Origin: Candidatus Limivicinus sp.
GTDB lineage: Bacteria; Bacillota; Clostridia; Oscillospirales; Oscillospiraceae
Length of the DNA: 64,000 bases
Assembly: GCA_045586065.1 (NCBI GenBank)
Contig: JAZMZR010000019.1
Location: 26,337-90,336 of the forward strand
Reading direction: 5' to 3'
Position numbers and translations under genes: made by a program. Each line of letters opens with the position of its first letter. Positions within the stretch are counted from its first letter, which is position 1. The notes below the pieces were generated by a model. The model was given only the letters and a program-made list of their open reading frames with translations, had not been told where the DNA came from and made no database searches. Below are positions 1 to 64,000 of the stretch, piece after piece.

Positions 1-40
1 TATCTGGAACTCAAGCCGAATTACTGATGCATGCAAAAAC

Positions 41-74
41 AAAAAGCTCTGCCTTGAAAGGCAGAGCTTTTTTG
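41..74. terminator. Intrinsic terminator hairpin downstream of ftsH
   Basis: The stem agctctgcc / ggcagagct has loop ttgaaa. An A-run lies on one side and a T-run on the other, so it can work on either strand. Confidence 0.7.
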
Positions 75-85
75 TTGGTCAGCTC

Positions 86-2140
86 TTATTCTTCTTTTCC
101 GTTCTCAGCCGTTTCCGTTTCCGCATTCCCGGCTTCTTCGGTCTCTGCGGCTGCCTCCCCGGCAGCTTCTTCAGGAGATGCTTCGCTTTCGGCTTTCGTG
201 TCCTCTGCATATCCGTCTGTCATGGAGATATGCTTTGCCGGGCGCTCGATGGACGGATCATTCCGTGCCTCTTTCACCTTTTTAGAGGATATCGGCATAA
301 ACTCTCCGTGCGTGAAGTAATAATCGAACTCCTCCGCATCCATGCTCTCATGCTCGAGCAGGTATTCCGCAACGGCTTTGAGCTGCCCGGAATGTGCGGT
401 AAGTATCTCCTCGCACTTCTTCTCCGCCTCGGTAAAGATCCGTTTGACCTCTTCGTCGATGATGGCGGCAGTCTCCTCGGAATAGCTCTTTGTGGTACCG
501 AAATCACGTCCGATGAAGATAGAGTGACCGGAGGTGTCATAGGAGATTGGGCCGAGCTTTTCGCTCATGCCGTATCGCATGACCATGTCTCTGGCGGTGG
601 AGCTTGCATGCTGGATATCTCCGGAAGCTCCGGTGGAAATGTCGTCAAGAAACAGTCTTTCCGAAACTCTCCCGCCCAGGGCCATAACGATGCTCTCGAA
701 CATCTGCGAACGGGAGGTGAAATTCTCTGCATCCTCGTCAGGACGCATCAGGGTAAAGCCGCCTGCCATTCCACGAGGGATGATGGTGATGTAATGCACA
801 GGGTCCACATGCTCAAGGAATCTCGCGGCAACGGCATGGCCTGCCTCATGGTACGCGGTGAGTTTTCTTGCTTTCTCGCTCACCTTGCGGCTCTTCTTCT
901 CCGGGCCCATCTGGACCTTTAAGATAGCCTCGTCTATATCGTCCATGGAGACGAATCTGTGCTTCCGGCGGACGGCAAGGAGCGCCGCCTCATTCATGAG
1001 GTTCTCAAGATCGGCTCCGGAAAATCCGGCAGTGCCTTTGGCAATGCTGTTGAGGTCAACATCTTCGGCAAGATGCTTGTCTCTCGAATGGATCTTCAGG
1101 ATCTCCTCTCTGCCGCGTATATCCGGCAGTCCGACATAGACCTGACGGTCGAATCTTCCCGGTCTGAGGAGAGCGTTGTCGAGGATATCGGCCCTGTTCG
1201 TGGCCGCCATGACAATGACGCCCTCGTTGTTGCCGAATCCGTCCATTTCAACGAGCAGCTGGTTCAGCGTCTGCTCGCGCTCATCGTGGCCGCCGCCGAG
1301 GCCGCTGCCTCTCTGCCGGCCCACCGCATCGATCTCATCTATGAATATGATCGACGGAGCAACTTTCTTCGCCTGATCGAACAGGTCGCGCACACGGCCT
1401 GCTCCGACGCCGACATACAGCTCAACGAAGTCCGAGCCTGAGATCGAGAGGAACTGCACGTTTGCCTCACCGGCAACGGCTTTGGCAAGCAGGGTCTTAC
1501 CGGTTCCCGGAGGACCTACGAGCAGAACGCCCTTGGGTATCCTGGCGCCCATATCGGTGAAGGACTTGGGATTCTTGAGGAAGTCGACGATCTCCGCCAG
1601 TTCTTCCTTTTCCTCATCGCAGCCCGCCACATCGGCAAAGGTCTTTTTGTTCTTCTCTTCACTTCCGAGCCTTGTTCTGGCGCGGCTGAACTTGGCGATC
1701 CCGCCCGCTCCGCCGCCCTGACGGTTCATAAGGGCAAACCACAGGACCATCAGGCCGATAAGGATAAGATACGGCACAAAGCTGACCCACCACGGCAGCG
1801 TGAAGCCTTCGGTGTAGTCATATTCCGTTATGATCCCGGCCTCGTACTGCTCACGGATAAGCTCATGGAAATCCTCGTAAAACACCGAGAAGCTGTACAG
1901 GCTGTATGTTTTTGACTCCAAAGGCTCTTCCGGATTCCCGGTCCTGACCTTCAGCGTGATGCTCTCGCCTTCCGTGACAAAAGACTCTACCTTCTCCCCG
2001 GTGAACAGGTCAACAAGGTCGGAATACTTGAGCGACTCGCTCACGCTGTCTCTTGTCATGGTCGCAATAACGGCCACGATTATCAGCAGAAGCAGGACAT
2101 AAAAGCCTATGTCTCTGACCCGGTTTCTTTTTGGCTTCAA
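86..2140 (-). CDS. ftsH: ATP-dependent zinc metalloprotease FtsH
   Basis: 684 aa with an N-terminal TM pair. Motifs present: Walker A GPPGTGKT, Walker B IIFIDEID, and zinc site HEAGH. TTG start with a GAGGTG SD. Confidence 0.97.
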
Positions 2141-2152
2141 GCAGGGATCACC

Positions 2153-2686
2153 TCACTTATATACTTCTGGTTTCAGAATGCCCACATAGGGCAGGTTGCG
2201 GTATTTCTCATTGTAGTCGAGGCCGTAGCCCACCACGAAAGCATCCGGGACCTCAAAGCAGGAGTAGTCGGCATAGACATCGGCTTTCCTGCGGGAGGGT
2301 TTGTCCATCAGCGTGACGATCCTGATCGACGCAGGCTCTCTGACCATAAGATAGTGCTTCAGATAGTTCAGCGTTATGCCTGAGTCGAGGATGTCTTCCA
2401 CGATTATGACATCCTTTCCGCAGATGTCCTCACTGAGGTCCTTGTTGATCTTGACCGCTCCCGTCGTTTTCGTGCCGCTGTAGGAGGACACCGCCATGAA
2501 ATCCATGGAGCAGTTTATACTCACGCTTCTCACAAGGTCTGACATGAAAATGAAGCAGCCCTTGAGCACACCTACAAAGATCGGCGTCTTTCCCTGATAA
2601 TCCGCGGAGATCTTCGCGCCTATCTCCTTGACCTTGGCCTGAAGCTCTTCCTCGCTGATAAGAACGCTCTGAATGTCTTTTTCCAT
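2153..2686 (-). CDS. hpt: Hypoxanthine phosphoribosyltransferase
   Basis: 177 aa with PRPP-binding motif VIIVEDILDSGITL. It sits in the conserved Firmicute tilS-hpt-ftsH position. Confidence 0.93.
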   Translation of the reverse strand: MEKDIQSVLISEEELQAKVKEIGAKISADYQGKTPIFVGVLKGCFIFMSDLVRSVSINCSMDFMAVSSYSGTKTTGAVKINKDLSEDICGKDVIIVEDILDSGITLNYLKHYLMVREPASIRIVTLMDKPSRRKADVYADYSCFEVPDAFVVGYGLDYNEKYRNLPYVGILKPEVYK

Positions 2687-2697
2687 TTTTTCCTCTT

Positions 2698-3669
2698 TTA
2701 TTCGGACTGTTTTTTCTTTTTATTCTTGGGGACGGGAGGGTCTGTGAAAAAGATCCTTCCATTCTGTCTTCTTATTCTTGCACCGGGAACATCAATGTAT
2801 GCCAGTTCCGTCCCCAGCGCGAGCTTCATGATGTCGTTCGTGTGCACCGCGCTGATGCTCTGCGGACACAGTCTGCGTATCACTCTCGCTTCCACCGCAT
2901 CGGGCAGGGCGGCCAGGTCCTTTGATCGGACGCTTTCCCCGTTGAACTGGCTGGCGATGAACTTCTCCGCCATCTCTTCGAGAACGCGGTTATCCTCTCT
3001 CAGCGTATCGCCCATCCGGAGGATGGCCTTTGCGACCGAGGGGTTGATCTCCCGGAGGACCGGCATTACCTGAAGCCGGATCTTATTCCGGCTGTACTGC
3101 TGTGAACGGTTGCTGCTGTCTTCTATATGGGAGATCCCGTTTTCTTCGAGATATCTCTCGATCTCGCTCCGCGTTGTCTCAAGGAACGGTCTCACGATGA
3201 TGCCCCTTACCGGAGGGATTCCGCACAGGCCGGCAGCTCCGCTTCCTCTTGCAAGATTGAACAGCACCGTCTCCGCGTTGTCGTCGGCGTTGTGCGCCGT
3301 GGCGATCCTTGTAAATCCGTGCTCCCGGGCTGTCGCTTCGAGAAACGCATATCGGAGTTCTCTCGCGGCCTCTTCAAGGCCCAGCGCTTTCTCTGCGGCG
3401 TATTCCGGGACGCTGCAGTGTCCGGCATAGAGCGTAATGCCCATCCCGGCGCAGGCTTCTTCAACGAAGCGCATATCCCTCAGCGATTCCTCTCCGCGGA
3501 TCCCGTGCTCGAAGTGGGCGGCGGCCATGCTTATTCCCAGTGCTTCGGCATTGCTGTGCAGCCAGTGGAGCAGGCACATGGAATCCGCTCCGCCGGAGAC
3601 CGCACAGAGGACCCTGCTCCCCGCCGGGAGCATATTATAACGGGAAACGAGTTCAGTAATCGTCTTCAT
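2698..3669 (-). CDS. tilS: tRNA(Ile)-lysidine synthetase
   Basis: 323 aa with PP-loop SGGADS near the N-terminus. The start overlaps the dnaB stop by 17 nt. Confidence 0.9.
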   Translation of the reverse strand: MKTITELVSRYNMLPAGSRVLCAVSGGADSMCLLHWLHSNAEALGISMAAAHFEHGIRGEESLRDMRFVEEACAGMGITLYAGHCSVPEYAAEKALGLEEAARELRYAFLEATAREHGFTRIATAHNADDNAETVLFNLARGSGAAGLCGIPPVRGIIVRPFLETTRSEIERYLEENGISHIEDSSNRSQQYSRNKIRLQVMPVLREINPSVAKAILRMGDTLREDNRVLEEMAEKFIASQFNGESVRSKDLAALPDAVEARVIRRLCPQSISAVHTNDIMKLALGTELAYIDVPGARIRRQNGRIFFTDPPVPKNKKKKQSE

Positions 3670-4999
3670 GCACTGTATCTCTGGAGCCGAAGGAAGTATA
3701 CTCCGGGATCCAGTTCAGTTCGACGGTATCCGTTCTGCCTTTCCTGTTTTTCAGGACGATGGCCTCGGCAAGATTCGGATCTTCCGCTTCCTTGTCGTGA
3801 TACCCCTGTCTGTACAGGCCGATAACGACGTCCGCATCCTGCTCGATCGCACCGGATTCTCTCAGGTCAGAGAGGACCGGCCTCTTATCCTGTCTGCCCT
3901 CACTGGCACGGGACAGCTGCGAAAGGCAGATGACCGGGACATTCAGTTCCTTGGCCATGATCTTCATCATACGGCTTATATCGCTCACCGCCTGGGTCCT
4001 GCTCTCGTTCGACCAGGATTTCCCGCTTCCGGAGGAGCTCATGAGCTGAAGGTAATCGATCACTACAAGATCCACTTTACTGAGGCGTCTGCACTGCGCG
4101 CTGATATCCGCGACGGTGATCGCAGAGTTGTCATCGATACGGATATCGGTCTCGCTCAGAGCCTGGGCGGCGGTGGTGATATCCTTCCACTGCTGTTCCG
4201 AAAGGTGGCCGGTCAGAAGGTTCTTTGAAGGCACCAGTGCCGCCCTCGAGAGAAGTCTCGTTACAAGCTGCTCTCTTGACATTTCCAGTGAAAAGATCGC
4301 CACGGTCTTTTTTTCGTTCATCGCGGCATGGAGAGCGATGTTCAGAGCAATACTCGTCTTGCCCATACCGGGACGGGCGGCTATGATAATAAGCTCGCCC
4401 TTGTTCAGTCCGAGCGTCACATTGTCCAGATCCGGCAAGCCGGTCGGAATGCCGGGAATGCTGCTCCCGGATTCGGCGGCGTCGTTGAGCTGCTGGAAAA
4501 CCGTCTGTACCACAGAGGATACGGGTTGCAGATGGCCGATATTTCTTCCGCTCCTGAGCGCATAGATCTGTCTCTCTGCCGCTTCGAGAACGCTGTCCGC
4601 CTCACCGGAACCCTCATACACCATCTCGCTGATGCTGTCCGCCGCTTCCCCGAGCCTGCGGAGCAGCGCTCTGTCCTTCACGATCGAAGCGTATTCTCTG
4701 ACATTGGCCGAGGTGGGTGTCAGTTCCACGATCCCTTTTATATACTCTTCGGTATTGTCGTCAAAAACGCCTCTCACCTTCATGCGGTCGATGAGCGTCA
4801 CGGGATCGATGGTGAGGCCGTAAGTAAACATGGTATACAGGGTCTCAAATATATCCTTATTGATCTGCGAATAGAACTCATCCGCTTTCAGAACATCGAT
4901 CACATCGGGAATACATTCCGGATCGATGAGCATGGAGCCGATCACGGCCTGCTCTGCCCTTTCAGAACGCGGGACGCTTCTTCCGAGCAATTCATCCAT
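3653..4999 (-). CDS. dnaB: Replicative DNA helicase (DnaB family)
   Basis: 448 aa with Walker A ARPGMGKT, VVIDYLQLM and SQLSR motifs. It follows rplI, as is usual in Firmicutes. Confidence 0.95.
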   Translation of the reverse strand: MDELLGRSVPRSERAEQAVIGSMLIDPECIPDVIDVLKADEFYSQINKDIFETLYTMFTYGLTIDPVTLIDRMKVRGVFDDNTEEYIKGIVELTPTSANVREYASIVKDRALLRRLGEAADSISEMVYEGSGEADSVLEAAERQIYALRSGRNIGHLQPVSSVVQTVFQQLNDAAESGSSIPGIPTGLPDLDNVTLGLNKGELIIIAARPGMGKTSIALNIALHAAMNEKKTVAIFSLEMSREQLVTRLLSRAALVPSKNLLTGHLSEQQWKDITTAAQALSETDIRIDDNSAITVADISAQCRRLSKVDLVVIDYLQLMSSSGSGKSWSNESRTQAVSDISRMMKIMAKELNVPVICLSQLSRASEGRQDKRPVLSDLRESGAIEQDADVVIGLYRQGYHDKEAEDPNLAEAIVLKNRKGRTDTVELNWIPEYTSFGSRDTVHEDDY

Positions 5000-5042
5000 A
5001 TTGTATTCCTCCTTCCCGAATTCTTAAATCATTCGTTTTAAA

Positions 5043-5489
5043 TCAGGCTTCCACTACCAGCAGGTTGACGTTGCCGCTCACCTCGTAGCCGAGCTTTGCC
5101 TTGACCGTATAGGCGCCGTATGTCTTTATCGGCTCGCTCTGAACAATCTTGTTCTTTTCGATCTCTATGCCGTACTGCTCCTTGAGCGCGGAGGCTATCT
5201 CTGCGGAAGTGACTGCTCCGAAGAGCTTTCCGGAACCGCCGGATCTGGCGCGGATGATCACCTGAACGCCTTCGAGCTTCTTGGCATTTGCCTCAGCCTC
5301 GGCTTTTTCCTTGGCCGCTTTCGCGGCAGCCGCCTTCTCCTTGATCTTGAGCGCGTTCAGGTTATCGGCGGTCGCCTGTGTGGCAAGGTTGCGGGGCAAC
5401 AGATAATTGCGGGCGTATCCGTCGGAAACCTCCTTCATCTCGCCCTTCTTCCCCTGTCCTTTTACATCCTGCAAAAAAATAACTTTCAT
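5043..5489 (-). CDS. rplI: 50S ribosomal protein L9
   Basis: 148 aa with the typical L9 N-terminus [17 protein letters not shown]. Confidence 0.95.
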
Positions 5490-5514
5490 ATCTGTTCCTC
5501 CGAAGCGTCAGAAA

Positions 5515-7506
5515 TCAATCGAAATACTCGTCTATCGCTGCCGTGACTTTCTGATAAAGCTCATCTATCTCTATCTTTTCGAACTGGGCCGCCGCAACAC
5601 TGCGGTTTCCGCCGCCGCCCAGCTTTTCCATCAGGATCTGGACATTGACCTCGCCGATGGATCTGGCCGAGACGAAAGCCCCGCCTTTCCCGTCCGGCGC
5701 CATGACGATCGATGCCTCGACCCCCTGTATATTCAGCAGCTCGTCCGCCGCCTGAGCCGCAACGATCCTCGTCTGGGGCTCTTCCGGAGAGGCTATGGCT
5801 ATGCCTCTGTAAAGCTTGGCGGAAGTCAGCACATTGTACCGTGCAACGGTGGTGTCCATATCGGACTGCAGGAGTTTTATGACTTCCGCTGTATCCGCTC
5901 CGGAACGGCGCAGATAGGCGGCCGCCTCGAATGTCCTCTCTCCGGTCCTGACAGAAAACCGCTTAGTGTCGAGCACCATGCCCGCGAGCATGGCCTCAGC
6001 CTCGCAGCGCCGGATATCCTCTTTCTCTATGAGCTCCTGCAGCAGTTCCGCAACGAGTTCGCAGGCGGAAGAAGCATATGGCTCGATAAAGCTCAACGTG
6101 GAGTTTTGTATATATGTCGCGGCGACCCTGTGATGATCGATCACCGCCACACGGGTGCACGCATCCAGCAGATCCGGATCTTCCACCTGCTCCGGCCTGT
6201 TGGTGTCCACCACCACCAGAAGTGTTCCGCTGTCCGCTTTCAGCATGGCGTCCTGCGGAGTGACGAAGCAGGAGGCGTATTCCTCGTCTTCTCTTTTGAG
6301 TCTTGCTATCAGTTCCTTGGAATAGTTGTTTTCCTGATCAATGACGATCCCTGCCTTAACGCCGAATTTGCGCGCAAGACAGACTATTCCCGCACATGCG
6401 CCGACTGCATCGAGATCGGCAAATTTATGGCCCATCACATAGACCTTTGAGGCATACCGGATGAGTTCGGCGAACGCATTCGCCATGACTCTGGATTTGA
6501 CCTTCGTCCTTCTTTCGACTTCGTTTCCGCGTCCGCCGAAGAACTCAAAGCCATGCCGGTTCTTTACAACGGTCTGGTCTCCGCCGCGGGAAAGCGCGAG
6601 TTCCGCGGCATTGCTTGCAAACTGGAGCGCCTCCGTGAAATCGGCGGCATCCTCTCCGAAGCCTACGCTTATCGTGGCGGCAATGCCTATCGGGTTCTCA
6701 ACCGCGTGGACATCCTCGACGATGCTGAATTTTCCCTCTCTCAGCACGTCCGTATACTTCTTTTCAAAAACGGCGATATATCTGTCTCTCTCATAGCGCC
6801 GGAGGATCGCACGGTTGTTGTCCGCCCACAGGTTCAGCTTGTCCTCAATGGCGTCTCGTATGTCATTCTTCGTGCGGTCCGGGTAATTCCGGATCAGTTC
6901 ATCCAGATTGTCTATGATGATGATCCCGACGACAGGGCGGGTCTCTTCATACAGGATCCGCATATCGTCATACTCGGTGACGTCGATCCAGTAGGTAATG
7001 CCCATGAAAGCTGCATCGGCCTCGTCATTGGCCGAGCGGATTATATTCCCGTGAAGCTGGTATTTTCGGCCGCCGAGCTCTATGAGAGAGCCGTAGCGCT
7101 TTTTCCCTTCAAGGAGCCATTTGCCGCTGAACTGCGGAACAAGATCCGTGATGGTGGCGTCGAGCCTGGTGCCCTTTGATCCGCACATATCGAAAAACAT
7201 CTCGTTTCCCCATATGATACGGGAGTCGTCAAGCCGGAACACCACGATAGGCAGCGGAAAACTCATAAGGGTGTTGCTTTTCGCATTGTCCGTCTCGTAG
7301 GTGATCGACTCTATGAATGCGGCGAGCTGTTTGCGTTTTCTGGCAGCCATGATCAGGGAGAAGATAACGAGAAAGACGATTATGCCGGCTTCGATATATG
7401 CAAGCTCATGCATTCCGAAGAACCAGGTCGCTACAGCAAAGGCGATAAGAAAGAAAAAGTGGATCAGAACGCCGGATTCGGCAAACCTTTTCAGTTTCTT
7501 ATTCAC
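5515..7506 (-). CDS. gdpP: GdpP-like DHH/DHHA1 phosphodiesterase (cyclic-di-AMP phosphodiesterase family)
   Basis: Two N-terminal TM helices, a PAS/degenerate GGDEF-like middle, DHH motif (VIDHHR) and a GGGGN DHHA1 motif. GTG 7506 is preceded by GGGGGG. The ORF could extend to TTG 7521. Confidence 0.85.
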   Translation of the reverse strand: MNKKLKRFAESGVLIHFFFLIAFAVATWFFGMHELAYIEAGIIVFLVIFSLIMAARKRKQLAAFIESITYETDNAKSNTLMSFPLPIVVFRLDDSRIIWGNEMFFDMCGSKGTRLDATITDLVPQFSGKWLLEGKKRYGSLIELGGRKYQLHGNIIRSANDEADAAFMGITYWIDVTEYDDMRILYEETRPVVGIIIIDNLDELIRNYPDRTKNDIRDAIEDKLNLWADNNRAILRRYERDRYIAVFEKKYTDVLREGKFSIVEDVHAVENPIGIAATISVGFGEDAADFTEALQFASNAAELALSRGGDQTVVKNRHGFEFFGGRGNEVERRTKVKSRVMANAFAELIRYASKVYVMGHKFADLDAVGACAGIVCLARKFGVKAGIVIDQENNYSKELIARLKREDEEYASCFVTPQDAMLKADSGTLLVVVDTNRPEQVEDPDLLDACTRVAVIDHHRVAATYIQNSTLSFIEPYASSACELVAELLQELIEKEDIRRCEAEAMLAGMVLDTKRFSVRTGERTFEAAAYLRRSGADTAEVIKLLQSDMDTTVARYNVLTSAKLYRGIAIASPEEPQTRIVAAQAADELLNIQGVEASIVMAPDGKGGAFVSARSIGEVNVQILMEKLGGGGNRSVAAAQFEKIEIDELYQKVTAAIDEYFD

Positions 7507-7555
7507 GTTTTCGCCCCCCAAGACATACTTTCCGTTTTACACAATACGGTAAAGT

Positions 7556-7584
7556 ATTATATCAAATCCCTACCCCCTTTACAA
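7556..7584 (-). promoter_or_regulatory. Putative sigma-A promoter of gdpP-rplI-dnaB
   Basis: On the minus strand: TTGTAA, 17 nt, TATAAT, with a TG extended -10. The -35 overlaps the -35 of the divergent plus-strand promoter. Confidence 0.5.
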
Positions 7585-7605
7585 TGAATTTTTTTTGAAT
7601 ATAAT
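7578..7605 (+). promoter_or_regulatory. Putative sigma-A promoter of the LUD/cupin/GHMP-kinase genes
   Basis: TTTACA, 16 nt, TATAAT, about 50 nt upstream of the TTG start at 7655. Confidence 0.5.
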
Positions 7606-7654
7606 GAAACCATGCTTGAAAAACCGACATTTTAAGACAAGGAGGATATACGCT

Positions 7655-8245
7655 TTGGACATTGAAAAAACCATCAGAAACCTCAAGCTCAGGCATTTCA
7701 AAGTCAGCCACTTCTCCACCGGGGAAGAAGCTGTAAAGCACCTCTCCGAGCAGATCAGCGGAACCACAGTCGGCATCGGCGGCAGCAAAACCGTGGCGGA
7801 TCTCGGCCTCTATGAGGTTCTGGCCGAAAACAACGAAGTATTCTGGCACTGGAAGACCCCCGGAACGGATACCCTCAAAAAGGCTAACGCAGCGGATGTG
7901 TATATCACCGGTGCGAATGCCGTTTCAGAGACCGGCGAGATCCTGAACATCGACGGCAGAGGCAACAGGCTTGCCGGACAGGTCTTCGGTGAAAAACGGG
8001 TCTTCATCCTTGTGGGCAGGAACAAGATCTGCCCCGATTTTGAATCCGCGCTCTACCGCGCCAGAAACACGGCGGCAATAGAAAACGGCAAGCGCTTTCC
8101 GTACAAAAACCCCTGCCAGGTTGACGGCAAGTGCCATGACTGCCGCTCTGAGCACCGCATCTGCAACGCTCTGCTGGTACTCTGGGGCCCGATGATGGAG
8201 ATGACGACGGAAGTCGTGCTGATCGACGAAGATCTCGGAATGTGA
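7655..8245 (+). CDS. LUD (lactate-utilisation, DUF162) domain protein
   Basis: 196 aa from TTG 7655, with AAGGAGG 8 nt upstream. The GIGGSKT ... ITGANAVSETGEILNIDGRGNR pattern is typical of LUD/YkgG-like proteins. Confidence 0.7.
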   Translation: MDIEKTIRNLKLRHFKVSHFSTGEEAVKHLSEQISGTTVGIGGSKTVADLGLYEVLAENNEVFWHWKTPGTDTLKKANAADVYITGANAVSETGEILNIDGRGNRLAGQVFGEKRVFILVGRNKICPDFESALYRARNTAAIENGKRFPYKNPCQVDGKCHDCRSEHRICNALLVLWGPMMEMTTEVVLIDEDLGM

Positions 8246-8260
8246 AAAGGAGACAGGAAC

Positions 8261-8608
8261 ATGATTAAAAGAGCTGCTGACAGAATCAAAGACCGGAAGA
8301 AAATGTTCAACGGCGCTGGAGAGGCTAGGATGCTCCATATTCTTGAGGCCGGGGAGGAGATGTACAACAAGGGAAGAGTCTTCAACCACCTTTTCCTTGA
8401 TCCCGGCTGCGAGATCGGCTGGCACATTCACCACGGCGACGGCGAGACCTATTACATTCTCAAGGGCGAGGGTGAATACAGCGATAACGGAAATATCGTC
8501 ACCCTGCATCCGGGAGACATCGCTTTTGTAGATGACGGCGAAGGCCACAGTCTGGTCAACAAAGGCACCGAGACTCTTGAGGCCATCGCGCTGATACTGT
8601 ATAAATAA
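8261..8608 (+). CDS. Cupin domain protein
   Basis: 115 aa with two cupin motifs, GWHIHHGDGETYYIL and GDIAFVDDGEGHSLVN. Good SD. Confidence 0.7.
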   Translation: MIKRAADRIKDRKKMFNGAGEARMLHILEAGEEMYNKGRVFNHLFLDPGCEIGWHIHHGDGETYYILKGEGEYSDNGNIVTLHPGDIAFVDDGEGHSLVNKGTETLEAIALILYK

Positions 8609-8631
8609 TCATTTTTCGGAGAGCTGCATAC

Positions 8632-9711
8632 ATGAGCATGACCATCTTTACCCCCGGAAGAACAGAGCTGTCAGGGAATCATACCGACCATCAGCAGGGC
8701 CGCATCCTCGCATCCGCAGTTGACCTGGGACTTACAGCCATTGTCGGTGAAGGCAGCGGCAGAACCGCAAGGATCGAGTCGGAGGGCTTTGCGCCGTTTG
8801 AGGCGGACATTGAAACTCTCGAGGTGATCCCCGAAGACTATGGCACATCCAGAGCTCTTATGCGCGGAATGCTCGCCTGTTTCAAGGAAAACGGACTGGC
8901 GATCGGTCCTTTTTCCGCAAAGGTCACGAGTACGCTTCCCTCGGGCTCCGGGCTCTCTTCCTCCGCCGCCTTTTCCGTCATGGTGGGAAGGATCCTCAAC
9001 GAACTGTATAACGGGGGTAAGGCCGATCCGGTGTTCATCGCAAAAGCGGCCCAGTTTGCCGAGAACAAATACTTCGGGAAGCCCTGCGGCCTGATGGACC
9101 AGCTTGCCTGCTCCCTCGGCCATGCCGTGTATGTGGACTTCCGGACCATGGAGATCGATCCGATCCTGGCCGACTTCGGGGCCATGGGACTCACCCTGTG
9201 CCTGGCGAACACCGGCGGAAGCCACGCCGGTCTTGACGATGCCTATGCCTCCATCCGCATCGAGATGGACGGCATCGCCGCCTCTTTCGGTCAGAAAGTG
9301 CTCCGCGACGTGGATCCCGCCGAGTTTGAAGCCAAAGGCTGGAGCCTGACGGAACGTCCGGTCCGGAGGGCAAAGCACTTCTTCGAGGAGAATGCGCGTG
9401 TGCCTCTGATGCGGGACGCTCTCAGAGCCGGCAACGGCGAGGAGTACATGAGGCTGATGAACGCCTCCGGAAGATCCTCCGAAAACCTTCTGAACAACAT
9501 CGTCGCCGAAGGCGCCGGAGACACGAAGCTCGCCGAAGGCCTTGCGCTGAGCGCGAAGCTGCTCGAAGGAAAAGGCGCATGGCGTGTCCACGGCGGCGGC
9601 TTTGCCGGCTGCGTGCAGGCTCTGATGCCGTCTGATCTCTTCCCCTCGTATAAAACCGAGATGGAAAAGGTCTTCGGCCCCGGCAGCTGCCGTGAACTGA
9701 AACTGGCCTGA
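8632..9711 (+). CDS. Galactokinase-family GHMP kinase
   Basis: 359 aa with PGRTELSGNHTDH (galactokinase signature-like) and GHMP ATP motif PSGSGLSSSAA. Confidence 0.75.
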   Translation: MSMTIFTPGRTELSGNHTDHQQGRILASAVDLGLTAIVGEGSGRTARIESEGFAPFEADIETLEVIPEDYGTSRALMRGMLACFKENGLAIGPFSAKVTSTLPSGSGLSSSAAFSVMVGRILNELYNGGKADPVFIAKAAQFAENKYFGKPCGLMDQLACSLGHAVYVDFRTMEIDPILADFGAMGLTLCLANTGGSHAGLDDAYASIRIEMDGIAASFGQKVLRDVDPAEFEAKGWSLTERPVRRAKHFFEENARVPLMRDALRAGNGEEYMRLMNASGRSSENLLNNIVAEGAGDTKLAEGLALSAKLLEGKGAWRVHGGGFAGCVQALMPSDLFPSYKTEMEKVFGPGSCRELKLA

Positions 9712-9730
9712 TCATTCATATACATATAGC

Positions 9731-9766
9731 AAAAAGGAAGCTGTGCAAAACACAGCTTCCTTTTTT
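9731..9766. terminator. Bidirectional intrinsic terminator between the GHMP kinase gene and tsf
   Basis: The stem ggaagctgtg / cacagcttcc is flanked by an A5 run and a T6 run. Confidence 0.8.
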
Positions 9767-9788
9767 GTTTATTCCGTTCAGCTCGGAA

Positions 9789-10721
9789 TTACTTGCCGGC
9801 GTTCATCTGCGCTGCGACTTCAGCGGCAAAATCTTCCTCTTTCTTCTCAATGCCTTCGCCCTTGATGAAGTGGACGGCATCGACGAATTTTACGCTTCCG
9901 CCGAGCTTCTTGGCGGCGTCTGCAATGTAGCCCTCAACGGAGCCGGAGAACAGATCGGAGCGGACGAAATCCTGCTGGAGCAGGCAGCTCTCTTTGTAGA
10001 AAGCGTTCATCTTGCCGGCTGCGATCTTCTCCTTGATGGCGGCGGGCTTTGCTGCCATCTTCGGATCGTTGTCCATGAGAGCGACCTGGACCTGGAGCTC
10101 ATGATCGAGATCTTCCTGCGGAACGAGGGACTTGTCCCAGTACTTGGGATTCATCGCGGCGATCTGCATGGCAACGTTCTTGCCGATCTCGGTGGCGTCG
10201 ATATCACCCTCAACGGCAAGGTTGACGAGAACGCCGTGGGTGCCGCCCATGTGCACATAGGCAACGTTGGTCGGGTTGCCGAATCTCTTGAAGCGGCGGA
10301 TCTGGAGATTTTCACCGATGGACATGACCTTCTCGGGGAGGGTCTCGGCGACGGTGAGCTCAGAGCCGGGGTACTTGCAGTTGAGCAGAGCCTCAACATC
10401 CGCGGGATCGTTATTCAGGACCACCTTGCAGACGTCCTTTACGAATGCCTTGAAGAGATCGCTCTTCGCGCAGAAGTCGGTCTCGCAGTTAACTTCGACG
10501 ACGGCGCCGACACCGCACTCGGGGCATACGCGTGCATATGCCATGCCTTCGGCGGCGATGCGTCCGGCCTTCTTTGCGGCCTTTGCAAGGCCCTTCTCGC
10601 GCAGCCAGTCGACTGCCTTGTCCATATCTCCGTCGGTGGCCTGGAGTGCCTTCTTGCAGTCCATCATGCCGACATTCGTCATCTCACGGAGTGTTTTAAC
10701 ATCCTGAGCTGTAAAAGCCAT
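9789..10721 (-). CDS. tsf: Elongation factor Ts
   Basis: 310 aa with the N-terminal UBA-like segment TAQDVKTLREMTNVGMMDCKKAL. It follows rpsB. Confidence 0.97.
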   Translation of the reverse strand: MAFTAQDVKTLREMTNVGMMDCKKALQATDGDMDKAVDWLREKGLAKAAKKAGRIAAEGMAYARVCPECGVGAVVEVNCETDFCAKSDLFKAFVKDVCKVVLNNDPADVEALLNCKYPGSELTVAETLPEKVMSIGENLQIRRFKRFGNPTNVAYVHMGGTHGVLVNLAVEGDIDATEIGKNVAMQIAAMNPKYWDKSLVPQEDLDHELQVQVALMDNDPKMAAKPAAIKEKIAAGKMNAFYKESCLLQQDFVRSDLFSGSVEGYIADAAKKLGGSVKFVDAVHFIKGEGIEKKEEDFAAEVAAQMNAGK

Positions 10722-10748
10722 TATCTTATCCTCCTTATTATACTCATT

Positions 10749-10778
10749 AAAAAAGGGGCTTGATTCAGGCCCCTTTTA
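10749..10778 (-). terminator. Weak hairpin between rpsB and tsf (possible attenuating terminator)
   Basis: The stem aggggc / gcccct has T-rich flanks on the minus strand. Confidence 0.4.
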
Positions 10779-10787
10779 TCGTTTATA

Positions 10788-11564
10788 TTACTCGGCTTCT
10801 TTTGCTTCGGCCGGCTCCGCAGCTGCCTCGACTGCTTCAGCAGCCTCTGCAGTCGCTTCTGCGGGGACCTCGACATCCTCGCCCTGACGGCCTTCCTGAA
10901 CGGCGTTGGCCATGCAGCCGGCGATGAGGCGGATGGCGCGGATAGCGTCATCGTTTGCGGGGATCACGTAGTCGACCTCGTCGGGATCGCAGTTGGTATC
11001 TACGATGGCGACAATGGGGATGTGGAGCTTGCGGGCCTCAGCGATCGCGTTGTGCTCCTTGCGGGGATCAACGACAAACAGGGCGCCGGGAAGCTTCTTC
11101 ATATCCTTGACGCCGCCGAGATACTTCTCGAGCTTTTCCATCTCGCCCAGGTGCTTCATGACTTCCTTCTTGGGAAGCATGTCGAAGGTGCCGTCTTCCT
11201 GCATCTTCTTGAGCTGTGCAAGTCTGTCCACGCGGGTGCGCATGGTCTTGAAGTTGGTGAGCATGCCGCCGAGCCAGCGGGCATTCACGTAAAACATACC
11301 GACACGGGAGGCTTCCTCCTTGACCGCGTCAGTGGCCTGCTTCTTCGTTCCGACGAAAAGGACGGATTCGCCGTTCTCGCTGAGCTGACGCACAAAGTCA
11401 TATGCCTCTTCCAGCTTCTTGACGGTCTTCTGCAGGTCGATGATGTAGATGCCGTTACGTTCGCAGTAGATGTACTCGGCCATCTTGGGGTTCCAGCGTC
11501 TGGTCTGGTGTCCGAAGTGGACGCCGGCTTCCAGCAGCTGTTTCATAGAAACTACTGATGCCAT
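10788..11564 (-). CDS. rpsB: 30S ribosomal protein S2
   Basis: 258 aa from ATG 11564, with GGAGGA 7 nt upstream. Contains [24 protein letters not shown]. The track's extension to 11711 has no SD and does not look protein-like. Confidence 0.97.
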
Positions 11565-11741
11565 TTGTTTTCCTCCATATTTTTTGTTTTTCCCTCCGAA
11601 AACATCATCCTCAACCCCAAATCCGCTGTTTCTGCCGCGGATCACATGGAGAAAAGTCCGTTTTCGTGCGAAATGCTTGAATATAATAACAGAAGGCCCT
11701 TTCATTTGCAAGAGTTTTTTGCATTTTCCGGCAGCAAATCG

Positions 11742-11780
11742 AAAAGAAAAAGCAGCGGGGCATTCCCGCTGCTTTTTTCA
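11742..11780. terminator. Intrinsic terminator after the 169-aa gene, upstream of rpsB
   Basis: The stem aagcagcggg / cccgctgctt has T-runs on both strands. Confidence 0.65.
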
Positions 11781-11821
11781 GCCCTGTCAGATGCCTGTCC
11801 GCGCTGCGGACAGAGCAGGTC

Positions 11822-12331
11822 TTACTCGGCGTAACTGCTGAACTGTCCGCTTATCATCTCTTCCAGCCGCGCAAGGTTGTTCTCGGAGAACCTGTTCCTG
11901 CTGATCAAGATGACGAGCTCGCCGTCATTGTCCTTGAGATACTCCGCGATGATGCCGCCCAGCTCGGTCAGTCCCTCTTCGTTGCTGTTCAGCTCGATGT
12001 TCTGATAATCCTCGTCGTTGCTGACCAGGATGATCTCGCCTTCGTTATAGCCGGTGCCGTAGTCCTTGTAAGTAAGGAACACGGTCTTTATCTCTCCGTT
12101 CAGGCTGCCGCTTTCTCCTGCCTTCTTCATGGCGCTGTCCGTCCAGAACTGGTCCAGGGGGGCGGAGGAACTCAGTTCTTCAAGTGCGGCCTCTATATCC
12201 GCCATTTTCTCTCTGGCCCTTTCCACCGACCAGAGGCAGGAGAAGCATGTGATAATGACTGCTATGGTGAGGACCGTCACGAGGATATTCATTACGGCCG
12301 TTGAATTCAGAAACTTTTCTTTATTTTCCAT
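11822..12331 (-). CDS. Hypothetical membrane-anchored protein (one N-terminal TM helix, acidic soluble domain)
   Basis: 169 aa. An AAGAAGGAAA SD lies directly after the stop of the upstream Phd-like gene. I recognise no family. Confidence 0.6.
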   Translation of the reverse strand: MENKEKFLNSTAVMNILVTVLTIAVIITCFSCLWSVERAREKMADIEAALEELSSSAPLDQFWTDSAMKKAGESGSLNGEIKTVFLTYKDYGTGYNEGEIILVSNDEDYQNIELNSNEEGLTELGGIIAEYLKDNDGELVILISRNRFSENNLARLEEMISGQFSSYAE

Positions 12332-12346
12332 TGTCTTTTCCTTCTT

Positions 12347-12583
12347 TCATTTATTCCCTGCAGCGGGTCTGCTGTCGTTCAGTATCCTCTCTGCGACAAA
12401 TCGCAGTTTCTCTTTTTCGTTCAGGCCGGATAACGGCGGTCCCTCAAGATCGATGAGCAGGTATTTCGGCCTGTTGTTCTTGAAGATCACGGCCTCTCCC
12501 TTCGCGTCCGCTATTCGGGTGACCCTTGAGAAATTCTGATTCGCCTCGGATACCGAAACGATGGTTTCGGTATCGATGTTCAT
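12347..12583 (-). CDS. Phd/YefM-family type II antitoxin
   Basis: 78 aa from ATG 12583 with a GAGGTG SD. SVSEANQNFSRV ... VIFKNNRPKYLLIDL matches the Phd/YefM N-terminal pattern. Confidence 0.8.
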   Translation of the reverse strand: MNIDTETIVSVSEANQNFSRVTRIADAKGEAVIFKNNRPKYLLIDLEGPPLSGLNEKEKLRFVAERILNDSRPAAGNK

Positions 12584-12602
12584 AGGCCCCACCTCAGCTT
12601 AC

Positions 12603-12646
12603 ATTATAAATGAGTATAGGTAATATACAAGCTAATATTTTACCTA
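12603..12646 (-). promoter_or_regulatory. Putative promoter with flanking inverted repeat (candidate antitoxin operator)
   Basis: Minus strand: TTGTAT, 16 nt, TATAAT. The 7-bp inverted repeat taggtaa (12617-12623) / ttaccta (12640-12646) brackets the -35. Confidence 0.4.
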
Positions 12647-12661
12647 ATTTTGGAAAATCCT

Positions 12662-12699
12662 ACAAAAATTGAAAGCGAAGGCCGGCGGCCTCCGCTTTC
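12662..12699 (-). terminator. Intrinsic terminator after the glycosylase gene
   Basis: The 13-bp stem gaaagcgaaggcc / ggcctccgctttc has one mismatch and is followed by a T-run on the minus strand. Confidence 0.6.
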
Positions 12700-12743
12700 A
12701 TTACAATTTGTTCTCAAAACTATTGTTTTTCTGTACGCATGGC

Positions 12744-13232
12744 TTATTCCAGAATGATCTCCCATGCAGCTGCCAGCCTGTCCATCGTCCATGCGGCGTT
12801 TGCCGGACTGGTCGACGGCAGCGCCTTCGCTTCGATCCCGAGTTCCTTCTCCTGAAAACGGTGATAGTATTTCCAGGAGGTCTGTCCGTTGCAGAAGACC
12901 CTTTCGATCTTCGATCCCCGCACGATCGGCTTCAGATCCGTAGGCACCACGTTTTTTATGCTGCTGTCCCCCGAGCCGATGATATCACAGCTGAAGATCG
13001 TATCCCAGAGCGCTATGTGATGCTTCAATACCAGCTGTTTCTTCTCCTCTGTGGAGTGCGGCTCCGGTTCCCCGAGCAGCCTTGCGAGCAGCGGCCAGAA
13101 GCGGTTCTGCGGATGTCCGTAGAAAAACATCTGCTCCCGCGACTTCACCGAAGGCAGACTGCCCAGGATAAGGATCCTGCTGTTTTCATCGAACAGCGGC
13201 GGGAACGGGTGCACGATGCGCTCATATTCCAT
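12744..13232 (-). CDS. DNA-deoxyinosine (hypoxanthine) glycosylase, UDG superfamily
   Basis: 162 aa. HPFPPLFDENSRILILGSLPSVKSREQMFFYGHPQNRFW matches the hypoxanthine-DNA glycosylase family pattern. Confidence 0.75.
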   Translation of the reverse strand: MEYERIVHPFPPLFDENSRILILGSLPSVKSREQMFFYGHPQNRFWPLLARLLGEPEPHSTEEKKQLVLKHHIALWDTIFSCDIIGSGDSSIKNVVPTDLKPIVRGSKIERVFCNGQTSWKYYHRFQEKELGIEAKALPSTSPANAAWTMDRLAAAWEIILE

Positions 13233-13248
13233 ATGCAGTCCCCCGCAT

Positions 13249-13902
13249 TTACAGGTCGATCTTTTCGAAGTTTTTCTCCGACCTCTTCATCGAAAGCACG
13301 GTGAGAAGGATAAACGCCGCCGCCCCTGCGAGAAAGAAGGCGAGCTGCAGACCGATATGGTCAAACCCGAAGGCGTTGACGGCCTCCAGCCCCGGAACGT
13401 GATGCAGCGCTTCCGCGATGAAAATGATGACGAACGCAGCGATTATGTGGGAAACAAAGGGTTTTCCGAAAGAATAGGCCGTCTTGTAGAAGCCTCCCAC
13501 AAACACGCTGTTGAAGCAGCCGAAGATCAGCAGGGCAAACCCGAGGAACACAAGATTCGCGTTCATCAGGGCGTTTGCCCTGTACACGGCCGATCCCGAC
13601 AGGACCGTCATGCGCAGGAGCGTCATGACCGCCATGATCGCAAAGCTGCACATCTCGATGAAGACCACAAAGGCGTATCTGCCGCGTACAACGTCCCTCT
13701 TCGGAACAGGCAGGAGTGCGGAATAGACCGTGTCGTTGTTCTCACGCATGCTCTGAAAGGTCTGGAACAGGCCCAACGTGGTGAAGAACGCGCCGCACAG
13801 GATCGGATACCCGGGGATCAGAGTCATAAACCCGAACGCGATAAACAGATAACTGAGGATCGAAGCGCTGAGCTTCATCTCTTTTTTCAGCATATTACCC
13901 AT
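13249..13902 (-). CDS. ABC-2 type transporter permease
   Basis: 217 aa from ATG 13902, about 6 TM helices. It overlaps the ATPase stop by 8 nt. The track's extension to 14163 runs inside the ATPase gene. Confidence 0.75.
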   Translation of the reverse strand: MGNMLKKEMKLSASILSYLFIAFGFMTLIPGYPILCGAFFTTLGLFQTFQSMRENNDTVYSALLPVPKRDVVRGRYAFVVFIEMCSFAIMAVMTLLRMTVLSGSAVYRANALMNANLVFLGFALLIFGCFNSVFVGGFYKTAYSFGKPFVSHIIAAFVIIFIAEALHHVPGLEAVNAFGFDHIGLQLAFFLAGAAAFILLTVLSMKRSEKNFEKIDL

Positions 13903-14617
13903 TGCGCGCCTCTCTTTCCGACCGGAGCATGATCTCCTCAAGCGTCTCGCCCGGCTGCCCCATCTTCTCGATAAACTTTTCCCTCGTCTCCGAAGCAATG
14001 ATCTTTCCGTTCCGGATGTACAGAATGTCATCCGCGCATTTTTCCAGATCTGAGGTGATATGCGTCGAATACAGGATCGCGACGCCGTGCTCCCGCAGCT
14101 GGAGGAATACATCCAGAAGCTCGTCTCTGGAGAAGGGATCCAGCCCGCTCGTAGGCTCATCAAGGATCAGGACCTCCGCCCTGTGAGACATGGCAAGGAG
14201 CAGGTTGCATTTCACCTTCATGCCCTCGGAAAGCTCCAGGGGTGTTTTATTCAGATCAAGCTTGAAAAGCTCCGCATATTCCCGCGCCGCCTCCTCATCC
14301 CAGTTGGGATAGAAAAGCTTCGTGACGGCAATCAGGTCTTTGAGCTTTTTCCGGGGGTAGTAATTCAGCGATTCCGTGGAGTAGCCGATGCGGGTCTTGA
14401 TCTCCGCTTCGTTCCCGAAAAGCGGCAGCCCGAAATAGACCACTTCTCCCGCATCCGGATGAACGAGGTTCAGCATGGATTTGATGGTGGTGGTCTTGCC
14501 GGCGCCGTTTCTGCCGATAAAGCCCGTGATCCGCCCCTTCTCCAGTGAAAAGCCCACGTTGTCCAGCGTGAACTCCGGATATTTCTTGCACAGTCCGCTT
14601 ACTTCAACAGCGCTCAT
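13895..14617 (-). CDS. ABC transporter ATP-binding protein
   Basis: 240 aa with Walker A GRNGAGKTT, signature LSEGMK and Walker B VLILDEP. Confidence 0.92.
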   Translation of the reverse strand: MSAVEVSGLCKKYPEFTLDNVGFSLEKGRITGFIGRNGAGKTTTIKSMLNLVHPDAGEVVYFGLPLFGNEAEIKTRIGYSTESLNYYPRKKLKDLIAVTKLFYPNWDEEAAREYAELFKLDLNKTPLELSEGMKVKCNLLLAMSHRAEVLILDEPTSGLDPFSRDELLDVFLQLREHGVAILYSTHITSDLEKCADDILYIRNGKIIASETREKFIEKMGQPGETLEEIMLRSEREARNG

Positions 14618-14844
14618 TCCGCTTCTTCTCCTTCATCCTCTGATCCGAATACCCTTTCGTGCATCTTCGTGAACTGATCCTTCGGCGGAATGGCGATGCC
14701 CCGCTTCTCATCGCCCAGCAGCAGAAGAGTATCTCCGGGTTCAATGCCGAAAAGCTCTCTCGCCTGCTTGGGGATGACGATCTGTCCTTTTTCACCGACT
14801 GTCGCGGTCCAGGCATATTTCCCTTTGGGTTTTGGCAGCTTCAT
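14614..14844 (-). CDS. AbrB/MazE/SpoVT-family DNA-binding protein
   Basis: 76 aa with the SpoVT-AbrB swapped-hairpin pattern GEKGQIVIPKQARELFGIEPGDTLLLL. A 4-nt ATGA overlap joins it to the ABC ATPase. Confidence 0.8.
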   Translation of the reverse strand: MKLPKPKGKYAWTATVGEKGQIVIPKQARELFGIEPGDTLLLLGDEKRGIAIPPKDQFTKMHERVFGSEDEGEEAE

Positions 14845-15088
14845 ACTGTGTACCTCTCTGTTATAAAAAGTATGATTTGTATAACTTAATATAACAAAGT
14901 ATACTTATCAGCATCTTGTTTGTCAAGAGGCTATGGCATGAAAACAGAAATGCGATCTCTACATAAAGCGAGACTGCGCCTTCTTCTGTCCGTTTTATTG
15001 GACAGTTCTCATGGTATTCTAAAAACATAAAAGAGATATCAATGGAAGAAATGAACAAGCCCTTAGAGGTGAGAAAAGGAGATCCGAT

Positions 15089-15895
15089 ATGAAAAGCATT
15101 CTCGGTTTCGGCACCGGAGAACAGCACGTCGCCCCGGAAATCGAACCGGTCCCGGCAGCCGCTCCGGATCCTGTCCGTTCTCTGGTTTCCGTCCGGTTCA
15201 TCGACGACGGCAGGGTCCTGACCTATTACAACGACCGCTTTGTCCTTGAGCCCGGCGACCGGGTCTTCGTCAGCGGCAAACTTGCCGGAAAGCTCGCTGT
15301 GGTCGAGAAGGTCGTCACAAAATTCAGGATCAATCTCGCGGATTACCAGCGGGTGATCGCCAAAGCCGGCGGCACCCTCCGCGGTACCTTTGAGTCCCTT
15401 CTGGACAAGATGGTGTGCTTCGACGGCGATGCCATGTCGCCTGACGAGTTCAGGGCATGGATCCTGCCCCCGAAGCAATGGGATGGTCAGGAGGACGGAT
15501 CCGAAGAGGAGATCGTTGTCGGCGATGGTTACGAGATCTCCCTTGCTGATATTGAAGGGAACGAGGATATCAGCCAAGGCGTTCCCGAGAGGGCCGTGGA
15601 TTACTGCCGCTCGGGCAAGGTCGCCTATGTCGGTGTGAAAGATGGCTTCGGCACCGCCTTCATCGAAGGTTCAACGTGGTACGAGGTAAACTTCCGGCTC
15701 GACGGAGACATGCTGTCGGAGATGTACTGCGAATGCCCCTATCCCGGCCTCTGCAAGCACCTCCTCGCCGTCGCGCTGACGATCCGCGCCCTCCGGGACA
15801 TCGGCGGCCTCGACACCTCCCGCGATTTTGCCGCCCTGGACAACGACCGTTTCTGGTCCATGGCCGCCTGCTCGGCCAGGCGCGTCACCCTGTAA
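15089..15895 (+). CDS. SWIM zinc-finger protein with PSP1-like N-terminal segment
   Basis: 268 aa with a strong SD. The C-terminal CECPYPGLCKH fits the CxCx(n)CxH SWIM signature. N-terminal VSVRFIDDGRVLTYYNDRFVLEPGDRVFV resembles the PSP1/YaaT pattern. Confidence 0.7.
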   Translation: MKSILGFGTGEQHVAPEIEPVPAAAPDPVRSLVSVRFIDDGRVLTYYNDRFVLEPGDRVFVSGKLAGKLAVVEKVVTKFRINLADYQRVIAKAGGTLRGTFESLLDKMVCFDGDAMSPDEFRAWILPPKQWDGQEDGSEEEIVVGDGYEISLADIEGNEDISQGVPERAVDYCRSGKVAYVGVKDGFGTAFIEGSTWYEVNFRLDGDMLSEMYCECPYPGLCKHLLAVALTIRALRDIGGLDTSRDFAALDNDRFWSMAACSARRVTL

Positions 15896-15896
15896 A

Positions 15897-15936
15897 AGAA
15901 AAGAGCACCCGTCCGCCCGGACAGGTGCTCTTTTCT
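15897..15936. terminator. Bidirectional terminator between convergent genes
   Basis: The 14-bp stem aagagcacccgtcc / ggacaggtgctctt has one mismatch, with A and T runs on either side. Confidence 0.75.
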
Positions 15937-15949
15937 AATATGATCCGGA

Positions 15950-17431
15950 TCAACCGGCTTTTTCCTGCAGCTTTTCCAGCACCCTCACCATGGCGAAGGT
16001 GTCCAGCCCGCAGTACTTCAGCAGATTTTCACGGCAGGCCGCAAGCTCCTCCGGCCCCATCTTCGCCATCGCCGCGAATGCCGCGGAGGCCTCGCCGCCG
16101 TTGTGCACGCCCTCAAGATTGTGGTAATCCAGTGCGGGATCGTCCGGGAAGAGAGCCGGAAGCACATATTTGATGGAGTAGGACCCCTGCATGGCTTTTG
16201 TATAGTAGTGTTTTTTCCGGAACGGTTCCATAAGGTCGATGATCCGGTCGTGGATGTCCATCAGATGCTCTTTGAGATCCGGATACAGGCCCGCCAGCTC
16301 CTTGATCCTGCCCCTTTCAAAGGCCATGTTGTAGGCGATCGTGCATACGTCCGCGGGGATATCCCTGCAAAGCTGCTCCGCCAGTTCTCTCCGCGGATCG
16401 CCTCCCGGCATTGCCAGGTATTCCTTATGCAGCAGCGGACCGCCTTCTTCCTCATAATAGTGGAGAGAATACTGAAACACGATCTGGTCGTACGGCCTTG
16501 CGTTCTCATAAAGGGGGACGGCCGGCTGGAACGACTCGAAGTCCAGGAAATAGAGCGGGTAGCTCAGTATATCGAGGAATTCCCTTATCCTGTCCGCTTC
16601 GATGTGATCCTCCCGGTCTTCGAGTTCAAACTCTATCTGCATCTTCTGCCCGGCGTTCAGCTTCGCGTCGCGCAGCAGATCCTCAAAACCTACGATCCCC
16701 TGATAGTAGTTTTTGAACATGGTCCGTTTCTGCATGCCGGACAGCTGGAACACATTCGGTTCCGGCAGATGCTCCGTGCAGTGCTTCCAGAAACCGCAGT
16801 CATAGGGATCAAAGCAGAACTGCCCCAGATCGGTTGCAGGCTCTTTGGGCTCCCGGATGCAGGATTTCAGCAGAGCAATTCTTTCCGCGACCCCCTGCTG
16901 CATCTGCCGGACCGTATCGGTCAGGTCTGCCACGGAAAACAGCTTGTCGATCTCAATCTCCTTCCCGCGGACATACTCCCGGTTTATATGCACGAGGCAG
17001 GCCCTGCTTACATGCAGACCGAGCTGTTCCAGAACGAACATCTGATAGGCGACGTCGTGGTAATAGATATCGTGTACGGAAGTCGAGCTTTTCACCTCAT
17101 AGAGCTCCACGTCCCCGCCGCCCTTGTTCTTCAGGATGTCCACGCTGCAGAACAGGCCGTCGCAGGAGAAGGAAGCCTCGGCTATGATCCGTTCCCCGGC
17201 GGCCAGCAGCCGCTCCGTCTCCCGGATCATCCCGGAAAGATCGCCGTAGGGGACCTCGGTATAGTCCCCGAACAGGCCCATCGCCAGATCGCCGACTTCA
17301 CTTCCCGTATCCAACACGGCCTGGTTCATCACAGATTCATCGAACAGTTCCGGTCGGTGCTTCTTCAGCCACAGCATTTTGGGGCACTGAACTCCGCTGC
17401 AGTACAGGGATTTTGATAAAGAATCCGTCAT
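15950..17431 (-). CDS. DUF2779 protein (Cas4/RecB-like nuclease N-terminus plus RNase-H-like C-terminal half)
   Basis: 493 aa from ATG 17431, with AGGAG 7 nt upstream. N-terminal LSKSLYCSGVQCPKMLWL is the DUF2779 hallmark. Confidence 0.8.
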   Translation of the reverse strand: MTDSLSKSLYCSGVQCPKMLWLKKHRPELFDESVMNQAVLDTGSEVGDLAMGLFGDYTEVPYGDLSGMIRETERLLAAGERIIAEASFSCDGLFCSVDILKNKGGGDVELYEVKSSTSVHDIYYHDVAYQMFVLEQLGLHVSRACLVHINREYVRGKEIEIDKLFSVADLTDTVRQMQQGVAERIALLKSCIREPKEPATDLGQFCFDPYDCGFWKHCTEHLPEPNVFQLSGMQKRTMFKNYYQGIVGFEDLLRDAKLNAGQKMQIEFELEDREDHIEADRIREFLDILSYPLYFLDFESFQPAVPLYENARPYDQIVFQYSLHYYEEEGGPLLHKEYLAMPGGDPRRELAEQLCRDIPADVCTIAYNMAFERGRIKELAGLYPDLKEHLMDIHDRIIDLMEPFRKKHYYTKAMQGSYSIKYVLPALFPDDPALDYHNLEGVHNGGEASAAFAAMAKMGPEELAACRENLLKYCGLDTFAMVRVLEKLQEKAG

Positions 17432-17577
17432 CGCCATGCTCCTTTAATCATTCTAATCAGATTATATCCGTTCAGGCCATCATTAGCAAGGAGGGGCAAA
17501 TCGTGTCCGATACGGTAAAAACGTTCTGTCTCTATCCTTGTGTTATTCCGGTCTCAAGCTATTCTTTTCCGGACATA

Positions 17578-17613
17578 AACAACGGCTCCGGCATTTCTGC
17601 CGAAGCCGTTGTT
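17578..17613. terminator. Intrinsic terminator after rubrerythrin
   Basis: The 16-bp stem aacaacggctccggca / tgccgaagccgttgtt has one mismatch and loop tttc. Confidence 0.7.
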
Positions 17614-17627
17614 GGTTTTAATGAGAA

Positions 17628-18164
17628 TCAGTAGTTCTCGCTGTTGATCTCAAAGTACGCCTGAGGATGTGCGCAGACCGGGCAGATCTCCGGGGCGGCG
17701 GTGCCGACCACGATGTGTCCGCAGTTGCGGCACTCCCATACCTTTACCTCGCTCTTTGCGAAGACCGCTGCGGTCTCCACGTTCTTCAGCAGAGCGCGGT
17801 AGCGCTCCTCATGGTGCTTTTCAATGGCCGCCACGCCGCGGAATTTCTCCGCCAGCTCGTGGAAACCTTCCTCGTCCGCCGTCTTTGCAAAGCCCTCGTA
17901 CATGTCGGTCCACTCGTAGTTCTCTCCGTCAGCCGCCGCTGCCAGATTGGCCGCCGTATCGCCGATGCCGTTGAGCTCCTTGAACCACATCTTTGCGTGT
18001 TCCTTCTCGTTGTCCGCGGTCTTCAGGAACAGGGCTGCGATCTGCTCAAAGCCATCCTTCTTCGCCTTGGATGCGAAATAGGTGTATTTGTTTCTCGCCT
18101 GGGATTCGCCGGCGAAAGCGGTCTCCAGGTTTTTCTCGGTCTGAGTTCCGGAATATTTGCTCAT
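17628..18164 (-). CDS. rbr: Rubrerythrin
   Basis: 178 aa with ferritin-like di-iron E..H motifs and a C-terminal rubredoxin-like CRNCG ... CPVC. Confidence 0.93.
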
Positions 18165-18207
18165 GTTATTCTCCTTTTAAATAATGTTCAGTGGTTTTTC
18201 TCTTGGG

Positions 18208-18519
18208 TCAGATCCCAAGCGCCGAGAGAAGGCTCTCTTTTGGTTTGAATCCTATCGATGTGGCGGCAACCGCGCCGTCTTTTATCAGGACGACCGTCGG
18301 GATGCTGGATACCCGGAACGCGTTTGCCAGTTCCGGCTCATCATCGACGTTCACCTTGCCGACCTTCACCTTGCCGGCATACTCGGATGCGATATCCGCA
18401 ATAACCGGTGCGAGCATCTTGCAGGGGCCGCACCAGGACGCCCAGAAATCCACAAGCACGGGGATATCGGATTTCAGCGCCTCGGTCTCAAAGTTCTCTT
18501 TTGTCAGAACGATCTCCAT
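18208..18519 (-). CDS. trxA: Thioredoxin
   Basis: 103 aa with active site WCGPC. Confidence 0.93.
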   Translation of the reverse strand: MEIVLTKENFETEALKSDIPVLVDFWASWCGPCKMLAPVIADIASEYAGKVKVGKVNVDDEPELANAFRVSSIPTVVLIKDGAVAATSIGFKPKESLLSALGI

Positions 18520-18544
18520 AAGTCTTCCTCCTTTTCAATGATGA

Positions 18545-18742
18545 TTATTTCGTCTTATAGTACAGCATGCAATGGCAGAAGCCTTCAAACTCGGGATCCT
18601 TTATCTGGTCCCGGAATTCCTGGCACATGCATTTTGTCGCAGGGGTGCGTTCTCTTCTGCAGGGGCAGTATCCGCCTGTTTGCTCAAGGCCTTCCTTTAT
18701 GGTCTTTACGATCTCTTCATCCGGATTGAGCGTGATCTTCAT
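18545..18742 (-). CDS. Ferredoxin:thioredoxin reductase catalytic-subunit-like small protein
   Basis: 65 aa from ATG 18742 with a GGGAGGAGGG SD. The CPC ... CMC ... CHC cysteine triplet pattern resembles the FTR catalytic chain. Confidence 0.65.
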   Translation of the reverse strand: MKITLNPDEEIVKTIKEGLEQTGGYCPCRRERTPATKCMCQEFRDQIKDPEFEGFCHCMLYYKTK

Positions 18743-18831
18743 ATTGTCCCTCCTCCCTTTATCATACGTTTTTTGCTTCATGAACTGCATTATACTATAT
18801 AAAACTATCTTTTAACAGTGGCTTCTGCAAC

Positions 18832-18867
18832 AAAAAAGCGCCTTCCTGTTCCGGAAAGGCGCTTTTT
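18832..18867 (-). terminator. Intrinsic terminator after nifU
   Basis: The hairpin gcgccttcc / ggaaaggcgc has T-runs on both strands. Confidence 0.65.
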
Positions 18868-18880
18868 GAAACAGTATCCC

Positions 18881-19312
18881 TTATTCCATACTGCAGGCTT
18901 CGCAGTCGTTGATCTTGAGCTCCTCCGGGTCATAGGCTATGCCGTTTTTGTCATAGTAATCCTTGACGGCGGCTCTCACTGCCTCTTCCGCGAGGACGGA
19001 GCAGTGGATCTTGTGGGTGGGCAGTCCGTCGAGCGCCTCAACGACGGCCTGGTTTGAAAGCTTCAGCGCCTCTTCCACGGGCTTTCCCTTGATGAGTTCG
19101 GTCGCCATGGAGCTTGTCGCAATCGCGCTGCCGCAGCCGAAGGTGTTGAACTTGCAGTCGGTGATGATGCCGTCCTCTACCTTGATGTACATCCTCATGA
19201 TGTCGCCGCACTTGGCATTGCCGACTTCGCCTATGCCGTCTGCGTCATCGATCTTTCCTACGTTGCGCGGATTCTGGAAATGGTCCATTACCTTATCACT
19301 GTACAGTGCCAT
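18881..19312 (-). CDS. nifU: Fe-S cluster assembly scaffold NifU/IscU
   Basis: 143 aa with conserved GNAKCGD, FGCGSAIA and HCSVLA cysteines. Confidence 0.92.
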   Translation of the reverse strand: MALYSDKVMDHFQNPRNVGKIDDADGIGEVGNAKCGDIMRMYIKVEDGIITDCKFNTFGCGSAIATSSMATELIKGKPVEEALKLSNQAVVEALDGLPTHKIHCSVLAEEAVRAAVKDYYDKNGIAYDPEELKINDCEACSME

Positions 19313-19330
19313 GATTCTTTGCCTCCCTAA

Positions 19331-20518
19331 TTATATCAGATGCGGGCGTTCGCCCTTTTCAAGTTCATCCCAGACCGGGGACATGTTGCGCAGATATTCC
19401 ACAACTTTCGGAACGACCTCGATTATATGATCGATCTCCTCCATCTCGTTGTATTCACCGATGGAAAGTCTCAGTGATCCGTGTGCCACCTCATGCGGCA
19501 GTCCGAGTGAAAGAAGCACATGGCTGGGATCCAGAGAACCCGATGTGCAGGCGCTTCCGGAAGATGCGCAGATGCCATTGGCATCGAGCATCAGAAGAAG
19601 CGATTCGCCCTCGATCCCTTCGAAGCACATATTTACCGTACCGGGCACATGGTGCTCGAGGCTTCCGTTTATCTTGCTGTGCGGGATCTTGCTGAGTTCC
19701 GCAAAGAGCTTGTCCCTCATCGGGATGATCTTGGCGGTGTTGGCCTCCATATTGTCACAGGACTCCTTGAGTGCCGCCGCCAGCGCAACGATGCCCGCGA
19801 CGTTTTCTGTGCCCGCTCTCTTGCCGCGCTCCTGCGCTCCGCCTTCTATTATATTGAACAGCGGCATATTCCTTTTCGCATACAGAACGCCGACTCCCTT
19901 GGGGGCATGGAACTTGTGCCCGGACATGGAGAGCATGTCTATATTCATGGCCTTCACGTCGATCGGCATATGTCCGGCAGCCTGGACCGCGTCGGTGTGG
20001 AAGGGGATGCCCTTCGAGCGGCACAGTGCGCCGATCTCGGTTATCGGCTGTACCGTTCCGATCTCGTTGTTGGCGAACATGACCGTCACCAGCGCCGTGT
20101 CATCACGGATCGCGGCCTCAACATCCTCCAGCCTGACCACTCCGTCCTCGTGCACATCGAGCAGTGTTACCTCAAAGCCGTCTTTCTCAAGTCTCTTGAG
20201 TGTGTGCAGCACGGCGTGATGCTCAAATTTTGTGGAGATCAGGTGCATCTTGCCCTTGCGCTTTCCCACCAGCGCGGCGGAGACGATCGCCTGGTTGTCA
20301 GCCTCGCTGCCTCCGGATGTGAAGTAGATCTCCCTCGGCTCCGCGTTGATCAGCTCTGCGACGGTCTTCCTCGCTTCCGCGACGCCCTCGGTGACCTTCT
20401 GGGCGAAGCTGTAAAGGCTGGAGGGATTGCCATACATCTCGGTGAGGTAAGGCATCATCGCGTCAAGCGCGGTCTTGCTCACAGAAGTGGTCGCGGCGTT
20501 ATCTGCGTAAACAAACAT
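19331..20518 (-). CDS. nifS: Cysteine desulfurase NifS
   Basis: 395 aa with PLP lysine motif SMSGHKFHAPKG and active-site loop SSGSACTS. Confidence 0.95.
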   Translation of the reverse strand: MFVYADNAATTSVSKTALDAMMPYLTEMYGNPSSLYSFAQKVTEGVAEARKTVAELINAEPREIYFTSGGSEADNQAIVSAALVGKRKGKMHLISTKFEHHAVLHTLKRLEKDGFEVTLLDVHEDGVVRLEDVEAAIRDDTALVTVMFANNEIGTVQPITEIGALCRSKGIPFHTDAVQAAGHMPIDVKAMNIDMLSMSGHKFHAPKGVGVLYAKRNMPLFNIIEGGAQERGKRAGTENVAGIVALAAALKESCDNMEANTAKIIPMRDKLFAELSKIPHSKINGSLEHHVPGTVNMCFEGIEGESLLLMLDANGICASSGSACTSGSLDPSHVLLSLGLPHEVAHGSLRLSIGEYNEMEEIDHIIEVVPKVVEYLRNMSPVWDELEKGERPHLI

Positions 20519-20551
20519 TTCGTACTGTCCTTTCTTTCTATCTGTATCCTT

Positions 20552-20971
20552 TTATGAATTCCATTTTTTTCCGGTTATGAGGTCATCGAGCGTTACCTTG
20601 TCGAGGTAGTCATTGACAAGATCGTCAAGTTCCTTCCACATCGGAAGCGTAAGGCACGCTCCCGCTTTCTCGCAGTCGACGCTGCCTTCTTTGATGCACG
20701 CCACCGGCGAGAGAGTGTCCTCCGTGCAGCGCAGGATCTCTCCGACGGAACACGCATCGGCTTTTCCGGCGAGTCTGTATCCGCCCTCCTTGCCTCTCGT
20801 GCTCTCCACGAGTCCCGCCTTTTTCAGGCACCCGACTATCATCTCCAGATATTTCATGGATACATTCTGCCGTTCGGCTATGGTCTTCAGGGAAATATAG
20901 CCGTCGTCGGGATGCTGGGCAAGATCCGTCATCACCCTAAGCGCATATCTACCTTTGCTCGTGATATTCAA
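20552..20971 (-). CDS. Rrf2-family transcriptional regulator (IscR/CymR-like)
   Basis: 139 aa with an N-terminal wHTH (SKGRYALRVMTDLA). TTG start with an AGGAG SD. It heads the nifS-nifU operon. Confidence 0.9.
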   Translation of the reverse strand: MNITSKGRYALRVMTDLAQHPDDGYISLKTIAERQNVSMKYLEMIVGCLKKAGLVESTRGKEGGYRLAGKADACSVGEILRCTEDTLSPVACIKEGSVDCEKAGACLTLPMWKELDDLVNDYLDKVTLDDLITGKKWNS

Positions 20972-20981
20972 GGCCAGCTCC

Positions 20982-21035
20982 TAATTCCTACTGTTTTTCT
21001 GTGGATTCAATATACCACAAAAAAAGTAGGAATTA
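20982..21035. promoter_or_regulatory. 11-bp perfect inverted repeat, candidate Rrf2 operator pair
   Basis: taattcctact (20982-20992) and agtaggaatta (21025-21035) lie in the divergent intergenic region. The left arm abuts the SD of the Rrf2 gene. Confidence 0.45.
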
Positions 21036-21157
21036 AAGTGTCTGTGTTTCCGTTGTTGTGCAAAAAATGCACAATGCCTCTGCAAGCTTTTGTTTACTTT
21101 AGCTCGCTAATGTGTTATCTTGTCAAAGTAATCTTTTGTTTTTTACGGAGGAACAAA

Positions 21158-21946
21158 ATGAAAAAGATATTAAGTCTGGTCCTTGTTTTAGCTATGGTCT
21201 TCGCGCTGTGCGCCTGCGGAAAGAGCGCTCCTGCTGAGAAGAAGAAATTCATCATGGGCATCGACCCCGAGTATCCCCCCTTCAGCTATCTCGGTGAAGA
21301 CGGCAGCTACACGGGATTCGATGTTGAGATCTGCAAAGCAGCCTGCGATCTTCTCGGCTGGGATATGGAGATCTTCGCAGTCAACTGGGATGAGAAGCTC
21401 GTCCAGCTCGATTCGATGGAATGCGACTGCGTGTGGTCCGGCATGACAATCCTCGACAGCATGACCGAAGCCGGCTATGTGATCTCCAAACCCTATTTCG
21501 ACAACACCCAGGTCCTTATGGTAAAGGCCGACAGCGGTTATACGAGCTCTGCTGATCTTGCCGGCAAAGTCGTCGCGGTCCAGCTCGGTACTTCCGGCGA
21601 GGCGCTTCTGAACGGCGATCTTGCAGACCTCGCCTCTTCCTTTGAAAGCGTCATGACCTGCGACAGCTTCCTCAAGTGCTTCACGGAGCTTGCCGGCAAC
21701 GCGGCCGATGCTGTATTTGTTGACCTCCCGGTCGCTTCCGCTTATGCGGCCGAGCACGAAGGATTCCTGATCATCAACGAGAATCTCGGTGCCGAGCAGT
21801 ACGGGATCGCTTTCCGTTCCGGCGACAAGGAACTGTGCGCCAGTATTGAAGGCGCGGTAGCCGAGCTCGTGAAAAACGGCACTTACGCCGAGATCGCCGC
21901 GAAATATCCGGATATCGTCAACAATCTGCTTTTCCTTAACGGCTGA
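21158..21946 (+). CDS. Polar amino acid ABC transporter substrate-binding lipoprotein
   Basis: 262 aa from ATG 21158 with a GGAGGA SD. Lipobox LCACG and an SBP family-3 pattern. The track's upstream extension lacks coding character. Confidence 0.9.
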   Translation: MKKILSLVLVLAMVFALCACGKSAPAEKKKFIMGIDPEYPPFSYLGEDGSYTGFDVEICKAACDLLGWDMEIFAVNWDEKLVQLDSMECDCVWSGMTILDSMTEAGYVISKPYFDNTQVLMVKADSGYTSSADLAGKVVAVQLGTSGEALLNGDLADLASSFESVMTCDSFLKCFTELAGNAADAVFVDLPVASAYAAEHEGFLIINENLGAEQYGIAFRSGDKELCASIEGAVAELVKNGTYAEIAAKYPDIVNNLLFLNG

Positions 21947-21970
21947 TCCCGCCGCAAAACACAACAAATG

Positions 21971-22010
21971 CCCGAAAGCGCATTCTCATGCGCTTTCGGG
22001 AACTTCTGTT
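21971..22010 (+). terminator. Intra-operon hairpin after the SBP gene
   Basis: The 12-bp perfect stem cccgaaagcgca / tgcgctttcggg is followed by a T-rich stretch. Confidence 0.5.
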
Positions 22011-22033
22011 TTTAAGGAAATGAGGTCTTTTTC

Positions 22034-22681
22034 ATGTCGTTGATGACAATGATATTAAAGATGAGCGAAGGTCTCGGAAAGACCTGCGCCATCTTTTTTC
22101 TGACCCTGCTGTTTTCTCTGCCGCTGGGCATGATCGTTGCTCTGCTTCGCATGAGCAAAAACAGGGTCGTTTCCTCCGTCACACGTTTCTTCATATCCGT
22201 TCTGCGCGGCACACCTCTGATGCTGCAGCTGCTCGCCGTGACCTACGGTCCGTACTATCTGTTTGGGACAAATGTGGCAAGGAATAAGCTCATACCTGTG
22301 GTCATTGCCTTTTCGATAAACTATGCGGCATATTTTGCCGAGATATACAGGGGAGGGATCGAATCCATCTCCGCAGGGCAGTATGAAGCGGCGGAAGTTT
22401 TAGGATATTCCAAGTTTCAGACGTTTATGCGCATCATACTCCCTCAGGTGATCAAGCGCATTATGCCGAGCATCACCAACGAAGTGGTCACCCTTGTCAA
22501 GGACACTTCCCTGGCATACACCGTCTCTTATGTGGAGATGTTCACCCTGGGCAAGCAAATCGCGAATTCGGAAACGAGCTTCACGCCTTTTATAGTGGCG
22601 GGCGTTTTCTATTATGTTTTCAATGCCGTGGTGGACTATGTGATGGGCCGCATCGAGAAGAGACTCGATTATTACCGGTAA
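22034..22681 (+). CDS. Amino acid ABC transporter permease
   Basis: 215 aa with the His/Glu/Gln/Arg-type permease pattern, including an EAA-like loop ([20 protein letters not shown]). Confidence 0.92.
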
Positions 22682-22697
22682 GGGGGTGCTGCAGAGA

Positions 22698-23480
22698 ATG
22701 TCGGATAATAACTCTTTCGAGATACAGAACGCATTTCCGAGCATACTTGAGATACGCGGCCTGCAGAAATCCTTCTCATCGCTTTCCGTGCTCAAGGATA
22801 TCTCCCTCTCCGTGGACCGCGGCAACGTGATGTCCATCATCGGTCCCTCCGGTTCGGGAAAATCCACTCTTCTGCGCTGCGCTTCCTTCCTCGAGACAGC
22901 GGACGGAGGGGATATCCTCTACGACGGTCAGTATGCCGTGCATGACGGGATCTATGCCCCGAAGGCCGCTCTGAACGGTTTCCGGACCCGCTTCGGACTG
23001 GTGTTCCAGAACTTCAATCTCTTCCCGCATTATTCGGTGCTGCGGAATATCAGCGAAGCTCCGATCCTCCACGGGCAGAACAAAGAAGAGGTCCGCGAGC
23101 GTGCGATGCAGCTGCTGAAGAAAATGGGCCTCGAGGGCAAGGAGAATTCCTATCCCTGCCAGCTCTCCGGAGGCCAGCAGCAGCGTGTGGCCATTGCCAG
23201 GGCTCTCGCCATGCAGCCGGAGATCCTGTACTTTGACGAGCCTACTTCCGCACTCGATCCCGAGCTCACCGGAGAAGTCCTGAAGGTCATCCGTCAGCTT
23301 GCGGATGAAAACATGACCATGGTCATCGTGACCCACGAAATGGCTTTTGCGAGAGCCGTCTCGGAATGGGTGATATTCATGGACGGCGGAGTCATCGTTG
23401 AAGAGGGCGAGCCGGAACGCCTATTCGGAGACCCTGTCCAGGAGAGGACCCGCCAGTTCCTGCGGAATTATCAGCAATGA
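22698..23480 (+). CDS. Amino acid ABC transporter ATP-binding protein
   Basis: About 260 aa with Walker [25 protein letters not shown] and Walker B ILYFDEP. The start is uncertain: ATG 22698 or GTG 22686. Confidence 0.93.
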
Positions 23481-24262
23481 ATAAAACGCGAGTCGATTAC
23501 TGCTATGCCGATCCCGCCGGAAACATCACCATTCTTGTTGAAACTCCTTTCCCGGTATCTGACTATCCTGAAACAGCGTCCAGACTGCTTTCCGCAGAGC
23601 CGTCCGCAGAGCAGGTCGGTTTTATAGAGGGCATTTCCCGCTCCGGGATCTCTCTTCGGATGGCCGGAGGAGAATTCTGTGGCAATGCCGCATTCTCCGC
23701 TGCGGCACTGGCAGCGATGAAGGCCGGAGCAGACGAAGGGGCCTTCTCCGTTGATTTCTTTGGAGTGGACAAGCCTCTCTCTTCCTCGATCAAACGGATC
23801 TCGGAAGGGAGTTATGCCGGGAAGATCGGGATGCCGCTGCCGGAAGAGATCTCCGGCCGGCAATTCCGCTTTCAGGGGACGGACATGTTTCTCCCCGTCG
23901 TGCGCTTTCCGGGAATAAGCCATATCATATGCGCAGAAATCCTGGATCCGGCTTTTGCCGAAGCCGCGCTGAAGCAGTGGTGCTCCGTGCTCGGAGCTCC
24001 TGCCGCGGGGATCATGCAGCTCGATCAGGAGAAGATGTCCCTTGTTCCTCTTGTCTATGTTCCCGCAGCAGACACGCTCTTCTGGGAACGCTCCTGCGCC
24101 AGCGGCACCTGTGCCGCCGCGGTATGGCTGTCCGCAAGCACCGGAAGTTACGGCACATACAGCTTCATCGAGCCGGGCGGTGAGCTCGGAGCCGAAACGG
24201 GCAGCGATTTCATCAATCTGCTCGATTCCGTCACGTTGTCCGTCCGGTCGGCCGAAATATGA
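23477..24262 (+). CDS. Diaminopimelate-epimerase-fold (PLP-independent racemase/epimerase-like) protein
   Basis: 261 aa. The ATG overlaps the ATPase TGA (ATGA). Both halves keep a DapF-type cysteine context: GGEFCGNAA and [12 protein letters not shown]. Confidence 0.65.
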
Positions 24263-24273
24263 ATATACAACAA

Positions 24274-24307
24274 GCAAAGGCAGGGCCATCCCTGCCTTTG
24301 CTTTTTT
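24274..24307. terminator. Bidirectional intrinsic terminator
   Basis: The 12-bp perfect stem gcaaaggcaggg / ccctgcctttgc has loop ccat and is followed by T6. Confidence 0.8.
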
Positions 24308-24316
24308 ATGACAGCA

Positions 24317-25543
24317 TCATCTGATCTGTCTGCATTCCAGATAATAGCGCTTTTCTCTCGCGCTGCCGATCGAGAAGCACTTTTGGGGGAACAGTTCTTT
24401 CCGTTTCACCGTGTCGAAGATCTCCTCCTTCTCCACGGCAGGCAGCAGAATATACGCACTGCCCGGCCTGCTCCCCATCGCAACGGCCGTCTCGTCGTCG
24501 TGGATATAGTCCACCTCTCCGCCGTGCTCCTTCAGATACTCCGCGATCATCCTGTCGGTCTCGTCTACGATCTGCCCCACAGAAAGCCCGGATATGCCTA
24601 TCGTGCGTTCACCCGCAGCAGATCCCGCTCGGAGAAGATGCTCCCTTCCGCTCCCGCTGAAAGCGGCAAAATGCTCTCCGACGAACGCCGTGAAATCCGA
24701 AACATCCGATCCGCTTATCACTCTGTGTATGGGTTCGATGCGAATGCCGCTGTCATAGATGTTCACGAGCTCCGCAAGAGCATATCTTGCAGGGTGTGTT
24801 TCCGCTTTGGCGTCCGTCAGCCCTGCCTTTATCCGCTCCCAGAAGAGCTTTGCCGTGGCGAGAGAGTGGTTCCCGTCGCCCATGGCGAGCGCTCCGGCAC
24901 CTTCCGCGGAAACCAGATCGTTCAGTTCCCGCTCCGTCTCCGCGGCTTTTTCTCCGCTTACCGACCAGCCCTTTATATGGCCGCCGCTCTGCATGAGCTC
25001 AAAATCGTATTCTTTTTTCAGTTCAGGCTTCCGGTCACGAAGCTGCCCGGCGATATGGTCCGAAGGATCTTTGTAGAAAATGAGCACATGCGGCATCTCA
25101 AGGACCGCGTTTTCCTTGATCTCGATCCTTTTATATAGTCTCTCTTCCACCGTTCGCTCAGTCGCCTTGATCGCCGCTTCCTTTTCGGGTTTGTATTCAT
25201 ATTCCTCAAGATCGACAGCCGCGACTATCCCGTGCCGGACCGTGCCGTCTTCAAGTTCTCTTTCAATATACATGAATGCGTTGGGCAGCTTCCTGAAAAG
25301 ACCGCTGTCCAGATAGTTTTTCATGTATCCGGATATCCGCTCACGCGCACTCTCCGCCTCCGGGGTCCCCATCAGGGCCTCGGGCAGTATCATGTTGAGC
25401 GTGGACGGCGCATCCCCGACTGTTTTGCGGGTCTCGTCCCAGTAAGCTCTGTCGGACGTGAACTGATCGCACGCTATCACGCTCCACCTGCTCATATCCC
25501 CGGTATCCGGCAAAAGTATATCCGCCGCCTTTATCGTCTTCAT
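24317..25543 (-). CDS. Conserved hypothetical protein, DUF1015-like
   Basis: 408 aa from ATG 25543. N-terminal WSVIACDQFTS ... STLNMILPE resembles the Firmicute DUF1015 subgroup. This is recognition from memory only. Confidence 0.55.
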   Translation of the reverse strand: MKTIKAADILLPDTGDMSRWSVIACDQFTSDRAYWDETRKTVGDAPSTLNMILPEALMGTPEAESARERISGYMKNYLDSGLFRKLPNAFMYIERELEDGTVRHGIVAAVDLEEYEYKPEKEAAIKATERTVEERLYKRIEIKENAVLEMPHVLIFYKDPSDHIAGQLRDRKPELKKEYDFELMQSGGHIKGWSVSGEKAAETERELNDLVSAEGAGALAMGDGNHSLATAKLFWERIKAGLTDAKAETHPARYALAELVNIYDSGIRIEPIHRVISGSDVSDFTAFVGEHFAAFSGSGREHLLRAGSAAGERTIGISGLSVGQIVDETDRMIAEYLKEHGGEVDYIHDDETAVAMGSRPGSAYILLPAVEKEEIFDTVKRKELFPQKCFSIGSAREKRYYLECRQIR

Positions 25544-25607
25544 TCTCCGATCTCCGTTCATGAACCTTGTAAAGAAGATTATACTCCCGACCCCTCAGGT
25601 GACGCAA

Positions 25608-25644
25608 CAGAAACAGCAGCCGGTGCACGGTGCAACGGCTGCTG
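25608..25644 (-). terminator. Hairpin after the TIM-barrel gene
   Basis: The stem cagcagccg / cggctgctg is followed by TTTCTGTTG on the minus strand. Confidence 0.45.
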
Positions 25645-25659
25645 CCTCATGATACAGGT

Positions 25660-26664
25660 TCAGTATTTCTCCCAGTAACGGTCGAGCATGGCAATATGCC
25701 GCCTGATCTGCTCGGCGTCATCGGGATCGGTCCCCTCATATTCGGAAGCGATATATCCGGTATAGTTCTCTTCCTTCATGATGCGCACATAGTTTTCAAA
25801 GTCTATGCCGGGACAGTTGCAGTTTTCATCCATGTAATAGAATTTCCCGTGCATATACTTGGAGTACTTGAGCAGCCTGCGGAAGCCTTCGTAGTCCGGA
25901 TGTGTCCTCCAGTACGGTGTTCCGAATTTCGCGGTATACGGATCGATGGAGAACAGCAGCTTTCTTGCAGCATACTCGTCCGCCTCGTCTCCGCCTTCCG
26001 CGTAGATCATCTTCACGAGCTCCTCCTCCGGGATCTCGGTCGTGGCATAAAGATGATTGATCTTATTCAGCAGTTCCTTATGGACGACACCATCGGGGAT
26101 CGGCGCGAGCACGTTGCCCGGTGCTCCCGATGCAAAGGCCGAAAAGTCCATCACGATGCCGAGATATTCGGAATTCTTCCTCTCAAACAGCTCGTAATAC
26201 TCCTGAAAGATCGGGGTGGTCGGACAATATGGTCCGTGCAGTTCTATGGCAAGATGGATGCCGAGCTCCTCGGCATAAGGCAGCAGCTTCTCCATCGTCG
26301 TCGGAAGCAGGGCGTCCTGACTGCGGACCACCTTAAAGCCCATGTACTTGGCAAATTCCATGCTCGCGACGGCGTCGGTCATGCGTTCCGCCTCGCGTGT
26401 GAATCTGCCCTTGTGTTTGCCGCTGTCCACATAGATGCTGTAGCACACGGGATCCAGCTCGTGTTCCGCACACAGATCCTTGAACGCGTCCATCCATCTG
26501 ACGGAGGGATTCGGATGACCCTGCACCATCTGCGGGGCAACGATCTCTATTCCGTCGCAGCCGATGTCTCTCGCTTTCCGCAGCACATCCTCGAGCGTCG
26601 CGCTGCCATGGACATAGGATCCGCCGAATCCGTAAAGTGTAATGCCGTGTTTCAGTCTGCTCAT
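25660..26664 (-). CDS. Xylose-isomerase-like TIM-barrel protein (sugar phosphate isomerase/epimerase family); candidate C-glycoside deglycosidase large subunit
   Basis: 334 aa from ATG 26664, with GAGGAGG 5 nt upstream, inside the end of the preceding ORF. The pattern is AP-endonuclease-2/TIM-barrel (GCDGIEI ... HLAIELH ... GYIASEYEG). Confidence 0.85.
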   Translation of the reverse strand: MSRLKHGITLYGFGGSYVHGSATLEDVLRKARDIGCDGIEIVAPQMVQGHPNPSVRWMDAFKDLCAEHELDPVCYSIYVDSGKHKGRFTREAERMTDAVASMEFAKYMGFKVVRSQDALLPTTMEKLLPYAEELGIHLAIELHGPYCPTTPIFQEYYELFERKNSEYLGIVMDFSAFASGAPGNVLAPIPDGVVHKELLNKINHLYATTEIPEEELVKMIYAEGGDEADEYAARKLLFSIDPYTAKFGTPYWRTHPDYEGFRRLLKYSKYMHGKFYYMDENCNCPGIDFENYVRIMKEENYTGYIASEYEGTDPDDAEQIRRHIAMLDRYWEKY

Positions 26665-26666
26665 GA

Positions 26667-27167
26667 TCACACCTCCTCTATTCTGCAGATGATGGTCTGT
26701 CTTCCTATTGCCGGATGCTGGAACTCAAGAGCTTTCTCCGCGTAGCCTTCCTCTGCTTCGCCGAAGGAATGCCCGAAATCATTCCTCTTGCTGATCTCTA
26801 TCTCCAATGTGTGTTCACCTGCTCCGAGTCCGCCCACCTTGTTCACGATCACCCAGAGTTCGTCCTTCGCGGCCCAGAAAACATCCGTGTTGTTCCCGGT
26901 CTCGTCCACGTTGCAGAGGAAATCCCTGAGCTGGATGCTCATATCGTTGTGGGACACCTCTTCCCCGTCCACCTTGAGGCTGATATTCTCCAGTGTCGAG
27001 ATCCACACGCCGCGGTAGCTCAGGTTGTTCAGTTTGAACATATACCCGGTGCGGCATCCGCAGATGACCTTGTTTTTCAGGGACCCTTCCCCGATGATGT
27101 CATTGGTCATGAATTCGCCGTGACCCATCGCCGCATCGATCGCGGCGATCCTTTCCTCTATGGTCAT
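26667..27167 (-). CDS. Small partner subunit, DUF6379 / C-glycoside deglycosidase beta-subunit-like
   Basis: 166 aa. The stop lies 2 nt before the TIM-barrel ATG. It carries the pattern LSYRGVWIS ... LKVDGEEV ... GGLGAGEHTLEIEIS. The family call is from memory, not a search. Confidence 0.55.
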   Translation of the reverse strand: MTIEERIAAIDAAMGHGEFMTNDIIGEGSLKNKVICGCRTGYMFKLNNLSYRGVWISTLENISLKVDGEEVSHNDMSIQLRDFLCNVDETGNNTDVFWAAKDELWVIVNKVGGLGAGEHTLEIEISKRNDFGHSFGEAEEGYAEKALEFQHPAIGRQTIICRIEEV

Positions 27168-27482
27168 ACCCGTTTTCTTCCTCCTTCTGTGTATGTTTTT
27201 TCAATACTTATTGTATATGTCGCAGTATATTGATTATACTTTGGATCCTCTCTCTTTTCAAGCGTCAAAGGGTCGCTCTCCCGCTCTTTTTTGTACTATA
27301 ATCACAAAAATGTCCGAACCATGGCCTCCTGCCTTTGGATGATCCATGCAAAATCTCAGCATGATTTTGAAAAAAAAGACAGGATTGTCCTATGGCGTTT
27401 TCTGCGCCTGTTTTGTAAAATATTTATTAAGAGAACAGCAAAAGATCTGTTCAACTCAAAATCATCACAGGAGGAAAAGAAA

Positions 27483-28886
27483 TTGAAAAAACGTATCATT
27501 GCACTGCTGATGGCGGCTGTTATGTGTGTTGCTCTCTTCGCGGGATGCGGACAGTCCGCAGCCCCGGCAGCACCGGCTCAGTCCGACGCTTCCGCACCGG
27601 CAGACACCGCATCTGCTCCGGCAGATAATGCCGCGCCCGTACAGCTCACCCGTGTTCAGGCCATCATCAAAGAGGCCGAAGGCATGACCATGGAAGAGCT
27701 TGCCAAGAAGGCCATTGAAGAGTCCAACGGAAAGACACTCTATGGCGTCGGCAACTCCAGCCGCGGCAAATCCGCTCTGCCTCTCTTCATCGAGTATCTG
27801 AAGACCATCGACCCCAGCTACGATCTCCAGTATGAGTGGCAGCAGCCGAAGAACAACAAGATCTTCGATCAGCTCACCTCCGACTCCAAAAAGAGCGAAG
27901 GCACATTTGCCCTCACTCTCATCCAGGACGGCAACCAGATCGAGAGCAAGATGGTCCAGACCGGCGTTCTCGATACCTTCATCCCCAAGGAGTGGGCAGA
28001 GGCCAACGGCGTTGATGCCGAGACCTATACCGGCTACCTGCCCCTCCAGACCCTCAACAAGGTCTTCATGTACAACAACACCGGCTCCTTCAAGCCCACC
28101 AATGTCTGGGACTTCGTAGGTGAGGGCCAGCACGGCCAGTTCATGGACATCGATTCCGAGATCGTCGGAAAGAACTTCCTCTACATGCTCACCGCTCCGA
28201 AATATGCAGGCTGGCTCAAGGAATCCTTCGACAAGCTCCCCGATGCCCAGAAAGCCTATTTCAAGCCCACCATCGATGAGGTCGCCCAGGATGCCAAGGA
28301 CCTCGGCCTTGATGCCAACGGTGCCTATGCCCTTGCATGGATCAAGCTCTGGGTCGGCTCCTACAATGCTGTGACTGACGACGGCCCGATCTGCAATGCC
28401 CTCGTTCAGAAATCCTCCACCGACCAGTTCGGACTTCTCGTTTACTCCAAGCTCCGTTCCGTCGAGGAAACGGACGAAGTCTCCAAGAACAATATCAATG
28501 TAGCCGCATATGACGACGGTTACGAAGGTATCGGCGGCTACGGCTACTGCCACTACATGTTCGTCACTGACAACTCTCCTCTGCCCTGGACCGCCTGCGC
28601 GTTCATCTCCTACATCACCTGCACCGTTGACGGCTTCTCCGCATGGGGCAAAGATATGGGCGGTTACTCCTCCAATCCCGATGTTGCAAAGGGTGTTGAG
28701 GAAACCTATCACCACTCTCAGGGTGGCGAAGTCGACGGCGTTCTGACTTTCCCCGCCAAGAACGACCGCGGCTATGACTGGTGGACCACCGAAGGTAAGC
28801 TCGTTCTCGAAGATCCCGAATACTGCGCTTCCGTTGCATTCACCGTCGGCAGCTGGATCGAGATCCTCGATAAATACGCCGGCTGA
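27483..28886 (+). CDS. ABC transporter substrate-binding lipoprotein (large, about 467 aa)
   Basis: TTG 27483 has AGGAGG 7 nt upstream. Signal peptide plus lipobox LFAGCG, followed by an Ala/Pro/Ser-rich linker. The track's upstream extension is not coding-like. Confidence 0.85.
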   Translation: MKKRIIALLMAAVMCVALFAGCGQSAAPAAPAQSDASAPADTASAPADNAAPVQLTRVQAIIKEAEGMTMEELAKKAIEESNGKTLYGVGNSSRGKSALPLFIEYLKTIDPSYDLQYEWQQPKNNKIFDQLTSDSKKSEGTFALTLIQDGNQIESKMVQTGVLDTFIPKEWAEANGVDAETYTGYLPLQTLNKVFMYNNTGSFKPTNVWDFVGEGQHGQFMDIDSEIVGKNFLYMLTAPKYAGWLKESFDKLPDAQKAYFKPTIDEVAQDAKDLGLDANGAYALAWIKLWVGSYNAVTDDGPICNALVQKSSTDQFGLLVYSKLRSVEETDEVSKNNINVAAYDDGYEGIGGYGYCHYMFVTDNSPLPWTACAFISYITCTVDGFSAWGKDMGGYSSNPDVAKGVEETYHHSQGGEVDGVLTFPAKNDRGYDWWTTEGKLVLEDPEYCASVAFTVGSWIEILDKYAG

Positions 28887-28921
28887 TTATTCTGATCCGC
28901 ACTGTAAAGAAAACTGAAACA

Positions 28922-28956
28922 GCGCCCCTGGAGCGGTGCTCCAAGGGCGCTTTCTC
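28922..28956 (+). terminator. Intra-operon hairpin after the SBP gene
   Basis: The stem gcgcccctggag / ctccaagggcgc matches 11 of 12, with loop cggtg, followed by tttctc. Confidence 0.45.
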
Positions 28957-28982
28957 AAATAACTCCTTGAAAGGAGAGACAA

Positions 28983-30812
28983 ATGGTTCAGGAAACATTA
29001 AGGCCTAACGGCTCAGCGATCTTTCTCAACAAACTGAGGACCTTTTTTTCCAAGCCCTATAATGTGATCCTGCTGCTTCTGGGCATCGTGCTCACGATAA
29101 CCACCGTTGCTCCGATCGTTGCCATCCTTCAGGATACAGTCGCCATCCATCCGGGCACAGTCGATGCCCAGCTTACGGGAAAAGTCAGCGGATACTCTTT
29201 TGCGAACTTCAAGGATCTTTTCACAAACAAGATCGTCATGAAGAAGTTCCTGATGACTCCGTTGAAGAACACGCTGTTTCTGTCTGTTGGCACCTGTGTC
29301 GTTTCGATCGTATTCGGCGGAATAGTGGCATTTCTTGTCACAAGAACCAATCTGGCCTGGAAAAAATACATCAGCTCCATTTTTATCTTCCCGTATATCA
29401 TGCCCCAGTGGACACTGGCTGTCGTATGGCAGAACCTGTTCTGGTCCGTCAATGTTACCGGTGTCAAGGACGGTCTTCTCGCCTCACTGTTCCATATTTA
29501 TATGCCCAAATGGTGGTGTCAGGGGCTGTTCCCCAGCCTGATGGTACTGGGTCTTCATTACGCTCCGTTTGCATACATTCTCATCGGCGGCATCTTCCGC
29601 AACATGGATGCGAACCTTGAAGAGGCCGCCACGATCCTTGATACCCCTAAGTGGAAGATCATGTTCCGGGTCACGCTCCCGATGGTCAAACCCGCCATTC
29701 TTTCCACCATCCTGCTGGTCTTCGGATCGGCCATGGGTTCCTATCCCGTACCGCATTATCTGGGTCTGAGCACTCTTTCGACCCAGTATATCTCCATGAA
29801 CTCCAACCGGACCGGTGAAGCGTCCATCATCGCAGTGATCATGATGCTGTTCGGCGTCGCGATCATGCTGCTCAACCAGTTCAGTCTGACGAGCCGCAAG
29901 AGCTATACCACCGTTACCGGTAAATCCGGCCAGATCTCCAAGATCAATCTGGGCAAATCCGGCAAGTACATAATTGCTTTTATACTGGTCATAATCACCT
30001 TCTTCACCAGCATCTTCCCGATCGTTTCCTTCGCATTTGAGACCTTCCTTCCCAACCCCGGAGACTACAGTTTCCTCTATACAGGCAATTCAAGCAATCT
30101 CACTACCAAATGGTGGGCGACCAATGAAAACATTTCGGAGAACGGAATGTACGGTCAGAAAGGAATCCTCTATAACGAAACGATCTGGCATGCCTTCGGA
30201 GGCACCATCCTTGTATCCGTGGCCTGCGCTCTCGTGGCGGGCACCATCGGTACGCTGGTCGGCTATGCCGTGGCAAAGCAGAGGAGGAGCAAATGGGCCA
30301 ACTACGTCAACTCCGTAGCCTTCCTGCCTTACCTGATGCCTTCGATCGCAGTCGGTGCCGCGTTCTTTGTTCTGCTCTCCAGTGAGAAGATCAATCTCTT
30401 CAACACATACTGGATCCTGATCATAGCCGGTACCGTCAAATACATCCCCTTCGCCAGCCGTTCCTCTCTCAACTCCATGCTGCAGCTTTCCGGAGAGATC
30501 GAGGAGGCGGCCATCATACAGGACATTCCGTGGATCAAGCGGATGCTGCGGATCATCATCCCGATCCAGAAATCCTCCATCATCAGCGGCTATCTGCTGC
30601 CGTTCATGACCTGTCTGAGAGAGCTGAGCCTGTTTATGCTGCTTTGCGTGCAGGGATTCATCCTCTCCACTACGCTGGACTATTTTGATGAAATGGGCCT
30701 GTATGCGTTCTCCAGCGGCATCAACCTGCTGCTCATCGTTACGATCCTCATTTTCAATACTCTTGTCAATAAGCTGACCGGTGCCAGCCTTGACGAGGGA
30801 ATAGGAGGTTAA
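28983..30812 (+). CDS. Fused two-domain ABC transporter permease (about 12 TM)
   Basis: 609 aa. It has two tandem MetI-like halves, each with an EAA-type loop (EEAATILDTPKW and EEAAIIQDIPWIKR). This is the FbpB/ThiP-type architecture. Confidence 0.9.
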   Translation: MVQETLRPNGSAIFLNKLRTFFSKPYNVILLLLGIVLTITTVAPIVAILQDTVAIHPGTVDAQLTGKVSGYSFANFKDLFTNKIVMKKFLMTPLKNTLFLSVGTCVVSIVFGGIVAFLVTRTNLAWKKYISSIFIFPYIMPQWTLAVVWQNLFWSVNVTGVKDGLLASLFHIYMPKWWCQGLFPSLMVLGLHYAPFAYILIGGIFRNMDANLEEAATILDTPKWKIMFRVTLPMVKPAILSTILLVFGSAMGSYPVPHYLGLSTLSTQYISMNSNRTGEASIIAVIMMLFGVAIMLLNQFSLTSRKSYTTVTGKSGQISKINLGKSGKYIIAFILVIITFFTSIFPIVSFAFETFLPNPGDYSFLYTGNSSNLTTKWWATNENISENGMYGQKGILYNETIWHAFGGTILVSVACALVAGTIGTLVGYAVAKQRRSKWANYVNSVAFLPYLMPSIAVGAAFFVLLSSEKINLFNTYWILIIAGTVKYIPFASRSSLNSMLQLSGEIEEAAIIQDIPWIKRMLRIIIPIQKSSIISGYLLPFMTCLRELSLFMLLCVQGFILSTTLDYFDEMGLYAFSSGINLLLIVTILIFNTLVNKLTGASLDEGIGG

Positions 30813-30815
30813 CTC

Positions 30816-32465
30816 ATGCCTAAGATCACTCTTACACATGTTACCAAGAGATGGGACAAATTCTATGCGGTGGATGATCTCAATCTGGTCATAGACGATA
30901 ACGCCTTCGTTACCCTGCTCGGCCCTTCCGGCTGCGGAAAAACCACCACCCTGCGTATGATCGCGGGACTGGAAACTCCCACCTCCGGCAGGATCACCAT
31001 CGGCGACAGAGTCGTTTTTGACTCAGACGCCGGGATCAACATCCCTCCCAACAAGAGGAAAGTCGGTTTTCTTTTCCAGAACTATGCCCTCTGGCCGAAT
31101 ATGACCGTTTACCAGAACATCTCCTTCGGTCTGAGCAACATAAAGGAAGAGCTACCGAAATATGACCTGGAAGCCCGCCGCACCGCCGCCATGATCCGTG
31201 CCCTCAGCAGACCGGAGGAACTGGTGAGCACCATCCGCGAGTGCGTGGATAAAAAGGGCAAGCTCGATGTGAACAAGGCCCATATCAAGCTGATTGACCA
31301 CTACGAGGTCTCCATCTACACCGCGAAAGAGCTCATGGGCTACAAGCTCCACGAGACCTCCGATCCTGCCGCACTTGCCGCCGCGAAGAAAGCGGAACTC
31401 GAGAAAAAGCTCGAGGTGGCCGCGAAGAAATGCTTTTCCGAGGGATGCACCTTCAACGACGATTACGCCTATGTGAAAGACGGCGTTCCCGTCACGGAAG
31501 TGCGTAAGCTCAGCAAGGAAGAGATCGACCTGAGTGTCCGCCGTGTTTCGAGGATCGTCAAGATCGGCATGTTCATGGACCGTTATCCTGCGGAACTCTC
31601 CGGCGGCCAGCAGCAGCGTGTCGCCATCGCGAGGACTCTCGCTCCGGAACCCAGCGTTCTGTTCATGGATGAGCCTCTCTCCAACCTCGACGCAAAGCTT
31701 CGTCTGGAGATGCGTTCCGAGCTGCAGCGTCTGCACCTTGAGACGGGTTCCACCTTCGTCTACGTCACGCATGACCAGATGGAAGCCATGACCCTCGCCA
31801 CAAGGATCTGCCTGATCGAGAACGGTCTGCTCCAGCAATATGATGCCCCTCTCACCGTATACGGCAGGCCGAACAATACTTTCGTCGCAGACTTTGTCGG
31901 CAACCCCGCCATCAACTTCATCGACGCGAAAGGCAGCCAGAATAGTGACGGAAGCCTTGACCTCAGCATATTTGAGGGAGTTAAGGCTAAATTCGTTCCC
32001 AATGATTCTCTCCGCATTGACGATTGGTATGCCGAGCAGGATGCCTCCGATGAAGCCCGCAAGGCCGCTGAGGCGGAGAAGGCAAAGCAGAAGGGATATG
32101 TGGAAAAGGGCAACAAGGATACGCTCTTCCGCTACCACGTAGCTACCGTGGACGAGGGAGAGGATTACGGCGATGAGGTCGAGGTCGGCAATGACGACTT
32201 TGTCATCGGCGTAAGGCCCGAATTCATCGACATCGTGCCGGACGGCCCCATCGAGGGCGAGATTTATTCCGCGATGCCTACAGGTATGGAGACCACCGTT
32301 AAGATCCAGGTCGGCAGATTCCTTCTCACCGGCGTAGTCTTCGGCGGTGTGCTCTATAACATCGGTCAGAAAGTCCGCTTCGATTTCCGCGGGGATGACA
32401 TCATCCTCTTCAGCAGAAAGAACGGCCGGCTGATCGCGCAGGGCAGTTTGACGCTTATATCCTGA
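30816..32465 (+). CDS. MalK/PotA-type ABC ATPase with large internal insertions
   Basis: 549 aa with Walker A GPSGCGKTT, Q-loop [23 protein letters not shown], Walker B VLFMDEP and H-loop THDQ. About 154 aa lie between the FGL motif and LSGGQ, where I expect about 35-40. Confidence 0.92.
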   Translation: MPKITLTHVTKRWDKFYAVDDLNLVIDDNAFVTLLGPSGCGKTTTLRMIAGLETPTSGRITIGDRVVFDSDAGINIPPNKRKVGFLFQNYALWPNMTVYQNISFGLSNIKEELPKYDLEARRTAAMIRALSRPEELVSTIRECVDKKGKLDVNKAHIKLIDHYEVSIYTAKELMGYKLHETSDPAALAAAKKAELEKKLEVAAKKCFSEGCTFNDDYAYVKDGVPVTEVRKLSKEEIDLSVRRVSRIVKIGMFMDRYPAELSGGQQQRVAIARTLAPEPSVLFMDEPLSNLDAKLRLEMRSELQRLHLETGSTFVYVTHDQMEAMTLATRICLIENGLLQQYDAPLTVYGRPNNTFVADFVGNPAINFIDAKGSQNSDGSLDLSIFEGVKAKFVPNDSLRIDDWYAEQDASDEARKAAEAEKAKQKGYVEKGNKDTLFRYHVATVDEGEDYGDEVEVGNDDFVIGVRPEFIDIVPDGPIEGEIYSAMPTGMETTVKIQVGRFLLTGVVFGGVLYNIGQKVRFDFRGDDIILFSRKNGRLIAQGSLTLIS

Positions 32466-32477
32466 TGTGGTAAAATG

Positions 32478-32508
32478 ACCGGGAGCCGTAAAGGCTCCCG
32501 GTTTTTTA
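32478..32508 (+). terminator. Intrinsic terminator after the ABC ATPase
   Basis: The 10-bp perfect stem accgggagcc / ggctcccggt has loop gtaaa and is followed by T6. Confidence 0.8.
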
Positions 32509-32556
32509 TTCCCGTTTCCTGCACATTCATGACCATTTCCGGGGGAGGACTCATCT

Positions 32557-33573
32557 TTGAAAAAGATCCTGCCGGTCGTTTTCCTTCTGCTAACCATGCT
32601 GTTTTCCGGCTGCGGCTTCCGTGCGGATCCGCAGCTGCTGGACTATTCTCCCGAAGCGTCCATGCGTCTCGTTATTTATACTTCCCACAAGGAAGAGGTC
32701 TACGGGCCGATCATCGAGGAATTCGAGAAGAGGACCGGGATCTGGGTGGATCTTGTTGCCGGCGGCACCGGTGAGCTTCTCGAACGTATAAAGAAGGAAG
32801 AGAACGCGCCCGTTGCGGACGTTATGTTCGGCGGCGGTGTGGAGAGCCTGCTCTCCTATGCAGACTGCTTCGAGCCGTACACGGTCTCCGGTGCAGACAG
32901 CTTTATGCCCGGACTGCGTCAGCCGGACGATATCTGCACGCCTTTTTCCTCTCTCCCCTCTGTTATCATTTACAACACAAGACTCGTCCGTCAGGGTGAG
33001 ATCACCGGCTGGGCGGATCTGCTCGATGAACAGTGGAAGGGCAGGATCGCTTTCGCCAATCCTTCGGTCTCGGGTTCGAGCTACTCCGCTGTCATGACCA
33101 TGCTCACCGCTCTGGACGGAGACCGCTGGGAACTGCTTGCGCGTTTCTACGAAAATCTGGATTCCGCCGTGCTCGAAGATTCCGGAGATGTCGCCTCCAT
33201 GGTCGGCTCCGGGGCGATGTCCGTAGGGATCACTCTCGAACAGACGGCCTTGAAGAGTATTGCGCAAGGCGCCAAGATCGGGATCATCTATCCTGCGGAA
33301 GGCACGAGTATCCTGCCCGACGGCTCCGCTCTTGTCGCGGGAGCGCCTCATCGCGATAATGCAGTCGCTTTTCTGGAGTTCGTACAGAGCACGGATGTTC
33401 AGAATCAGGTCGTCAGCAGTTTTTCACGCAGATCGGTCCGTATCGACGTGGCTGACAGGGAAGGACTGCTCCCTGCAGATCAGATCCCGCTTGTGGAGTA
33501 TGACGTTGAAGAGGCTTCCGCTTTGAAAGAGGAGTTCCTGCAGAGATGGAACTCTCTCAGAAAGGGAGGCTGA
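32557..33573 (+). CDS. Fe3+/thiamine-family substrate-binding lipoprotein, probable sensor partner of the adjacent kinase
   Basis: 338 aa. TTG start with GGGGGAGG upstream, lipobox FSGCG, and RLVIYTSHKEEVYGPIIEEFEKRTGIWVDLVAGGTGELLERI, typical of FbpA/AfuA-like SBPs. Confidence 0.85.
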   Translation: MKKILPVVFLLLTMLFSGCGFRADPQLLDYSPEASMRLVIYTSHKEEVYGPIIEEFEKRTGIWVDLVAGGTGELLERIKKEENAPVADVMFGGGVESLLSYADCFEPYTVSGADSFMPGLRQPDDICTPFSSLPSVIIYNTRLVRQGEITGWADLLDEQWKGRIAFANPSVSGSSYSAVMTMLTALDGDRWELLARFYENLDSAVLEDSGDVASMVGSGAMSVGITLEQTALKSIAQGAKIGIIYPAEGTSILPDGSALVAGAPHRDNAVAFLEFVQSTDVQNQVVSSFSRRSVRIDVADREGLLPADQIPLVEYDVEEASALKEEFLQRWNSLRKGG

Positions 33574-33574
33574 C

Positions 33575-35314
33575 ATGTTCAAAAGTACTTATCAGCAGTC
33601 TCTTTTCCGTACTTTTCTTCTGGCCGGCGCACTGCCGCTGATCATATGCGTCATCCTGATCCTGAGCATATTTCGGATCTCTTCCGAGGCAAACACCGAG
33701 CGGACGGGCCAGTCGCGCATCGGCTCCATGTCACGAGCTGTCACCTCCTTTACATCTCAATCCGAAGCGGCACTGAACAGGGTGGTCTCCGATCCTCTGA
33801 TAACCTCGGCTCTTGATCAGCATTCTCCCGCCAGCACGGAGATCTATCACGTTCTGTACAGCGCTCTCAACGATATCCCCTCCTCCCCCGACATATCAGT
33901 CTATGACTCCGGCGGTGTCCTTCTGTACACCACCGGCGACGGAAAGCCGGGAGAAAAGCTCTCCACAGACTGGGGGCTGCTCTTCTCCGCCCGTGACAAA
34001 GACCGGGTCGTGTTCCGCAGGACCTCTCCCTATGATTCCGGACAGCGCAGCTGTATGGAGATCGCCTGTCCTGCCAAAAGCGGCGGGTCCATACGCGGCT
34101 ACGCCGTGATAGAAGTATCGGATGCCTGCCTTTCCGGACTGCTTGCGGATCTTACCGCCGAGACGGATTACATGCTCCTCGACCCTATGTGGAACGAGGT
34201 CCAGGCCTCTCCGTTTCTGAAGGAAGCAGATGCCGCATCGCTCCTTCGCGGCTCTCTGCTCCACCCCGGCGGCTCCGACACGCTTCTGGATGATTACCGT
34301 CTCTTCATCTCCCGCGATGAAAACAGCGGATTCGTCTCCGTGCTCTGTATGGACAGACCTCTCAGCGACCATACCGCACGTATCCTGTATGCCGTGGCGC
34401 TTTTTTCGATCCTTCTCTGCCTTTTTCTCTGTCTGCTGTTTTCCGTCCGTCTGAGCAAACGGGTCTCAAAGCCCGTCCGGTCTCTGAATGAGGCAATGGC
34501 TCAGGTTGAGCAGGGAAATCTCGATGTGCAGCTGGAGGAGACCGGTACCGACGAGCTCAGTATGCTCTCTGCGCATTTCGGCCGTATGACCGGGCAGCTC
34601 AAAAGCAACATTAACAGCTCCATCCGTCAGCAGCAGGAACTTGGAGAGACCAAGATGCGTATGATGCAGGCGCAGCTGAATCCCCACTTTCTCTATAACA
34701 CGCTCGACACGATGAAATGGCTCGCCAAGATACATCATGTCCCGGAGATCTCCACCATCTCCGCCAACCTTGCGGACATACTCCGCAGCAGTATCTCTGC
34801 AGATGAATTCGTCCCTCTCCGGGATGAACTCAAAATGCTCGAAAGATATGTCGAGATCCAGAAGATCCGTTTCCCGGAGAAATTTGAATACCGCACGCAG
34901 ATCGATGAAGAGACTCTTGACCTGCTCATCCCCAAGCTCATGCTGCAGCCTCTCGTGGAAAATGCCATCATCCACGGCTTTGAAGACGGCAGCAGCGGCG
35001 AGATAACCGTCTCTTCAACTCTGGCGAACGACCTGCTTGTTCTTGAAGTACGCGACACGGGCTGCGGGATCTCGGAAGAGATGAAGAAAGCCTTCCTCTC
35101 CGCACGCAGCGATGCCGGCGAACACAGCAGGGGCCATCTCGGCCTGCACAATGTCGATGCCATCCTGCGCCTGAACTACGGTGAGGAGCACGGTCTGCAG
35201 ATCACCGATGCCTGCCCCGGCACCTGCATACGTGCAGAACTGCCGGTAGAAAACGTGAAGAAAAACGCCGATCGGGAGAACAAAAATGAAAAGGATAGTA
35301 GTGGTAGAAGATGA
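33575..35314 (+). CDS. YesM-like sensor histidine kinase (HAMP + His_kinase + HATPase_c)
   Basis: 579 aa with two TM helices flanking a periplasmic-type domain, a HAMP region, QLNPHFLYNTLD (LytS/YehU-type H-box) and an ATPase N/G boxes region. Confidence 0.9.
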   Translation: MFKSTYQQSLFRTFLLAGALPLIICVILILSIFRISSEANTERTGQSRIGSMSRAVTSFTSQSEAALNRVVSDPLITSALDQHSPASTEIYHVLYSALNDIPSSPDISVYDSGGVLLYTTGDGKPGEKLSTDWGLLFSARDKDRVVFRRTSPYDSGQRSCMEIACPAKSGGSIRGYAVIEVSDACLSGLLADLTAETDYMLLDPMWNEVQASPFLKEADAASLLRGSLLHPGGSDTLLDDYRLFISRDENSGFVSVLCMDRPLSDHTARILYAVALFSILLCLFLCLLFSVRLSKRVSKPVRSLNEAMAQVEQGNLDVQLEETGTDELSMLSAHFGRMTGQLKSNINSSIRQQQELGETKMRMMQAQLNPHFLYNTLDTMKWLAKIHHVPEISTISANLADILRSSISADEFVPLRDELKMLERYVEIQKIRFPEKFEYRTQIDEETLDLLIPKLMLQPLVENAIIHGFEDGSSGEITVSSTLANDLLVLEVRDTGCGISEEMKKAFLSARSDAGEHSRGHLGLHNVDAILRLNYGEEHGLQITDACPGTCIRAELPVENVKKNADRENKNEKDSSGRR

Positions 35315-36020
35315 GGAAGTCGTCCGCCAGGGCATCGTCCATGCCGTGGATTGGGACAGCATCGGCTGTCAGGTGATCGGCGAAGCTTCGAACGGCCTGG
35401 CAGGTCTTGCTGTCATCCGGGATAAAAAACCGGATCTTATAGTCGCGGATATAAAGATGCCCATGATGGACGGGATCGATATGGTCCGCGCCTTGCGTAA
35501 GGATGGCATCGGATGCCGCGTGATCTTCCTCACAGCCTATTCGGATTTCAGTTTTGCACAGCACGCGGTAAAGCTCGGCGCCGCGGACTATCTGCTCAAG
35601 CCTTTCCGTGACGGGGAGCTCGAGGAAGCAGTCCGAAGATCACTTGAAGCCGCCCCGTCTCCCGTTCCGCAGCCTTCTGCCGGGCAGGATGCGAAATACA
35701 GCCGATATGTGCTTGAAGCGATGAAGTATATAGACTCGCATTACAGCGAGGATATTGGTCTCGGCACGATCGCCGATCATCTGGGTTTGAGCGAGAGCCG
35801 TCTCAGCCACCTTTTCAAAGACGAGACCGGCCAGTCTCCCGGCAGCTATCTTATACAGACCAGGATCAAAGCCGCGATGGAAATGCTCAGGGACTGCCGC
35901 AGTAAAGTCTATGAGGTGGCGGAGCAGACCGGGTTCCGGGATATAGCCCATTTCAGTTCCACCTTCAAAAAGATTGTTGGAGTGAGTCCTTCCGAATATC
36001 AGAAAACGGCAGCGGACTGA
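35286..36020 (+). CDS. Response regulator with AraC-type HTH output (YesN-like, short form)
   Basis: 244 aa. The receiver has DLIVADIKMP, and the C-terminal AraC HTH has IAHFSSTFKKIVGVSPSEY. It overlaps the kinase end by 29 nt. Confidence 0.9.
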   Translation: MKRIVVVEDEEVVRQGIVHAVDWDSIGCQVIGEASNGLAGLAVIRDKKPDLIVADIKMPMMDGIDMVRALRKDGIGCRVIFLTAYSDFSFAQHAVKLGAADYLLKPFRDGELEEAVRRSLEAAPSPVPQPSAGQDAKYSRYVLEAMKYIDSHYSEDIGLGTIADHLGLSESRLSHLFKDETGQSPGSYLIQTRIKAAMEMLRDCRSKVYEVAEQTGFRDIAHFSSTFKKIVGVSPSEYQKTAAD

Positions 36021-36051
36021 TCAGGATCCCGCGAGTCTCTATAAGGAAAGT

Positions 36052-36426
36052 GTGGCTGTCATGCAGACTATTCAGGAAGCGCTTGAAAAACTTGACAGGT
36101 CAAAATTCCGTTCAGGCTTCCGGCTGACTGAACAGGACCGGGAGTATCTGAAAAGAAAAGGCCCGGAAGCAATAAGGCGGCATGCGTGTGATTTTGTTCT
36201 GCAGAAGCTTGCCCCGCAGGATCCCGTGAACGACGGGAAACAGACCCCCATGCGCGGGCACCCGGTCTTTAAGGCAATGCACGCCACGGCCTGCTGCTGC
36301 CGGGGATGTCTGAACAAATGGTATAAGGTCCCGCAGCACAGAGCCCTTTCGGCAAACGAGCAGGAGCGGATCGTGAATCTGCTGATGGCCTGGCTTGAGA
36401 AAGAGGACCCGGATTTCAAGGCCTGA
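36052..36426 (+). CDS. DUF4186 domain protein
   Basis: 124 aa with HPVFKAMHATACCCRGCLNKWYKVP, the DUF4186 hallmark. Confidence 0.75.
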   Translation: MAVMQTIQEALEKLDRSKFRSGFRLTEQDREYLKRKGPEAIRRHACDFVLQKLAPQDPVNDGKQTPMRGHPVFKAMHATACCCRGCLNKWYKVPQHRALSANEQERIVNLLMAWLEKEDPDFKA

Positions 36427-36433
36427 ATTCAAC

Positions 36434-36472
36434 AAAAAGAGGATACCGCATCACTGCGGTATCCTCTTTTTA
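36434..36472. terminator. Bidirectional intrinsic terminator
   Basis: The 15-bp perfect stem aaagaggataccgca / tgcggtatcctcttt has loop tcac, with A/T runs on both sides. Confidence 0.85.
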
Positions 36473-36485
36473 TCAGTACATCTTA

Positions 36486-37478
36486 TCAGCACATCGTGGC
36501 GTATATCACGGCCTTTATTGTATGCATCCGGTTCTCCGCCTCGTCGAACACCACAGACTGCCCGGATTCGAAAACCTCGTTCGTCACTTCCATCTCCGGC
36601 AGGCCGAAACGCTTCTCGATATCCGCGCCTATGGTGGTGCGGGTATCGTGGAAAGAGGGCAGGCAGTGCATGAATATCGCGGTCGGTTTCGCCTTTGCCA
36701 TCAGTGCGGCGTTCACCTGATAGGGTCTGAGCAGACGGATCCTGGACTCCCAGACCTCATCCGGTTCTCCCATGGAGACCCAGATATCCGTATAGATAAC
36801 ATCCGCGTCAGCCGCGCCTTCATCCGTGTCTTCCGTCAGCCTGACCGAACCGCCGCTCTCTTCTGCGATCTTTTTCGCTTTCTCCACCAGTTCCTCTGCC
36901 GGAAACAGTTCCTTCGGCGCACAGGCCGTGAAGTTCAGCCCCATCTTCGCACAGGCGATCATCAGGGAATTGCCCATATTGTTCCGGGCATCCCCCATAT
37001 ATGTCAGGTTAAGTCCTTTCAGCCGGCCGAACTTTTCTTCAATGGTAAGCAGATCCGCCAGCATCTGTGTGGGGTGGAACTGGTCCGTCAGTCCGTTCCA
37101 TACAGGCACGCCCGAATACTCCGCCAGTTCCTCCACCAGCCTCTGGCTGAAGCCGCGGTATTCTATGCCGTCGAACATCCTGCCGAGCACTCTGGCAGTG
37201 TCCGGGATGCTCTCCTTCTTTCCCATCTGTGAGCTTCCGGGATCAAGAAACGTCACTCCCAACCCCAGATCGTGGCCAGCCACCTCAAAAGCGCAGCGGG
37301 TGCGGGTGGATGTCTTTTCAAACAAAAGGACTATGTTCTTCCCCTCAAGACGGCGGTGCAGTGTCCCGCTGCGTTTCATCTCCTTGAATTCCTTTGCCTG
37401 GTCAAGCAGATAGCGGATCTCCTCCGGTGTATAGTCCAGAAGCGTCAGGAAGCTTCTTCCTCTCATATCTTTCTCCAT
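36486..37478 (-). CDS. argF: Ornithine carbamoyltransferase
   Basis: 330 aa with STRTR, HPTQ and [10 protein letters not shown] motifs. The C-terminus closely resembles the ArgI/ArcB pattern. Whether the role is anabolic or catabolic is unresolved. Confidence 0.93.
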
Positions 37479-37508
37479 AACCTGATCCCTCCCTTAAACC
37501 GTTTCCAG

Positions 37509-38603
37509 TTATTCAAGTCTGCCCGCTGTTATGCGTATGAAATCCTGCACATTCGTCACCATGGTGGTCGCGGAAAGACTGCCTCTGTCCAGAAGCTTGT
37601 TCACCACGAATTCATCGGCATCCACCGCGTAAAAGTATACGGGCCTTACCGTCCCGTCCGGCAGGACCCTGTAGGAAGGCGTCATGTTTCCGGAGGCGAT
37701 GGTGTGCAGCATGGTCGCAAGGCAGATCACCGTAGTTGCTTTTCTCAGGACTCCTCTCATCGTGTCCTGCGCGCGGTATACATCGGATATCACCTCGGGG
37801 AGAGGCCCGTCGTCACGGATCGATCCGGCGAGGACAAATGGTACTTTATTTCTCACACAGGCACATATTATCCCGTCATCCAATCCGTATTCCTTTATGA
37901 AGGTCGGGATGGAACCGCATTTCCTGACTTTGTTGCAGATGTCAAGATGGTTGTAATGTCCGTTGGGCATCGAACGCTGGGTATAAATGTCCTGTCCGAG
38001 CGCGGTGTGGAGCAGGGCTCCCTCAAGATCGTGGGTCGCAAGGGCATTCCCCGCCAGAAGACCGTGGCAGTAGCCCTTGTCTATCAGGGATGCCATCGCG
38101 CTCCTCGCTCCCGCGTCGAATGCAAAGGCCGGCCCCATTACCCATACTATGTTCCCGTGTTCCCTCTCATAGGAAAGGAGCTCCGTCAGCCTGTCGTAAT
38201 CGCGGGCGAAAGCGGTTTCACGGCTTCGTCCCTGCCGGAACACAAACTGGTCATCCGATCCGGCGTCGCCCGGATCCGTGAAGCCGTCGCAGTGCATATA
38301 GATGCCCTCTTCGGCTCTTTCCGTGCGCCCGAGGACCACGGCATCCCCTTTGCGGAGATTTCTGTTTTCGATCACATACGGCTGTCCGTCTTCCCGGATC
38401 ACCACGCTCGAATCCATGCGGCTGTCCGCGGCCAGCGTCCATTTCCCGCCGATCTTGAAGTACTCCGGATACATCGAAGTGCTGTGGTAGCCCTCCGGTG
38501 CAACTCCGTCGGCAGGTGCGGGGGCAGTCCTGACATCCGGTGATGAGCTGAACTCCGGAAGCGAAAAGTCAGGATGGCGGTATTCCGGCAATACAAATCC
38601 CAT
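37509..38603 (-). CDS. LOR/SDH-domain (TIGR00300-like) protein, archaeal-type ornithine cyclodeaminase-like
   Basis: 364 aa from ATG 38603 with a GAGGAGAAG SD. The pattern GNIVWVMGPAFAFDAGARSAM ... GYCHGLLAGNALATHDLE ... PFVLAGSIRDDGPLPEV is recognised from memory. Confidence 0.7.
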   Translation of the reverse strand: MGFVLPEYRHPDFSLPEFSSSPDVRTAPAPADGVAPEGYHSTSMYPEYFKIGGKWTLAADSRMDSSVVIREDGQPYVIENRNLRKGDAVVLGRTERAEEGIYMHCDGFTDPGDAGSDDQFVFRQGRSRETAFARDYDRLTELLSYEREHGNIVWVMGPAFAFDAGARSAMASLIDKGYCHGLLAGNALATHDLEGALLHTALGQDIYTQRSMPNGHYNHLDICNKVRKCGSIPTFIKEYGLDDGIICACVRNKVPFVLAGSIRDDGPLPEVISDVYRAQDTMRGVLRKATTVICLATMLHTIASGNMTPSYRVLPDGTVRPVYFYAVDADEFVVNKLLDRGSLSATTMVTNVQDFIRITAGRLE

Positions 38604-38658
38604 GATTCTTCTCCTCTGCTTTCCTGTTTTCGGTCTTCTCAATGAATGATCCTGCGAT

Positions 38659-39948
38659 TTACGTTTCCGTGAATGTAAAGATTATCGGACGGCCGCTGCA
38701 TTTCAGACTGCCGTTTTTTACCGTGACTTTTCTGCCGCTTATCCGGTTTTCATATTCCCCGTCGGGAACAGCCAGTTTCACGTCCGCCTTTTCGGAGCGG
38801 AGGGAGAAAACGCCGATCTTCCGTTCCTTGCCGCAGCGCCGTTCCATCACGGCTATCGCGTGCTTATCGTCTGCTGTAGCGGAGAAACTGTCGTCCTTTG
38901 ACAGCGCCTTCTTTTTTATTTCCGCAAGTTTTCTGAGCATCGGGCTGATATCTTTCCCGTCCCGTTCAAAAACCTCTTTTTCGAAAAGACTCGGCAGCTG
39001 TGTGCAGGAAAACTCCTGCCCCGCATACAGCAGAGTGGTCCCCTTGAGGAAAAACAGCATCGCGGTATGGTTTTCCAGATCGCCGTCTGACGCGACCATC
39101 CCCCGGATCCTCGGCCTGTCATGGTTTTCGAGGAACCGCATCTTGTTGTAGTTTTGAGGATACACCGCCTCCTGGAACTCCAGCAGATCGGTCCAGGCGC
39201 TCAGCGGCCCGGTACCGTCCAGGAAGTGCTCATACTGCTCCCAGATGTCATACTGGTATTCCATGTCGAAGGCCTCAAACTCCTCCGTATCACGCGCTGA
39301 GTAAAAGCCTGTGCTGCGGGCAAGGTTTCCGAACCGCATGTGTACGCTTTCGGCGAGCCATATACATCCGGGCCTCACTTCTTCGACCGCCTTTCTCGCG
39401 GCTTTCCAGAACTCAAGCGGCACGAAAGAGGCCACATCACAGCGGAACCCGTCCACGATCCCGGCCCACATCTTCAGGCTTTCTATCTGGTAATCCCACA
39501 GATTCCTGTTGGAATAATCCAGATCTATCACATCCGCCCAGTCGCCTATCTTGTTGCCGGTGTTTCCTTTGGAATCCCGGTAATAAAAGTCCGGGTGCTC
39601 CTTCAGCAGGACCGCATCGGGAGAAGTGTGGTTGTACACCACGTCGATCATCACCTTCATCCCGCGGCTGTGGATCTCATCGACGAGTTTTTTGAAGTCC
39701 TCCATGCTGCCGTAGAAAGGGTTTGTCGTTCTGTAGTCCCTGTTGGCATACGGGCAGCCGAGACTTCCCTTTTTCCCCTTCTCTCCGATCGGGTGGATGG
39801 GCATGAACCAGATGATATCTGTTCCCAGAGCTTTTATGCGGTCAAGATCGGGAATGATTGCGAGAAAGGTTCCCTCCTCGGTGTGATTTCGTACATATAC
39901 GGAATAAATGATCTGCTGACGCAGTGCGTTATCGGTGTCTGCCGCCAT
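38659..39948 (-). CDS. GH13 alpha-amylase-family glycoside hydrolase (cytoplasmic, no signal peptide)
   Basis: 429 aa with GH13 regions DVVYNHTS, GFRCDVASFVP, WLAESV and FLENHDRPR. Confidence 0.9.
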   Translation of the reverse strand: MAADTDNALRQQIIYSVYVRNHTEEGTFLAIIPDLDRIKALGTDIIWFMPIHPIGEKGKKGSLGCPYANRDYRTTNPFYGSMEDFKKLVDEIHSRGMKVMIDVVYNHTSPDAVLLKEHPDFYYRDSKGNTGNKIGDWADVIDLDYSNRNLWDYQIESLKMWAGIVDGFRCDVASFVPLEFWKAARKAVEEVRPGCIWLAESVHMRFGNLARSTGFYSARDTEEFEAFDMEYQYDIWEQYEHFLDGTGPLSAWTDLLEFQEAVYPQNYNKMRFLENHDRPRIRGMVASDGDLENHTAMLFFLKGTTLLYAGQEFSCTQLPSLFEKEVFERDGKDISPMLRKLAEIKKKALSKDDSFSATADDKHAIAVMERRCGKERKIGVFSLRSEKADVKLAVPDGEYENRISGRKVTVKNGSLKCSGRPIIFTFTET

Positions 39949-39990
39949 TGTTCCGGCTCCTTTCGGACTGTTTTCTTTTTGTTTTTAATA

Positions 39991-40019
39991 AGTATATTCC
40001 CTGTGCTCGGTACGGTCAA
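39991..40019 (-). promoter_or_regulatory. Putative sigma-A promoter of the amylase gene (and possibly the two genes downstream)
   Basis: Minus strand: TTGACC, 17 nt, TATACT. Confidence 0.5.
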
Positions 40020-40045
40020 GCATCGGCGCCGCTCCGGAAGGGTAT

Positions 40046-40078
40046 AAAAACACCTCCCGCGGCTACGGGAGGTGTTTG
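40046..40078 (-). terminator. Intrinsic terminator after the symporter gene
   Basis: The 10-bp stem acacctcccg / cgggaggtgt is followed by T5 on the minus strand. Confidence 0.75.
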
Positions 40079-40083
40079 AATGA

Positions 40084-41256
40084 TCAGGATTCCGAGATGT
40101 TGTGTCTGTTGGCATATCCTGTGAGGATCAGCGTGAGTGCTCCGTCGCCGGTCACATTGCAGGCGGTGCCGAAACTGTCCTGCAGAGCAAAGATGGCCAG
40201 CATCAGTGCGGTGCCCGCATCATCGAATCCGAGCACACCGGTTATGAGGCCGAGAGACGCCATGACAGTCCCTCCCGGAACGCCGGGCGCGCCTATCGCA
40301 AATACTGCCAGAAGCACGCAGAAAAGGATCATGGTTCCGATATTCGGAAGCTGTCCGTAAAGGATCTTTGAGATCGTCATACAGAAAAAGACTTCCGTAA
40401 GCACGGATCCGCAAAGATGGATGTTAGCGAAAAGAGGAACTCCGAAGTCCACCATATCATTACGGAGGACCCGGCTCTTTCTGGCTCCGTTCAGTGCAAC
40501 GGAAAGAGTTGCCGCACTGGACATGGTACCGACCGCGGTCAGGTACGCCGGGCCATAATGACGAAGCACCTCCCACGGGTTCCTGCGGGAATAAGCTCCG
40601 GCAATAAGATAGAGTACTGCAAGCCAGATATAATGGCCAGCCATCACGATCAGGATGATCTGGACGAAAGCAGGCAGCTGATGGGTGATCATCCCTTCAT
40701 AGCTGAGGTTGCAGAAGGTAAGGCAGATATAGAACGGAAGCATCGGAATGATGACCTTCTCGACGATCTTCAGAACGATGTTCTGGAATTCCTCAAGAAG
40801 ATTGCATGTGACCTCGCTTTTTGTCCAAACCGCGGCAAGTCCGATGAGGAGCGAGAAAGCAAGCGCGCTCATCACGGGCATGATCTGCGGGATATTCAGC
40901 TGAAATACCACTTCGGGAAGCTCGCGCAGTCCTTCAACATCCGTGACGATGCTCAGATGCGGAATAAGCAGATATCCGGCGCCTGTGCTCATCAGAGCGG
41001 CACAGATGGAACTGACATAGGCAAGGATTACGGCAACAACGAGCATGCGGGATGCGTTTTTGCCCATCCGTGTAATGGACGGTGCGATAAAGCCGATGAC
41101 GATGAGGGGCACGCAGAACATGATCAGCTGGCCCATCACATACTGCAGCGACACCACCACTTTCATGACGCCTTCACCGAACAGCCGGCCCAGAACGATT
41201 CCTATCACCAGAGCTATGATCAGTCTGAACGGAAGACTTGTAAGAATCTTTTTCAT
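40084..41256 (-). CDS. Dicarboxylate/amino acid:cation symporter (DAACS; SstT/GltP-like)
   Basis: 390 aa from ATG 41256 with an AAAGGAGAAAAA SD. It is polytopic, with the SDF-family pattern VGTMSSAATL ... NIHLCGS ... AIGAPGVPGG. Confidence 0.88.
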   Translation of the reverse strand: MKKILTSLPFRLIIALVIGIVLGRLFGEGVMKVVVSLQYVMGQLIMFCVPLIVIGFIAPSITRMGKNASRMLVVAVILAYVSSICAALMSTGAGYLLIPHLSIVTDVEGLRELPEVVFQLNIPQIMPVMSALAFSLLIGLAAVWTKSEVTCNLLEEFQNIVLKIVEKVIIPMLPFYICLTFCNLSYEGMITHQLPAFVQIILIVMAGHYIWLAVLYLIAGAYSRRNPWEVLRHYGPAYLTAVGTMSSAATLSVALNGARKSRVLRNDMVDFGVPLFANIHLCGSVLTEVFFCMTISKILYGQLPNIGTMILFCVLLAVFAIGAPGVPGGTVMASLGLITGVLGFDDAGTALMLAIFALQDSFGTACNVTGDGALTLILTGYANRHNISES

Positions 41257-41273
41257 TTTTTCTCCTTTGACGT

Positions 41274-41308
41274 AAAAAAAAGACATCTGCAAACAAACAT
41301 ACAGATGC
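41274..41308 (-). promoter_or_regulatory. Terminator-like hairpin plus U8 in the 5' leader of the symporter gene
   Basis: Minus-strand RNA reads GCAUCUGUA..UGCAGAUGU followed by CUUUUUUUU. It lies between the consensus promoter and the SD. Confidence 0.45.
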
Positions 41309-41324
41309 TCTGTTTCCGGCTGAA

Positions 41325-41353
41325 ATTATAATGAACCGCTTTCTGTTTGTCAA
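41325..41353 (-). promoter_or_regulatory. Consensus sigma-A promoter of the symporter gene
   Basis: Minus strand: TTGACA, 17 nt, TATAAT. Both hexamers are perfect. Confidence 0.7.
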
Positions 41354-41469
41354 GCCGCAGCAGCTGTTCCGCACTGTTTACAAGCTTCCGGTAAAATATT
41401 ATAATTTGTGTGTAAATGTGTTATCTGCCGTTTTTTCAAAAACTCCGAAAAATCCCCCTGCGTCAGGTA

Positions 41470-41500
41470 TTGCTCGTGACGCAGCGTCATGCGCTATTAT
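41470..41500 (+). promoter_or_regulatory. MerR-type promoter with 19-bp spacer and internal palindrome
   Basis: TTGCTC (41470-41475), a 19-nt spacer containing TGACGcagCGTCA, then TATTAT (41495-41500). It lies 23 nt upstream of the GTG start. Confidence 0.55.
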
Positions 41501-41523
41501 CGGCGCAAAGGAGGTGAAATGCC

Positions 41524-42252
41524 GTGTCAAAATATACTACGGGAGAACTCGCCAAACTCTGCGGAGTGACCGTAAGGACCGTTCAGTATTACGATACCCG
41601 CGGTATCCTGGTTCCGTCCGAACTGTCCGAGGGAGGCAGACGGCTTTATTCCGAAGAAGATCTCAAGCGGATGAAGACCATCTGCTTTCTGCGCGAGCTC
41701 GGCCTGCCGATCAATTCCATTTTCCAGCTTCTGTCTGAAGAAGATCCCGGCAGCGTGATCTCTTTGCTGCTTGAACAGCAGGAGACGCTCCTGAAAGAGG
41801 AGATCGGGGACCGGTCCGAAAAGCTGGCCCGCCTGGAAGCGCTTCAAAAAGAACTTAGGAGCGTGAAGACATTTTCCGTAGATTCCATCGGTGACGCGGC
41901 ATATGTCATGACAAGCAGAAAAAAGCTCAGAAAGATCCGGCTGACAATGCTGTTTACCGGCATCCCGGTGACAGCGATCCAGTGGGCCGCCATCCTGCTC
42001 CTGATCGTCAGGAAAATATGGTGGCCTCTCCTCATCTGGGCGGTCGTTGCCATTCCATGGGGGATCATCATTTCAAGATACTACTTTAAAAACGTTGCGT
42101 ACCTCTGCCCGCAGTGTCACACGGTGTTCAAGCCATCTCTCAAAGAGGCGTTCTGGGCAAAACACACGCCGAACACCAGAAAACTCACCTGCACATCCTG
42201 CGGCCACCATGGATTCTGCGTGGAGGTCGCCGCTGAGGAGGCGGAAAAATGA
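41524..42252 (+). CDS. MerR-family regulator with two C-terminal TM helices and a Cys4 zinc ribbon
   Basis: 242 aa with N-terminal HTH YTTGELAKLCGVTVRTVQYYD, hydrophobic segments LTMLFTGIPVTAIQWAAILLLIV and IWWPLLIWAVVAIPWGIIIS, then CPQC ... CTSC. Confidence 0.88.
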   Translation: MSKYTTGELAKLCGVTVRTVQYYDTRGILVPSELSEGGRRLYSEEDLKRMKTICFLRELGLPINSIFQLLSEEDPGSVISLLLEQQETLLKEEIGDRSEKLARLEALQKELRSVKTFSVDSIGDAAYVMTSRKKLRKIRLTMLFTGIPVTAIQWAAILLLIVRKIWWPLLIWAVVAIPWGIIISRYYFKNVAYLCPQCHTVFKPSLKEAFWAKHTPNTRKLTCTSCGHHGFCVEVAAEEAEK

Positions 42253-43076
42253 CCGAGCAAGTACCTGTTTTAACGATCGTGTTCTGTGCGCTTTCCTGTC
42301 TTGCCGCATTCGGAATCCCCATCGCTCTGCTGCTGGTTTTCCGGATAAAAAAGCACGCGGACATCCTGCCTTTCTTCATAGGCTGCGCCGTGATGCTGCT
42401 CTTTGCCCTGATCCTGGAATCCATCGTCCACAACATCGTACTCAATTCCGTCCTCGGCCAGAAGATACGGGAAAACATCTGGCTATATGCTCTGTACGGC
42501 GGCATGATGGCGGGTATCTTTGAGGAAAGCGGGCGTTTTATCGCCTTCAAAACGGTGCTTAGAAAGAACAACGGAAAGGATGCCAATGCGCTCATGTACG
42601 GCGCAGGCCACGGCGGATTTGAGGCCATCGTGCTCCTCGGGCTTTCCATGATCAGCAACATAGCCATGGCGGCGATGATCAACAGCGGAAGCATCGGCAC
42701 TGTCGCTGGGGCTCTTCCCGATGACGCTCGTGCGCAGCTGCAGCCTGTCATCGACCAGCTCGTCTCCTCATCGCCATATCTGTATCTCGCCGGCATTGTC
42801 GAGCGCATCTTTGCGATCGCTCTGCACATTGCACTCTCCGTTCTCGTCTGGTTCGCCGCGAAGAACAGAAAGAAGATATGGCTTTGGCCTGCCGCCATAC
42901 TTCTCCATGCGGCGGTCGACGGCATTATGGTGATCGTTATGCAATTCACCTCGTTAATCGCCGTTACAGAGGCAGTAATAGGCCTCATGACGGTTATCAC
43001 GGTCTTGATCGCCGTTAAGGTATGGCGCTCCAACGCCGTCCCGTACAGACCTGAAGAGGGCCCGCAGGCTGACTGA
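42249..43076 (+). CDS. YhfC-family intramembrane (glutamic-type) metalloprotease
   Basis: 275 aa, polytopic, with GIFEESGRF and GAGHGGFEA motifs. A 4-nt ATGA overlap joins it to the MerR gene. Confidence 0.8.
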   Translation: MTEQVPVLTIVFCALSCLAAFGIPIALLLVFRIKKHADILPFFIGCAVMLLFALILESIVHNIVLNSVLGQKIRENIWLYALYGGMMAGIFEESGRFIAFKTVLRKNNGKDANALMYGAGHGGFEAIVLLGLSMISNIAMAAMINSGSIGTVAGALPDDARAQLQPVIDQLVSSSPYLYLAGIVERIFAIALHIALSVLVWFAAKNRKKIWLWPAAILLHAAVDGIMVIVMQFTSLIAVTEAVIGLMTVITVLIAVKVWRSNAVPYRPEEGPQAD

Positions 43077-43103
43077 CAGTATAGGATCCCGGAGGCATTT
43101 TTC

Positions 43104-44117
43104 ATGAAAAACATCCTGATAATCTATACCGGCGGCACCATTGGCATGGTGCCCACCGAGAACGGATACTCTCCGCGGGAGGGCTACTTCCGCGGCGCTC
43201 TCGAGAAGATCGGCGGCCTGCACCACTTCAGTATGCCGCACTGGGATTTCATAGAGATGTCTCCTCTGCTGGATTCCTCCAATATATCCGTCGAGGAATG
43301 GAATAAGATCGCGGAATGCATTGCCGCAAACTACGACCGCTACGACGGCTTCGTTGTGCTCCATGGCACGGATACCATGGCCTATACCGCCTCGGCTCTC
43401 TCTTTCATGCTGGAAAACCTGGCAAAGCCTGTCATTCTTACCGGCTCCCAGATCCCGCTCTGCGAACTCCGCAGTGACGGGCGCGACAATCTTATCACCT
43501 CGCTGCTTATCGCAGCGGATGACAAGGTCCATGAGGTCTGTCTGTGCTTCGGCGGTCTGCTCCTGCGCGGCAACCGGACCACAAAATACTCCGCGGACGG
43601 ACTTGCGGCCTTTGCCTCTCCCAATTATCCTCCGCTCGCGGAGATAGGCATCTCCATCCGCTATCATCGCCCGGCGCTGCTCCCCAAACCGGAGGGTGAA
43701 CTGCATCTTCAGAAGCTCGAGCGCATCCCCATCGGTGTTCTGAAAGTCTTTCCCGGCATCCAATTCGAACTCTTTGAATCTATCATGACAGAGACCCTCA
43801 AAGGCATAGTGCTCGAGACCTTCGGCGCCGGCAATATCCCTAAGGGCAGCGGCGCTCTGCTTCCGATCATCCACAAAGCATTCCTCAACGGTACCGTCGT
43901 AACGGTATGCTCCCAATGCGTTCAGGGCACAGTATCCCTCGGCACATACGAGACCAGCAGCGCTCTGACACGTGCCGGTGCGGTGAGCGGTCACGATCTC
44001 ACAACGGAAGCAGCGGTAACCAAACTTTATTATCTATTCAGCAAAGATCTCAGCAAGGACGAGATCAAAGCAGCCATGGAGCAAGATCTCCGGGGTGAGA
44101 TCACCGTACGGGACTGA
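43104..44117 (+). CDS. ansA: Type I L-asparaginase
   Basis: 337 aa with N-terminal IIYTGGTIGM and HGTDTMAYTA motifs. Confidence 0.93.
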   Translation: MKNILIIYTGGTIGMVPTENGYSPREGYFRGALEKIGGLHHFSMPHWDFIEMSPLLDSSNISVEEWNKIAECIAANYDRYDGFVVLHGTDTMAYTASALSFMLENLAKPVILTGSQIPLCELRSDGRDNLITSLLIAADDKVHEVCLCFGGLLLRGNRTTKYSADGLAAFASPNYPPLAEIGISIRYHRPALLPKPEGELHLQKLERIPIGVLKVFPGIQFELFESIMTETLKGIVLETFGAGNIPKGSGALLPIIHKAFLNGTVVTVCSQCVQGTVSLGTYETSSALTRAGAVSGHDLTTEAAVTKLYYLFSKDLSKDEIKAAMEQDLRGEITVRD

Positions 44118-44133
44118 TCCGTGATCCGGTCAG

Positions 44134-44183
44134 CAGACAGCGAGGGACTTTGGAACGATCCAAAGTCCCTCGCTGTCTGTTTA
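44134..44183. terminator. Long bidirectional hairpin terminator
   Basis: The 21-bp perfect stem cagacagcgagggactttgga / tccaaagtccctcgctgtctg has loop acga. Confidence 0.8.
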
Positions 44184-44199
44184 GATTACCGGCAGGGCA

Positions 44200-45030
44200 T
44201 CAATAATACGGAAACAGTTTCAGGCGGTTGTCGCCGCTGCGGTTCGGTCTTCCGAGCGTTACTTCACCGGATGCAGCCCACTCCACGCCACGCACCAGCA
44301 TGGTGATGAAGTTAAAGCGGTCAAGGGCCTCCCAATGCCCTATGGAAGTGACGAACACACGGCCCTTGCCGTATTCGTTGGTCCAGATCACGGGGGTATA
44401 TTCATTCACGCCCGGCATATTCTCCAGTTTGCCGTCCGGAATATCCACGGGGTGGTGTGCAGGCGGGAAGCCGGGTACACGGTAATTGTTCACGTCGTCA
44501 AAGATGGATGCGAGCACGTGGATCTTCGCCTCGGGATGAATGATCAGCTGCGAGAACAGATCGTCAAAGACGTTCATCCACTTCTGGTCGATGTCTTTTG
44601 TAATGGGGCTGTCCGGATCGGTGATCTCAACGAAATGATCGTCCTTCGGGCAGCGGCGGCAGCCCATGGTCATATCGCAGTAGCCGCCCAGCAGCTTGCG
44701 CCACTCATCCGGCCAGTCGTGATCCACCCAGATGGTGGAGTGATAGAAGATTATGCCCTTTCCCTTTGCCACGAAGTCGTAAATAGCGGCCTCCGTCTTC
44801 TCTCCGAAACGGCGGGCTTTCTCGGTGGGGAACAGTTTCCCGTCATAATCGATGAAGAGCGCATCATACGGCTCAAGGTATTCCGGGGTGATATTGCGCA
44901 GTTCCTCCGTATAGACCACGTTGAAGCGCCCGGTCGCCTCCAGGAGCTCCCGAAGCCTGGCCGTGATCTTCCTTCCCTGGTGCTCGACTGTGATCAGACC
45001 GCCTACAAGCAGGATATTGAGTTTGTCCAT
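44200..45030 (-). CDS. ThuA-domain (trehalose-utilisation-like) protein
   Basis: 276 aa with a class-I glutamine-amidotransferase-like ThuA pattern and a good SD. Confidence 0.75.
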   Translation of the reverse strand: MDKLNILLVGGLITVEHQGRKITARLRELLEATGRFNVVYTEELRNITPEYLEPYDALFIDYDGKLFPTEKARRFGEKTEAAIYDFVAKGKGIIFYHSTIWVDHDWPDEWRKLLGGYCDMTMGCRRCPKDDHFVEITDPDSPITKDIDQKWMNVFDDLFSQLIIHPEAKIHVLASIFDDVNNYRVPGFPPAHHPVDIPDGKLENMPGVNEYTPVIWTNEYGKGRVFVTSIGHWEALDRFNFITMLVRGVEWAASGEVTLGRPNRSGDNRLKLFPYY

Positions 45031-45136
45031 TCTTTTCCTCCGATCATATGATTAGTTTTTGATGCTTCTGTTTATCAAGTTTATCATATGGCGTTGGAGA
45101 ATTCCATTGTTTTTCTGCTGAACGCAGCCTATCAGA

Positions 45137-45547
45137 TCATATTATTATCCCGTTCAGGTGATCGACCTCGTGCTGGATGATCTGCGCGGTTCTCCCGGAA
45201 AAACTCTGCCTGTGTTTTTTCCAATCTCCGTCCAGGTATTCCACTTCGATGTTCCGGTACCTTGTGGTCTTCCGCACGCCGTCCAGAGAAAGGCAGCCCT
45301 CTTCCGTTTCATAGGGATCTTCCTTTTTCGTGATCACCGGATTATACATCACCATGTTCAGGATCCCCATGTCCACTATGATGATCCGCTTTCTTACGCC
45401 GATCATGTTGGCCGCCATCCCGACGCAGCGGTCCCGGTTGGCACGCAGCGTGTCCTGCAGATCCAGGCCGACGGAAAGATCCTGTCCGGTGGCTTCCTCT
45501 GACTTCTGCCGGAGGAATAAGATATCTCTCGTTATGGTTCTGATCAT
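45137..45547 (-). CDS. def: Peptide deformylase
   Basis: 136 aa with GMAANMIG, EGCLS and HEVDHLNG motifs. Confidence 0.92.
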   Translation of the reverse strand: MIRTITRDILFLRQKSEEATGQDLSVGLDLQDTLRANRDRCVGMAANMIGVRKRIIIVDMGILNMVMYNPVITKKEDPYETEEGCLSLDGVRKTTRYRNIEVEYLDGDWKKHRQSFSGRTAQIIQHEVDHLNGIII

Positions 45548-45562
45548 AAGCCGTTCCGCCCG

Positions 45563-46111
45563 TTACAGTTCGTATTTTTCCCGGATCCTTTTCAGCTTGA
45601 GCCCGCAGTACACAATAAGAAAGATATATAGTCCAAACAACACCCCAAAGAGTATCCCGAAGAACATTTCCGCGCCTCCGTAATAATCCCCGGAGAACGC
45701 TCTCACAAAATTGGGAATGACACAGCAGAAGAATATAATGCACAGCGGCAGCAGCCTTGTTTTGACGATATGGCTCACCATTTCAACACGGGACGCATTG
45801 TCCGAAAACAGTTCGCCGTCCTCCTCCGTTTCAGCGGCAGACGCCGGTTTTCTGAAATACAGCCATCCGAAGCATTTCCCGCAGTATTCCCAGCCGAAAT
45901 CCTTCAGCATCTGCATGTATTCCGCCGTCTGATCTGCATTCTTATAATCCAGCCTGTATATGACATCCTCCGGTTCGCAGGATTCAAACACAAAGAAGCA
46001 GGGAGGAACCATCTTAACGAGCTTCCAGCCTTTCCTGTGCTGCTCTCTGAGCCAGATCTCCTCCTCTTCAAAATCGGCAATCGTGAAGAAATGTAAAAGT
46101 GTTTTACGCAT
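45563..46111 (-). CDS. DUF2812 membrane protein
   Basis: 182 aa with N-terminal DFEEEEIWLREQHRKGWKL and C-terminal TM helices. It forms the usual pair with the upstream PadR gene (8-nt overlap). Confidence 0.7.
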   Translation of the reverse strand: MRKTLLHFFTIADFEEEEIWLREQHRKGWKLVKMVPPCFFVFESCEPEDVIYRLDYKNADQTAEYMQMLKDFGWEYCGKCFGWLYFRKPASAAETEEDGELFSDNASRVEMVSHIVKTRLLPLCIIFFCCVIPNFVRAFSGDYYGGAEMFFGILFGVLFGLYIFLIVYCGLKLKRIREKYEL

Positions 46112-46427
46112 CGACGTTCTCTCCTTTGCTGTTCTTATAGAGTCTCTCTATCCGTTTGATCTCCGTTTCCAGTATTTCTCTGCCCAGTTCCGTGACCTGA
46201 TACAGTTTTCGCTTTTCTTCTTCCCGGCAGAACCGGATCAGTCCGTCCGTTTCCATCTTCGAGAGCGTTCCGTACATGGTGCCGGCACTGATCGTAACTG
46301 CGCCACCGGACATTCTCTTTACCTGCTGGCTGATGCCGTATCCGTGCTGCGGCTCCTGCAGGCAGAAAAGAATATAGAAACCGGACTCCGTCATCGGAAC
46401 GTATATTCTTTTTATCCTGTCGTCCAT
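46104..46427 (-). CDS. PadR-family transcriptional regulator
   Basis: 107 aa with the wHTH pattern GYGISQQVKRMSGGAVTISAGTMYGTLSKME. Confidence 0.9.
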   Translation of the reverse strand: MDDRIKRIYVPMTESGFYILFCLQEPQHGYGISQQVKRMSGGAVTISAGTMYGTLSKMETDGLIRFCREEEKRKLYQVTELGREILETEIKRIERLYKNSKGENVDA

Positions 46428-46448
46428 AAATCCTCCTGACTATCTGAC

Positions 46449-46502
46449 CTCGATATATCGAACTGCGATATATAATATATCGAACCTCGATGTATTTGTC
46501 AA
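46449..46502 (-). promoter_or_regulatory. Promoter of the PadR operon with AT-rich palindromes (candidate PadR operator)
   Basis: Minus strand: TTGACA, 17 nt, TATATT. The 12-bp perfect palindrome tcgatatatcga, the 17-bp near-palindrome cgatatataatatatcg and a direct repeat atatatcgaac x2 overlap or follow the -10. Confidence 0.55.
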
Positions 46503-46570
46503 GAGGTTTTTGCAAAAAAATATCAGCCCGCTCTTTACGGGCTGATAACTTCTTATACGCTGTCAGTTAT

Positions 46571-47050
46571 TCACTTGTTCAGCAGATCTTGATGATCCCG
46601 GAAGTAATACATAAGATTCAGGCTGCCAGGCGCGTCCTCATCCACATAGCCTGTGTCTGTAAACCCGGTTTTTTCGTATACGCGCAATGCCGCTTTATCC
46701 TCTCTTTTGACGCAGACTTCGACACAATCGTACTTCCTCTCCTTTTCAAGCTCTGCCAGGATCATTCGCAGCGCTTCCGTGCCGAAGCCTCTGCCCTGAT
46801 ACCGTCTGTCGATCATGAACTGCTGCAGATCGTAGCAGGCTGGCTCCTCATCCAGGTCCTTCACCAGAGCGACCCCGATGACGGTGTCATCATCCGCAAT
46901 CCCGATCACCTGCGCACGGCTGGCGCGGTAGACATAGCCTCTCGCCAGTATGCCGAGAGGACTGTCCAGAAAGGCTTTCTGATCGTCATCGACCGTCAGT
47001 CTGACAATATCCGGCCAGTTTTGTTCGTTAACTTCAATCAGTCTGAGCAT
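46571..47050 (-). CDS. GNAT-family N-acetyltransferase
   Basis: 159 aa from ATG 47050 with an AGGAGGA SD. Acetyl-CoA motif QGRGFGTEALR. The track's extension to 47200 is non-coding-like. Confidence 0.85.
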   Translation of the reverse strand: MLRLIEVNEQNWPDIVRLTVDDDQKAFLDSPLGILARGYVYRASRAQVIGIADDDTVIGVALVKDLDEEPACYDLQQFMIDRRYQGRGFGTEALRMILAELEKERKYDCVEVCVKREDKAALRVYEKTGFTDTGYVDEDAPGSLNLMYYFRDHQDLLNK

Positions 47051-47315
47051 GATCTCATCCTCCTTGCGGAATGCAGCGGAAAAAGGCGATAGACGAACAG
47101 GATATCCTGTGCTATAATAAGCCGAAATCTGAAAGGATGCAATCGCAAACGGGAAAATGATCAAAAAACGTCGTTGATAAGTGCTGCAATTGATGAACAA
47201 TGATCAGAAGGGCCGGATAAGCCCTCGGCTTTGCATGCATATTGTCAAACGGCGATCTTTCTTTTTCCCTGCAGCAAGAAGTGCATTCTTGTCTCTGTAG
47301 GAATATGGAATGATT

Positions 47316-47347
47316 GCATTTGTCTGCATGCAGACAAATGCTTTTTT
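47316..47347 (+). promoter_or_regulatory. 26-nt perfect palindrome plus T6 immediately upstream of the MFS gene SD (leader terminator/attenuator candidate)
   Basis: gcatttgtctgcatgcagacaaatgc (47316-47341) is followed by tttttt. GGAG follows at 47350-47353 and ATG at 47361. Confidence 0.5.
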
Positions 47348-47360
47348 ACGGAGAATTCCT

Positions 47361-48611
47361 ATGAGTAATAAATCGAATCCCCTCTGGACCAGGGATTTTA
47401 CAATCATAACGCTCGGCAGCGTCGTTTCCATGTTCGGCAACGCCATGTCCGGCTTTGCCATGAGCCTCATGGTCCTGGACATATCCGAATCGACTCTGCT
47501 CTATTCGATCTATATCGCCATGTTCACCCTGCCGCAGCTGATCATGCCGATCCTTTCCGGGGCGCTGCTCGACCGCTTTTCGCGAAAGAAGACGATCTAC
47601 ACGCTGGACTTCATTTCGGCAGGCCTGTATCTGCTGATGTCGGCGGTCCTGGCGTCGGGGTGGTTCTCCTTCCCCGTGTTTGCCGTCTACTGCTTTATCC
47701 TCGGGTCGATCCAGAGCATATACATCGTAGCCTATGAGAGCTTCTATCCGCTGCTGATCAGCGAAGGCAACTATCAGAAGGCCTACTCCATTGCCAGCGT
47801 GCTTGAGACTCTTTCCGCGGTGATGGTTCCCGTCTCCACTTTTCTTTACGGGAAGATCGGGCTCTCACCTCTGCTGCTGGTAAACGGCATCTGCTTCTTT
47901 ATCGCCGCCGTCATGGAGACCCAGATCGGGGCGGAGGAGCATTACATTGAAACACAGCAGGCCACAAAGCTGGAGGGCCACCATCCCGTCCGGCAGATGC
48001 TGTCGGATATACGGGAAGGCTTCCGGTATCTGTCGGAGGAAAAGGGCCTGCTGGCCATCGCCGCATACTTCGCCTTTTCCGCGATCTGCGGAGGCGTCTC
48101 GGCCGTGATCGTGCTCCCCTATTTCAAGAGCACTTTCACCAACGGCGAATACTGGTTCATGTTCGTGATGGCCTTCTCGCTTGCCGGCAGGGCGATCGGC
48201 GGGATGATCCATTACCGGCTGAAGATCCCGGCTGCATACCGGTACGCCATCGCTTTGACGGTCTATGTGGTCATTTCCGTATGTGAAGGGATCTACCTGT
48301 TCTTCTCCTTCCCGGTCATGATGCTGCTTTGCTTTATTGTGGGGATCGGCGGGGTCACCAGTTATACCATCCGCATTTCCGCCACGCAGAGCTATGTGCC
48401 GGACGAGAAGAAGGGCCGCTTCAACGGCGCGTTCAATATGCTTTCCACGGTGGGTGCCCTGATCGGGGAGTTTGCCGCCGGGATCCTTACGGAGAGCTTT
48501 TCCGAACGGGTCATCCTGCTCACGGCTATGCTCCTGTGCGCACTGGCTGCCGTCGTCTTCATCGGCGGAGGGAAGAGGCACGTGGAGCTCATCTACAACC
48601 GCACAGAATAA
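47361..48611 (+). CDS. MFS transporter (MFS_3 / EntS-like efflux type)
   Basis: 416 aa from ATG 47361, about 12 TM, with N-terminal NPLWTRDFTIITLGSVVSMFGN typical of this subfamily. Confidence 0.88.
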   Translation: MSNKSNPLWTRDFTIITLGSVVSMFGNAMSGFAMSLMVLDISESTLLYSIYIAMFTLPQLIMPILSGALLDRFSRKKTIYTLDFISAGLYLLMSAVLASGWFSFPVFAVYCFILGSIQSIYIVAYESFYPLLISEGNYQKAYSIASVLETLSAVMVPVSTFLYGKIGLSPLLLVNGICFFIAAVMETQIGAEEHYIETQQATKLEGHHPVRQMLSDIREGFRYLSEEKGLLAIAAYFAFSAICGGVSAVIVLPYFKSTFTNGEYWFMFVMAFSLAGRAIGGMIHYRLKIPAAYRYAIALTVYVVISVCEGIYLFFSFPVMMLLCFIVGIGGVTSYTIRISATQSYVPDEKKGRFNGAFNMLSTVGALIGEFAAGILTESFSERVILLTAMLLCALAAVVFIGGGKRHVELIYNRTE

Positions 48612-48617
48612 AGACAA

Positions 48618-48659
48618 AAGCCCTTCGCCGCGGGAATGCGGCGAAGGGCTTGCTTTTTT
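48618..48659. terminator. Bidirectional intrinsic terminator
   Basis: The 14-bp perfect stem aagcccttcgccgc / gcggcgaagggctt has T-runs on both strands. Confidence 0.8.
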
Positions 48660-48682
48660 CTTTTATCGGACGGACCTGCGTT

Positions 48683-49663
48683 TTACTCCCACTCGATGGT
48701 AGCGACGGGCTTGGGAGAGAGATCGTAGAGGACTCTGTTCACGCCCTTGACCTCGGCGAGGATCCTGTTGGTGATATGGCCGAGGAGGGCATAGGGGATC
48801 TCCTCAATGGTGGCGCTGGTGGCGTCGATGCTGTTGACGGCACGGATGACCACGGGCCAGTCGTAGGTGCGCTTGTTGTCCTTGATGCCGGTGGACTTGA
48901 AGTCGGGAACGATGGTGAAGTACTGCCAGACCTTGCCCTCAAGACCGTTCTTCGCAAACTCCTCCCGGAGGATGGCGTCGGACTCGCGGACTGCCTCGAG
49001 GCGGTCACGGGTGATGGCGCCGACGCAGCGGACGCCGAGGCCGGGGCCGGGGAAGGGCTGACGGTAGACCATGCTGTCGGGCAGGCCGAGGGCCTTGCCG
49101 ACGACTCTGACCTCGTCCTTATAGAGGAACTTGACCGGTTCGACCAGCTCGAACTTCAGATCCTCCGGAAGGCCGCCCACATTGTGGTGCGCCTTGACGC
49201 CGACGGACTCGAGGATGTCCGGGTAGATGGTGCCCTGACCGAGGAATTCGATGCCGTCGAGCTTCTTGGCCTCCTCGGCGAACACATCGATGAATTCCTT
49301 GCCGATGATCTTCCGCTTGGTCTCGGGATCGGACACGCCGGCGAGCTTATCCAGGAATCTGTCCACCGCATCGACATATATGAGGTTTGCCTTCATCTGG
49401 TTGCGGAATACTTCGATGACCTGCTCCGGCTCGCCTTTTCTCAGCAGGCCGTGGTTCACGTGGACACAGGTGAGCTGATTGCCCACCGCACGGATCAGAA
49501 GGGCCGCCACCACGGAAGAGTCCACTCCTCCGGAAAGGGCGAGGAGAACCTTTTTGTCTCCTATCTGATCGCGCAGGGCCTTGATCTGCTCCTCGATAAA
49601 AGCGTTCGCCAGTTCAGGGGTATTGATGCGTTTCAGGCTTTCGGGTCTGACATTATCGGCCAT
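48683..49663 (-). CDS. guaA: GMP synthase ATP-pyrophosphatase subunit (GuaA C-terminal domains only, no glutaminase domain)
   Basis: 326 aa from ATG 49663 with a GGAGGA SD. It has PP-loop SGGVDSSV, a dimerisation domain and the canonical ending ATIEWE. There is no GATase sequence upstream. Confidence 0.9.
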   Translation of the reverse strand: MADNVRPESLKRINTPELANAFIEEQIKALRDQIGDKKVLLALSGGVDSSVVAALLIRAVGNQLTCVHVNHGLLRKGEPEQVIEVFRNQMKANLIYVDAVDRFLDKLAGVSDPETKRKIIGKEFIDVFAEEAKKLDGIEFLGQGTIYPDILESVGVKAHHNVGGLPEDLKFELVEPVKFLYKDEVRVVGKALGLPDSMVYRQPFPGPGLGVRCVGAITRDRLEAVRESDAILREEFAKNGLEGKVWQYFTIVPDFKSTGIKDNKRTYDWPVVIRAVNSIDATSATIEEIPYALLGHITNRILAEVKGVNRVLYDLSPKPVATIEWE

Positions 49664-49697
49664 GGTCTGTTCCTCCGTTATTCTTTTTATGAAAGAG

Positions 49698-49726
49698 ATT
49701 ATAGCTTTGTCAGTTAAGCATTGCAA
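49698..49726 (-). promoter_or_regulatory. Putative sigma-A promoter of the guaA-like gene
   Basis: Minus strand: TTGCAA, 17 nt, TATAAT. The leader is only about 27 nt. Confidence 0.55.
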
Positions 49727-49801
49727 CAAGCGGATCGTGTTTCCGCTTATTTTTATGAAATGTAACAACACAGGGCCTTTTCCGGCCCTGTGCTCTTGTT
49801 C

Positions 49802-51241
49802 TTATTTTTTCCTCCACATGGCCGGCATCACAAGGACCAGCAGCGGATAGATCTCCAGTCTGCCCAGCAGCATGGCAATGGTCATGACGATCTTGGAGAA
49901 ATCCGAGAAGATCGCAAAGTTCCCGGCAGGCCCGACGAGAGAAAGACCGGGGCCGATGTTCGACAGGCAGGAGACGGCGGCGGTGAAGTTCGTCGTCACG
50001 TCGAAGCCGTCGATGGAAACGAGGAGCGTGGTCAGCAGCAGGGCAAGCATGTAGATGGCAAAATACGTGTTGCAGGCCCGGACCGTTTCCGAATCGACAC
50101 GCTTTCTGTCCAGTCTCACCACGTTCACGCTGCGGGGGGAGATCATCTGGGCGATATCCGCATACGCGGATTTCGCGACCACCATGATCCTCGACACCTT
50201 CATGCCGCCGCCGGTGCTGCCGGCGCAGCCGCCCATGAACATGATCGCGACGAGCATGGCCTGCGCCAGGGCCGGCCACTGCGTGAAGTCCGCGTTTCCG
50301 AAGCCCGTGGTACTGACCACGGTGGCCACGTTGAAGAACGAATACCGAAGCGACCTGAAGAAGCCGCCGTAGATCTTCGAGATGAGGATCGCTATGATCA
50401 CGGCCGCGGAAACGACGATCCCGAGATAGACATGGAGCTCCTCGCTCTTCAGCGCGTCCTTGAACTTGCCGATGAGCATCAGGAAATACAGGTTGAAGTT
50501 CACGCCGAAGAGGATCATGAACACGGTGATGACGATATCGATATAGGCGCTGTTGTAGGCGCCGATGGAGGCTCCGCGTGTGGAGAAGCCGCCGGTGCCT
50601 GCGGTGGCGAAGGCATGGAGGATCGCATCGAAGAAGCTCATGCCGCCGCAGAGGAGCAGGATGGCTTCCAGGACCGTCAGGCCGAGATAGATCACATAGA
50701 GGATCATGGCGGTCTTCCGGACTCTGGGAACGAGCTTTCCGACGGTGGGTCCGGGGACCTCGGCCCGCATGATGTGCATGGAGTGCTCGCCGCTCATGGG
50801 CATGACCGCCATGAGGAACACGAGCATACCCATGCCTCCGATCCAGTGGGTGAAGCTTCTCCAGAACAGGCCGCTTCTCGTGAGGCCCTCAATGTCGTTG
50901 AGGATGGAGGCGCCGGTGGTGGTGAAGCCGGAGGCGGTCTCAAAGACCGCGTCGATATAGCTGGGGATATCCCCGCTGATCACAAAGGGCAGCGCCCCCA
51001 GAAGGGACATGAGCAGCCAGGAGATGCCCACGATGGCGAAGCCGTCCCTCGCGAAAAGGTTCTGGCTCCGGGGTTTTACGCGGGACATGGCAAAGCCGAT
51101 GGCAGCCGTGCAGCCGATGGTGATCACGAAATTCAGAACGTTCTCCCTGTACCACAATCCCGCGATCAGCGGCAACAGCATCAGCGCCGCTATGATCAGC
51201 AGGACATAGCCGAGAACGCGGCAGATCATTCGGTAGTTCAT
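49802..51241 (-). CDS. trkH: Trk-type potassium uptake protein TrkH
   Basis: 479 aa, polytopic, with repeated M1-P-M2 pattern and GFTTTG/GFGN-type selectivity motifs. Confidence 0.93.
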   Translation of the reverse strand: MNYRMICRVLGYVLLIIAALMLLPLIAGLWYRENVLNFVITIGCTAAIGFAMSRVKPRSQNLFARDGFAIVGISWLLMSLLGALPFVISGDIPSYIDAVFETASGFTTTGASILNDIEGLTRSGLFWRSFTHWIGGMGMLVFLMAVMPMSGEHSMHIMRAEVPGPTVGKLVPRVRKTAMILYVIYLGLTVLEAILLLCGGMSFFDAILHAFATAGTGGFSTRGASIGAYNSAYIDIVITVFMILFGVNFNLYFLMLIGKFKDALKSEELHVYLGIVVSAAVIIAILISKIYGGFFRSLRYSFFNVATVVSTTGFGNADFTQWPALAQAMLVAIMFMGGCAGSTGGGMKVSRIMVVAKSAYADIAQMISPRSVNVVRLDRKRVDSETVRACNTYFAIYMLALLLTTLLVSIDGFDVTTNFTAAVSCLSNIGPGLSLVGPAGNFAIFSDFSKIVMTIAMLLGRLEIYPLLVLVMPAMWRKK

Positions 51242-52611
51242 CCGGCAGATTCCTCAATGATGGAGTCCAGGTCGTTGAGCTTTCCGGCCGCGGTGATGAC
51301 AATGACATGGTCCCCTTCCTCGATCACCGAAGCGCCGTTGGGGATATGGGCCTTGGAGCCGTGTATGATCGCGGCCACGATCATATCCTTCCGGATCTTC
51401 ATATCCTTCAGCGGGACGCCGATGCACTTCGAGCCTTTGCTGACCTTGAACTCCAGCGCCTCCGCCTTGCCGTCGGCGATCCGGTAGAGAGATTCCATGC
51501 CGCCTGTCTGGGAGCTGTCCATGGCCCTCACATACCGGGCTATCTGCTGCGCGATGACGTTTTTCGGCGTGACCAGGCTGTCGAGGACCGTCTTGTCGAT
51601 GATCTCCGAATAGTGGTCCCGGTTCACCTTCGTGACGATCTTCTCCACGCCGCATTTTGCGGCGTAAAGGGAGGTGACGATATTGTCGCCGTCATCGCCG
51701 GTGAGTGCGACGAAGCCGCCCATTTTATGGATGTTCTCTTCCAGAAGGACTTCGTTGCTGGTGCCGTCCGCGCAGATGACGTGCGCACTCGGAACGAGAT
51801 CGCAGATCCTCTCGCACTGCTCCCTGTCCATCTCGATGATGGTGACGTCAATATCCGAATCGATGAGGAGGGAGGCCAGATATACGCTGATCCTGCCGCC
51901 GCCCATGATGATGGCGTCCTTGATCGGCCGGCGGTATTCCCCGGCCGAAATGAAGAACTTCCGGACCTCGCCGGAGGGTCCCGTGATCTCAAGCGTGTCG
52001 CCGCCCTTCAGAACGAAATCGCCGTTGGGAACGAAGACCTGCTCTCCCCTCTTCACGACCCCCACCAGGACCTTTGCATGGAACATGCGTTCCAGATCCT
52101 TCAGCTGCACACCGTCCAGCTTTCCTTTTTCGCGGACATGGTGCTCGACAAGCTCGGTGCTGCTCTTGGAGAAGATCTCGACCCTCGCGGCACTGGGGAA
52201 ACGGAGGATCCTGGAGATCTCCTTGGCGCACTCGTATTCGGGGTTGATGATGAAGGTAATGCCCAGCGCATCCCGGAGGAATTCGCTCTGCTTCATATAC
52301 TCCGTCTCCCGCACGCGGACGATCACGTCCTTTGTGCCGAGATTTTTCGCAGAGATGCCGCAGACCATATTGACCTCGTCCTGCTGCGTGGCCGCGATGA
52401 GAAGGTCCGCGGTCTCCGCGCCGGCTTCGATCAGCGTTTCCGCTATGGTGGCATTTCCTTCCACGCATATGACGTCATAAGCGTTTGACGCATGATAGAT
52501 GGTATCGGCGTTTCTGTCGATGAGCGTAATGTCGTGTCCCTCTTCGGACAGCACCTTCGTGAGCTCCAGGCCCACACGGCCGGCTCCCGCTATGATTATC
52601 TTCACGCACAT
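51238..52611 (-). CDS. trkA: Trk system NAD-binding protein TrkA
   Basis: 457 aa with two RCK_N Rossmann motifs (IIIAGAGRVG and IIMGGGRISV) plus RCK_C domains. A 4-nt overlap joins it to trkH. Confidence 0.93.
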   Translation of the reverse strand: MCVKIIIAGAGRVGLELTKVLSEEGHDITLIDRNADTIYHASNAYDVICVEGNATIAETLIEAGAETADLLIAATQQDEVNMVCGISAKNLGTKDVIVRVRETEYMKQSEFLRDALGITFIINPEYECAKEISRILRFPSAARVEIFSKSSTELVEHHVREKGKLDGVQLKDLERMFHAKVLVGVVKRGEQVFVPNGDFVLKGGDTLEITGPSGEVRKFFISAGEYRRPIKDAIIMGGGRISVYLASLLIDSDIDVTIIEMDREQCERICDLVPSAHVICADGTSNEVLLEENIHKMGGFVALTGDDGDNIVTSLYAAKCGVEKIVTKVNRDHYSEIIDKTVLDSLVTPKNVIAQQIARYVRAMDSSQTGGMESLYRIADGKAEALEFKVSKGSKCIGVPLKDMKIRKDMIVAAIIHGSKAHIPNGASVIEEGDHVIVITAAGKLNDLDSIIEESAG

Positions 52612-52745
52612 TCCTCCTTCGGATTCTTCTGACCAAACTAATGTTTGATTATATCACAGAACACCGTTTCTGTACAGTTTCATTCTCGTTGATTTGTTAT
52701 CGCGGATATGGTAGAATCATCGACGAAAAAGTGAGGTTTCAGGCT

Positions 52746-53417
52746 ATGTTCAACGGTTTTTCAAAAGAAACGGGCGAATTCATGTGGGAGCTCGCGTTCA
52801 ACAACGAGCGTCCCTGGTTCAACGCCCACAAGCAGGAATTCGAGACTTATCTGAACAGACCCTTCCGGGCGCTGGCGGCGGACACCTACGCGCTATTGAG
52901 CGAGCGGTTCCCCAAGCTCGACTTCCGGGTGCACGTCTCGCGGATCTACCGTGACGCGAGAAGGCTGTTCGGCAGGGGGCCCTACAAAGAGGCTCTCTGG
53001 TTCACCATCAGCCTGGACCGGTTCTCCTCCGACCCGGATAACGAGGGGCCGGCCTTCTGGTTCGAGATCAAGGCCTCCTCCTATGCCTACGGCATGGGCT
53101 ACTGGGGCTATCCGGGACAGATGGAATGCTTCCGGAAGACCGTTGACGCCAACCCCGCAGCCTTTGAGCGGCTGGCGGAGCAGATGGCCGCCCTGCCGGG
53201 ACTTCGGCTCGAGGGCGAGGATTACAAGCGGCCGAAGGCCGAGCGGACCGGACGGACCGCGGAATGGTACAACAAAAAGCATTTCTCGCTTACCCGGCAC
53301 GGCGATTTCGGCGGAGACCTGTTCTCGCCGGAGCTGCCGGAGATCCTGGCAGAGGCCTACGGCTCCATGATGCCCATGTTCCTGTTTTTATCCAATATCA
53401 GTTCCCGCGAGCCCTGA
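52746..53417 (+). CDS. DUF2461 (TIGR02453) family protein
   Basis: 223 aa from ATG 52746 with N-terminal MFNGFSKETGEFMWELAFNNERPWFNAHKQEFE. Confidence 0.8.
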   Translation: MFNGFSKETGEFMWELAFNNERPWFNAHKQEFETYLNRPFRALAADTYALLSERFPKLDFRVHVSRIYRDARRLFGRGPYKEALWFTISLDRFSSDPDNEGPAFWFEIKASSYAYGMGYWGYPGQMECFRKTVDANPAAFERLAEQMAALPGLRLEGEDYKRPKAERTGRTAEWYNKKHFSLTRHGDFGGDLFSPELPEILAEAYGSMMPMFLFLSNISSREP

Positions 53418-54648
53418 CTCCGGGACCGGCAGCACCGTCCGTGCTGCCTTTTTTTACGGTCTCTTTCACGATCCGGTCCATATCGTCCAGATGGAGCATC
53501 ATGTCCAGGAACAGCGAGAGCTGTTCCTTTGCTTTTTTCAGGTTCTGCCCCGGATACTCTATACGGAAGAACCGGTCGCCGGTCAGGTAGTCCTCGAGGT
53601 AGCGGGCAGCCAGCTCCAGGGTGATCACCGCGGCACCGGCGGAAAGCGAATCCAGCTCCTCTCCGGTGAGCACGCCGTCCAGTTCGGAAAGGAAGCCTTC
53701 GGCAAAGGCCCGGAAAAGTTCCAAATCCAGTTTCTTGCAGCCGGGCCGGGCTTCATCCGCCCTGCAGGCGGCAAAGCGGACCGCGTCGCCGAAATCGCAG
53801 CAGACGAGGCCGGGCATGCAGTTATCCAGATCGATGACCACGAGCGGCTCATGGGTGAGCCTGTCAAAAAGGACATTGTTCGTTTTCGTATCGTTATGGA
53901 CGACGCGCAGGGGCAGCTCTCCCGCCGCACGCTTCCGGCACAGGGTCCCGGCAAAGGAGCGGTATTTCCTTATGAGCTCCGTCTCCTCCTCCGCTTCCGC
54001 CGCCCTGCCGAGCGGATCGCGCTCCGCAGCGGCAAAGAGGGAATCGAGGCAGACTTCCGTATCATGGAAATGCGGGATGGTCTCCGCAAGAAGGGAGGGA
54101 TCGAGATCCGTCAGCTGCCTGTCGAAGCTTCCGAAGGCTCTGCCCGCCATGCGGAGGACCTCCGCATCCCCTTCCATGGATTCAAAGGAGACCGAATCCA
54201 CGATGAAATCCGCCAGCCGCCAGAACTCCCAGCCCGCTTCCCAGGGCTCCTCCCCGAGCGCCGCAGTCCTCTGCTCCTCGGGCAGCTCCTCCAGATCGGT
54301 AAAGCCTTCTTCCGTTTCCCGGAGAATCAGGTAGTTCCGCCCGGAACCCGTCCGGTAATACCTCAGGTTCCTGCGCTTATCCGGGGCTCCCTGCTTCTCC
54401 AGAACATGGCCTGTGATCCGCTCGATATTCCGCATCAGAGACACGGGGTCCCGGTACACGTACCAGTTGACCTTCTGGACCAGATACTGCCGGACTTCCC
54501 TTCCGTCATACAGCGCGGCATACCAGGCCGAGTTGATATGCCCGGTGGAGATCCATCGGGAGATCACCAGCTCGCCGGGAAGTGCGAACTTCCCGCATAT
54601 ATATGAAAGCTTTTCCTCTGTTTTTTCCGGTTTCATTCTTTTTCTCAC
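53398..54648 (-). CDS. Aminoglycoside-phosphotransferase-fold kinase, N-acetylhexosamine-1-kinase-like
   Basis: 416 aa with catalytic loop VVHNDTKTNNVLFD and VVIDLDNCMPG. The 3' end overlaps the convergent DUF2461 gene by 20 nt. Confidence 0.7.
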   Translation of the reverse strand: MRKRMKPEKTEEKLSYICGKFALPGELVISRWISTGHINSAWYAALYDGREVRQYLVQKVNWYVYRDPVSLMRNIERITGHVLEKQGAPDKRRNLRYYRTGSGRNYLILRETEEGFTDLEELPEEQRTAALGEEPWEAGWEFWRLADFIVDSVSFESMEGDAEVLRMAGRAFGSFDRQLTDLDPSLLAETIPHFHDTEVCLDSLFAAAERDPLGRAAEAEEETELIRKYRSFAGTLCRKRAAGELPLRVVHNDTKTNNVLFDRLTHEPLVVIDLDNCMPGLVCCDFGDAVRFAACRADEARPGCKKLDLELFRAFAEGFLSELDGVLTGEELDSLSAGAAVITLELAARYLEDYLTGDRFFRIEYPGQNLKKAKEQLSLFLDMMLHLDDMDRIVKETVKKGSTDGAAGPGVRARGN

Positions 54649-54727
54649 CCGTCAAAAATCCACGTTCCCCGGTATTCTACCGCAAAAGTCGGCTTTCTTC
54701 CAGCAGAAAATCTTCTGTCCGGTCATT

Positions 54728-55045
54728 TCAGCGCATCCAGATACGGTCGCTTTTGAGGAAGGTCTTCCTCTTCTCCAGCGGATCGATGAGAAGGTGCACC
54801 GGCTTCGGCGGGATCACGGGACGGATCGGGCGGGACATGCAGGCATACCTCCATTCATCGGCCACGTGGTCCTCCAAGTCGGAATCCATGTCCTCGGGGC
54901 AGTGCTCATCGTAGATCATGAGGGGGACGGTGCGGATGAAGGCCTCGCAGTTGGCGAAGACATACATGCCGGGAAATCCGTTGTCATCGAACTGCAGTCT
55001 GTAATGGCACTGCATCCAGCCCGGAATGCGCGCATTATCGCCCCG
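54728..55045 (-). pseudogene. 3' remnant of a phage terminase large-subunit gene
   Basis: RIPGW ... GMYVFANCEAFIRTVPLMIYDEHCPEDMDSDLEDHVADEWRYACMSRP is the TerL C-terminal nuclease pattern. Only about 100 codons remain. Protein-like sequence stops at the repeat at 55043. Confidence 0.6.
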
Positions 55046-55072
55046 TAAAAGGAAAAAGAACCGCCTCTTTCG
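55043..55072. repeat. Direct repeat copy 1 (30 nt), part of a minus-strand terminator module
   Basis: ccgtaaaaggaaaaagaaccgcctctttcg is identical to 56511-56541 apart from a 1-nt indel. On the minus strand it reads as a hairpin plus TTTTTCCTTTT. Confidence 0.9.
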
Positions 55073-55142
55073 GGGCGGCTCTTTAATTTCTTTTGCAGTT
55101 TTCCTTTTTATCTGCCTGTTTCCTTCAAAAAACCCTACTTGC

Positions 55143-56393
55143 TTAATCCTTCTCAAGCAGCCAGTTCGCCAAGTCGTGTATCTTGATTCCTTCGAAGTCA
55201 TAGGTCTCATGCCGGGTGTTCGCCAGAATCAGCTTTGGATACGCATCCTTGATCTTCAGCAGCGGATCATATTCCCGCTCAAAAGTCTCCTGGCGAGTAA
55301 TATCGTCACTGACCTGGATATATACTTTCTCGTTCCCCCGGATTGCTACAAAATCCACTTCTTTCTGATAAAGCTTTCCGACATAAACTTCATATCCCCG
55401 CCGCATCAGTTCAATGCAAACGATATTCTCATACATCCTGCCATAGTCAAGATTTCTTCTGCCGAGTCTTGCAAACCGGAATCCTGTATCACTCAGATAA
55501 TACTTGACGGAGGTTTTCAGATACTTTTTGCCGCGGATATCGTATCTGCGGACACCGTAAAAGACAAATGCATCACATAAGTACTTTATATAATTGCCAA
55601 CGGTCTTATGGTTCGTAACCACCACGTTTGCCGTCAGTGTATCGCTGATGTTGTTAGGGGAGGTCAGGCTTGAAACATTGTCCATCATAAAATCCGCCAG
55701 ATGCTCCAGGGTCGTGGTGTCCGGAAGGTTATACTTTGTGACCAGATCACGGTTGATGATCGTGTCGTAAACATCTCGAATATAGTTTGTACGGTCTCTA
55801 TCTGTGCGGTATTCATAGGAGCCGGCCAAGCCTCCCTTTATCACATACTCATCGAAAAGCTTTGCGGTGTCCTTCTCATCCGCAAAGTAACGGCAGAATT
55901 CTGCGAAGCTGAACGGGAAAACATGAAGCTCTATATATCTTCCTGTGAACAGCGTCGCAAGATCTGAACTCAGAAGGAAGGCATTTGAACCGGTAATATA
56001 AAGATCATATTTCCGGGAAGTGTGCAGACTGTTAATGGCAAGCTCAAACTTTTTGCAGAGCTGCACCTCATCCACAAATACATAGTTCTGCTTTCCCTTG
56101 GCATAACGGCCTTCAATATAGTCATACAGCGCATGGTATTCCTTAAGGGATTCGTATTTCAGATCGAAGAAATCCACGAATATGATATTGGCGTCCGGCT
56201 GTATTTCAGTGATTTTGCTGATAAACGCCTTCATCAGTTCAGACTTTCCGCTGCGCCTTACTCCTGTGATAATCTTGATGTCCGGGGTCCCCATAAGATC
56301 AAAGAGCCTTTGCAAATATTCCGGTCTTTCGATATAGTTCACAAACTCACTTCCGAAACTGAAAATTTTTTTAATTTTCGCACCTGCATTCAT
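55143..56393 (-). CDS. AAA+ ATPase with C-terminal DUF4143 (restriction-endonuclease-like) domain, COG1373 type
   Basis: 416 aa with Walker A GVRRSGKS and Walker B VFVDEVQ. The C-terminus reads ELMRRGYEVYVGK ... EVDFVAI ... YIQVS. Low GC. Confidence 0.85.
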   Translation of the reverse strand: MNAGAKIKKIFSFGSEFVNYIERPEYLQRLFDLMGTPDIKIITGVRRSGKSELMKAFISKITEIQPDANIIFVDFFDLKYESLKEYHALYDYIEGRYAKGKQNYVFVDEVQLCKKFELAINSLHTSRKYDLYITGSNAFLLSSDLATLFTGRYIELHVFPFSFAEFCRYFADEKDTAKLFDEYVIKGGLAGSYEYRTDRDRTNYIRDVYDTIINRDLVTKYNLPDTTTLEHLADFMMDNVSSLTSPNNISDTLTANVVVTNHKTVGNYIKYLCDAFVFYGVRRYDIRGKKYLKTSVKYYLSDTGFRFARLGRRNLDYGRMYENIVCIELMRRGYEVYVGKLYQKEVDFVAIRGNEKVYIQVSDDITRQETFEREYDPLLKIKDAYPKLILANTRHETYDFEGIKIHDLANWLLEKD

Positions 56394-56460
56394 AATCTAC
56401 TCGAAAACGCTCTGTTTGTCAACGGGGATATTCTGCCCTGCAACTCGTATCATTAGAAAA

Positions 56461-56501
56461 GAACAGAATCAGACCCGCTCCGCTGGGCTCTGATTCTGTT
56501 C
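56461..56501 (-). terminator. Strong hairpin upstream of the ATPase gene
   Basis: The 13-bp perfect stem gaacagaatcaga / tctgattctgttc extends with a bulge and is followed by TTTTC on the minus strand. Confidence 0.5.
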
Positions 56502-56510
56502 TGAGAAATA

Positions 56511-56541
56511 CCGTAAAAGGAAAAAGGAACCGCCTCTTTCG
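56511..56541. repeat. Direct repeat copy 2 (31 nt)
   Basis: ccgtaaaaggaaaaaggaaccgcctctttcg. Looser similarity to copy 1 continues for about 15 more nt. Confidence 0.9.
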
Positions 56542-56604
56542 AGACGGTTCGTTTCCCGTTATCTGATCGATACGGAATACCGGTATTATTCGGTGCGGCG
56601 TGTC

Positions 56605-56658
56605 AGCATCTCATTCGCAGAAAAGGTAGAATTCTACCTTTTTTGCGAATGAGATGCT
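56605..56658. repeat. 54-nt palindrome (27-bp arms, one G/T mismatch) centred on gaattc
   Basis: agcatctcattcgcagaaaaggtagaa | ttctaccttttttgcgaatgagatgct. I checked the reverse complement by hand. Confidence 0.9.
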
Positions 56659-56837
56659 TTTAATGGCCTGATTGCAACCGATCCTGCGATTGAAACGTGC
56701 CTTAAAGGGATATTTCAGGCAGGCAGACAGGCAATACTATAGATGCCGAAGATAACAGGAAGCTTTTCTTCAAATGAAATTAGCAGCAAATTTTTCGTTA
56801 TATGATAATTCTCATTGCATATACCGAAAAAATACTG

Positions 56838-56866
56838 TTGTTTTTTTCAGTATGGCATGATAAAAT
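56838..56866 (+). promoter_or_regulatory. Possible promoter of the Fic gene
   Basis: TTGTTT, 17 nt, TAAAAT, about 58 nt upstream of ATG 56924. Confidence 0.35.
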
Positions 56867-56923
56867 GTCAACACGCTGAAAAAAGAGTGTGATTCTTTCA
56901 CGGTTGTATGGGGAGTGATAAGT

Positions 56924-58165
56924 ATGACGTATGAATCTTTAGATAAACTATACTATAAAAACGAGGAAGTATATAAGCAAACTTATAATGAACGTTTTAT
57001 CTCCGAAGATACAGTTAAAATAGACTTCTTCCTCAGTAACCGTCCGGCATTCTTCGTTCAGTGCAGAGATGTCTATTCAACGATGTATGATATACTGAAA
57101 CTGGAAAAGGACATCGTCGTTCTTTCCGAAAAGCTTCCCGTAATAGCGCTGCAGCAGTACTCAAGGAAATGCCTGATCGATGAGATCGTGCTGTCAAACA
57201 ATATCGAAGGTGTGCACAGCACCCGTAAAGAGATCGGGGAAGTACTGGCCAGACTGGAGGAACAGACAAATACACGGGGCGGACACAAGAGATTTGTCGG
57301 GCTTGTCAACAAGTATTCCAAGCTTATCAGCGGAGAGAGCATACCATTGGACACCAGTCAGGATGTCCGGAATATCTATGACGAAATCGTGCTTGATGAA
57401 GTAATCTCGGAAGATAAAAACAATGCCCCGGACGGGAAGATCTTCCGGAAAGAACAGACTACGATCCTGAGCGCGGCAGGCAAAGTCGTTCACGTCGGAA
57501 TGACTCCCGAGTCAAAAATAATAGAATCAATGGAAAAAGCTTTAGCTTTTCTAAATGATGAAAGCATTGAGCCTCTGTACAGGATATCGCTGTTTCACTA
57601 TCTGTTTGAGTATATCCATCCTTTCTATGATGGAAACGGAAGGACAGGAAGGTTCATTCTGAGTTATTGCATATCAAAGCTAATGGCTCCGCTACTTGCT
57701 TACCGCATCTCGGAAACGATCCGCGAGAACCTTAAGGAATACTATAAAGCATTTGAGACATGCAATAATCCGCATAACCTCGGAGATCTTACCCCGTTTC
57801 TGATCATGATGCTGGACATGATCAGAAAGTCCGCTTCAGAATTACAGGAATCATTGAGCAACAGACTTTACAGCTGGAACTATTACCGTGAAATAATCGG
57901 CCGGAAGATCGGCTATAAATCAGACACTCACAATGCTTTTTACAGTATCCTGATCCAGGCTGCGCTCTTCAGCGAACAGGGCATCACGATGAAAGAGCTG
58001 GAAGAAAACATCAAGGCAAGCTCTGTAACGATAAAGAATAATTACCTTGCTGATGCCCGGGCCAATGGTTTGCTGATTGAGACAAAAGCCGGCAGGAGAA
58101 AGTATTATTATATCGACACAAAAAAACTTGATGACCTTGCTGCTCCAAAAGCGGAAATCAACTGA
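56924..58165 (+). CDS. Fic-family protein (class II, N-terminal inhibitory helix) with C-terminal wHTH-like region
   Basis: 413 aa from ATG 56924, with GGGGAG 8 nt upstream. Fic motif HPFYDGNGRTGR (57617-57652). Inhibitory motif SNNIEG fits [ST]xxxE[GN] (57194-57211). Confidence 0.9.
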   Translation: MTYESLDKLYYKNEEVYKQTYNERFISEDTVKIDFFLSNRPAFFVQCRDVYSTMYDILKLEKDIVVLSEKLPVIALQQYSRKCLIDEIVLSNNIEGVHSTRKEIGEVLARLEEQTNTRGGHKRFVGLVNKYSKLISGESIPLDTSQDVRNIYDEIVLDEVISEDKNNAPDGKIFRKEQTTILSAAGKVVHVGMTPESKIIESMEKALAFLNDESIEPLYRISLFHYLFEYIHPFYDGNGRTGRFILSYCISKLMAPLLAYRISETIRENLKEYYKAFETCNNPHNLGDLTPFLIMMLDMIRKSASELQESLSNRLYSWNYYREIIGRKIGYKSDTHNAFYSILIQAALFSEQGITMKELEENIKASSVTIKNNYLADARANGLLIETKAGRRKYYYIDTKKLDDLAAPKAEIN

Positions 58166-58177
58166 ACAGATCTCCTC

Positions 58178-58199
58178 AGCCCCGGCAGGGGGCTTTTTT
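58178..58199 (+). terminator. Intrinsic terminator after the Fic gene
   Basis: The stem agcccc / ggggct has loop ggca and is followed by T6. Confidence 0.65.
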
Positions 58200-58280
58200 A
58201 TTCCTCCTCCATGCGGGCACCGGCTACGCAGCAGATGCTTTATCTGCAAGTATGGAGTTAAGAAGGCCTGGGACAGAAAT

Positions 58281-58313
58281 AAAAAAAGGACAGGGAGCGA
58301 TCCCTGTCCTTTT
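58281..58313 (-). terminator. Intrinsic terminator after the lipoprotein gene
   Basis: The stem ggacaggga / tccctgtcc is followed by T7 on the minus strand. Confidence 0.7.
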
Positions 58314-58326
58314 GAAAGGATACGTT

Positions 58327-59649
58327 TTATCCGGCGAGGTACAGTGTGCCGGAGGCGGAGAGCAGCTCGATGCTGTCCTCAAGGATGATCTGGTGATAGG
58401 CGCTCTTTACGGCAGACAGACGGCTTCCGGTGCCGAAGGGGACGGAAAAGAATCCGTCTTCGTCCAGGGAGCCGAAACAGGTCTCGTCGAGTCTGTCCCG
58501 GATCTCCTCCGGGCCGTTCAGCGTATATCCGGCGCCTTCCAGATCCACGGTGATGGCATTGCTACCGACAAAGTACAGCACCATCTCATAGCACAGGCCG
58601 ACCGTCACGCCGCAGTCGTCCTTCCGGTCCTCCGCCAGGGAGAAGCCCGGTTTGAGGCAGAAGCCGGAGCTGCCGAAAACATCGAGAGTCCTGCCTGCAT
58701 CGTCCTTCCGGACAAAGGTCCCCTCCTCCGGGAAGGCGATAAACTCGAAATAATCAAAGAAGTTGTCCGCCGTGATCTTCACTTCCATATAAGCAGCGGA
58801 CTCCGCCGGAGGCAGCATCTCCTCTATCAGGGCTCGCGCCGTGTCGTAGCGACCGGAGGCAAAGGCGAGGATGATGTCCTCAAAGGGCGCAAACTCCTCC
58901 GGAAGCTCGGGAAGCTCCTCCGGAAGCGGAGCCTCCGGAGCGGCCTCCGTGCGCAGGAACAGCCTGCCGGAGGCGGAGAGCAGCTCGACGGAGGCGGAGT
59001 CGACGATCTGGACGTAATAGTTTTTCTTGACGGTAAGATAGTCCCCGATCTCAAAACTCAGGTAACAGGAATCATGGGTCAGTGCGGAGACGCAGTCTTC
59101 CTCGTGCTCATCGGTCCAGCTTTCCGCTCCCAGGATCTCATAGGAGCAATTATCCAGATCCACGCGGACGGACCCGCCGCTTGCGGGATAGAAGCGCACG
59201 CCGTAGCGCACGGAAGCCTCGACGCTGCAACCGGCCTTTTTCTCTTCGGCCAGCTCATACTCCGGCTTGAGATAAAACCCCGAAAATCCGTATACACCGA
59301 CCAGGCTACCGGAGACATCGAAATCCGAGCGGTGCGGTCTTTCCGGGAACTCCGCAAACTCGAAATAATCCAGGAAGTTCTCCCCGGTGATCTCCACCTC
59401 TTCGAAAGCGGGCGGCATCTCGGGGATCCATTTCTCCAGTTCGGCGAGGGCGGTCCCGTAGTCGCCTTCCGCCAGGGCATCGGCAAGGTCCCGGAACTGA
59501 GCGAATTCCTCCGGGAGCTCCGAAGGATCCGCAGGCATCCCCTCCGGCAGGCCCGAGGGAACCGGCATATCCGCAGACGGGATCTCTCCGCAGGCGCAGA
59601 GGGCGAACAGAGAGGCAAGGACAAGCATAAGGGCAAGGATCTTTTTCAT
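58327..59649 (-). CDS. Lipoprotein built from two tandem copies of an uncharacterised domain of about 200 aa
   Basis: 440 aa from ATG 59649 with lipobox LCACG. Both halves share PEELPEEFA.F, ENF(L/F)DYFEF..FPE, GF(Y/C)LKP and a terminal ELLSASG.L(F/Y)L. Confidence 0.8.
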   Translation of the reverse strand: MKKILALMLVLASLFALCACGEIPSADMPVPSGLPEGMPADPSELPEEFAQFRDLADALAEGDYGTALAELEKWIPEMPPAFEEVEITGENFLDYFEFAEFPERPHRSDFDVSGSLVGVYGFSGFYLKPEYELAEEKKAGCSVEASVRYGVRFYPASGGSVRVDLDNCSYEILGAESWTDEHEEDCVSALTHDSCYLSFEIGDYLTVKKNYYVQIVDSASVELLSASGRLFLRTEAAPEAPLPEELPELPEEFAPFEDIILAFASGRYDTARALIEEMLPPAESAAYMEVKITADNFFDYFEFIAFPEEGTFVRKDDAGRTLDVFGSSGFCLKPGFSLAEDRKDDCGVTVGLCYEMVLYFVGSNAITVDLEGAGYTLNGPEEIRDRLDETCFGSLDEDGFFSVPFGTGSRLSAVKSAYHQIILEDSIELLSASGTLYLAG

Positions 59650-59765
59650 GGCATGTGCTCCTTTCATGTGCCTTTCGGGAAAAGTATAGCATTGCGGCGG
59701 CCGCAGGGCAACAGAAAAGGGCCGGCCCGGATTCCAAGAGGCCAACCCGCTGCTTTATTCTGTTT

Positions 59766-59873
59766 TCAGGGCATCTTTTTCTTTGTCTCGGTCTCCAACA
59801 TACTGTTAACCAGATAACCGAGGGCCGAACAGATGACGCCGAACACAAGAGCCCAGCCTGTATATTTCTTCAT
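59766..59873 (-). CDS. Possible 35-aa hydrophobic peptide
   Basis: Hand translation gives MKKYTGWALVFGVICSALGYLVNSMLETETKKKMP, with a GGGAGAAG SD 6 nt upstream. It is below the ORF-track size cut-off. Confidence 0.3.
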   Translation of the reverse strand: MKKYTGWALVFGVICSALGYLVNSMLETETKKKMP

Positions 59874-59912
59874 TGCTTTCTTCTCCCGTTCTTTTTGCAG
59901 GCGATTTGCTGA

Positions 59913-60413
59913 TCAGAGTTTTTCCAGCTTGACGGCGGTGCCCGTTGCGGACGCAACCATCATGTTGATGCCTATGGACATGATCTCCACATCCACGGCT
60001 ATAGCCGCATCCGCACCTATCCGGAGGCACTCGGCAACCATCTGGGATACCGCAGCATTTTTTGCCTGGGCAAGTTTGCTGCTCATGCGCCCATTCTCCA
60101 CTCCAAACATGTCACTAAAACCCGCTGTAAATTCCGAAAGGAAACCGGTGCCCAAGACACAATGACCGCTTCGGATGCCCAGATATTGGGATATGCGGTA
60201 TCCTTCCACGATCCCACTTGTTGTGGTAATAAAGTTCGTCGCTTGCCCGCGTATTTTCTCAAGGCGTTCTCTCTCGGGGCTGTCTTCCGGAAGCTGCTCC
60301 TCCAGCTTTTTCAGATACTCGGGGGAGACCATGCCCAGCGTGGTGTCAAATTTGCATTTGGGGCATATCTTCAGCGATCCCAACAGTTCTATGCCGCAAT
60401 TCGGGCACTTCAT
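59913..60413 (-). CDS. YbjQ/UPF0145 (heavy-metal-binding-like) domain protein with N-terminal zinc ribbon
   Basis: 166 aa with CPNCG ... CPKC at the N-terminus and a C-terminal YbjQ pattern (GIVEGYRISQYLGIRSGHCVLGTGF ... ATGTAVKL). Confidence 0.85.
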   Translation of the reverse strand: MKCPNCGIELLGSLKICPKCKFDTTLGMVSPEYLKKLEEQLPEDSPERERLEKIRGQATNFITTTSGIVEGYRISQYLGIRSGHCVLGTGFLSEFTAGFSDMFGVENGRMSSKLAQAKNAAVSQMVAECLRIGADAAIAVDVEIMSIGINMMVASATGTAVKLEKL

Positions 60414-60524
60414 TTTCGTTTTCCTCCTTGTGTATGAGATAACATGCCGCCGACCGCCCGGACTGCAGACACCCGGCCGGTAAATTTCTTCACTTCTTTC
60501 TTCTCCCGTTACTTTTCCAATTCA

Positions 60525-60932
60525 TTATTTCGCATAGGTCCGGTAACACCCCTGCGCGATCTCCCGGATCAGCTCTTCCGGCAGTTCCCGGTCATGCGGG
60601 AGCCGGATCGCTCCCTTGCTGACTTCAATGCCAGTAAGCTTCTTCGCAAAGGCGGCCGTCGCTTCCTCTCCCGGATAGAGGCCGATGTGCTTTTTGAAGG
60701 CGGCAAAATGGATCAGGTTTCTCCCCTTCCGGAAGGTCGGCATGGACCAGGATATCCTTTCCTCCGCATCGGGTATCGCTTCCCGTATCACATCATGGAT
60801 ACGCTGCAGCCGGGGCCGGAGGGACTCCTCCTGCGCGGCGATGTACTCCTCGATGCTCTGCGGCTTTTCGCAGTAATGATCCTGATCCTTTCTGCTGAAC
60901 TCCCTGCCGCACTTCGGACATTTCCACATCAC
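60525..60932 (-). CDS. DUF1801 (YdhG-like) domain protein with N-terminal CPxCG motif
   Basis: 135 aa with SIEEYIAAQEESLRPRLQRIHDVIREAIPDAEERISWSMPTF, the DUF1801 pattern. Confidence 0.8.
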   Translation of the reverse strand: MMWKCPKCGREFSRKDQDHYCEKPQSIEEYIAAQEESLRPRLQRIHDVIREAIPDAEERISWSMPTFRKGRNLIHFAAFKKHIGLYPGEEATAAFAKKLTGIEVSKGAIRLPHDRELPEELIREIAQGCYRTYAK

Positions 60933-61049
60933 GTCATCACCTCCGCACAGTTCCCAGTCTTCAAGACGGATTATACCACATATACCCTGTTTTCGGAAAG
61001 AACCCGCAGAGCTAAAGAGCCCATGCTCCCTGTTCTTTTTGCATAACGC

Positions 61050-61077
61050 TTGTAATAATGCCGTTTTCAGGTATAAT
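61050..61077 (+). promoter_or_regulatory. Putative sigma-A promoter of the MarR gene
   Basis: TTGTAA, 16 nt, TATAAT, about 45 nt upstream of ATG 61123. Confidence 0.5.
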
Positions 61078-61122
61078 TAGGGTGATTCAAGACTCGTACA
61101 ACTCTCAGGATGGAGAAAGCAA

Positions 61123-61626
61123 ATGGAAATAGATTGGATGGGTCGCTACCGCCCGCTAGTAGCGGCGCTGGTGCTTCACTCAAACATCGTCAACAGAGGG
61201 CAGAACGAGCGCATGGACTGCGGGCACGGCGTGATGCTCACCCCGCAGGAATGGCAGGTGCTGGAGTTCATCGTTGAGCATGACGACGCCTATTTCAACA
61301 TGATCGAGATAGCCCGTCAGATCGGCATTCCCCAGAGTTCCTTCTCCCGCATCGTGAAGACCCTGCACGATGCCGACCTGATAACAAAATACCGTGTCGC
61401 CGGCAACAAGAAAAACGTTATCCTGCGGTCTTCCGAACTCGGTCAAGAGATATACCGGGGCAGGGCTACGGATATAAACAGAGATTACTTCAAGGTTCTC
61501 TTCCGGGAACTGGAGCCAATCAGCGATGAGGACATCAAGATCTTTACAAAGGCACTCAACCGCTTTACCCGCAGCCTGCCCACCGCAAAGGATTCGCAGG
61601 AAGTGGAGCTCATAGAGATCGACTGA
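61123..61626 (+). CDS. MarR-family transcriptional regulator
   Basis: 167 aa with the wHTH pattern LTPQEWQVLEFIVEH ... IEIARQIGIPQSSFSRIVKTLHDADLI. Confidence 0.88.
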   Translation: MEIDWMGRYRPLVAALVLHSNIVNRGQNERMDCGHGVMLTPQEWQVLEFIVEHDDAYFNMIEIARQIGIPQSSFSRIVKTLHDADLITKYRVAGNKKNVILRSSELGQEIYRGRATDINRDYFKVLFRELEPISDEDIKIFTKALNRFTRSLPTAKDSQEVELIEID

Positions 61627-61646
61627 ACAAATATAAAAAACAGGAC

Positions 61647-61683
61647 GGCTCCCGTCTGCAGGACTGCAGACGGGAGCCTTTGA
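61647..61683. terminator. Bidirectional hairpin terminator
   Basis: The 15-bp perfect stem ggctcccgtctgcag / ctgcagacgggagcc has a 2-nt loop. Confidence 0.75.
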
Positions 61684-61737
61684 TTCAGCGGGTATCTTTT
61701 ATCGCTCCGGCAGGAGTGAAAAAACCGGAGAGAAGGA

Positions 61738-63813
61738 TCAGTTGTTGAAGAATATGCTTCCGAAGTTCTGAGCGAAGTATACGTCGTAGCCCATCGTGCC
61801 GACCAGCAGCCATGCGAGCAGCAGCGCCGCCACGGCCGCGCCGATCCAGACATTCCTGGTGGAACGGAACAGGCGTCTCGACACATAGTTGACAACGGGG
61901 ACGGAAAAGATATAGCCGTAGGTGAATGTCCACTTGGCGCCGTTCTTCCCCATCAGCAGCGCATCGATGAAGCAGATGATCCAAACGCCGAGGGAGTTTA
62001 CAAGGACAGCGAGCATGTCATCGGCAAACTCTCCCTTCCCGGTCTTCGGGGCATAGTTGAGAGCAAGCCCGCACATGATCGTGGAGGGAAGGAACAGGAG
62101 CGCAAGCCGGATGACGAACCACCAGTGCTCCACCTTGAGCTGCGGGAGGGCGAACATCCAGAGTCTGTAGTCCTGATTGAAGAGGTAGGTGATCATGGTC
62201 AGCGAGGCATAAGCCGCGATGATCACGATAAGCGCCAGAAGGAGAGACTTGAGTATCGCCGGGATCTTGATAAGCAGGTTTGTGTTGGCGAACTTGCTCT
62301 CCCCGTTCTTCTTGTCAATGACCGAAAGGACGATCACTTCGATGAGGGACAGCACCGCGATTACGCCGAGGAAGATGGGCACCATCCACCAGCTGAAGAA
62401 GAGCGGGTGAAGCTGTGTGGCATGGAAGTACATCCAGGGCTGCTCCGCCACTTTGTCTAGCACAAGCGTGGCGATGATGCCGATCACGACGGCCACGCCG
62501 TTGAGGATCCAGTAGCGCTTCTTGGTGTAAGTGAGAGGAGCGACCTTCTCCTCACCAAGGCAGGGGGCGAAGAACGCCGTGCCGCAGAGGAGCTTTGCAA
62601 GCGGGACAAGAGCGGTGAGCATGGCGATCATCGCTATCGCATTGCAGATTTCTCTCCACACGAAGTGACCGGTGTTCGCTCCGGCGGGAGCTCCGTCGAT
62701 GGAAAGGGTATCCTCAAAGTATTTCACGACATCGGCCGCAGTCTGCACGGAGAAGAAGTTCTTGCTGTGGGACTCAACGTTGAGCGTGAACATCCTTGCG
62801 CATCTCGCATCGAGGGCCGCCTGCAGCTTTGCATTGCCCGCAGCGGCAGCGGAGAAGTCGCCCACGATCTCGTTCGACTGTGTCAGGTCGTCAACGGCAT
62901 ACCACTTGTCTGGCTGCAGTTCCGCAGTGGGATAGTATGCGTCCGCATAGGCGGGCGTGAGGTAGAAGCCGACACGGTCAAAGGTTCCGTTTACGATAGC
63001 CCTGTTGATGCGGATGTTCCTCATCACGGTATGTCCGGCAACCTCGACTTCCTTGAGCGCCTTGGTGTTCGGCGCGTCACCGCCGATCAGGCAGAGGGCG
63101 CGGGGACGGGTGTTGAACCACTCTTCCTTTTCGGCGCGGATGTAGTTGTAGAGATCCATCTCTTCCGGAGCGAGCTTGGCGGCGGCAAGTTCATCCGCAT
63201 TCTCCGCGAGCTCCTCTTCTGAGATCTCCTTGCCGAACTGCTCGTAAAGCACGTTCAGCATGATGTCGTTGAAGCTGAGATAGCCGTTGTCCAGTATGGC
63301 GGCCATCTCCATACGCCTTGAGCCCTGGGAGTGACCGGCAAGTCCGATCCTCGTGGCATCCACGAACTTGAGAGAACGGACGAAATTCAGAGCGTCCACC
63401 GTTCCGCTCGAGGAGGAGTTGGTGACATAGGCATCGATGCCCATGTTGCTTTCATCGTAGACGGGCATCTCGCTGAAGCCTGTGGCATAGCCGTTGATAT
63501 TCATCACCACGAAGCCGCGGCGGGCCAGTTCTTCGACTATGCCTCTGTAGTTGCCTTTGGTGACGCCGGCACCGTGCGCGAATATCACGGCGGGAAGCTT
63601 ATCCCTGTCCGTCACGCCGGCGGGATAGTAAAGGTCAGCCTGCAGGACCGCTCCCCTTGCGTCGATCGAGATCTCTTCGATCTTGATCTTCGCGCCATTG
63701 GAGGAGATCATCTGGGCAATGCAGCTGAACAGAAGTATCACGCAGAGGCAAATCAGAAGCACTCTTACACAGCCGGCCTTCGTCTGAAGTGAGAATCGTT
63801 TTTCTTTCTCCAT
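61738..63813 (-). CDS. Alpha/beta-hydrolase fused to a C-terminal polytopic membrane domain
   Basis: 691 aa. It has an N-terminal signal anchor, the nucleophile elbow GHSQGS within a dienelactone-hydrolase-like region, then about 8 hydrophobic helices in the C-terminal 300 aa. Confidence 0.8.
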   Translation of the reverse strand: MEKEKRFSLQTKAGCVRVLLICLCVILLFSCIAQMISSNGAKIKIEEISIDARGAVLQADLYYPAGVTDRDKLPAVIFAHGAGVTKGNYRGIVEELARRGFVVMNINGYATGFSEMPVYDESNMGIDAYVTNSSSSGTVDALNFVRSLKFVDATRIGLAGHSQGSRRMEMAAILDNGYLSFNDIMLNVLYEQFGKEISEEELAENADELAAAKLAPEEMDLYNYIRAEKEEWFNTRPRALCLIGGDAPNTKALKEVEVAGHTVMRNIRINRAIVNGTFDRVGFYLTPAYADAYYPTAELQPDKWYAVDDLTQSNEIVGDFSAAAAGNAKLQAALDARCARMFTLNVESHSKNFFSVQTAADVVKYFEDTLSIDGAPAGANTGHFVWREICNAIAMIAMLTALVPLAKLLCGTAFFAPCLGEEKVAPLTYTKKRYWILNGVAVVIGIIATLVLDKVAEQPWMYFHATQLHPLFFSWWMVPIFLGVIAVLSLIEVIVLSVIDKKNGESKFANTNLLIKIPAILKSLLLALIVIIAAYASLTMITYLFNQDYRLWMFALPQLKVEHWWFVIRLALLFLPSTIMCGLALNYAPKTGKGEFADDMLAVLVNSLGVWIICFIDALLMGKNGAKWTFTYGYIFSVPVVNYVSRRLFRSTRNVWIGAAVAALLLAWLLVGTMGYDVYFAQNFGSIFFNN

Positions 63814-63881
63814 GACTTTCCATCCTTTCTTTAATAATTTGTTTATGAATGTATTTAGAGAGATACACTCATCTTGATTAA

Positions 63882-63910
63882 AATATATTCTTGTGGATTG
63901 ATTCCGTCAA
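63882..63910 (-). promoter_or_regulatory. Putative sigma-A promoter of the hydrolase gene
   Basis: Minus strand: TTGACG, 17 nt, TATATT, about 65 nt upstream of ATG 63813. Confidence 0.45.
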
Positions 63911-64000
63911 TGCAGAAAAAAACGCCCCGGATTTGTTGAAAATAACAAAAATTTGAAGGAACTTCCTCTTCGGAAAACAATCGGCTTGATGGAAGCATTG

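Follow-up and report, generated by a model that had tools for sequence, protein, structure and literature searches.

Forage and the human diet are both rich in C-glycosyl flavonoids. To our knowledge, characterised gut enzymes able to cleave these compounds are few. The closest described systems are the C-glycoside deglycosidases (CGDs), represented best for the present purpose by DgpB-DgpC of the human gut strain PUE (PuCGD; 7bvr, 7exz, 7xrf). Its genes are arranged in beta-then-alpha order with dgpA adjoining dgpBC, its alpha subunit is a TIM barrel with an E/D/H/K/E metal site and a His/Glu pair, and its beta subunit is a beta sandwich with a key Tyr. In AgCGD2 the Mn2+ ligands are E147, D179, H269, K271 and E305, and the catalytic pair H149/E307 corresponds to H143/E301 in PuCGD (Mori et al., PMC8563793), while Tyr39 of DgpB is required for the cleavage of C-glycosides specifically (Bitter et al., PMC10628242). 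The heteromeric CGD fold is shared by DgpB2/C2 of strain W974-1 (9m3a) and DfgA-DfgB of Eubacterium cellulosolvens (7bvs), and the family extends to CarB-CarC/AgCGD2 and the CGDs of Deinococcus aerius and Microbacterium testaceum (7dnm, 8qvc, 8qrz), the partners of which are FAD/GMC-type 3-oxidases (CarA). AtOGE and the Bacteroidota 3-keto-glucoside 1,2-lyases (8tcd, 8tct) are likewise Mn2+ TIM-barrel beta-eliminases that act on 3-keto-glycosides, but as single subunits with no CGDB partner.

The locus described here lies on the minus strand of a 64-kb stretch of Oscillospiraceae DNA (the window, that is, the whole stretch analysed) and comprises a DgpB-like CGD beta subunit gene (26667-27167, 166 aa, ATG start) followed by a gene for a CGD alpha subunit, a DgpC-like TIM barrel (25660-26664, 334 aa, ATG start). 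The coordinates of both reading frames and the translational coupling that an initial annotation had read from them are confirmed. The beta frame ends in GAG GAG GTG TGA, its TGA (26669-26667) is separated from the alpha ATG (26664-26662) by the 2 nt 'TC', and a Shine-Dalgarno sequence for alpha, GAGGAGG (26678-26672, minus strand), sits within the final beta codons, 7 nt before the alpha ATG. Coupling is kept in relatives: the two frames overlap by 4 nt in L017 and stand 1 nt apart in L018. Beta-then-alpha order and adjacency recur in all loci examined. The beta frame has a ribosome-binding site of its own, GAAGGAGGAAG, and upstream of the pair lies a sigma-70-like promoter, TTGAAA-17-TATAAT (27233-27261, minus strand; 11/12 matches), that is conserved in L006, L001 and L017. 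Directly 3' of the alpha stop, a GC-rich hairpin followed by UUUCUGUU forms a likely intrinsic terminator (25606-25648, minus strand; dG -38 kcal/mol, z -4.0). Strong hairpins of differing sequence occupy the equivalent site in L001, L006, L017 and L018, where a conserved GAGTATAAT box also lies between the hairpin and the next gene. Given its own promoter, the coupling, and the terminator hairpin and GAGTATAAT box before the next gene, the beta-alpha pair is a discrete bicistronic operon. A DUF1015 gene (24317-25561), always found 3' of the pair in this lineage, was considered as a third operon member or a surrogate partner, yet it is a separate gene, since the conserved hairpin terminator and GAGTATAAT promoter divide it from alpha in five relatives. 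Its protein has no match in the PDB or NCBIfam, and no DUF1015 gene was found near the clade relatives outside the lineage.

Among public genomes the nearest is RGIG2401 (L006), a MAG of an Oscillospiraceae member from goat ileum, in which alpha is 97% identical and synteny is the same. About 80 protein clusters at 46-97% alpha identity could be collected, with named sources in the Lachnospiraceae, Oscillospiraceae, Clostridiales, Bifidobacteriaceae and one member of the Chloroflexia. Measured against four relatives (dS 0.6-2.3), alpha has a dN/dS of 0.02-0.06 and beta one of 0.08-0.11; strong purifying selection acts on both genes and maintains them. Recent horizontal acquisition was considered and set aside, as in both GC and GC3 the pair matches the neighbouring genes and gives no compositional signal.

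The large subunit had been taken for a xylose-isomerase-like TIM barrel, and a Pfam search agrees (PF01261 AP_endonuc_2, E 1e-16). Among PDB sequences its best match is DgpC of strain PUE (7bvr_A; 8e-54 over residues 1-333, 35% identity), after which come CGD alpha chains exclusively, down to 4e-21 (all E < 1e-20); 9m3a (2e-40) and DfgA (4e-26) fall below DgpC in similarity, and the actinobacterial and Deinococcus enzymes lie much further away (E 1e-21 to 1e-36). The AlphaFold model (pLDDT 92.4) gives the same picture by fold. In a Foldseek comparison the best 16 PDB matches are all CGD alpha chains (TM 0.71-0.83), with DgpB-DgpC among the best (TM about 0.8) and 9m3a second, and a gap of seven logs in E-value separates them from generic sugar isomerase barrels. 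AtOGE, 8tcd and 8tct are far weaker structural matches (E about 1e-8, TM about 0.5). The metal site E141, D173, H272, K274 and E308 aligns with the five Mn2+ ligands of AgCGD2, and the catalytic pair H143 and E310 is equivalent to H149/E307; these residues, shared with the actinobacterial enzymes as well as with DgpC, lie in the common motifs E-x-H, D, H-x-K and E-x-E. All seven metal and acid-base residues of a CGD are thus present in the barrel, as the initial annotation would have them, and they are invariant in 78/78 homologues.

The small subunit had been recognised as a DUF6379 protein, and the profile search bears this out: it matches PF19906 CGDB, the present name of DUF6379, over residues 21-128 (E 3e-23; 82 bits, cut-off 27.6). 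DgpB is the best PDB sequence match of beta (1e-10, or 1e-19 with a profile; 31% identity), and the other matches at E < 1e-3 are all CGD beta chains, as are the best 17 PDB matches of the AlphaFold model (pLDDT 76) in Foldseek, headed by 9m3a (E 7e-13). In an ungapped alignment Tyr51 corresponds to DgpB Tyr39, the residue on which C-glycoside cleavage depends, and it is invariant across the beta alignment of the clade. The proposal of a CGD-like pair therefore stands on homology in sequence, fold and catalytic residues, and we are highly confident that the two genes belong to the CGD family (DgpBC/CarBC/DfgAB), of which they are a new, uncharacterised branch. That the subunits would form a stable alpha-beta heterocomplex, with the active site where the two meet, is suggested indirectly by their coupling, by their universal adjacency, by the natural beta-alpha fusion of the Microbacterium testaceum enzyme (8qrz), which has the order of the window genes, and by the low confidence of the beta tail when modelled in isolation.

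This tail is the sole element that goes further than a plain family assignment. Whereas DgpB has neither feature, the window beta subunit carries a 20-residue N-terminal helix and, beyond the Pfam domain, a C-terminal extension that reads K127-R-N-D-F-G-H-S-F-G-E137...E140-G-Y142...A-x-E-F, or DFGHS[FY]GE..EGY at the level of the clade. Its residues are invariant in homologues down to 42% identity. The motif occurs exactly once per related locus, in the beta partner of the clade alpha, and was never present in the remaining CGDB paralogues of these loci; among 88 CGD-beta representatives drawn from 1.84 billion proteins it was found in three. In the PDB comparison none of the solved CGD beta chains, those of 9m3a and 7bvs included, aligns there, and a search of the PDB with the tail peptide gave spurious TPR matches only. 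The motif marks a small, uncharacterised CGD subfamily. Since it is absent from all solved CGDs, the substrate scope of the window enzyme may differ from theirs. When beta is modelled in isolation, residues 134-145, where most of the motif lies, have pLDDT < 50 and the final strand is confident, a pattern that fits a loop predicted to become ordered against alpha. A bolder reading holds that beta subunits with the invariant tail, K-R-x-D-F-G-H-S-[FY]-G-E...E-G-Y, form a CGD subfamily with a mechanism of its own, the tail acting in the alpha active site, into which it may reach to add a His or an acidic residue. In the lineage of the window, the partner of such an enzyme would be an oxidising enzyme that is unlinked or non-canonical. 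We regard this as unlikely; if true, it would mean a shifted substrate scope, for example towards C-glycosides of forage flavones or of non-flavonoid compounds, or alternatively an altered proton-transfer step.

The absence of an oxidoreductase from the window, noted in the initial annotation, is confirmed. No Gfo/Idh/MocA or GMC-type oxidase was found when all large ORFs of the 64 kb were scanned against Pfam, and a six-frame tblastn of the window with three Gfo/Idh/MocA queries from related CGD loci gave no match; strain PUE, by comparison, has its dgpA next to dgpBC. The 10-kb flanks of five relatives of the lineage, including L001, L006, L017 and L018, also contain no glycoside 3-oxidase genes. 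A ThuA-like gene (44200-45030) was considered as a possible link to keto-sugar metabolism and rejected, being 17 kb away with no ThuB or Gfo partner. Among clade relatives at 61-66% alpha identity, on the other hand, a Gfo/Idh/MocA gene adjoins the pair or lies within 10 kb in five of nine distinct contexts. L002-L004 and L007 show a beta-alpha-Gfo-Gfo-TIM arrangement that recalls the Dfg gene content (beta, alpha, two Gfo/Idh/MocA, second TIM barrel), the accessory genes of which are absent from the window; in L005/L009 a second cluster, CGDB-TIM-Gfo, follows 1.4 kb downstream; and in L010 and L011 Gfo genes lie within 5 kb of the pair. No Gfo genes were found in the flanks of L008, L012 and L013. 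Since relatives this close carry Gfo genes nearby, the subfamily is normally tied to a canonical oxidase and it is the lineage of the window that has lost the linkage.

Nor is the missing neighbour a novelty. In Catenibacillus, dgpBC clusters are located apart from dgpA genes (PMC11170127), and several pairs of this gut Firmicute have no neighbouring oxidase. The likeness to the window is one of gene arrangement, Catenibacillus being a member of the Lachnospiraceae and the window organism of the Oscillospiraceae, but a lyase pair without a linked oxidoreductase has a precedent and clustering is not obligatory. The suggestion that the chemistry itself might depart from that of known CGDs likewise finds no footing, with catalytic residues that are invariant and clade relatives that sit directly beside Gfo/Idh/MocA genes. 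It could still be argued from the lack of an oxidase, both in the 64 kb and within 10 kb in the five related genomes of the lineage, that the organism lacks its own 3-oxidase and that the pair either scavenges 3-keto-glycosides from other community members or is a decaying remnant. We consider this very unlikely: decay is excluded by the strong purifying selection, 3-keto-glycosides are intracellular and labile intermediates in the known DgpABC pathways, and an unlinked dgpA is the explanation already documented for Catenibacillus.

The divergent ABC importer and sensor that face the pair, described by the initial annotation, are physically present. The first substrate-binding protein (SBP), a lipoprotein encoded divergently from the pair (27483-28886), has no match in Pfam, NCBIfam or PDB sequences; the permease is a fused, two-domain protein of PhnU2/AfuB-like type; the ABC domain of the ATPase is interrupted by an insertion of about 120 aa; and the second SBP matches Staphylococcus aureus HptA (6.5e-30) and AfuA (9e-22). 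Beside them lie genes for a His_kinase/HAMP sensor and an AraC-type response regulator. Together these genes read as an AfuABC/Phn-class importer with an HptA/HptS/HptR-like three-component sensor. HptA senses glucose-6-phosphate together with HptS/HptR (PMC8050422), and AfuA binds sugar phosphates (PMC4546632), so that the importer would more plausibly handle the uptake of organophosphates or sugar phosphates.

The layout nevertheless invites the view, implied by the initial annotation, that the pair, the importer and the three-component sensor are one module in which an imported substrate undergoes a chemistry unlike that of known CGDs, with no oxidase involved. The two sets of genes diverge from a common intergenic region of 316 nt, this layout is kept in L006, L001 and L017, and a TGTGA-N6-GTACA palindrome lies between both promoters. 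The importer was weighed as a functional partner, but co-occurrence fails in both directions. L018 and L019, with a beta subunit 74% identical to that of the window, keep the beta-alpha-DUF1015 block, which directly follows an arginine-deiminase cluster, and are missing the whole importer/sensor block. Conversely, in other Oscillospiraceae (L014-L016) the homologous importer has the same permease and ATPase, HAD phosphatases and an HptA-like sensor with no CGD genes nearby, a setting in which it is widespread in the family. The importer was found near none of the clade relatives outside the lineage of the window (61-66% alpha identity), and more than 3000 homologues of its first SBP, with identities of 72-75%, are spread over the genera of the Oscillospiraceae, in contrast to the sparse CGD clade. 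The resemblance of the second SBP to a glucose-6-phosphate sensor and a sugar-phosphate binder speaks against a glycoside module as well, and a single pathway uniting the pair with the importer is extremely improbable. Because the importer is found without the CGD and the CGD without the importer, their adjacency is peculiar to this lineage and does not make them a functional module. No regulator or transporter could be attributed to the CGD pair.

The scenario that we favour, and hold to be likely as a whole, is that the operon encodes a Mn2+-dependent, DgpB-DgpC-like C-glycoside deglycosidase and that its oxidase is encoded elsewhere. Both the class of substrate and the presence of an unlinked oxidase are inferred. 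An imported aryl C- or O-glycoside would first be oxidised at C3 of its sugar by a DgpA-type (Gfo/Idh/MocA) enzyme encoded at another place in the genome. The alpha-beta complex would bind the resulting 3-keto sugar at the Mn2+ site formed by E141, D173, H272, K274 and E308; H143 as the base, assisted by E310, would abstract the C2 proton; and the C-C bond would be broken by beta-elimination to release the aglycone and 2-hydroxy-3-keto-glucal. This beta-elimination from an oxidised sugar follows the mechanism described for characterised enzymes (PMC8563793, PMC10628242). Beta would close the aglycone pocket through Tyr51 and probably also through its conserved C-terminal tail. The enzyme is predicted to act on the 3-keto-C-glycosides of plant polyphenols and very likely on 3-keto-O-glycosides as well.

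How far the enzyme is a specialist is a separate matter. The pair might be a generalist 3-keto-glycoside beta-eliminase, with 3-keto-O-glycosides or other 3-keto sugars as its main substrates instead of aryl C-glycosides. PuCGE (DgpBC) cleaves both 3-keto-O- and 3-keto-C-glucosides and a generalist role has been proposed for it by its authors (PMC10628242), and the clade, at about 35% identity to DgpC and with a distinct beta tail, leaves room for such a shift. The Tyr specific for C-glycosides, however, is invariant in its beta subunits, and dedicated O-glycoside eliminases (AtOGE) act without a beta subunit (PMC10628242). We think it unlikely that C-glycosides are secondary substrates, although the generalist reading overlaps with the C-glycoside deglycosidase that we favour and does not exclude it.

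Of the features that looked unusual at this locus, the missing oxidase has a precedent and the atypical importer is unrelated to the pair, which leaves the established mechanism of oxidation followed by elimination unchallenged. Inference from the gene neighbourhood is misleading here, in that the facing transporter is unsupported as the importer of the substrate. What the locus does provide is an extension of the CGD family into the Oscillospiraceae of the rumen and gut, and the subfamily marked by the beta tail is a reasonable candidate for expression and substrate profiling.

Downstream of the coupled beta (26667-27167, minus strand) and alpha (25660-26664, minus strand) genes of the C-glycoside deglycosidase (CGD)-like pair lies a DUF1015 gene (24317-25561, minus strand), which is the next gene after the pair in every locus of the lineage (the window, L001, L006, L017 and L018). 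A conserved terminator hairpin separates it from the CGD pair, it carries its own GAGTATAAT box, and its sequence diverges far more rapidly than those of the two CGD genes, with 53-90% identity versus 86-97% for alpha. In all lineage relatives the DUF1015 gene adjoins a homologue of CntK/HisR-like histidine racemases, which in the window (23477-24262, plus strand; NCBIfam 3e-28, below the cut-off) closes an amino-acid ABC transporter operon.

On the other side the gene neighbourhood differs between loci. L018, a relative's locus without the importer block, holds at 5586-11525 a cluster of arginine deiminase, ArgZ-like, OTCase and carbamate kinase genes followed by the CGD pair, which begins 59 nt downstream of the cluster on the same strand. 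In the window only the ArgZ-like and OTCase genes of such a cluster are present (36486-38642), and the importer block is inserted between them and the CGD pair. The imperfect palindrome TTTTTGTGATTATAGTACAAAAAA (27280-27300; TGTGA-N6-GTACA, Crp/Fnr-like) between the divergent promoters is kept in L006, L001 and L017 and is missing from L018.

Elsewhere in the window, a stand-alone gene of the ThuA (trehalose utilisation) family (44200-45030, minus strand) lacks a ThuB/Gfo partner; in rhizobia, 3-keto-disaccharide formation is linked to ThuA/ThuB. Long ORFs occupy both strands at 58252-59817 (521 aa on the plus and 472 aa on the minus strand), neither with a Pfam match.

The importer block opens with a lipoprotein substrate-binding protein (SBP; 27483-28886, plus strand; LFAGC lipobox) that has no match in Pfam, NCBIfam or PDB sequences and more than 3000 homologues (72-75% identity) spread over Oscillospiraceae genera; at other loci it clusters with HAD phosphatases. 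It is an orphan SBP family. The ABC_tran domain of the 549-aa ATPase (30816-32465, plus strand) is split by an insertion of ~120 aa (roughly residues 105-229), and its length is comparable in the homologous systems of other Oscillospiraceae (L014-L016). The sensor trio (32557-36020, plus strand), an SBP, a His_kinase/HAMP kinase and an AraC-type response regulator, resembles the hexose-phosphate sensing system HptA/HptS/HptR of S. aureus (HptA match 6.5e-30), but in the window it is joined to an ABC importer and not to UhpT.

Follow-up and report, generated by a model that had tools for sequence, protein, structure and literature searches.

Does the GC-poor patch in this genome carry one two-gene defence system, two unrelated genes or the debris of a prophage? 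We addressed this question in a 64,000-nucleotide stretch of a Candidatus Limivicinus contig (the window, referring to the whole stretch that was analysed), for which a sequence-only reading had described a foreign, partly decayed low-GC island. According to that reading, the island held the C-terminal end of a phage terminase large subunit (TerL), a DUF4143 ATPase, a hairpin-rich spacer and a divergent class II Fic gene, and the ATPase and Fic genes might form a single defence or addiction module matching no named system. The foreign origin, the decay and the defence candidacy stood up to analysis; the lack of a named match and the single module did not. We favour, with rather more confidence than doubt, an account in which positions 55043-58250 are a small accessory patch where two unrelated foreign single-gene modules, separately acquired, lie beside the TerL end of a dead prophage.

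A GC-poor patch beside a terminase remnant

The GC content across 55043-58250 (about 3.2 kb) was 43.7%, compared with a contig average of 54.6%. Among 3.2-kb tiles, this was the minimum both of the window (mean 54.1%, sd 2.5) and of the 193-kb contig C19 (mean 54.6%, sd 3.1), and the patch fell in the bottom 4.5% of tiles genome-wide. Remeasuring the sampled 60-nt lines gave 68.3% at 54001, 35.0% at 55561 and 36.7% at 57541, and GC3 was 74-80% in the flanking genes against 51-55% in the ATPase and Fic genes, confirming the sharp drop that had been claimed. The low-GC stretch ends near 58250, just past the Fic terminator. Its proposed start at 54728 had to be moved: the TerL relic has a host-like GC content of 58.5%, and the compositional island therefore begins at 55043. 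All of the listed contents were present, with the spacer measuring 530 nt (Table 1).

Table 1. Coordinates of the features in and next to the low-GC patch (positions in the window)
Feature	Position	Strand	Details
TerL relic	54728..55042	-	Last ~104 codons only; GC 58.5%
Direct-repeat copy A, intrinsic ATPase terminator	55043..55084	-	Stem 55055-55084, minus-strand T-run
AAA_14-DUF4143 P-loop ATPase	55143..56342	-	399 aa; Pfam, PADLOC; candidate PDC-S01
Spacer	56394-56923		530 nt; three terminator-like hairpins
ATPase promoter-like site	56394..56422	-	TTGACA-17-TAGATT; 10/12 matches
Terminator-like hairpin upstream of ATPase promoter	56460..56502	-	17-nt arms
Direct-repeat copy B, second ATPase-terminator copy	56511..56553	-	Terminates no visible gene
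54-nt palindrome	56605..56658		27-nt arms, one mismatch; terminator-like on + strand
Fic promoter-like site	56826..56866	+	TTGTTT 56838-56843, 17 nt, TG-n-TAAAAT 56858-56866; read from sequence
Class II Fic protein	56924..58165	+	413 aa, C-terminal winged helix-turn-helix (wHTH); Pfam, PADLOC, structure
Fic intrinsic terminator	58178..58194	+

In the minus-strand open reading frame (ORF) at 54728-55210, TerL homology was confined to the final ~104 codons (54728-55042) and ended at the left copy of a direct repeat (copy A). The relic aligned to residues 391-483 of the complete 485-aa TerL proteins encoded by prophages of genus relatives, and shared 60-76% amino acid identity with the C-termini of full-length TerL ORFs (474-620 aa) in those relatives; its PHROGs match, to the terminase large subunit, was weak (E 0.003). 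This C-terminus was the sole homology to a phage structural or packaging gene at the locus, and the truncation of the gene bears out the partial decay. A tRNA search of the window found none, a search for tyrosine and serine recombinases (PF00589, PF00239) gave no match anywhere on the contig, and no att-type repeat linked the two outer edges of the patch. The absence of integrase, recombinase and tRNA was thus upheld.

A TerL gene reduced to 104 codons, the loss of integrase and att site, and an orphan terminator copy among hairpins would suit a decaying prophage in which neither gene functions any longer. We find this hardly credible: both the ATPase and the Fic ORFs are full length and retain every invariant column of their families as well as promoter-like and terminator sites, and dN of the ATPase lies far below dS.

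A conserved ATPase with an altered nuclease motif

Pfam placed AAA_14 (E 5e-32, 110.9 bits; cut-off 27) and DUF4143 (E 2e-17, 63.9 bits; cut-off 28.1) in the ATPase, and a PADLOC scan matched it over its full length to PDLC04787 (PDC-S01; E 2e-149, over 19-415). The same scan assigned the Fic protein to SoFic, so the statement that nothing here matches a named system was wrong, and both genes qualify as defence candidates through their PADLOC models. Translation of the ATPase probably begins at GTG 56342, for a product of 399 aa, the length seen in most relatives. An upstream ATG at 56393 would give 416 aa; the position of the promoter-like site favours the downstream GTG. Walker A (GVRRSGKS) and Walker B (VDEVQ) are intact, with G44, R46, R47, G49, K50, S51, D108, E109 and Q111 invariant among relatives.

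PDC-S01 is a candidate predicted by guilt-by-embedding (10.1101/2024.01.29.577857) that joins an ATPase domain to a tail of the PD-(D/E)xK superfamily (PMC3424549), the same fusion as in the patch ATPase. The likeness extends to its being a single gene with a patchy distribution and several diverged copies per genome. The nuclease motif sets the two apart. Canonical PDC-S01 members read E-x-K, and EID...EIKK is retained in both paralogues of the genome, whereas the patch ATPase keeps EVD but has QVS at the ExK position, with Q-x-(S/A/T/C) throughout its clade. The structure model (pLDDT 56) was too weak to place residues. With D...QxS in place of the canonical D...ExK, binding or sensing is likelier than ordinary cleavage.

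The closest relatives of the ATPase (83-90% identity) came from metagenome-assembled genomes (MAGs) labelled as unrelated taxa of several phyla. Within its own family, searched across 150 genomes, nothing exceeded 59% identity; the flanking host gene APH had no relative above 62% anywhere. Together with the GC and GC3 contrast, this affinity to proteins of unrelated taxa bears out a foreign origin. Compared with relatives 87-88% identical in protein, dN was 0.07 and dS was saturated; the gene is under very strong purifying selection, a degree of conservation uncommon for a defence gene. Low-GC patches also house the genome's other two DUF4143 ATPases, near PDC-S04, PDC-M11, AbiH and type I RM-like genes. 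A large DUF4143 clade in which QxS has replaced the nuclease ExK, yet under very strong purifying selection, may merit a systematic look.

A Fic protein of SoFic build

The Fic gene probably starts at ATG 56924 (RBS GGGGAG). Pfam recognised the Fic domain (E 9e-16, 59 bits; cut-off 24), and the core motif HPFYDGNGRTGR fits HxFx(D/E)GNGRxxR, with these columns invariant in 37 relatives. An N-terminal SNNIEG lies about 140 residues ahead of the Fic motif, with I94, E95 and G96 invariant in the clade; because it is in the same chain as the core, the protein belongs to class II.

PADLOC model PDLC03963 (SoFic) matched with E 7e-38 over model positions 53-352 of 361. The AlphaFold model (pLDDT 87, pTM 0.86) had 3eqx, 3zcn and 3zec as top Foldseek matches (TM 0.62-0.69, about 373 columns, wHTH included), and the PDB sequence matches were 4rgl and 3eqx, with the phmmer alignment to 3eqx extending to residue 395. 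The protein thus shares with SoFic (Shewanella oneidensis SO_4266 / MloA; 3eqx, 3zcn), the single-gene defence system of Millman et al. [quoted passage not shown] Identity between the two is only about 20%, and the patch protein has some 40 additional N-terminal residues with a beta-hairpin. Downstream, a convergent gene lies only 161 nt away, leaving no space for an AS1-like small gene. Orthology with SoFic was rejected, since the NCBIfam equivalog NF046030 scored 70.4 bits against a cut-off of 550. The patch Fic belongs to a distant clade with a SoFic build; its best relative is 60% identical.

SoFic binds its own promoter, and the patch Fic gene has an inverted repeat at its own: the -35 element lies inside GAAAAAA-N9-TTTTTTC (56826-56848). 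Upstream of 23 out of 50 genes in the Fic clade, A-run, -35 and T-run are arranged alike, with perfect arms of at least 10 nt. Such a conserved, promoter-embedded palindrome fits self-repression by the wHTH tail, and could be followed up systematically.

Fic relatives are carried on temperate phages and satellites. The patch Fic is 43% identical over its full length to orf29 (Fic) of Faecalibacterium phage Aster, and the Fic genes of Aster and of Streptococcus satellite prophages (Fic/MloA) are, like the patch Fic, cargo of temperate elements in related hosts. Such carriage is consistent with a TerL relic adjoining the island. In Aster, however, the Fic gene adjoins an integrase within an intact prophage; in the patch, no integrase, att site or other phage gene is left. 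Among 182 neighbouring ORFs at 52 loci, no cluster spanned more than two loci, and the Fic relatives thus had no conserved neighbour.

The ATPase and Fic genes as neighbours

A single defence or addiction module, with the ATPase as sensor or antidote and Fic as effector or toxin, should be visible as recurrent pairing. A count over 150 genomes of the family placed Fic-domain and DUF4143 genes within 10 kb of each other at 10 loci (12 pairs), about six times more than the ~2.05 pairs expected from random placement given copy numbers and genome sizes. Three pairs were adjacent (G078:C6, G071:C61 and G160:C9), and in the genome studied here a second Fic-fold gene lies 4.7 kb from a second DUF4143 ATPase. 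This enrichment and the adjacent pairs may reflect some coupling. Proximity above chance also fits common residence in defence islands, where two such residents would co-localise anyway.

The patch genes themselves failed the co-occurrence test. A DUF4143 ATPase was found within 10 kb at only 1 out of 80 loci of the patch Fic clade, and was not adjacent there; conversely, a Fic gene was found within about 10 kb of none of the three close ATPase relatives, which are solitary in three different contexts, and of 1 out of 23 ATPase loci overall. Neither gene order nor orientation was conserved: two of the adjacent pairs are tandem and one convergent, the patch genes are divergent, and the Fic and ATPase subfamilies vary from case to case. 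Co-transcription finds no footing either, with the divergent genes 530 nt apart, each with its own promoter-like site, and three terminator-like hairpins between them. Class II Fic proteins, moreover, have a built-in inhibitor. Finally, the closest relatives are unlike (90% identity for the ATPase, 60% for Fic), and the difference between the best relatives, at 83-90% and in several phyla for the ATPase, argues for separate histories. We therefore consider the joint module very unlikely. The patch holds two separate single-gene candidate modules, with little resemblance to a new paired system.

Defence candidacy and proposed function

In the account of two separately acquired modules, the patch would occupy a variable chromosomal spot next to the last 104 TerL codons, where the ATPase, with its own promoter and terminator, would have entered as a unit of ~1.47 kb with a duplicated 43-nt terminator hairpin at both ends. 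The protein would form an ATP-driven oligomer and use its tail, of winged-helix and restriction-endonuclease fold, to read foreign nucleic acid. By analogy with SoFic, the Fic adenylyltransferase would form a wHTH dimer that sits on the A-run/-35/T-run inverted repeat and represses its own promoter, and the internal SNNIEG helix would hold the enzyme auto-inhibited. On phage infection, Fic would AMPylate a central protein of the host, which in the case of SoFic is EF-Tu, and halt translation, leading to abortive infection.

Both genes could instead serve other ends, Fic-wHTH as an autoregulated translation or transcription regulator in stress or dormancy (as proposed for SoFic and CccR) and the ATPase as a conserved, non-immune accessory of mobile DNA. 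The authors of a SoFic study interpret the protein as a dual regulator, since it AMPylates EF-Tu reversibly and also binds its own promoter (bioRxiv 10.64898/2026.07.09.737422), and in Streptococcus thermophilus the protection gained from SoFic-like genes was minimal (PMC11514479). PDC-S01, for its part, is a candidate by prediction, COG1373 ATPases are among the genes shared by horizontal transfer in the gut microbiota (PMC10782964), and selection as strong as that on the ATPase is atypical for arms-race genes. However, toxicity and a part in abortive infection are described for Sofic (PMC12249575), and SoFic-type genes are reported to protect E. coli from phage (Millman et al. 2022; PMC12249575). 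In addition, all three DUF4143 ATPases of the genome adjoin other defence candidates, and both families are patchy, low-GC and borne by prophages or satellites. We regard non-immune roles as unlikely and prefer two candidate anti-phage modules. Weighing against that preference are also the non-canonical nuclease triad of the ATPase and the distance of the Fic protein from SoFic.

Calls of PDC-S01 and SoFic rank among the most frequent ones across prokaryotes, gut and rumen genomes included (PMC13356809, PMC12988326). As two very common kinds of candidate anti-phage module, they make the locus an ordinary one: another instance of the two commonest single-gene defence candidates in gut anaerobes, which adds little. 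It does offer a clean, compact test piece, since each gene fits within about 1.5 kb together with its own promoter and terminator and can be cloned alone or with the other.

Repeats and hairpins around the ATPase gene

The 43-nt direct repeat flanks the ATPase gene on both sides. Copies A and B are identical at 38 out of 42 positions (local score 64, shuffle maximum 30), and no further good copy was found in the genome. Similar direct-repeat brackets were detected elsewhere around 4 out of 84 ATPase genes and 4 out of 50 Fic genes; among control genes in the neighbourhood, similar in size, the count was 2 out of 385 (Fisher p 0.011 and 0.002, respectively). These counts raise the doubtful possibility that DUF4143 ATPase and SoFic-like Fic genes travel as autonomous single-gene cassettes whose integration duplicates a target of 30-150 nt, often a terminator hairpin. 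The 43-nt repeat, which ends exactly at the TerL breakpoint, may then be an integration footprint, left by Campbell-type entry of a small circle or by a very long staggered cut. An integron gene cassette was rejected: the repeat hairpin, a 30-nt GC stem plus T-run, lacks a GTTRRRY attC core, and the contig carries no tyrosine recombinase.

An Rfam search of the 54-nt palindrome matched no family. The hairpin upstream of the ATPase promoter resembles a hairpin followed by a T-run at G000:C9:120617-120653. Direct-repeat brackets around single defence-type genes may themselves merit a systematic look.

Two single-gene defence candidates lie side by side

The low-GC island is genuine, of foreign origin and intact, yet ordinary: it contains two defence candidates of common single-gene kinds, next to each other. 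The sequence-only reading had recognised no named system here. However, the full length of the ATPase matched PADLOC PDLC04787 (candidate type PDC-S01; E = 2e-149), and the Fic protein matched the PADLOC type SoFic, the single-gene Fic defence type of Shewanella oneidensis (E = 7e-38). The AAA+ ATPase with a DUF4143-like tail and the divergent class II Fic gene of that reading both held up. The published description of PDC-S01 is of an ATPase with a fused domain of the PD-(D/E)xK superfamily (PMC12988326), of which DUF4143 is a member (PMC3424549); it is the fourth most common prokaryotic "defence" call and has candidate status (PMC12988326; 10.1101/2024.01.29.577857).

Features of the window (positions without prefix), of contigs C12 and C13 of its source genome (G000) and of loci from other genomes (L numbers)
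Feature	Position	Strand	Description
ATPase gene	55143-56393	-	AAA_14 and DUF4143 matches; likelier start GTG 56342
Hairpin	56460-56502	-	Spacer sequence
Second copy of ATPase terminator	56511-56553	-	Spacer sequence
54-nt palindrome	56605-56658		Spacer sequence; terminator-like on + strand
Weak inverted repeat, 7-nt arms	56826-56848		Sequence at Fic promoter
Fic gene	56924-58165	+	HPFYDGNGRTGR Fic motif and N-terminal SNNIEG
Low-GC patch (39-41% GC)	G000:C12:31293-38276		PDC-S04 Fic-fold gene (E = 4e-72), PDC-M11B, PDC-M11A, second DUF4143 ATPase
Very low-GC region (36-41% GC)	G000:C13:116000-141600		AbiH-like, IS transposase-like, third DUF4143 ATPase and type I RM-like genes
Repeat-bracketed units	L103 9430-10750; L139 2151-4061; L154 2298-3930		Single ATPase or Fic genes; repeats of 28-147 nt
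Repeats around Fic gene	L031, L041, L048, L056		Direct repeats of 28-147 nt

The island and its ATPase gene are foreign

The source assembly comprises 1.99 Mb in 25 contigs, is 87.7% complete and has a GC content of 52.0%; the window covers positions 26337-90336 of its contig C19. Three 60-nt lines, starting at 54001, 55561 and 57541, had GC contents of 68.3%, 35.0% and 36.7%, respectively, and the flanking APH-family kinase and lipoprotein genes are each 59.8% GC, which confirmed the reported drop between two high-GC genes. With a mean GC of 43.7%, positions 55041-58250 formed the minimum among 3.2-kb tiles of both the window and the 193-kb contig (contig tile mean 54.6%, s.d. 3.1) and fell within the lowest 4.5% of such tiles genome-wide. 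Third-codon-position GC was 51-55% in the ATPase and Fic genes versus 74-80% in their neighbours. The lipoprotein gene (58327-59745, minus strand) had no family match in Pfam, PADLOC or NCBIfam; it contains a 34-nt direct repeat (58337-58370 and 58955-58988, 91% identical) that points to a probable internal protein duplication.

When 52641-54648 was compared with genus relatives (L017 and L019), the TrkA/TrkH and DUF2461 genes proved syntenic. Downstream of DUF2461 the gene content is species-specific, and the island therefore occupies a variable chromosomal spot. Same-genus relatives share only about 70% DNA identity with the source genome, and the APH-family kinase (53398-54648), a housekeeping-type gene, found relatives of at most 62% identity in a collection of 5.8 billion proteins; the species is thus isolated within the available data, which include neither a conspecific nor a close congener. 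A DNA search of 40 relatives for the empty site returned only fragments of about 70% identity, and no protein identical in sequence to the APH, Fic or ATPase product turned up.

The ATPase matched thousands of proteins. Among the best 120, identities were 81-90%, with one at 66%, and named sources were metagenome-assembled genomes labelled Eubacterium, Pyramidobacter, Solobacterium, Oscillospiraceae and others. By contrast, within its own family, sampled by 150 species genomes, the top identity was 59%, and just 41 of 151 genomes held a match at E = 1e-40. Together with the low GC and third-position GC, these identities bear out the proposed horizontal acquisition. The three closest ATPase loci, in three unrelated contexts, were similar in the coding sequence only (77-80% nucleotide identity), which ruled out recent transfer on a common mobile element; dN was 0.07, with dS saturated. 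The ATPase gene is foreign here, but it did not arrive recently, and its protein is under very strong constraint. Because its relatives are mostly 399 aa and a promoter-like site (TTGACA-17-TAGATT) stops one base short of the upstream ATG, we consider the GTG the likelier start.

In a diverse alignment, canonical DUF4143 members, including both paralogues in the source genome, carried E-x-D ... E-x-K, whereas the window ATPase and its entire clade carried E-V-D ... Q-x-(S/A/T/C). This change is conserved clade-wide and so does not reflect decay. The clade is large (window 55143-56342, residues ~345-365; L014-L016; L101-L127) and is still subject to very strong purifying selection (dN 0.07, dS saturated). 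The ATPase structure model, built from a shallow alignment of 27 sequences at ≥80% identity, reached a pLDDT of 56, too low for use, and a sequence search found no relative in the PDB.

The data speak against an ATPase-Fic pair

The two genes had been proposed as a possible defence or addiction module. A DUF4143 ATPase lay within 10 kb, about 6 kb away, at only 1 of 80 loci carrying relatives of the window Fic gene (1.28 Mb), and a Fic gene, of another subfamily, lay near 1 of 23 ATPase loci. For the window Fic clade these data argue against a pair, and the module claim is not supported. At the level of Pfam domains, the 150 family genomes held 10 loci (12 pairs) with Fic and DUF4143 within 10 kb, against about 2.05 pairs expected, by our calculation, from per-genome counts and sizes under random placement, ignoring kinship. 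Three of the 12 pairs are adjacent, two in tandem and one convergent; the pair in the window is divergent. The excess would favour real functional coupling, which we nevertheless regard as very unlikely.

In our reading, the two domains lie near each other as fellow residents of defence islands and do not form a system. Both other DUF4143 ATPases of the source genome sit in low-GC patches with defence candidates. The one on C12 is a PDC-S01 call by PDLC04790 with canonical EID...EIKK; a tyrosine recombinase (C12:46714) lies about 8 kb from that patch. The C13 region, among the lowest in GC in the genome, begins upstream with two serine recombinases and also holds two ORFs of about 1000 aa, and a methylase and a specificity gene as its type I RM-like genes.

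A direct repeat brackets the ATPase gene beside a terminase relic

A 43-nt direct repeat (55043-55084 and 56511-56553; 38/42 identical) surrounds the ATPase gene and scored 64, whereas shuffled sequences reached no more than 30. We rejected a dispersed genomic element, as the genome holds just two good copies, and an integron cassette, as there is neither an attC core nor an integrase. Significant bracketing repeats also occurred at L103 (47 nt, with no further copy in its genome beyond these two) and at 2 of 61 metagenome loci (74 and 147 nt). Six of 435 control genes of 300-520 aa passed the same test, four of them Fic genes. Overall, repeats bracketed 4/84 ATPase and 4/50 Fic genes versus 2/385 neighbouring control genes (Fisher p = 0.011 and 0.002, respectively). 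The bracketed units span 1.27-1.87 kb, and the repeats often contain a terminator or a Fic operator. These data suggest single-gene cassette insertion with a long target duplication; alternatively, the L103 repeat could be the trace of a lost tandem copy.

The repeat starts exactly where TerL homology ends (55042-55043). As had been noted, the ORF at 54728-55210 (minus strand) retains a TerL C-terminus only: similarity is limited to the final ~104 codons, which align to residues 391-483 of 485-aa TerLs in genus-relative prophages. TerLs of those prophages are full length (474-620 aa) with portal genes following them, and contig C4 of the source genome carries a separate, unrelated full-length TerL. 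At 58.5% GC, the relic lies outside the compositional island. The reported lack of integrase, recombinase and tRNA genes extended to tyrosine and serine recombinases on the whole contig and to tRNAs in the window. A likely order of events is that a prophage between the APH and lipoprotein genes decayed to the TerL stub, with the Fic gene as possible surviving cargo, and that the ATPase unit would have arrived later, at a terminator beside the stub.

The Fic protein and its promoter

The SNNIEG motif lies N-terminal to the Fic motif, placing the protein in class II. Its model (pLDDT 87, pTM 0.86) has a C-terminal winged helix, and its top Foldseek matches were the SoFic structures 3eqx, 3zcn and 3zec (TM 0.62-0.69 over ~373 columns, 20% identity). 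However, it scored 70 bits against the NCBIfam SoFic equivalog, whose cut-off is 550, so it shares the SoFic build but is not an orthologue. The closest relatives reached at most 60% identity. Relatives are carried by temperate phages and satellites, and in Faecalibacterium phage Aster one (43% identity) adjoins the integrase. Across 52 loci of the clade we found no conserved neighbour gene. Sofic of E. coli is a toxic protein, and AS1, a small protein encoded downstream, counteracts it (PMC12249575); an AS1-like antitoxin gene downstream of the window Fic gene was excluded, as there is no room.

The hairpin-packed non-coding stretch described between the two genes proved to be a 530-nt spacer with three terminator-like hairpins. 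It contained no credible small ORF and no match to an Rfam family; Rfam searches up to E = 1 gave only two chance-level matches. A divergent gene pair requires no terminator in the space between, and the hairpins may be insulators or remnants of earlier gene ends.

The Fic gene has a promoter-like site (TTGTTT, 17 nt, TG-n-TAAAAT) whose -35 element lies between GAAAAAA and TTTTTTC. Within 150 nt upstream of Fic-clade genes (L021-L100), the layout of A-run arm, -35-like TTG and T-run arm recurred: a variable outer arm with AAAA, a 6-8-nt spacer often containing TTGA, then TTTT with the other outer arm. By analogy, this inverted repeat fits self-repression through a winged-helix dimer, as reported for SoFic. 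Perfect arms of at least 10 nt were present at 23 of 50 loci, 20 of which exceeded all 100 shuffles. The outer arms vary in sequence among loci and are palindromic within each.
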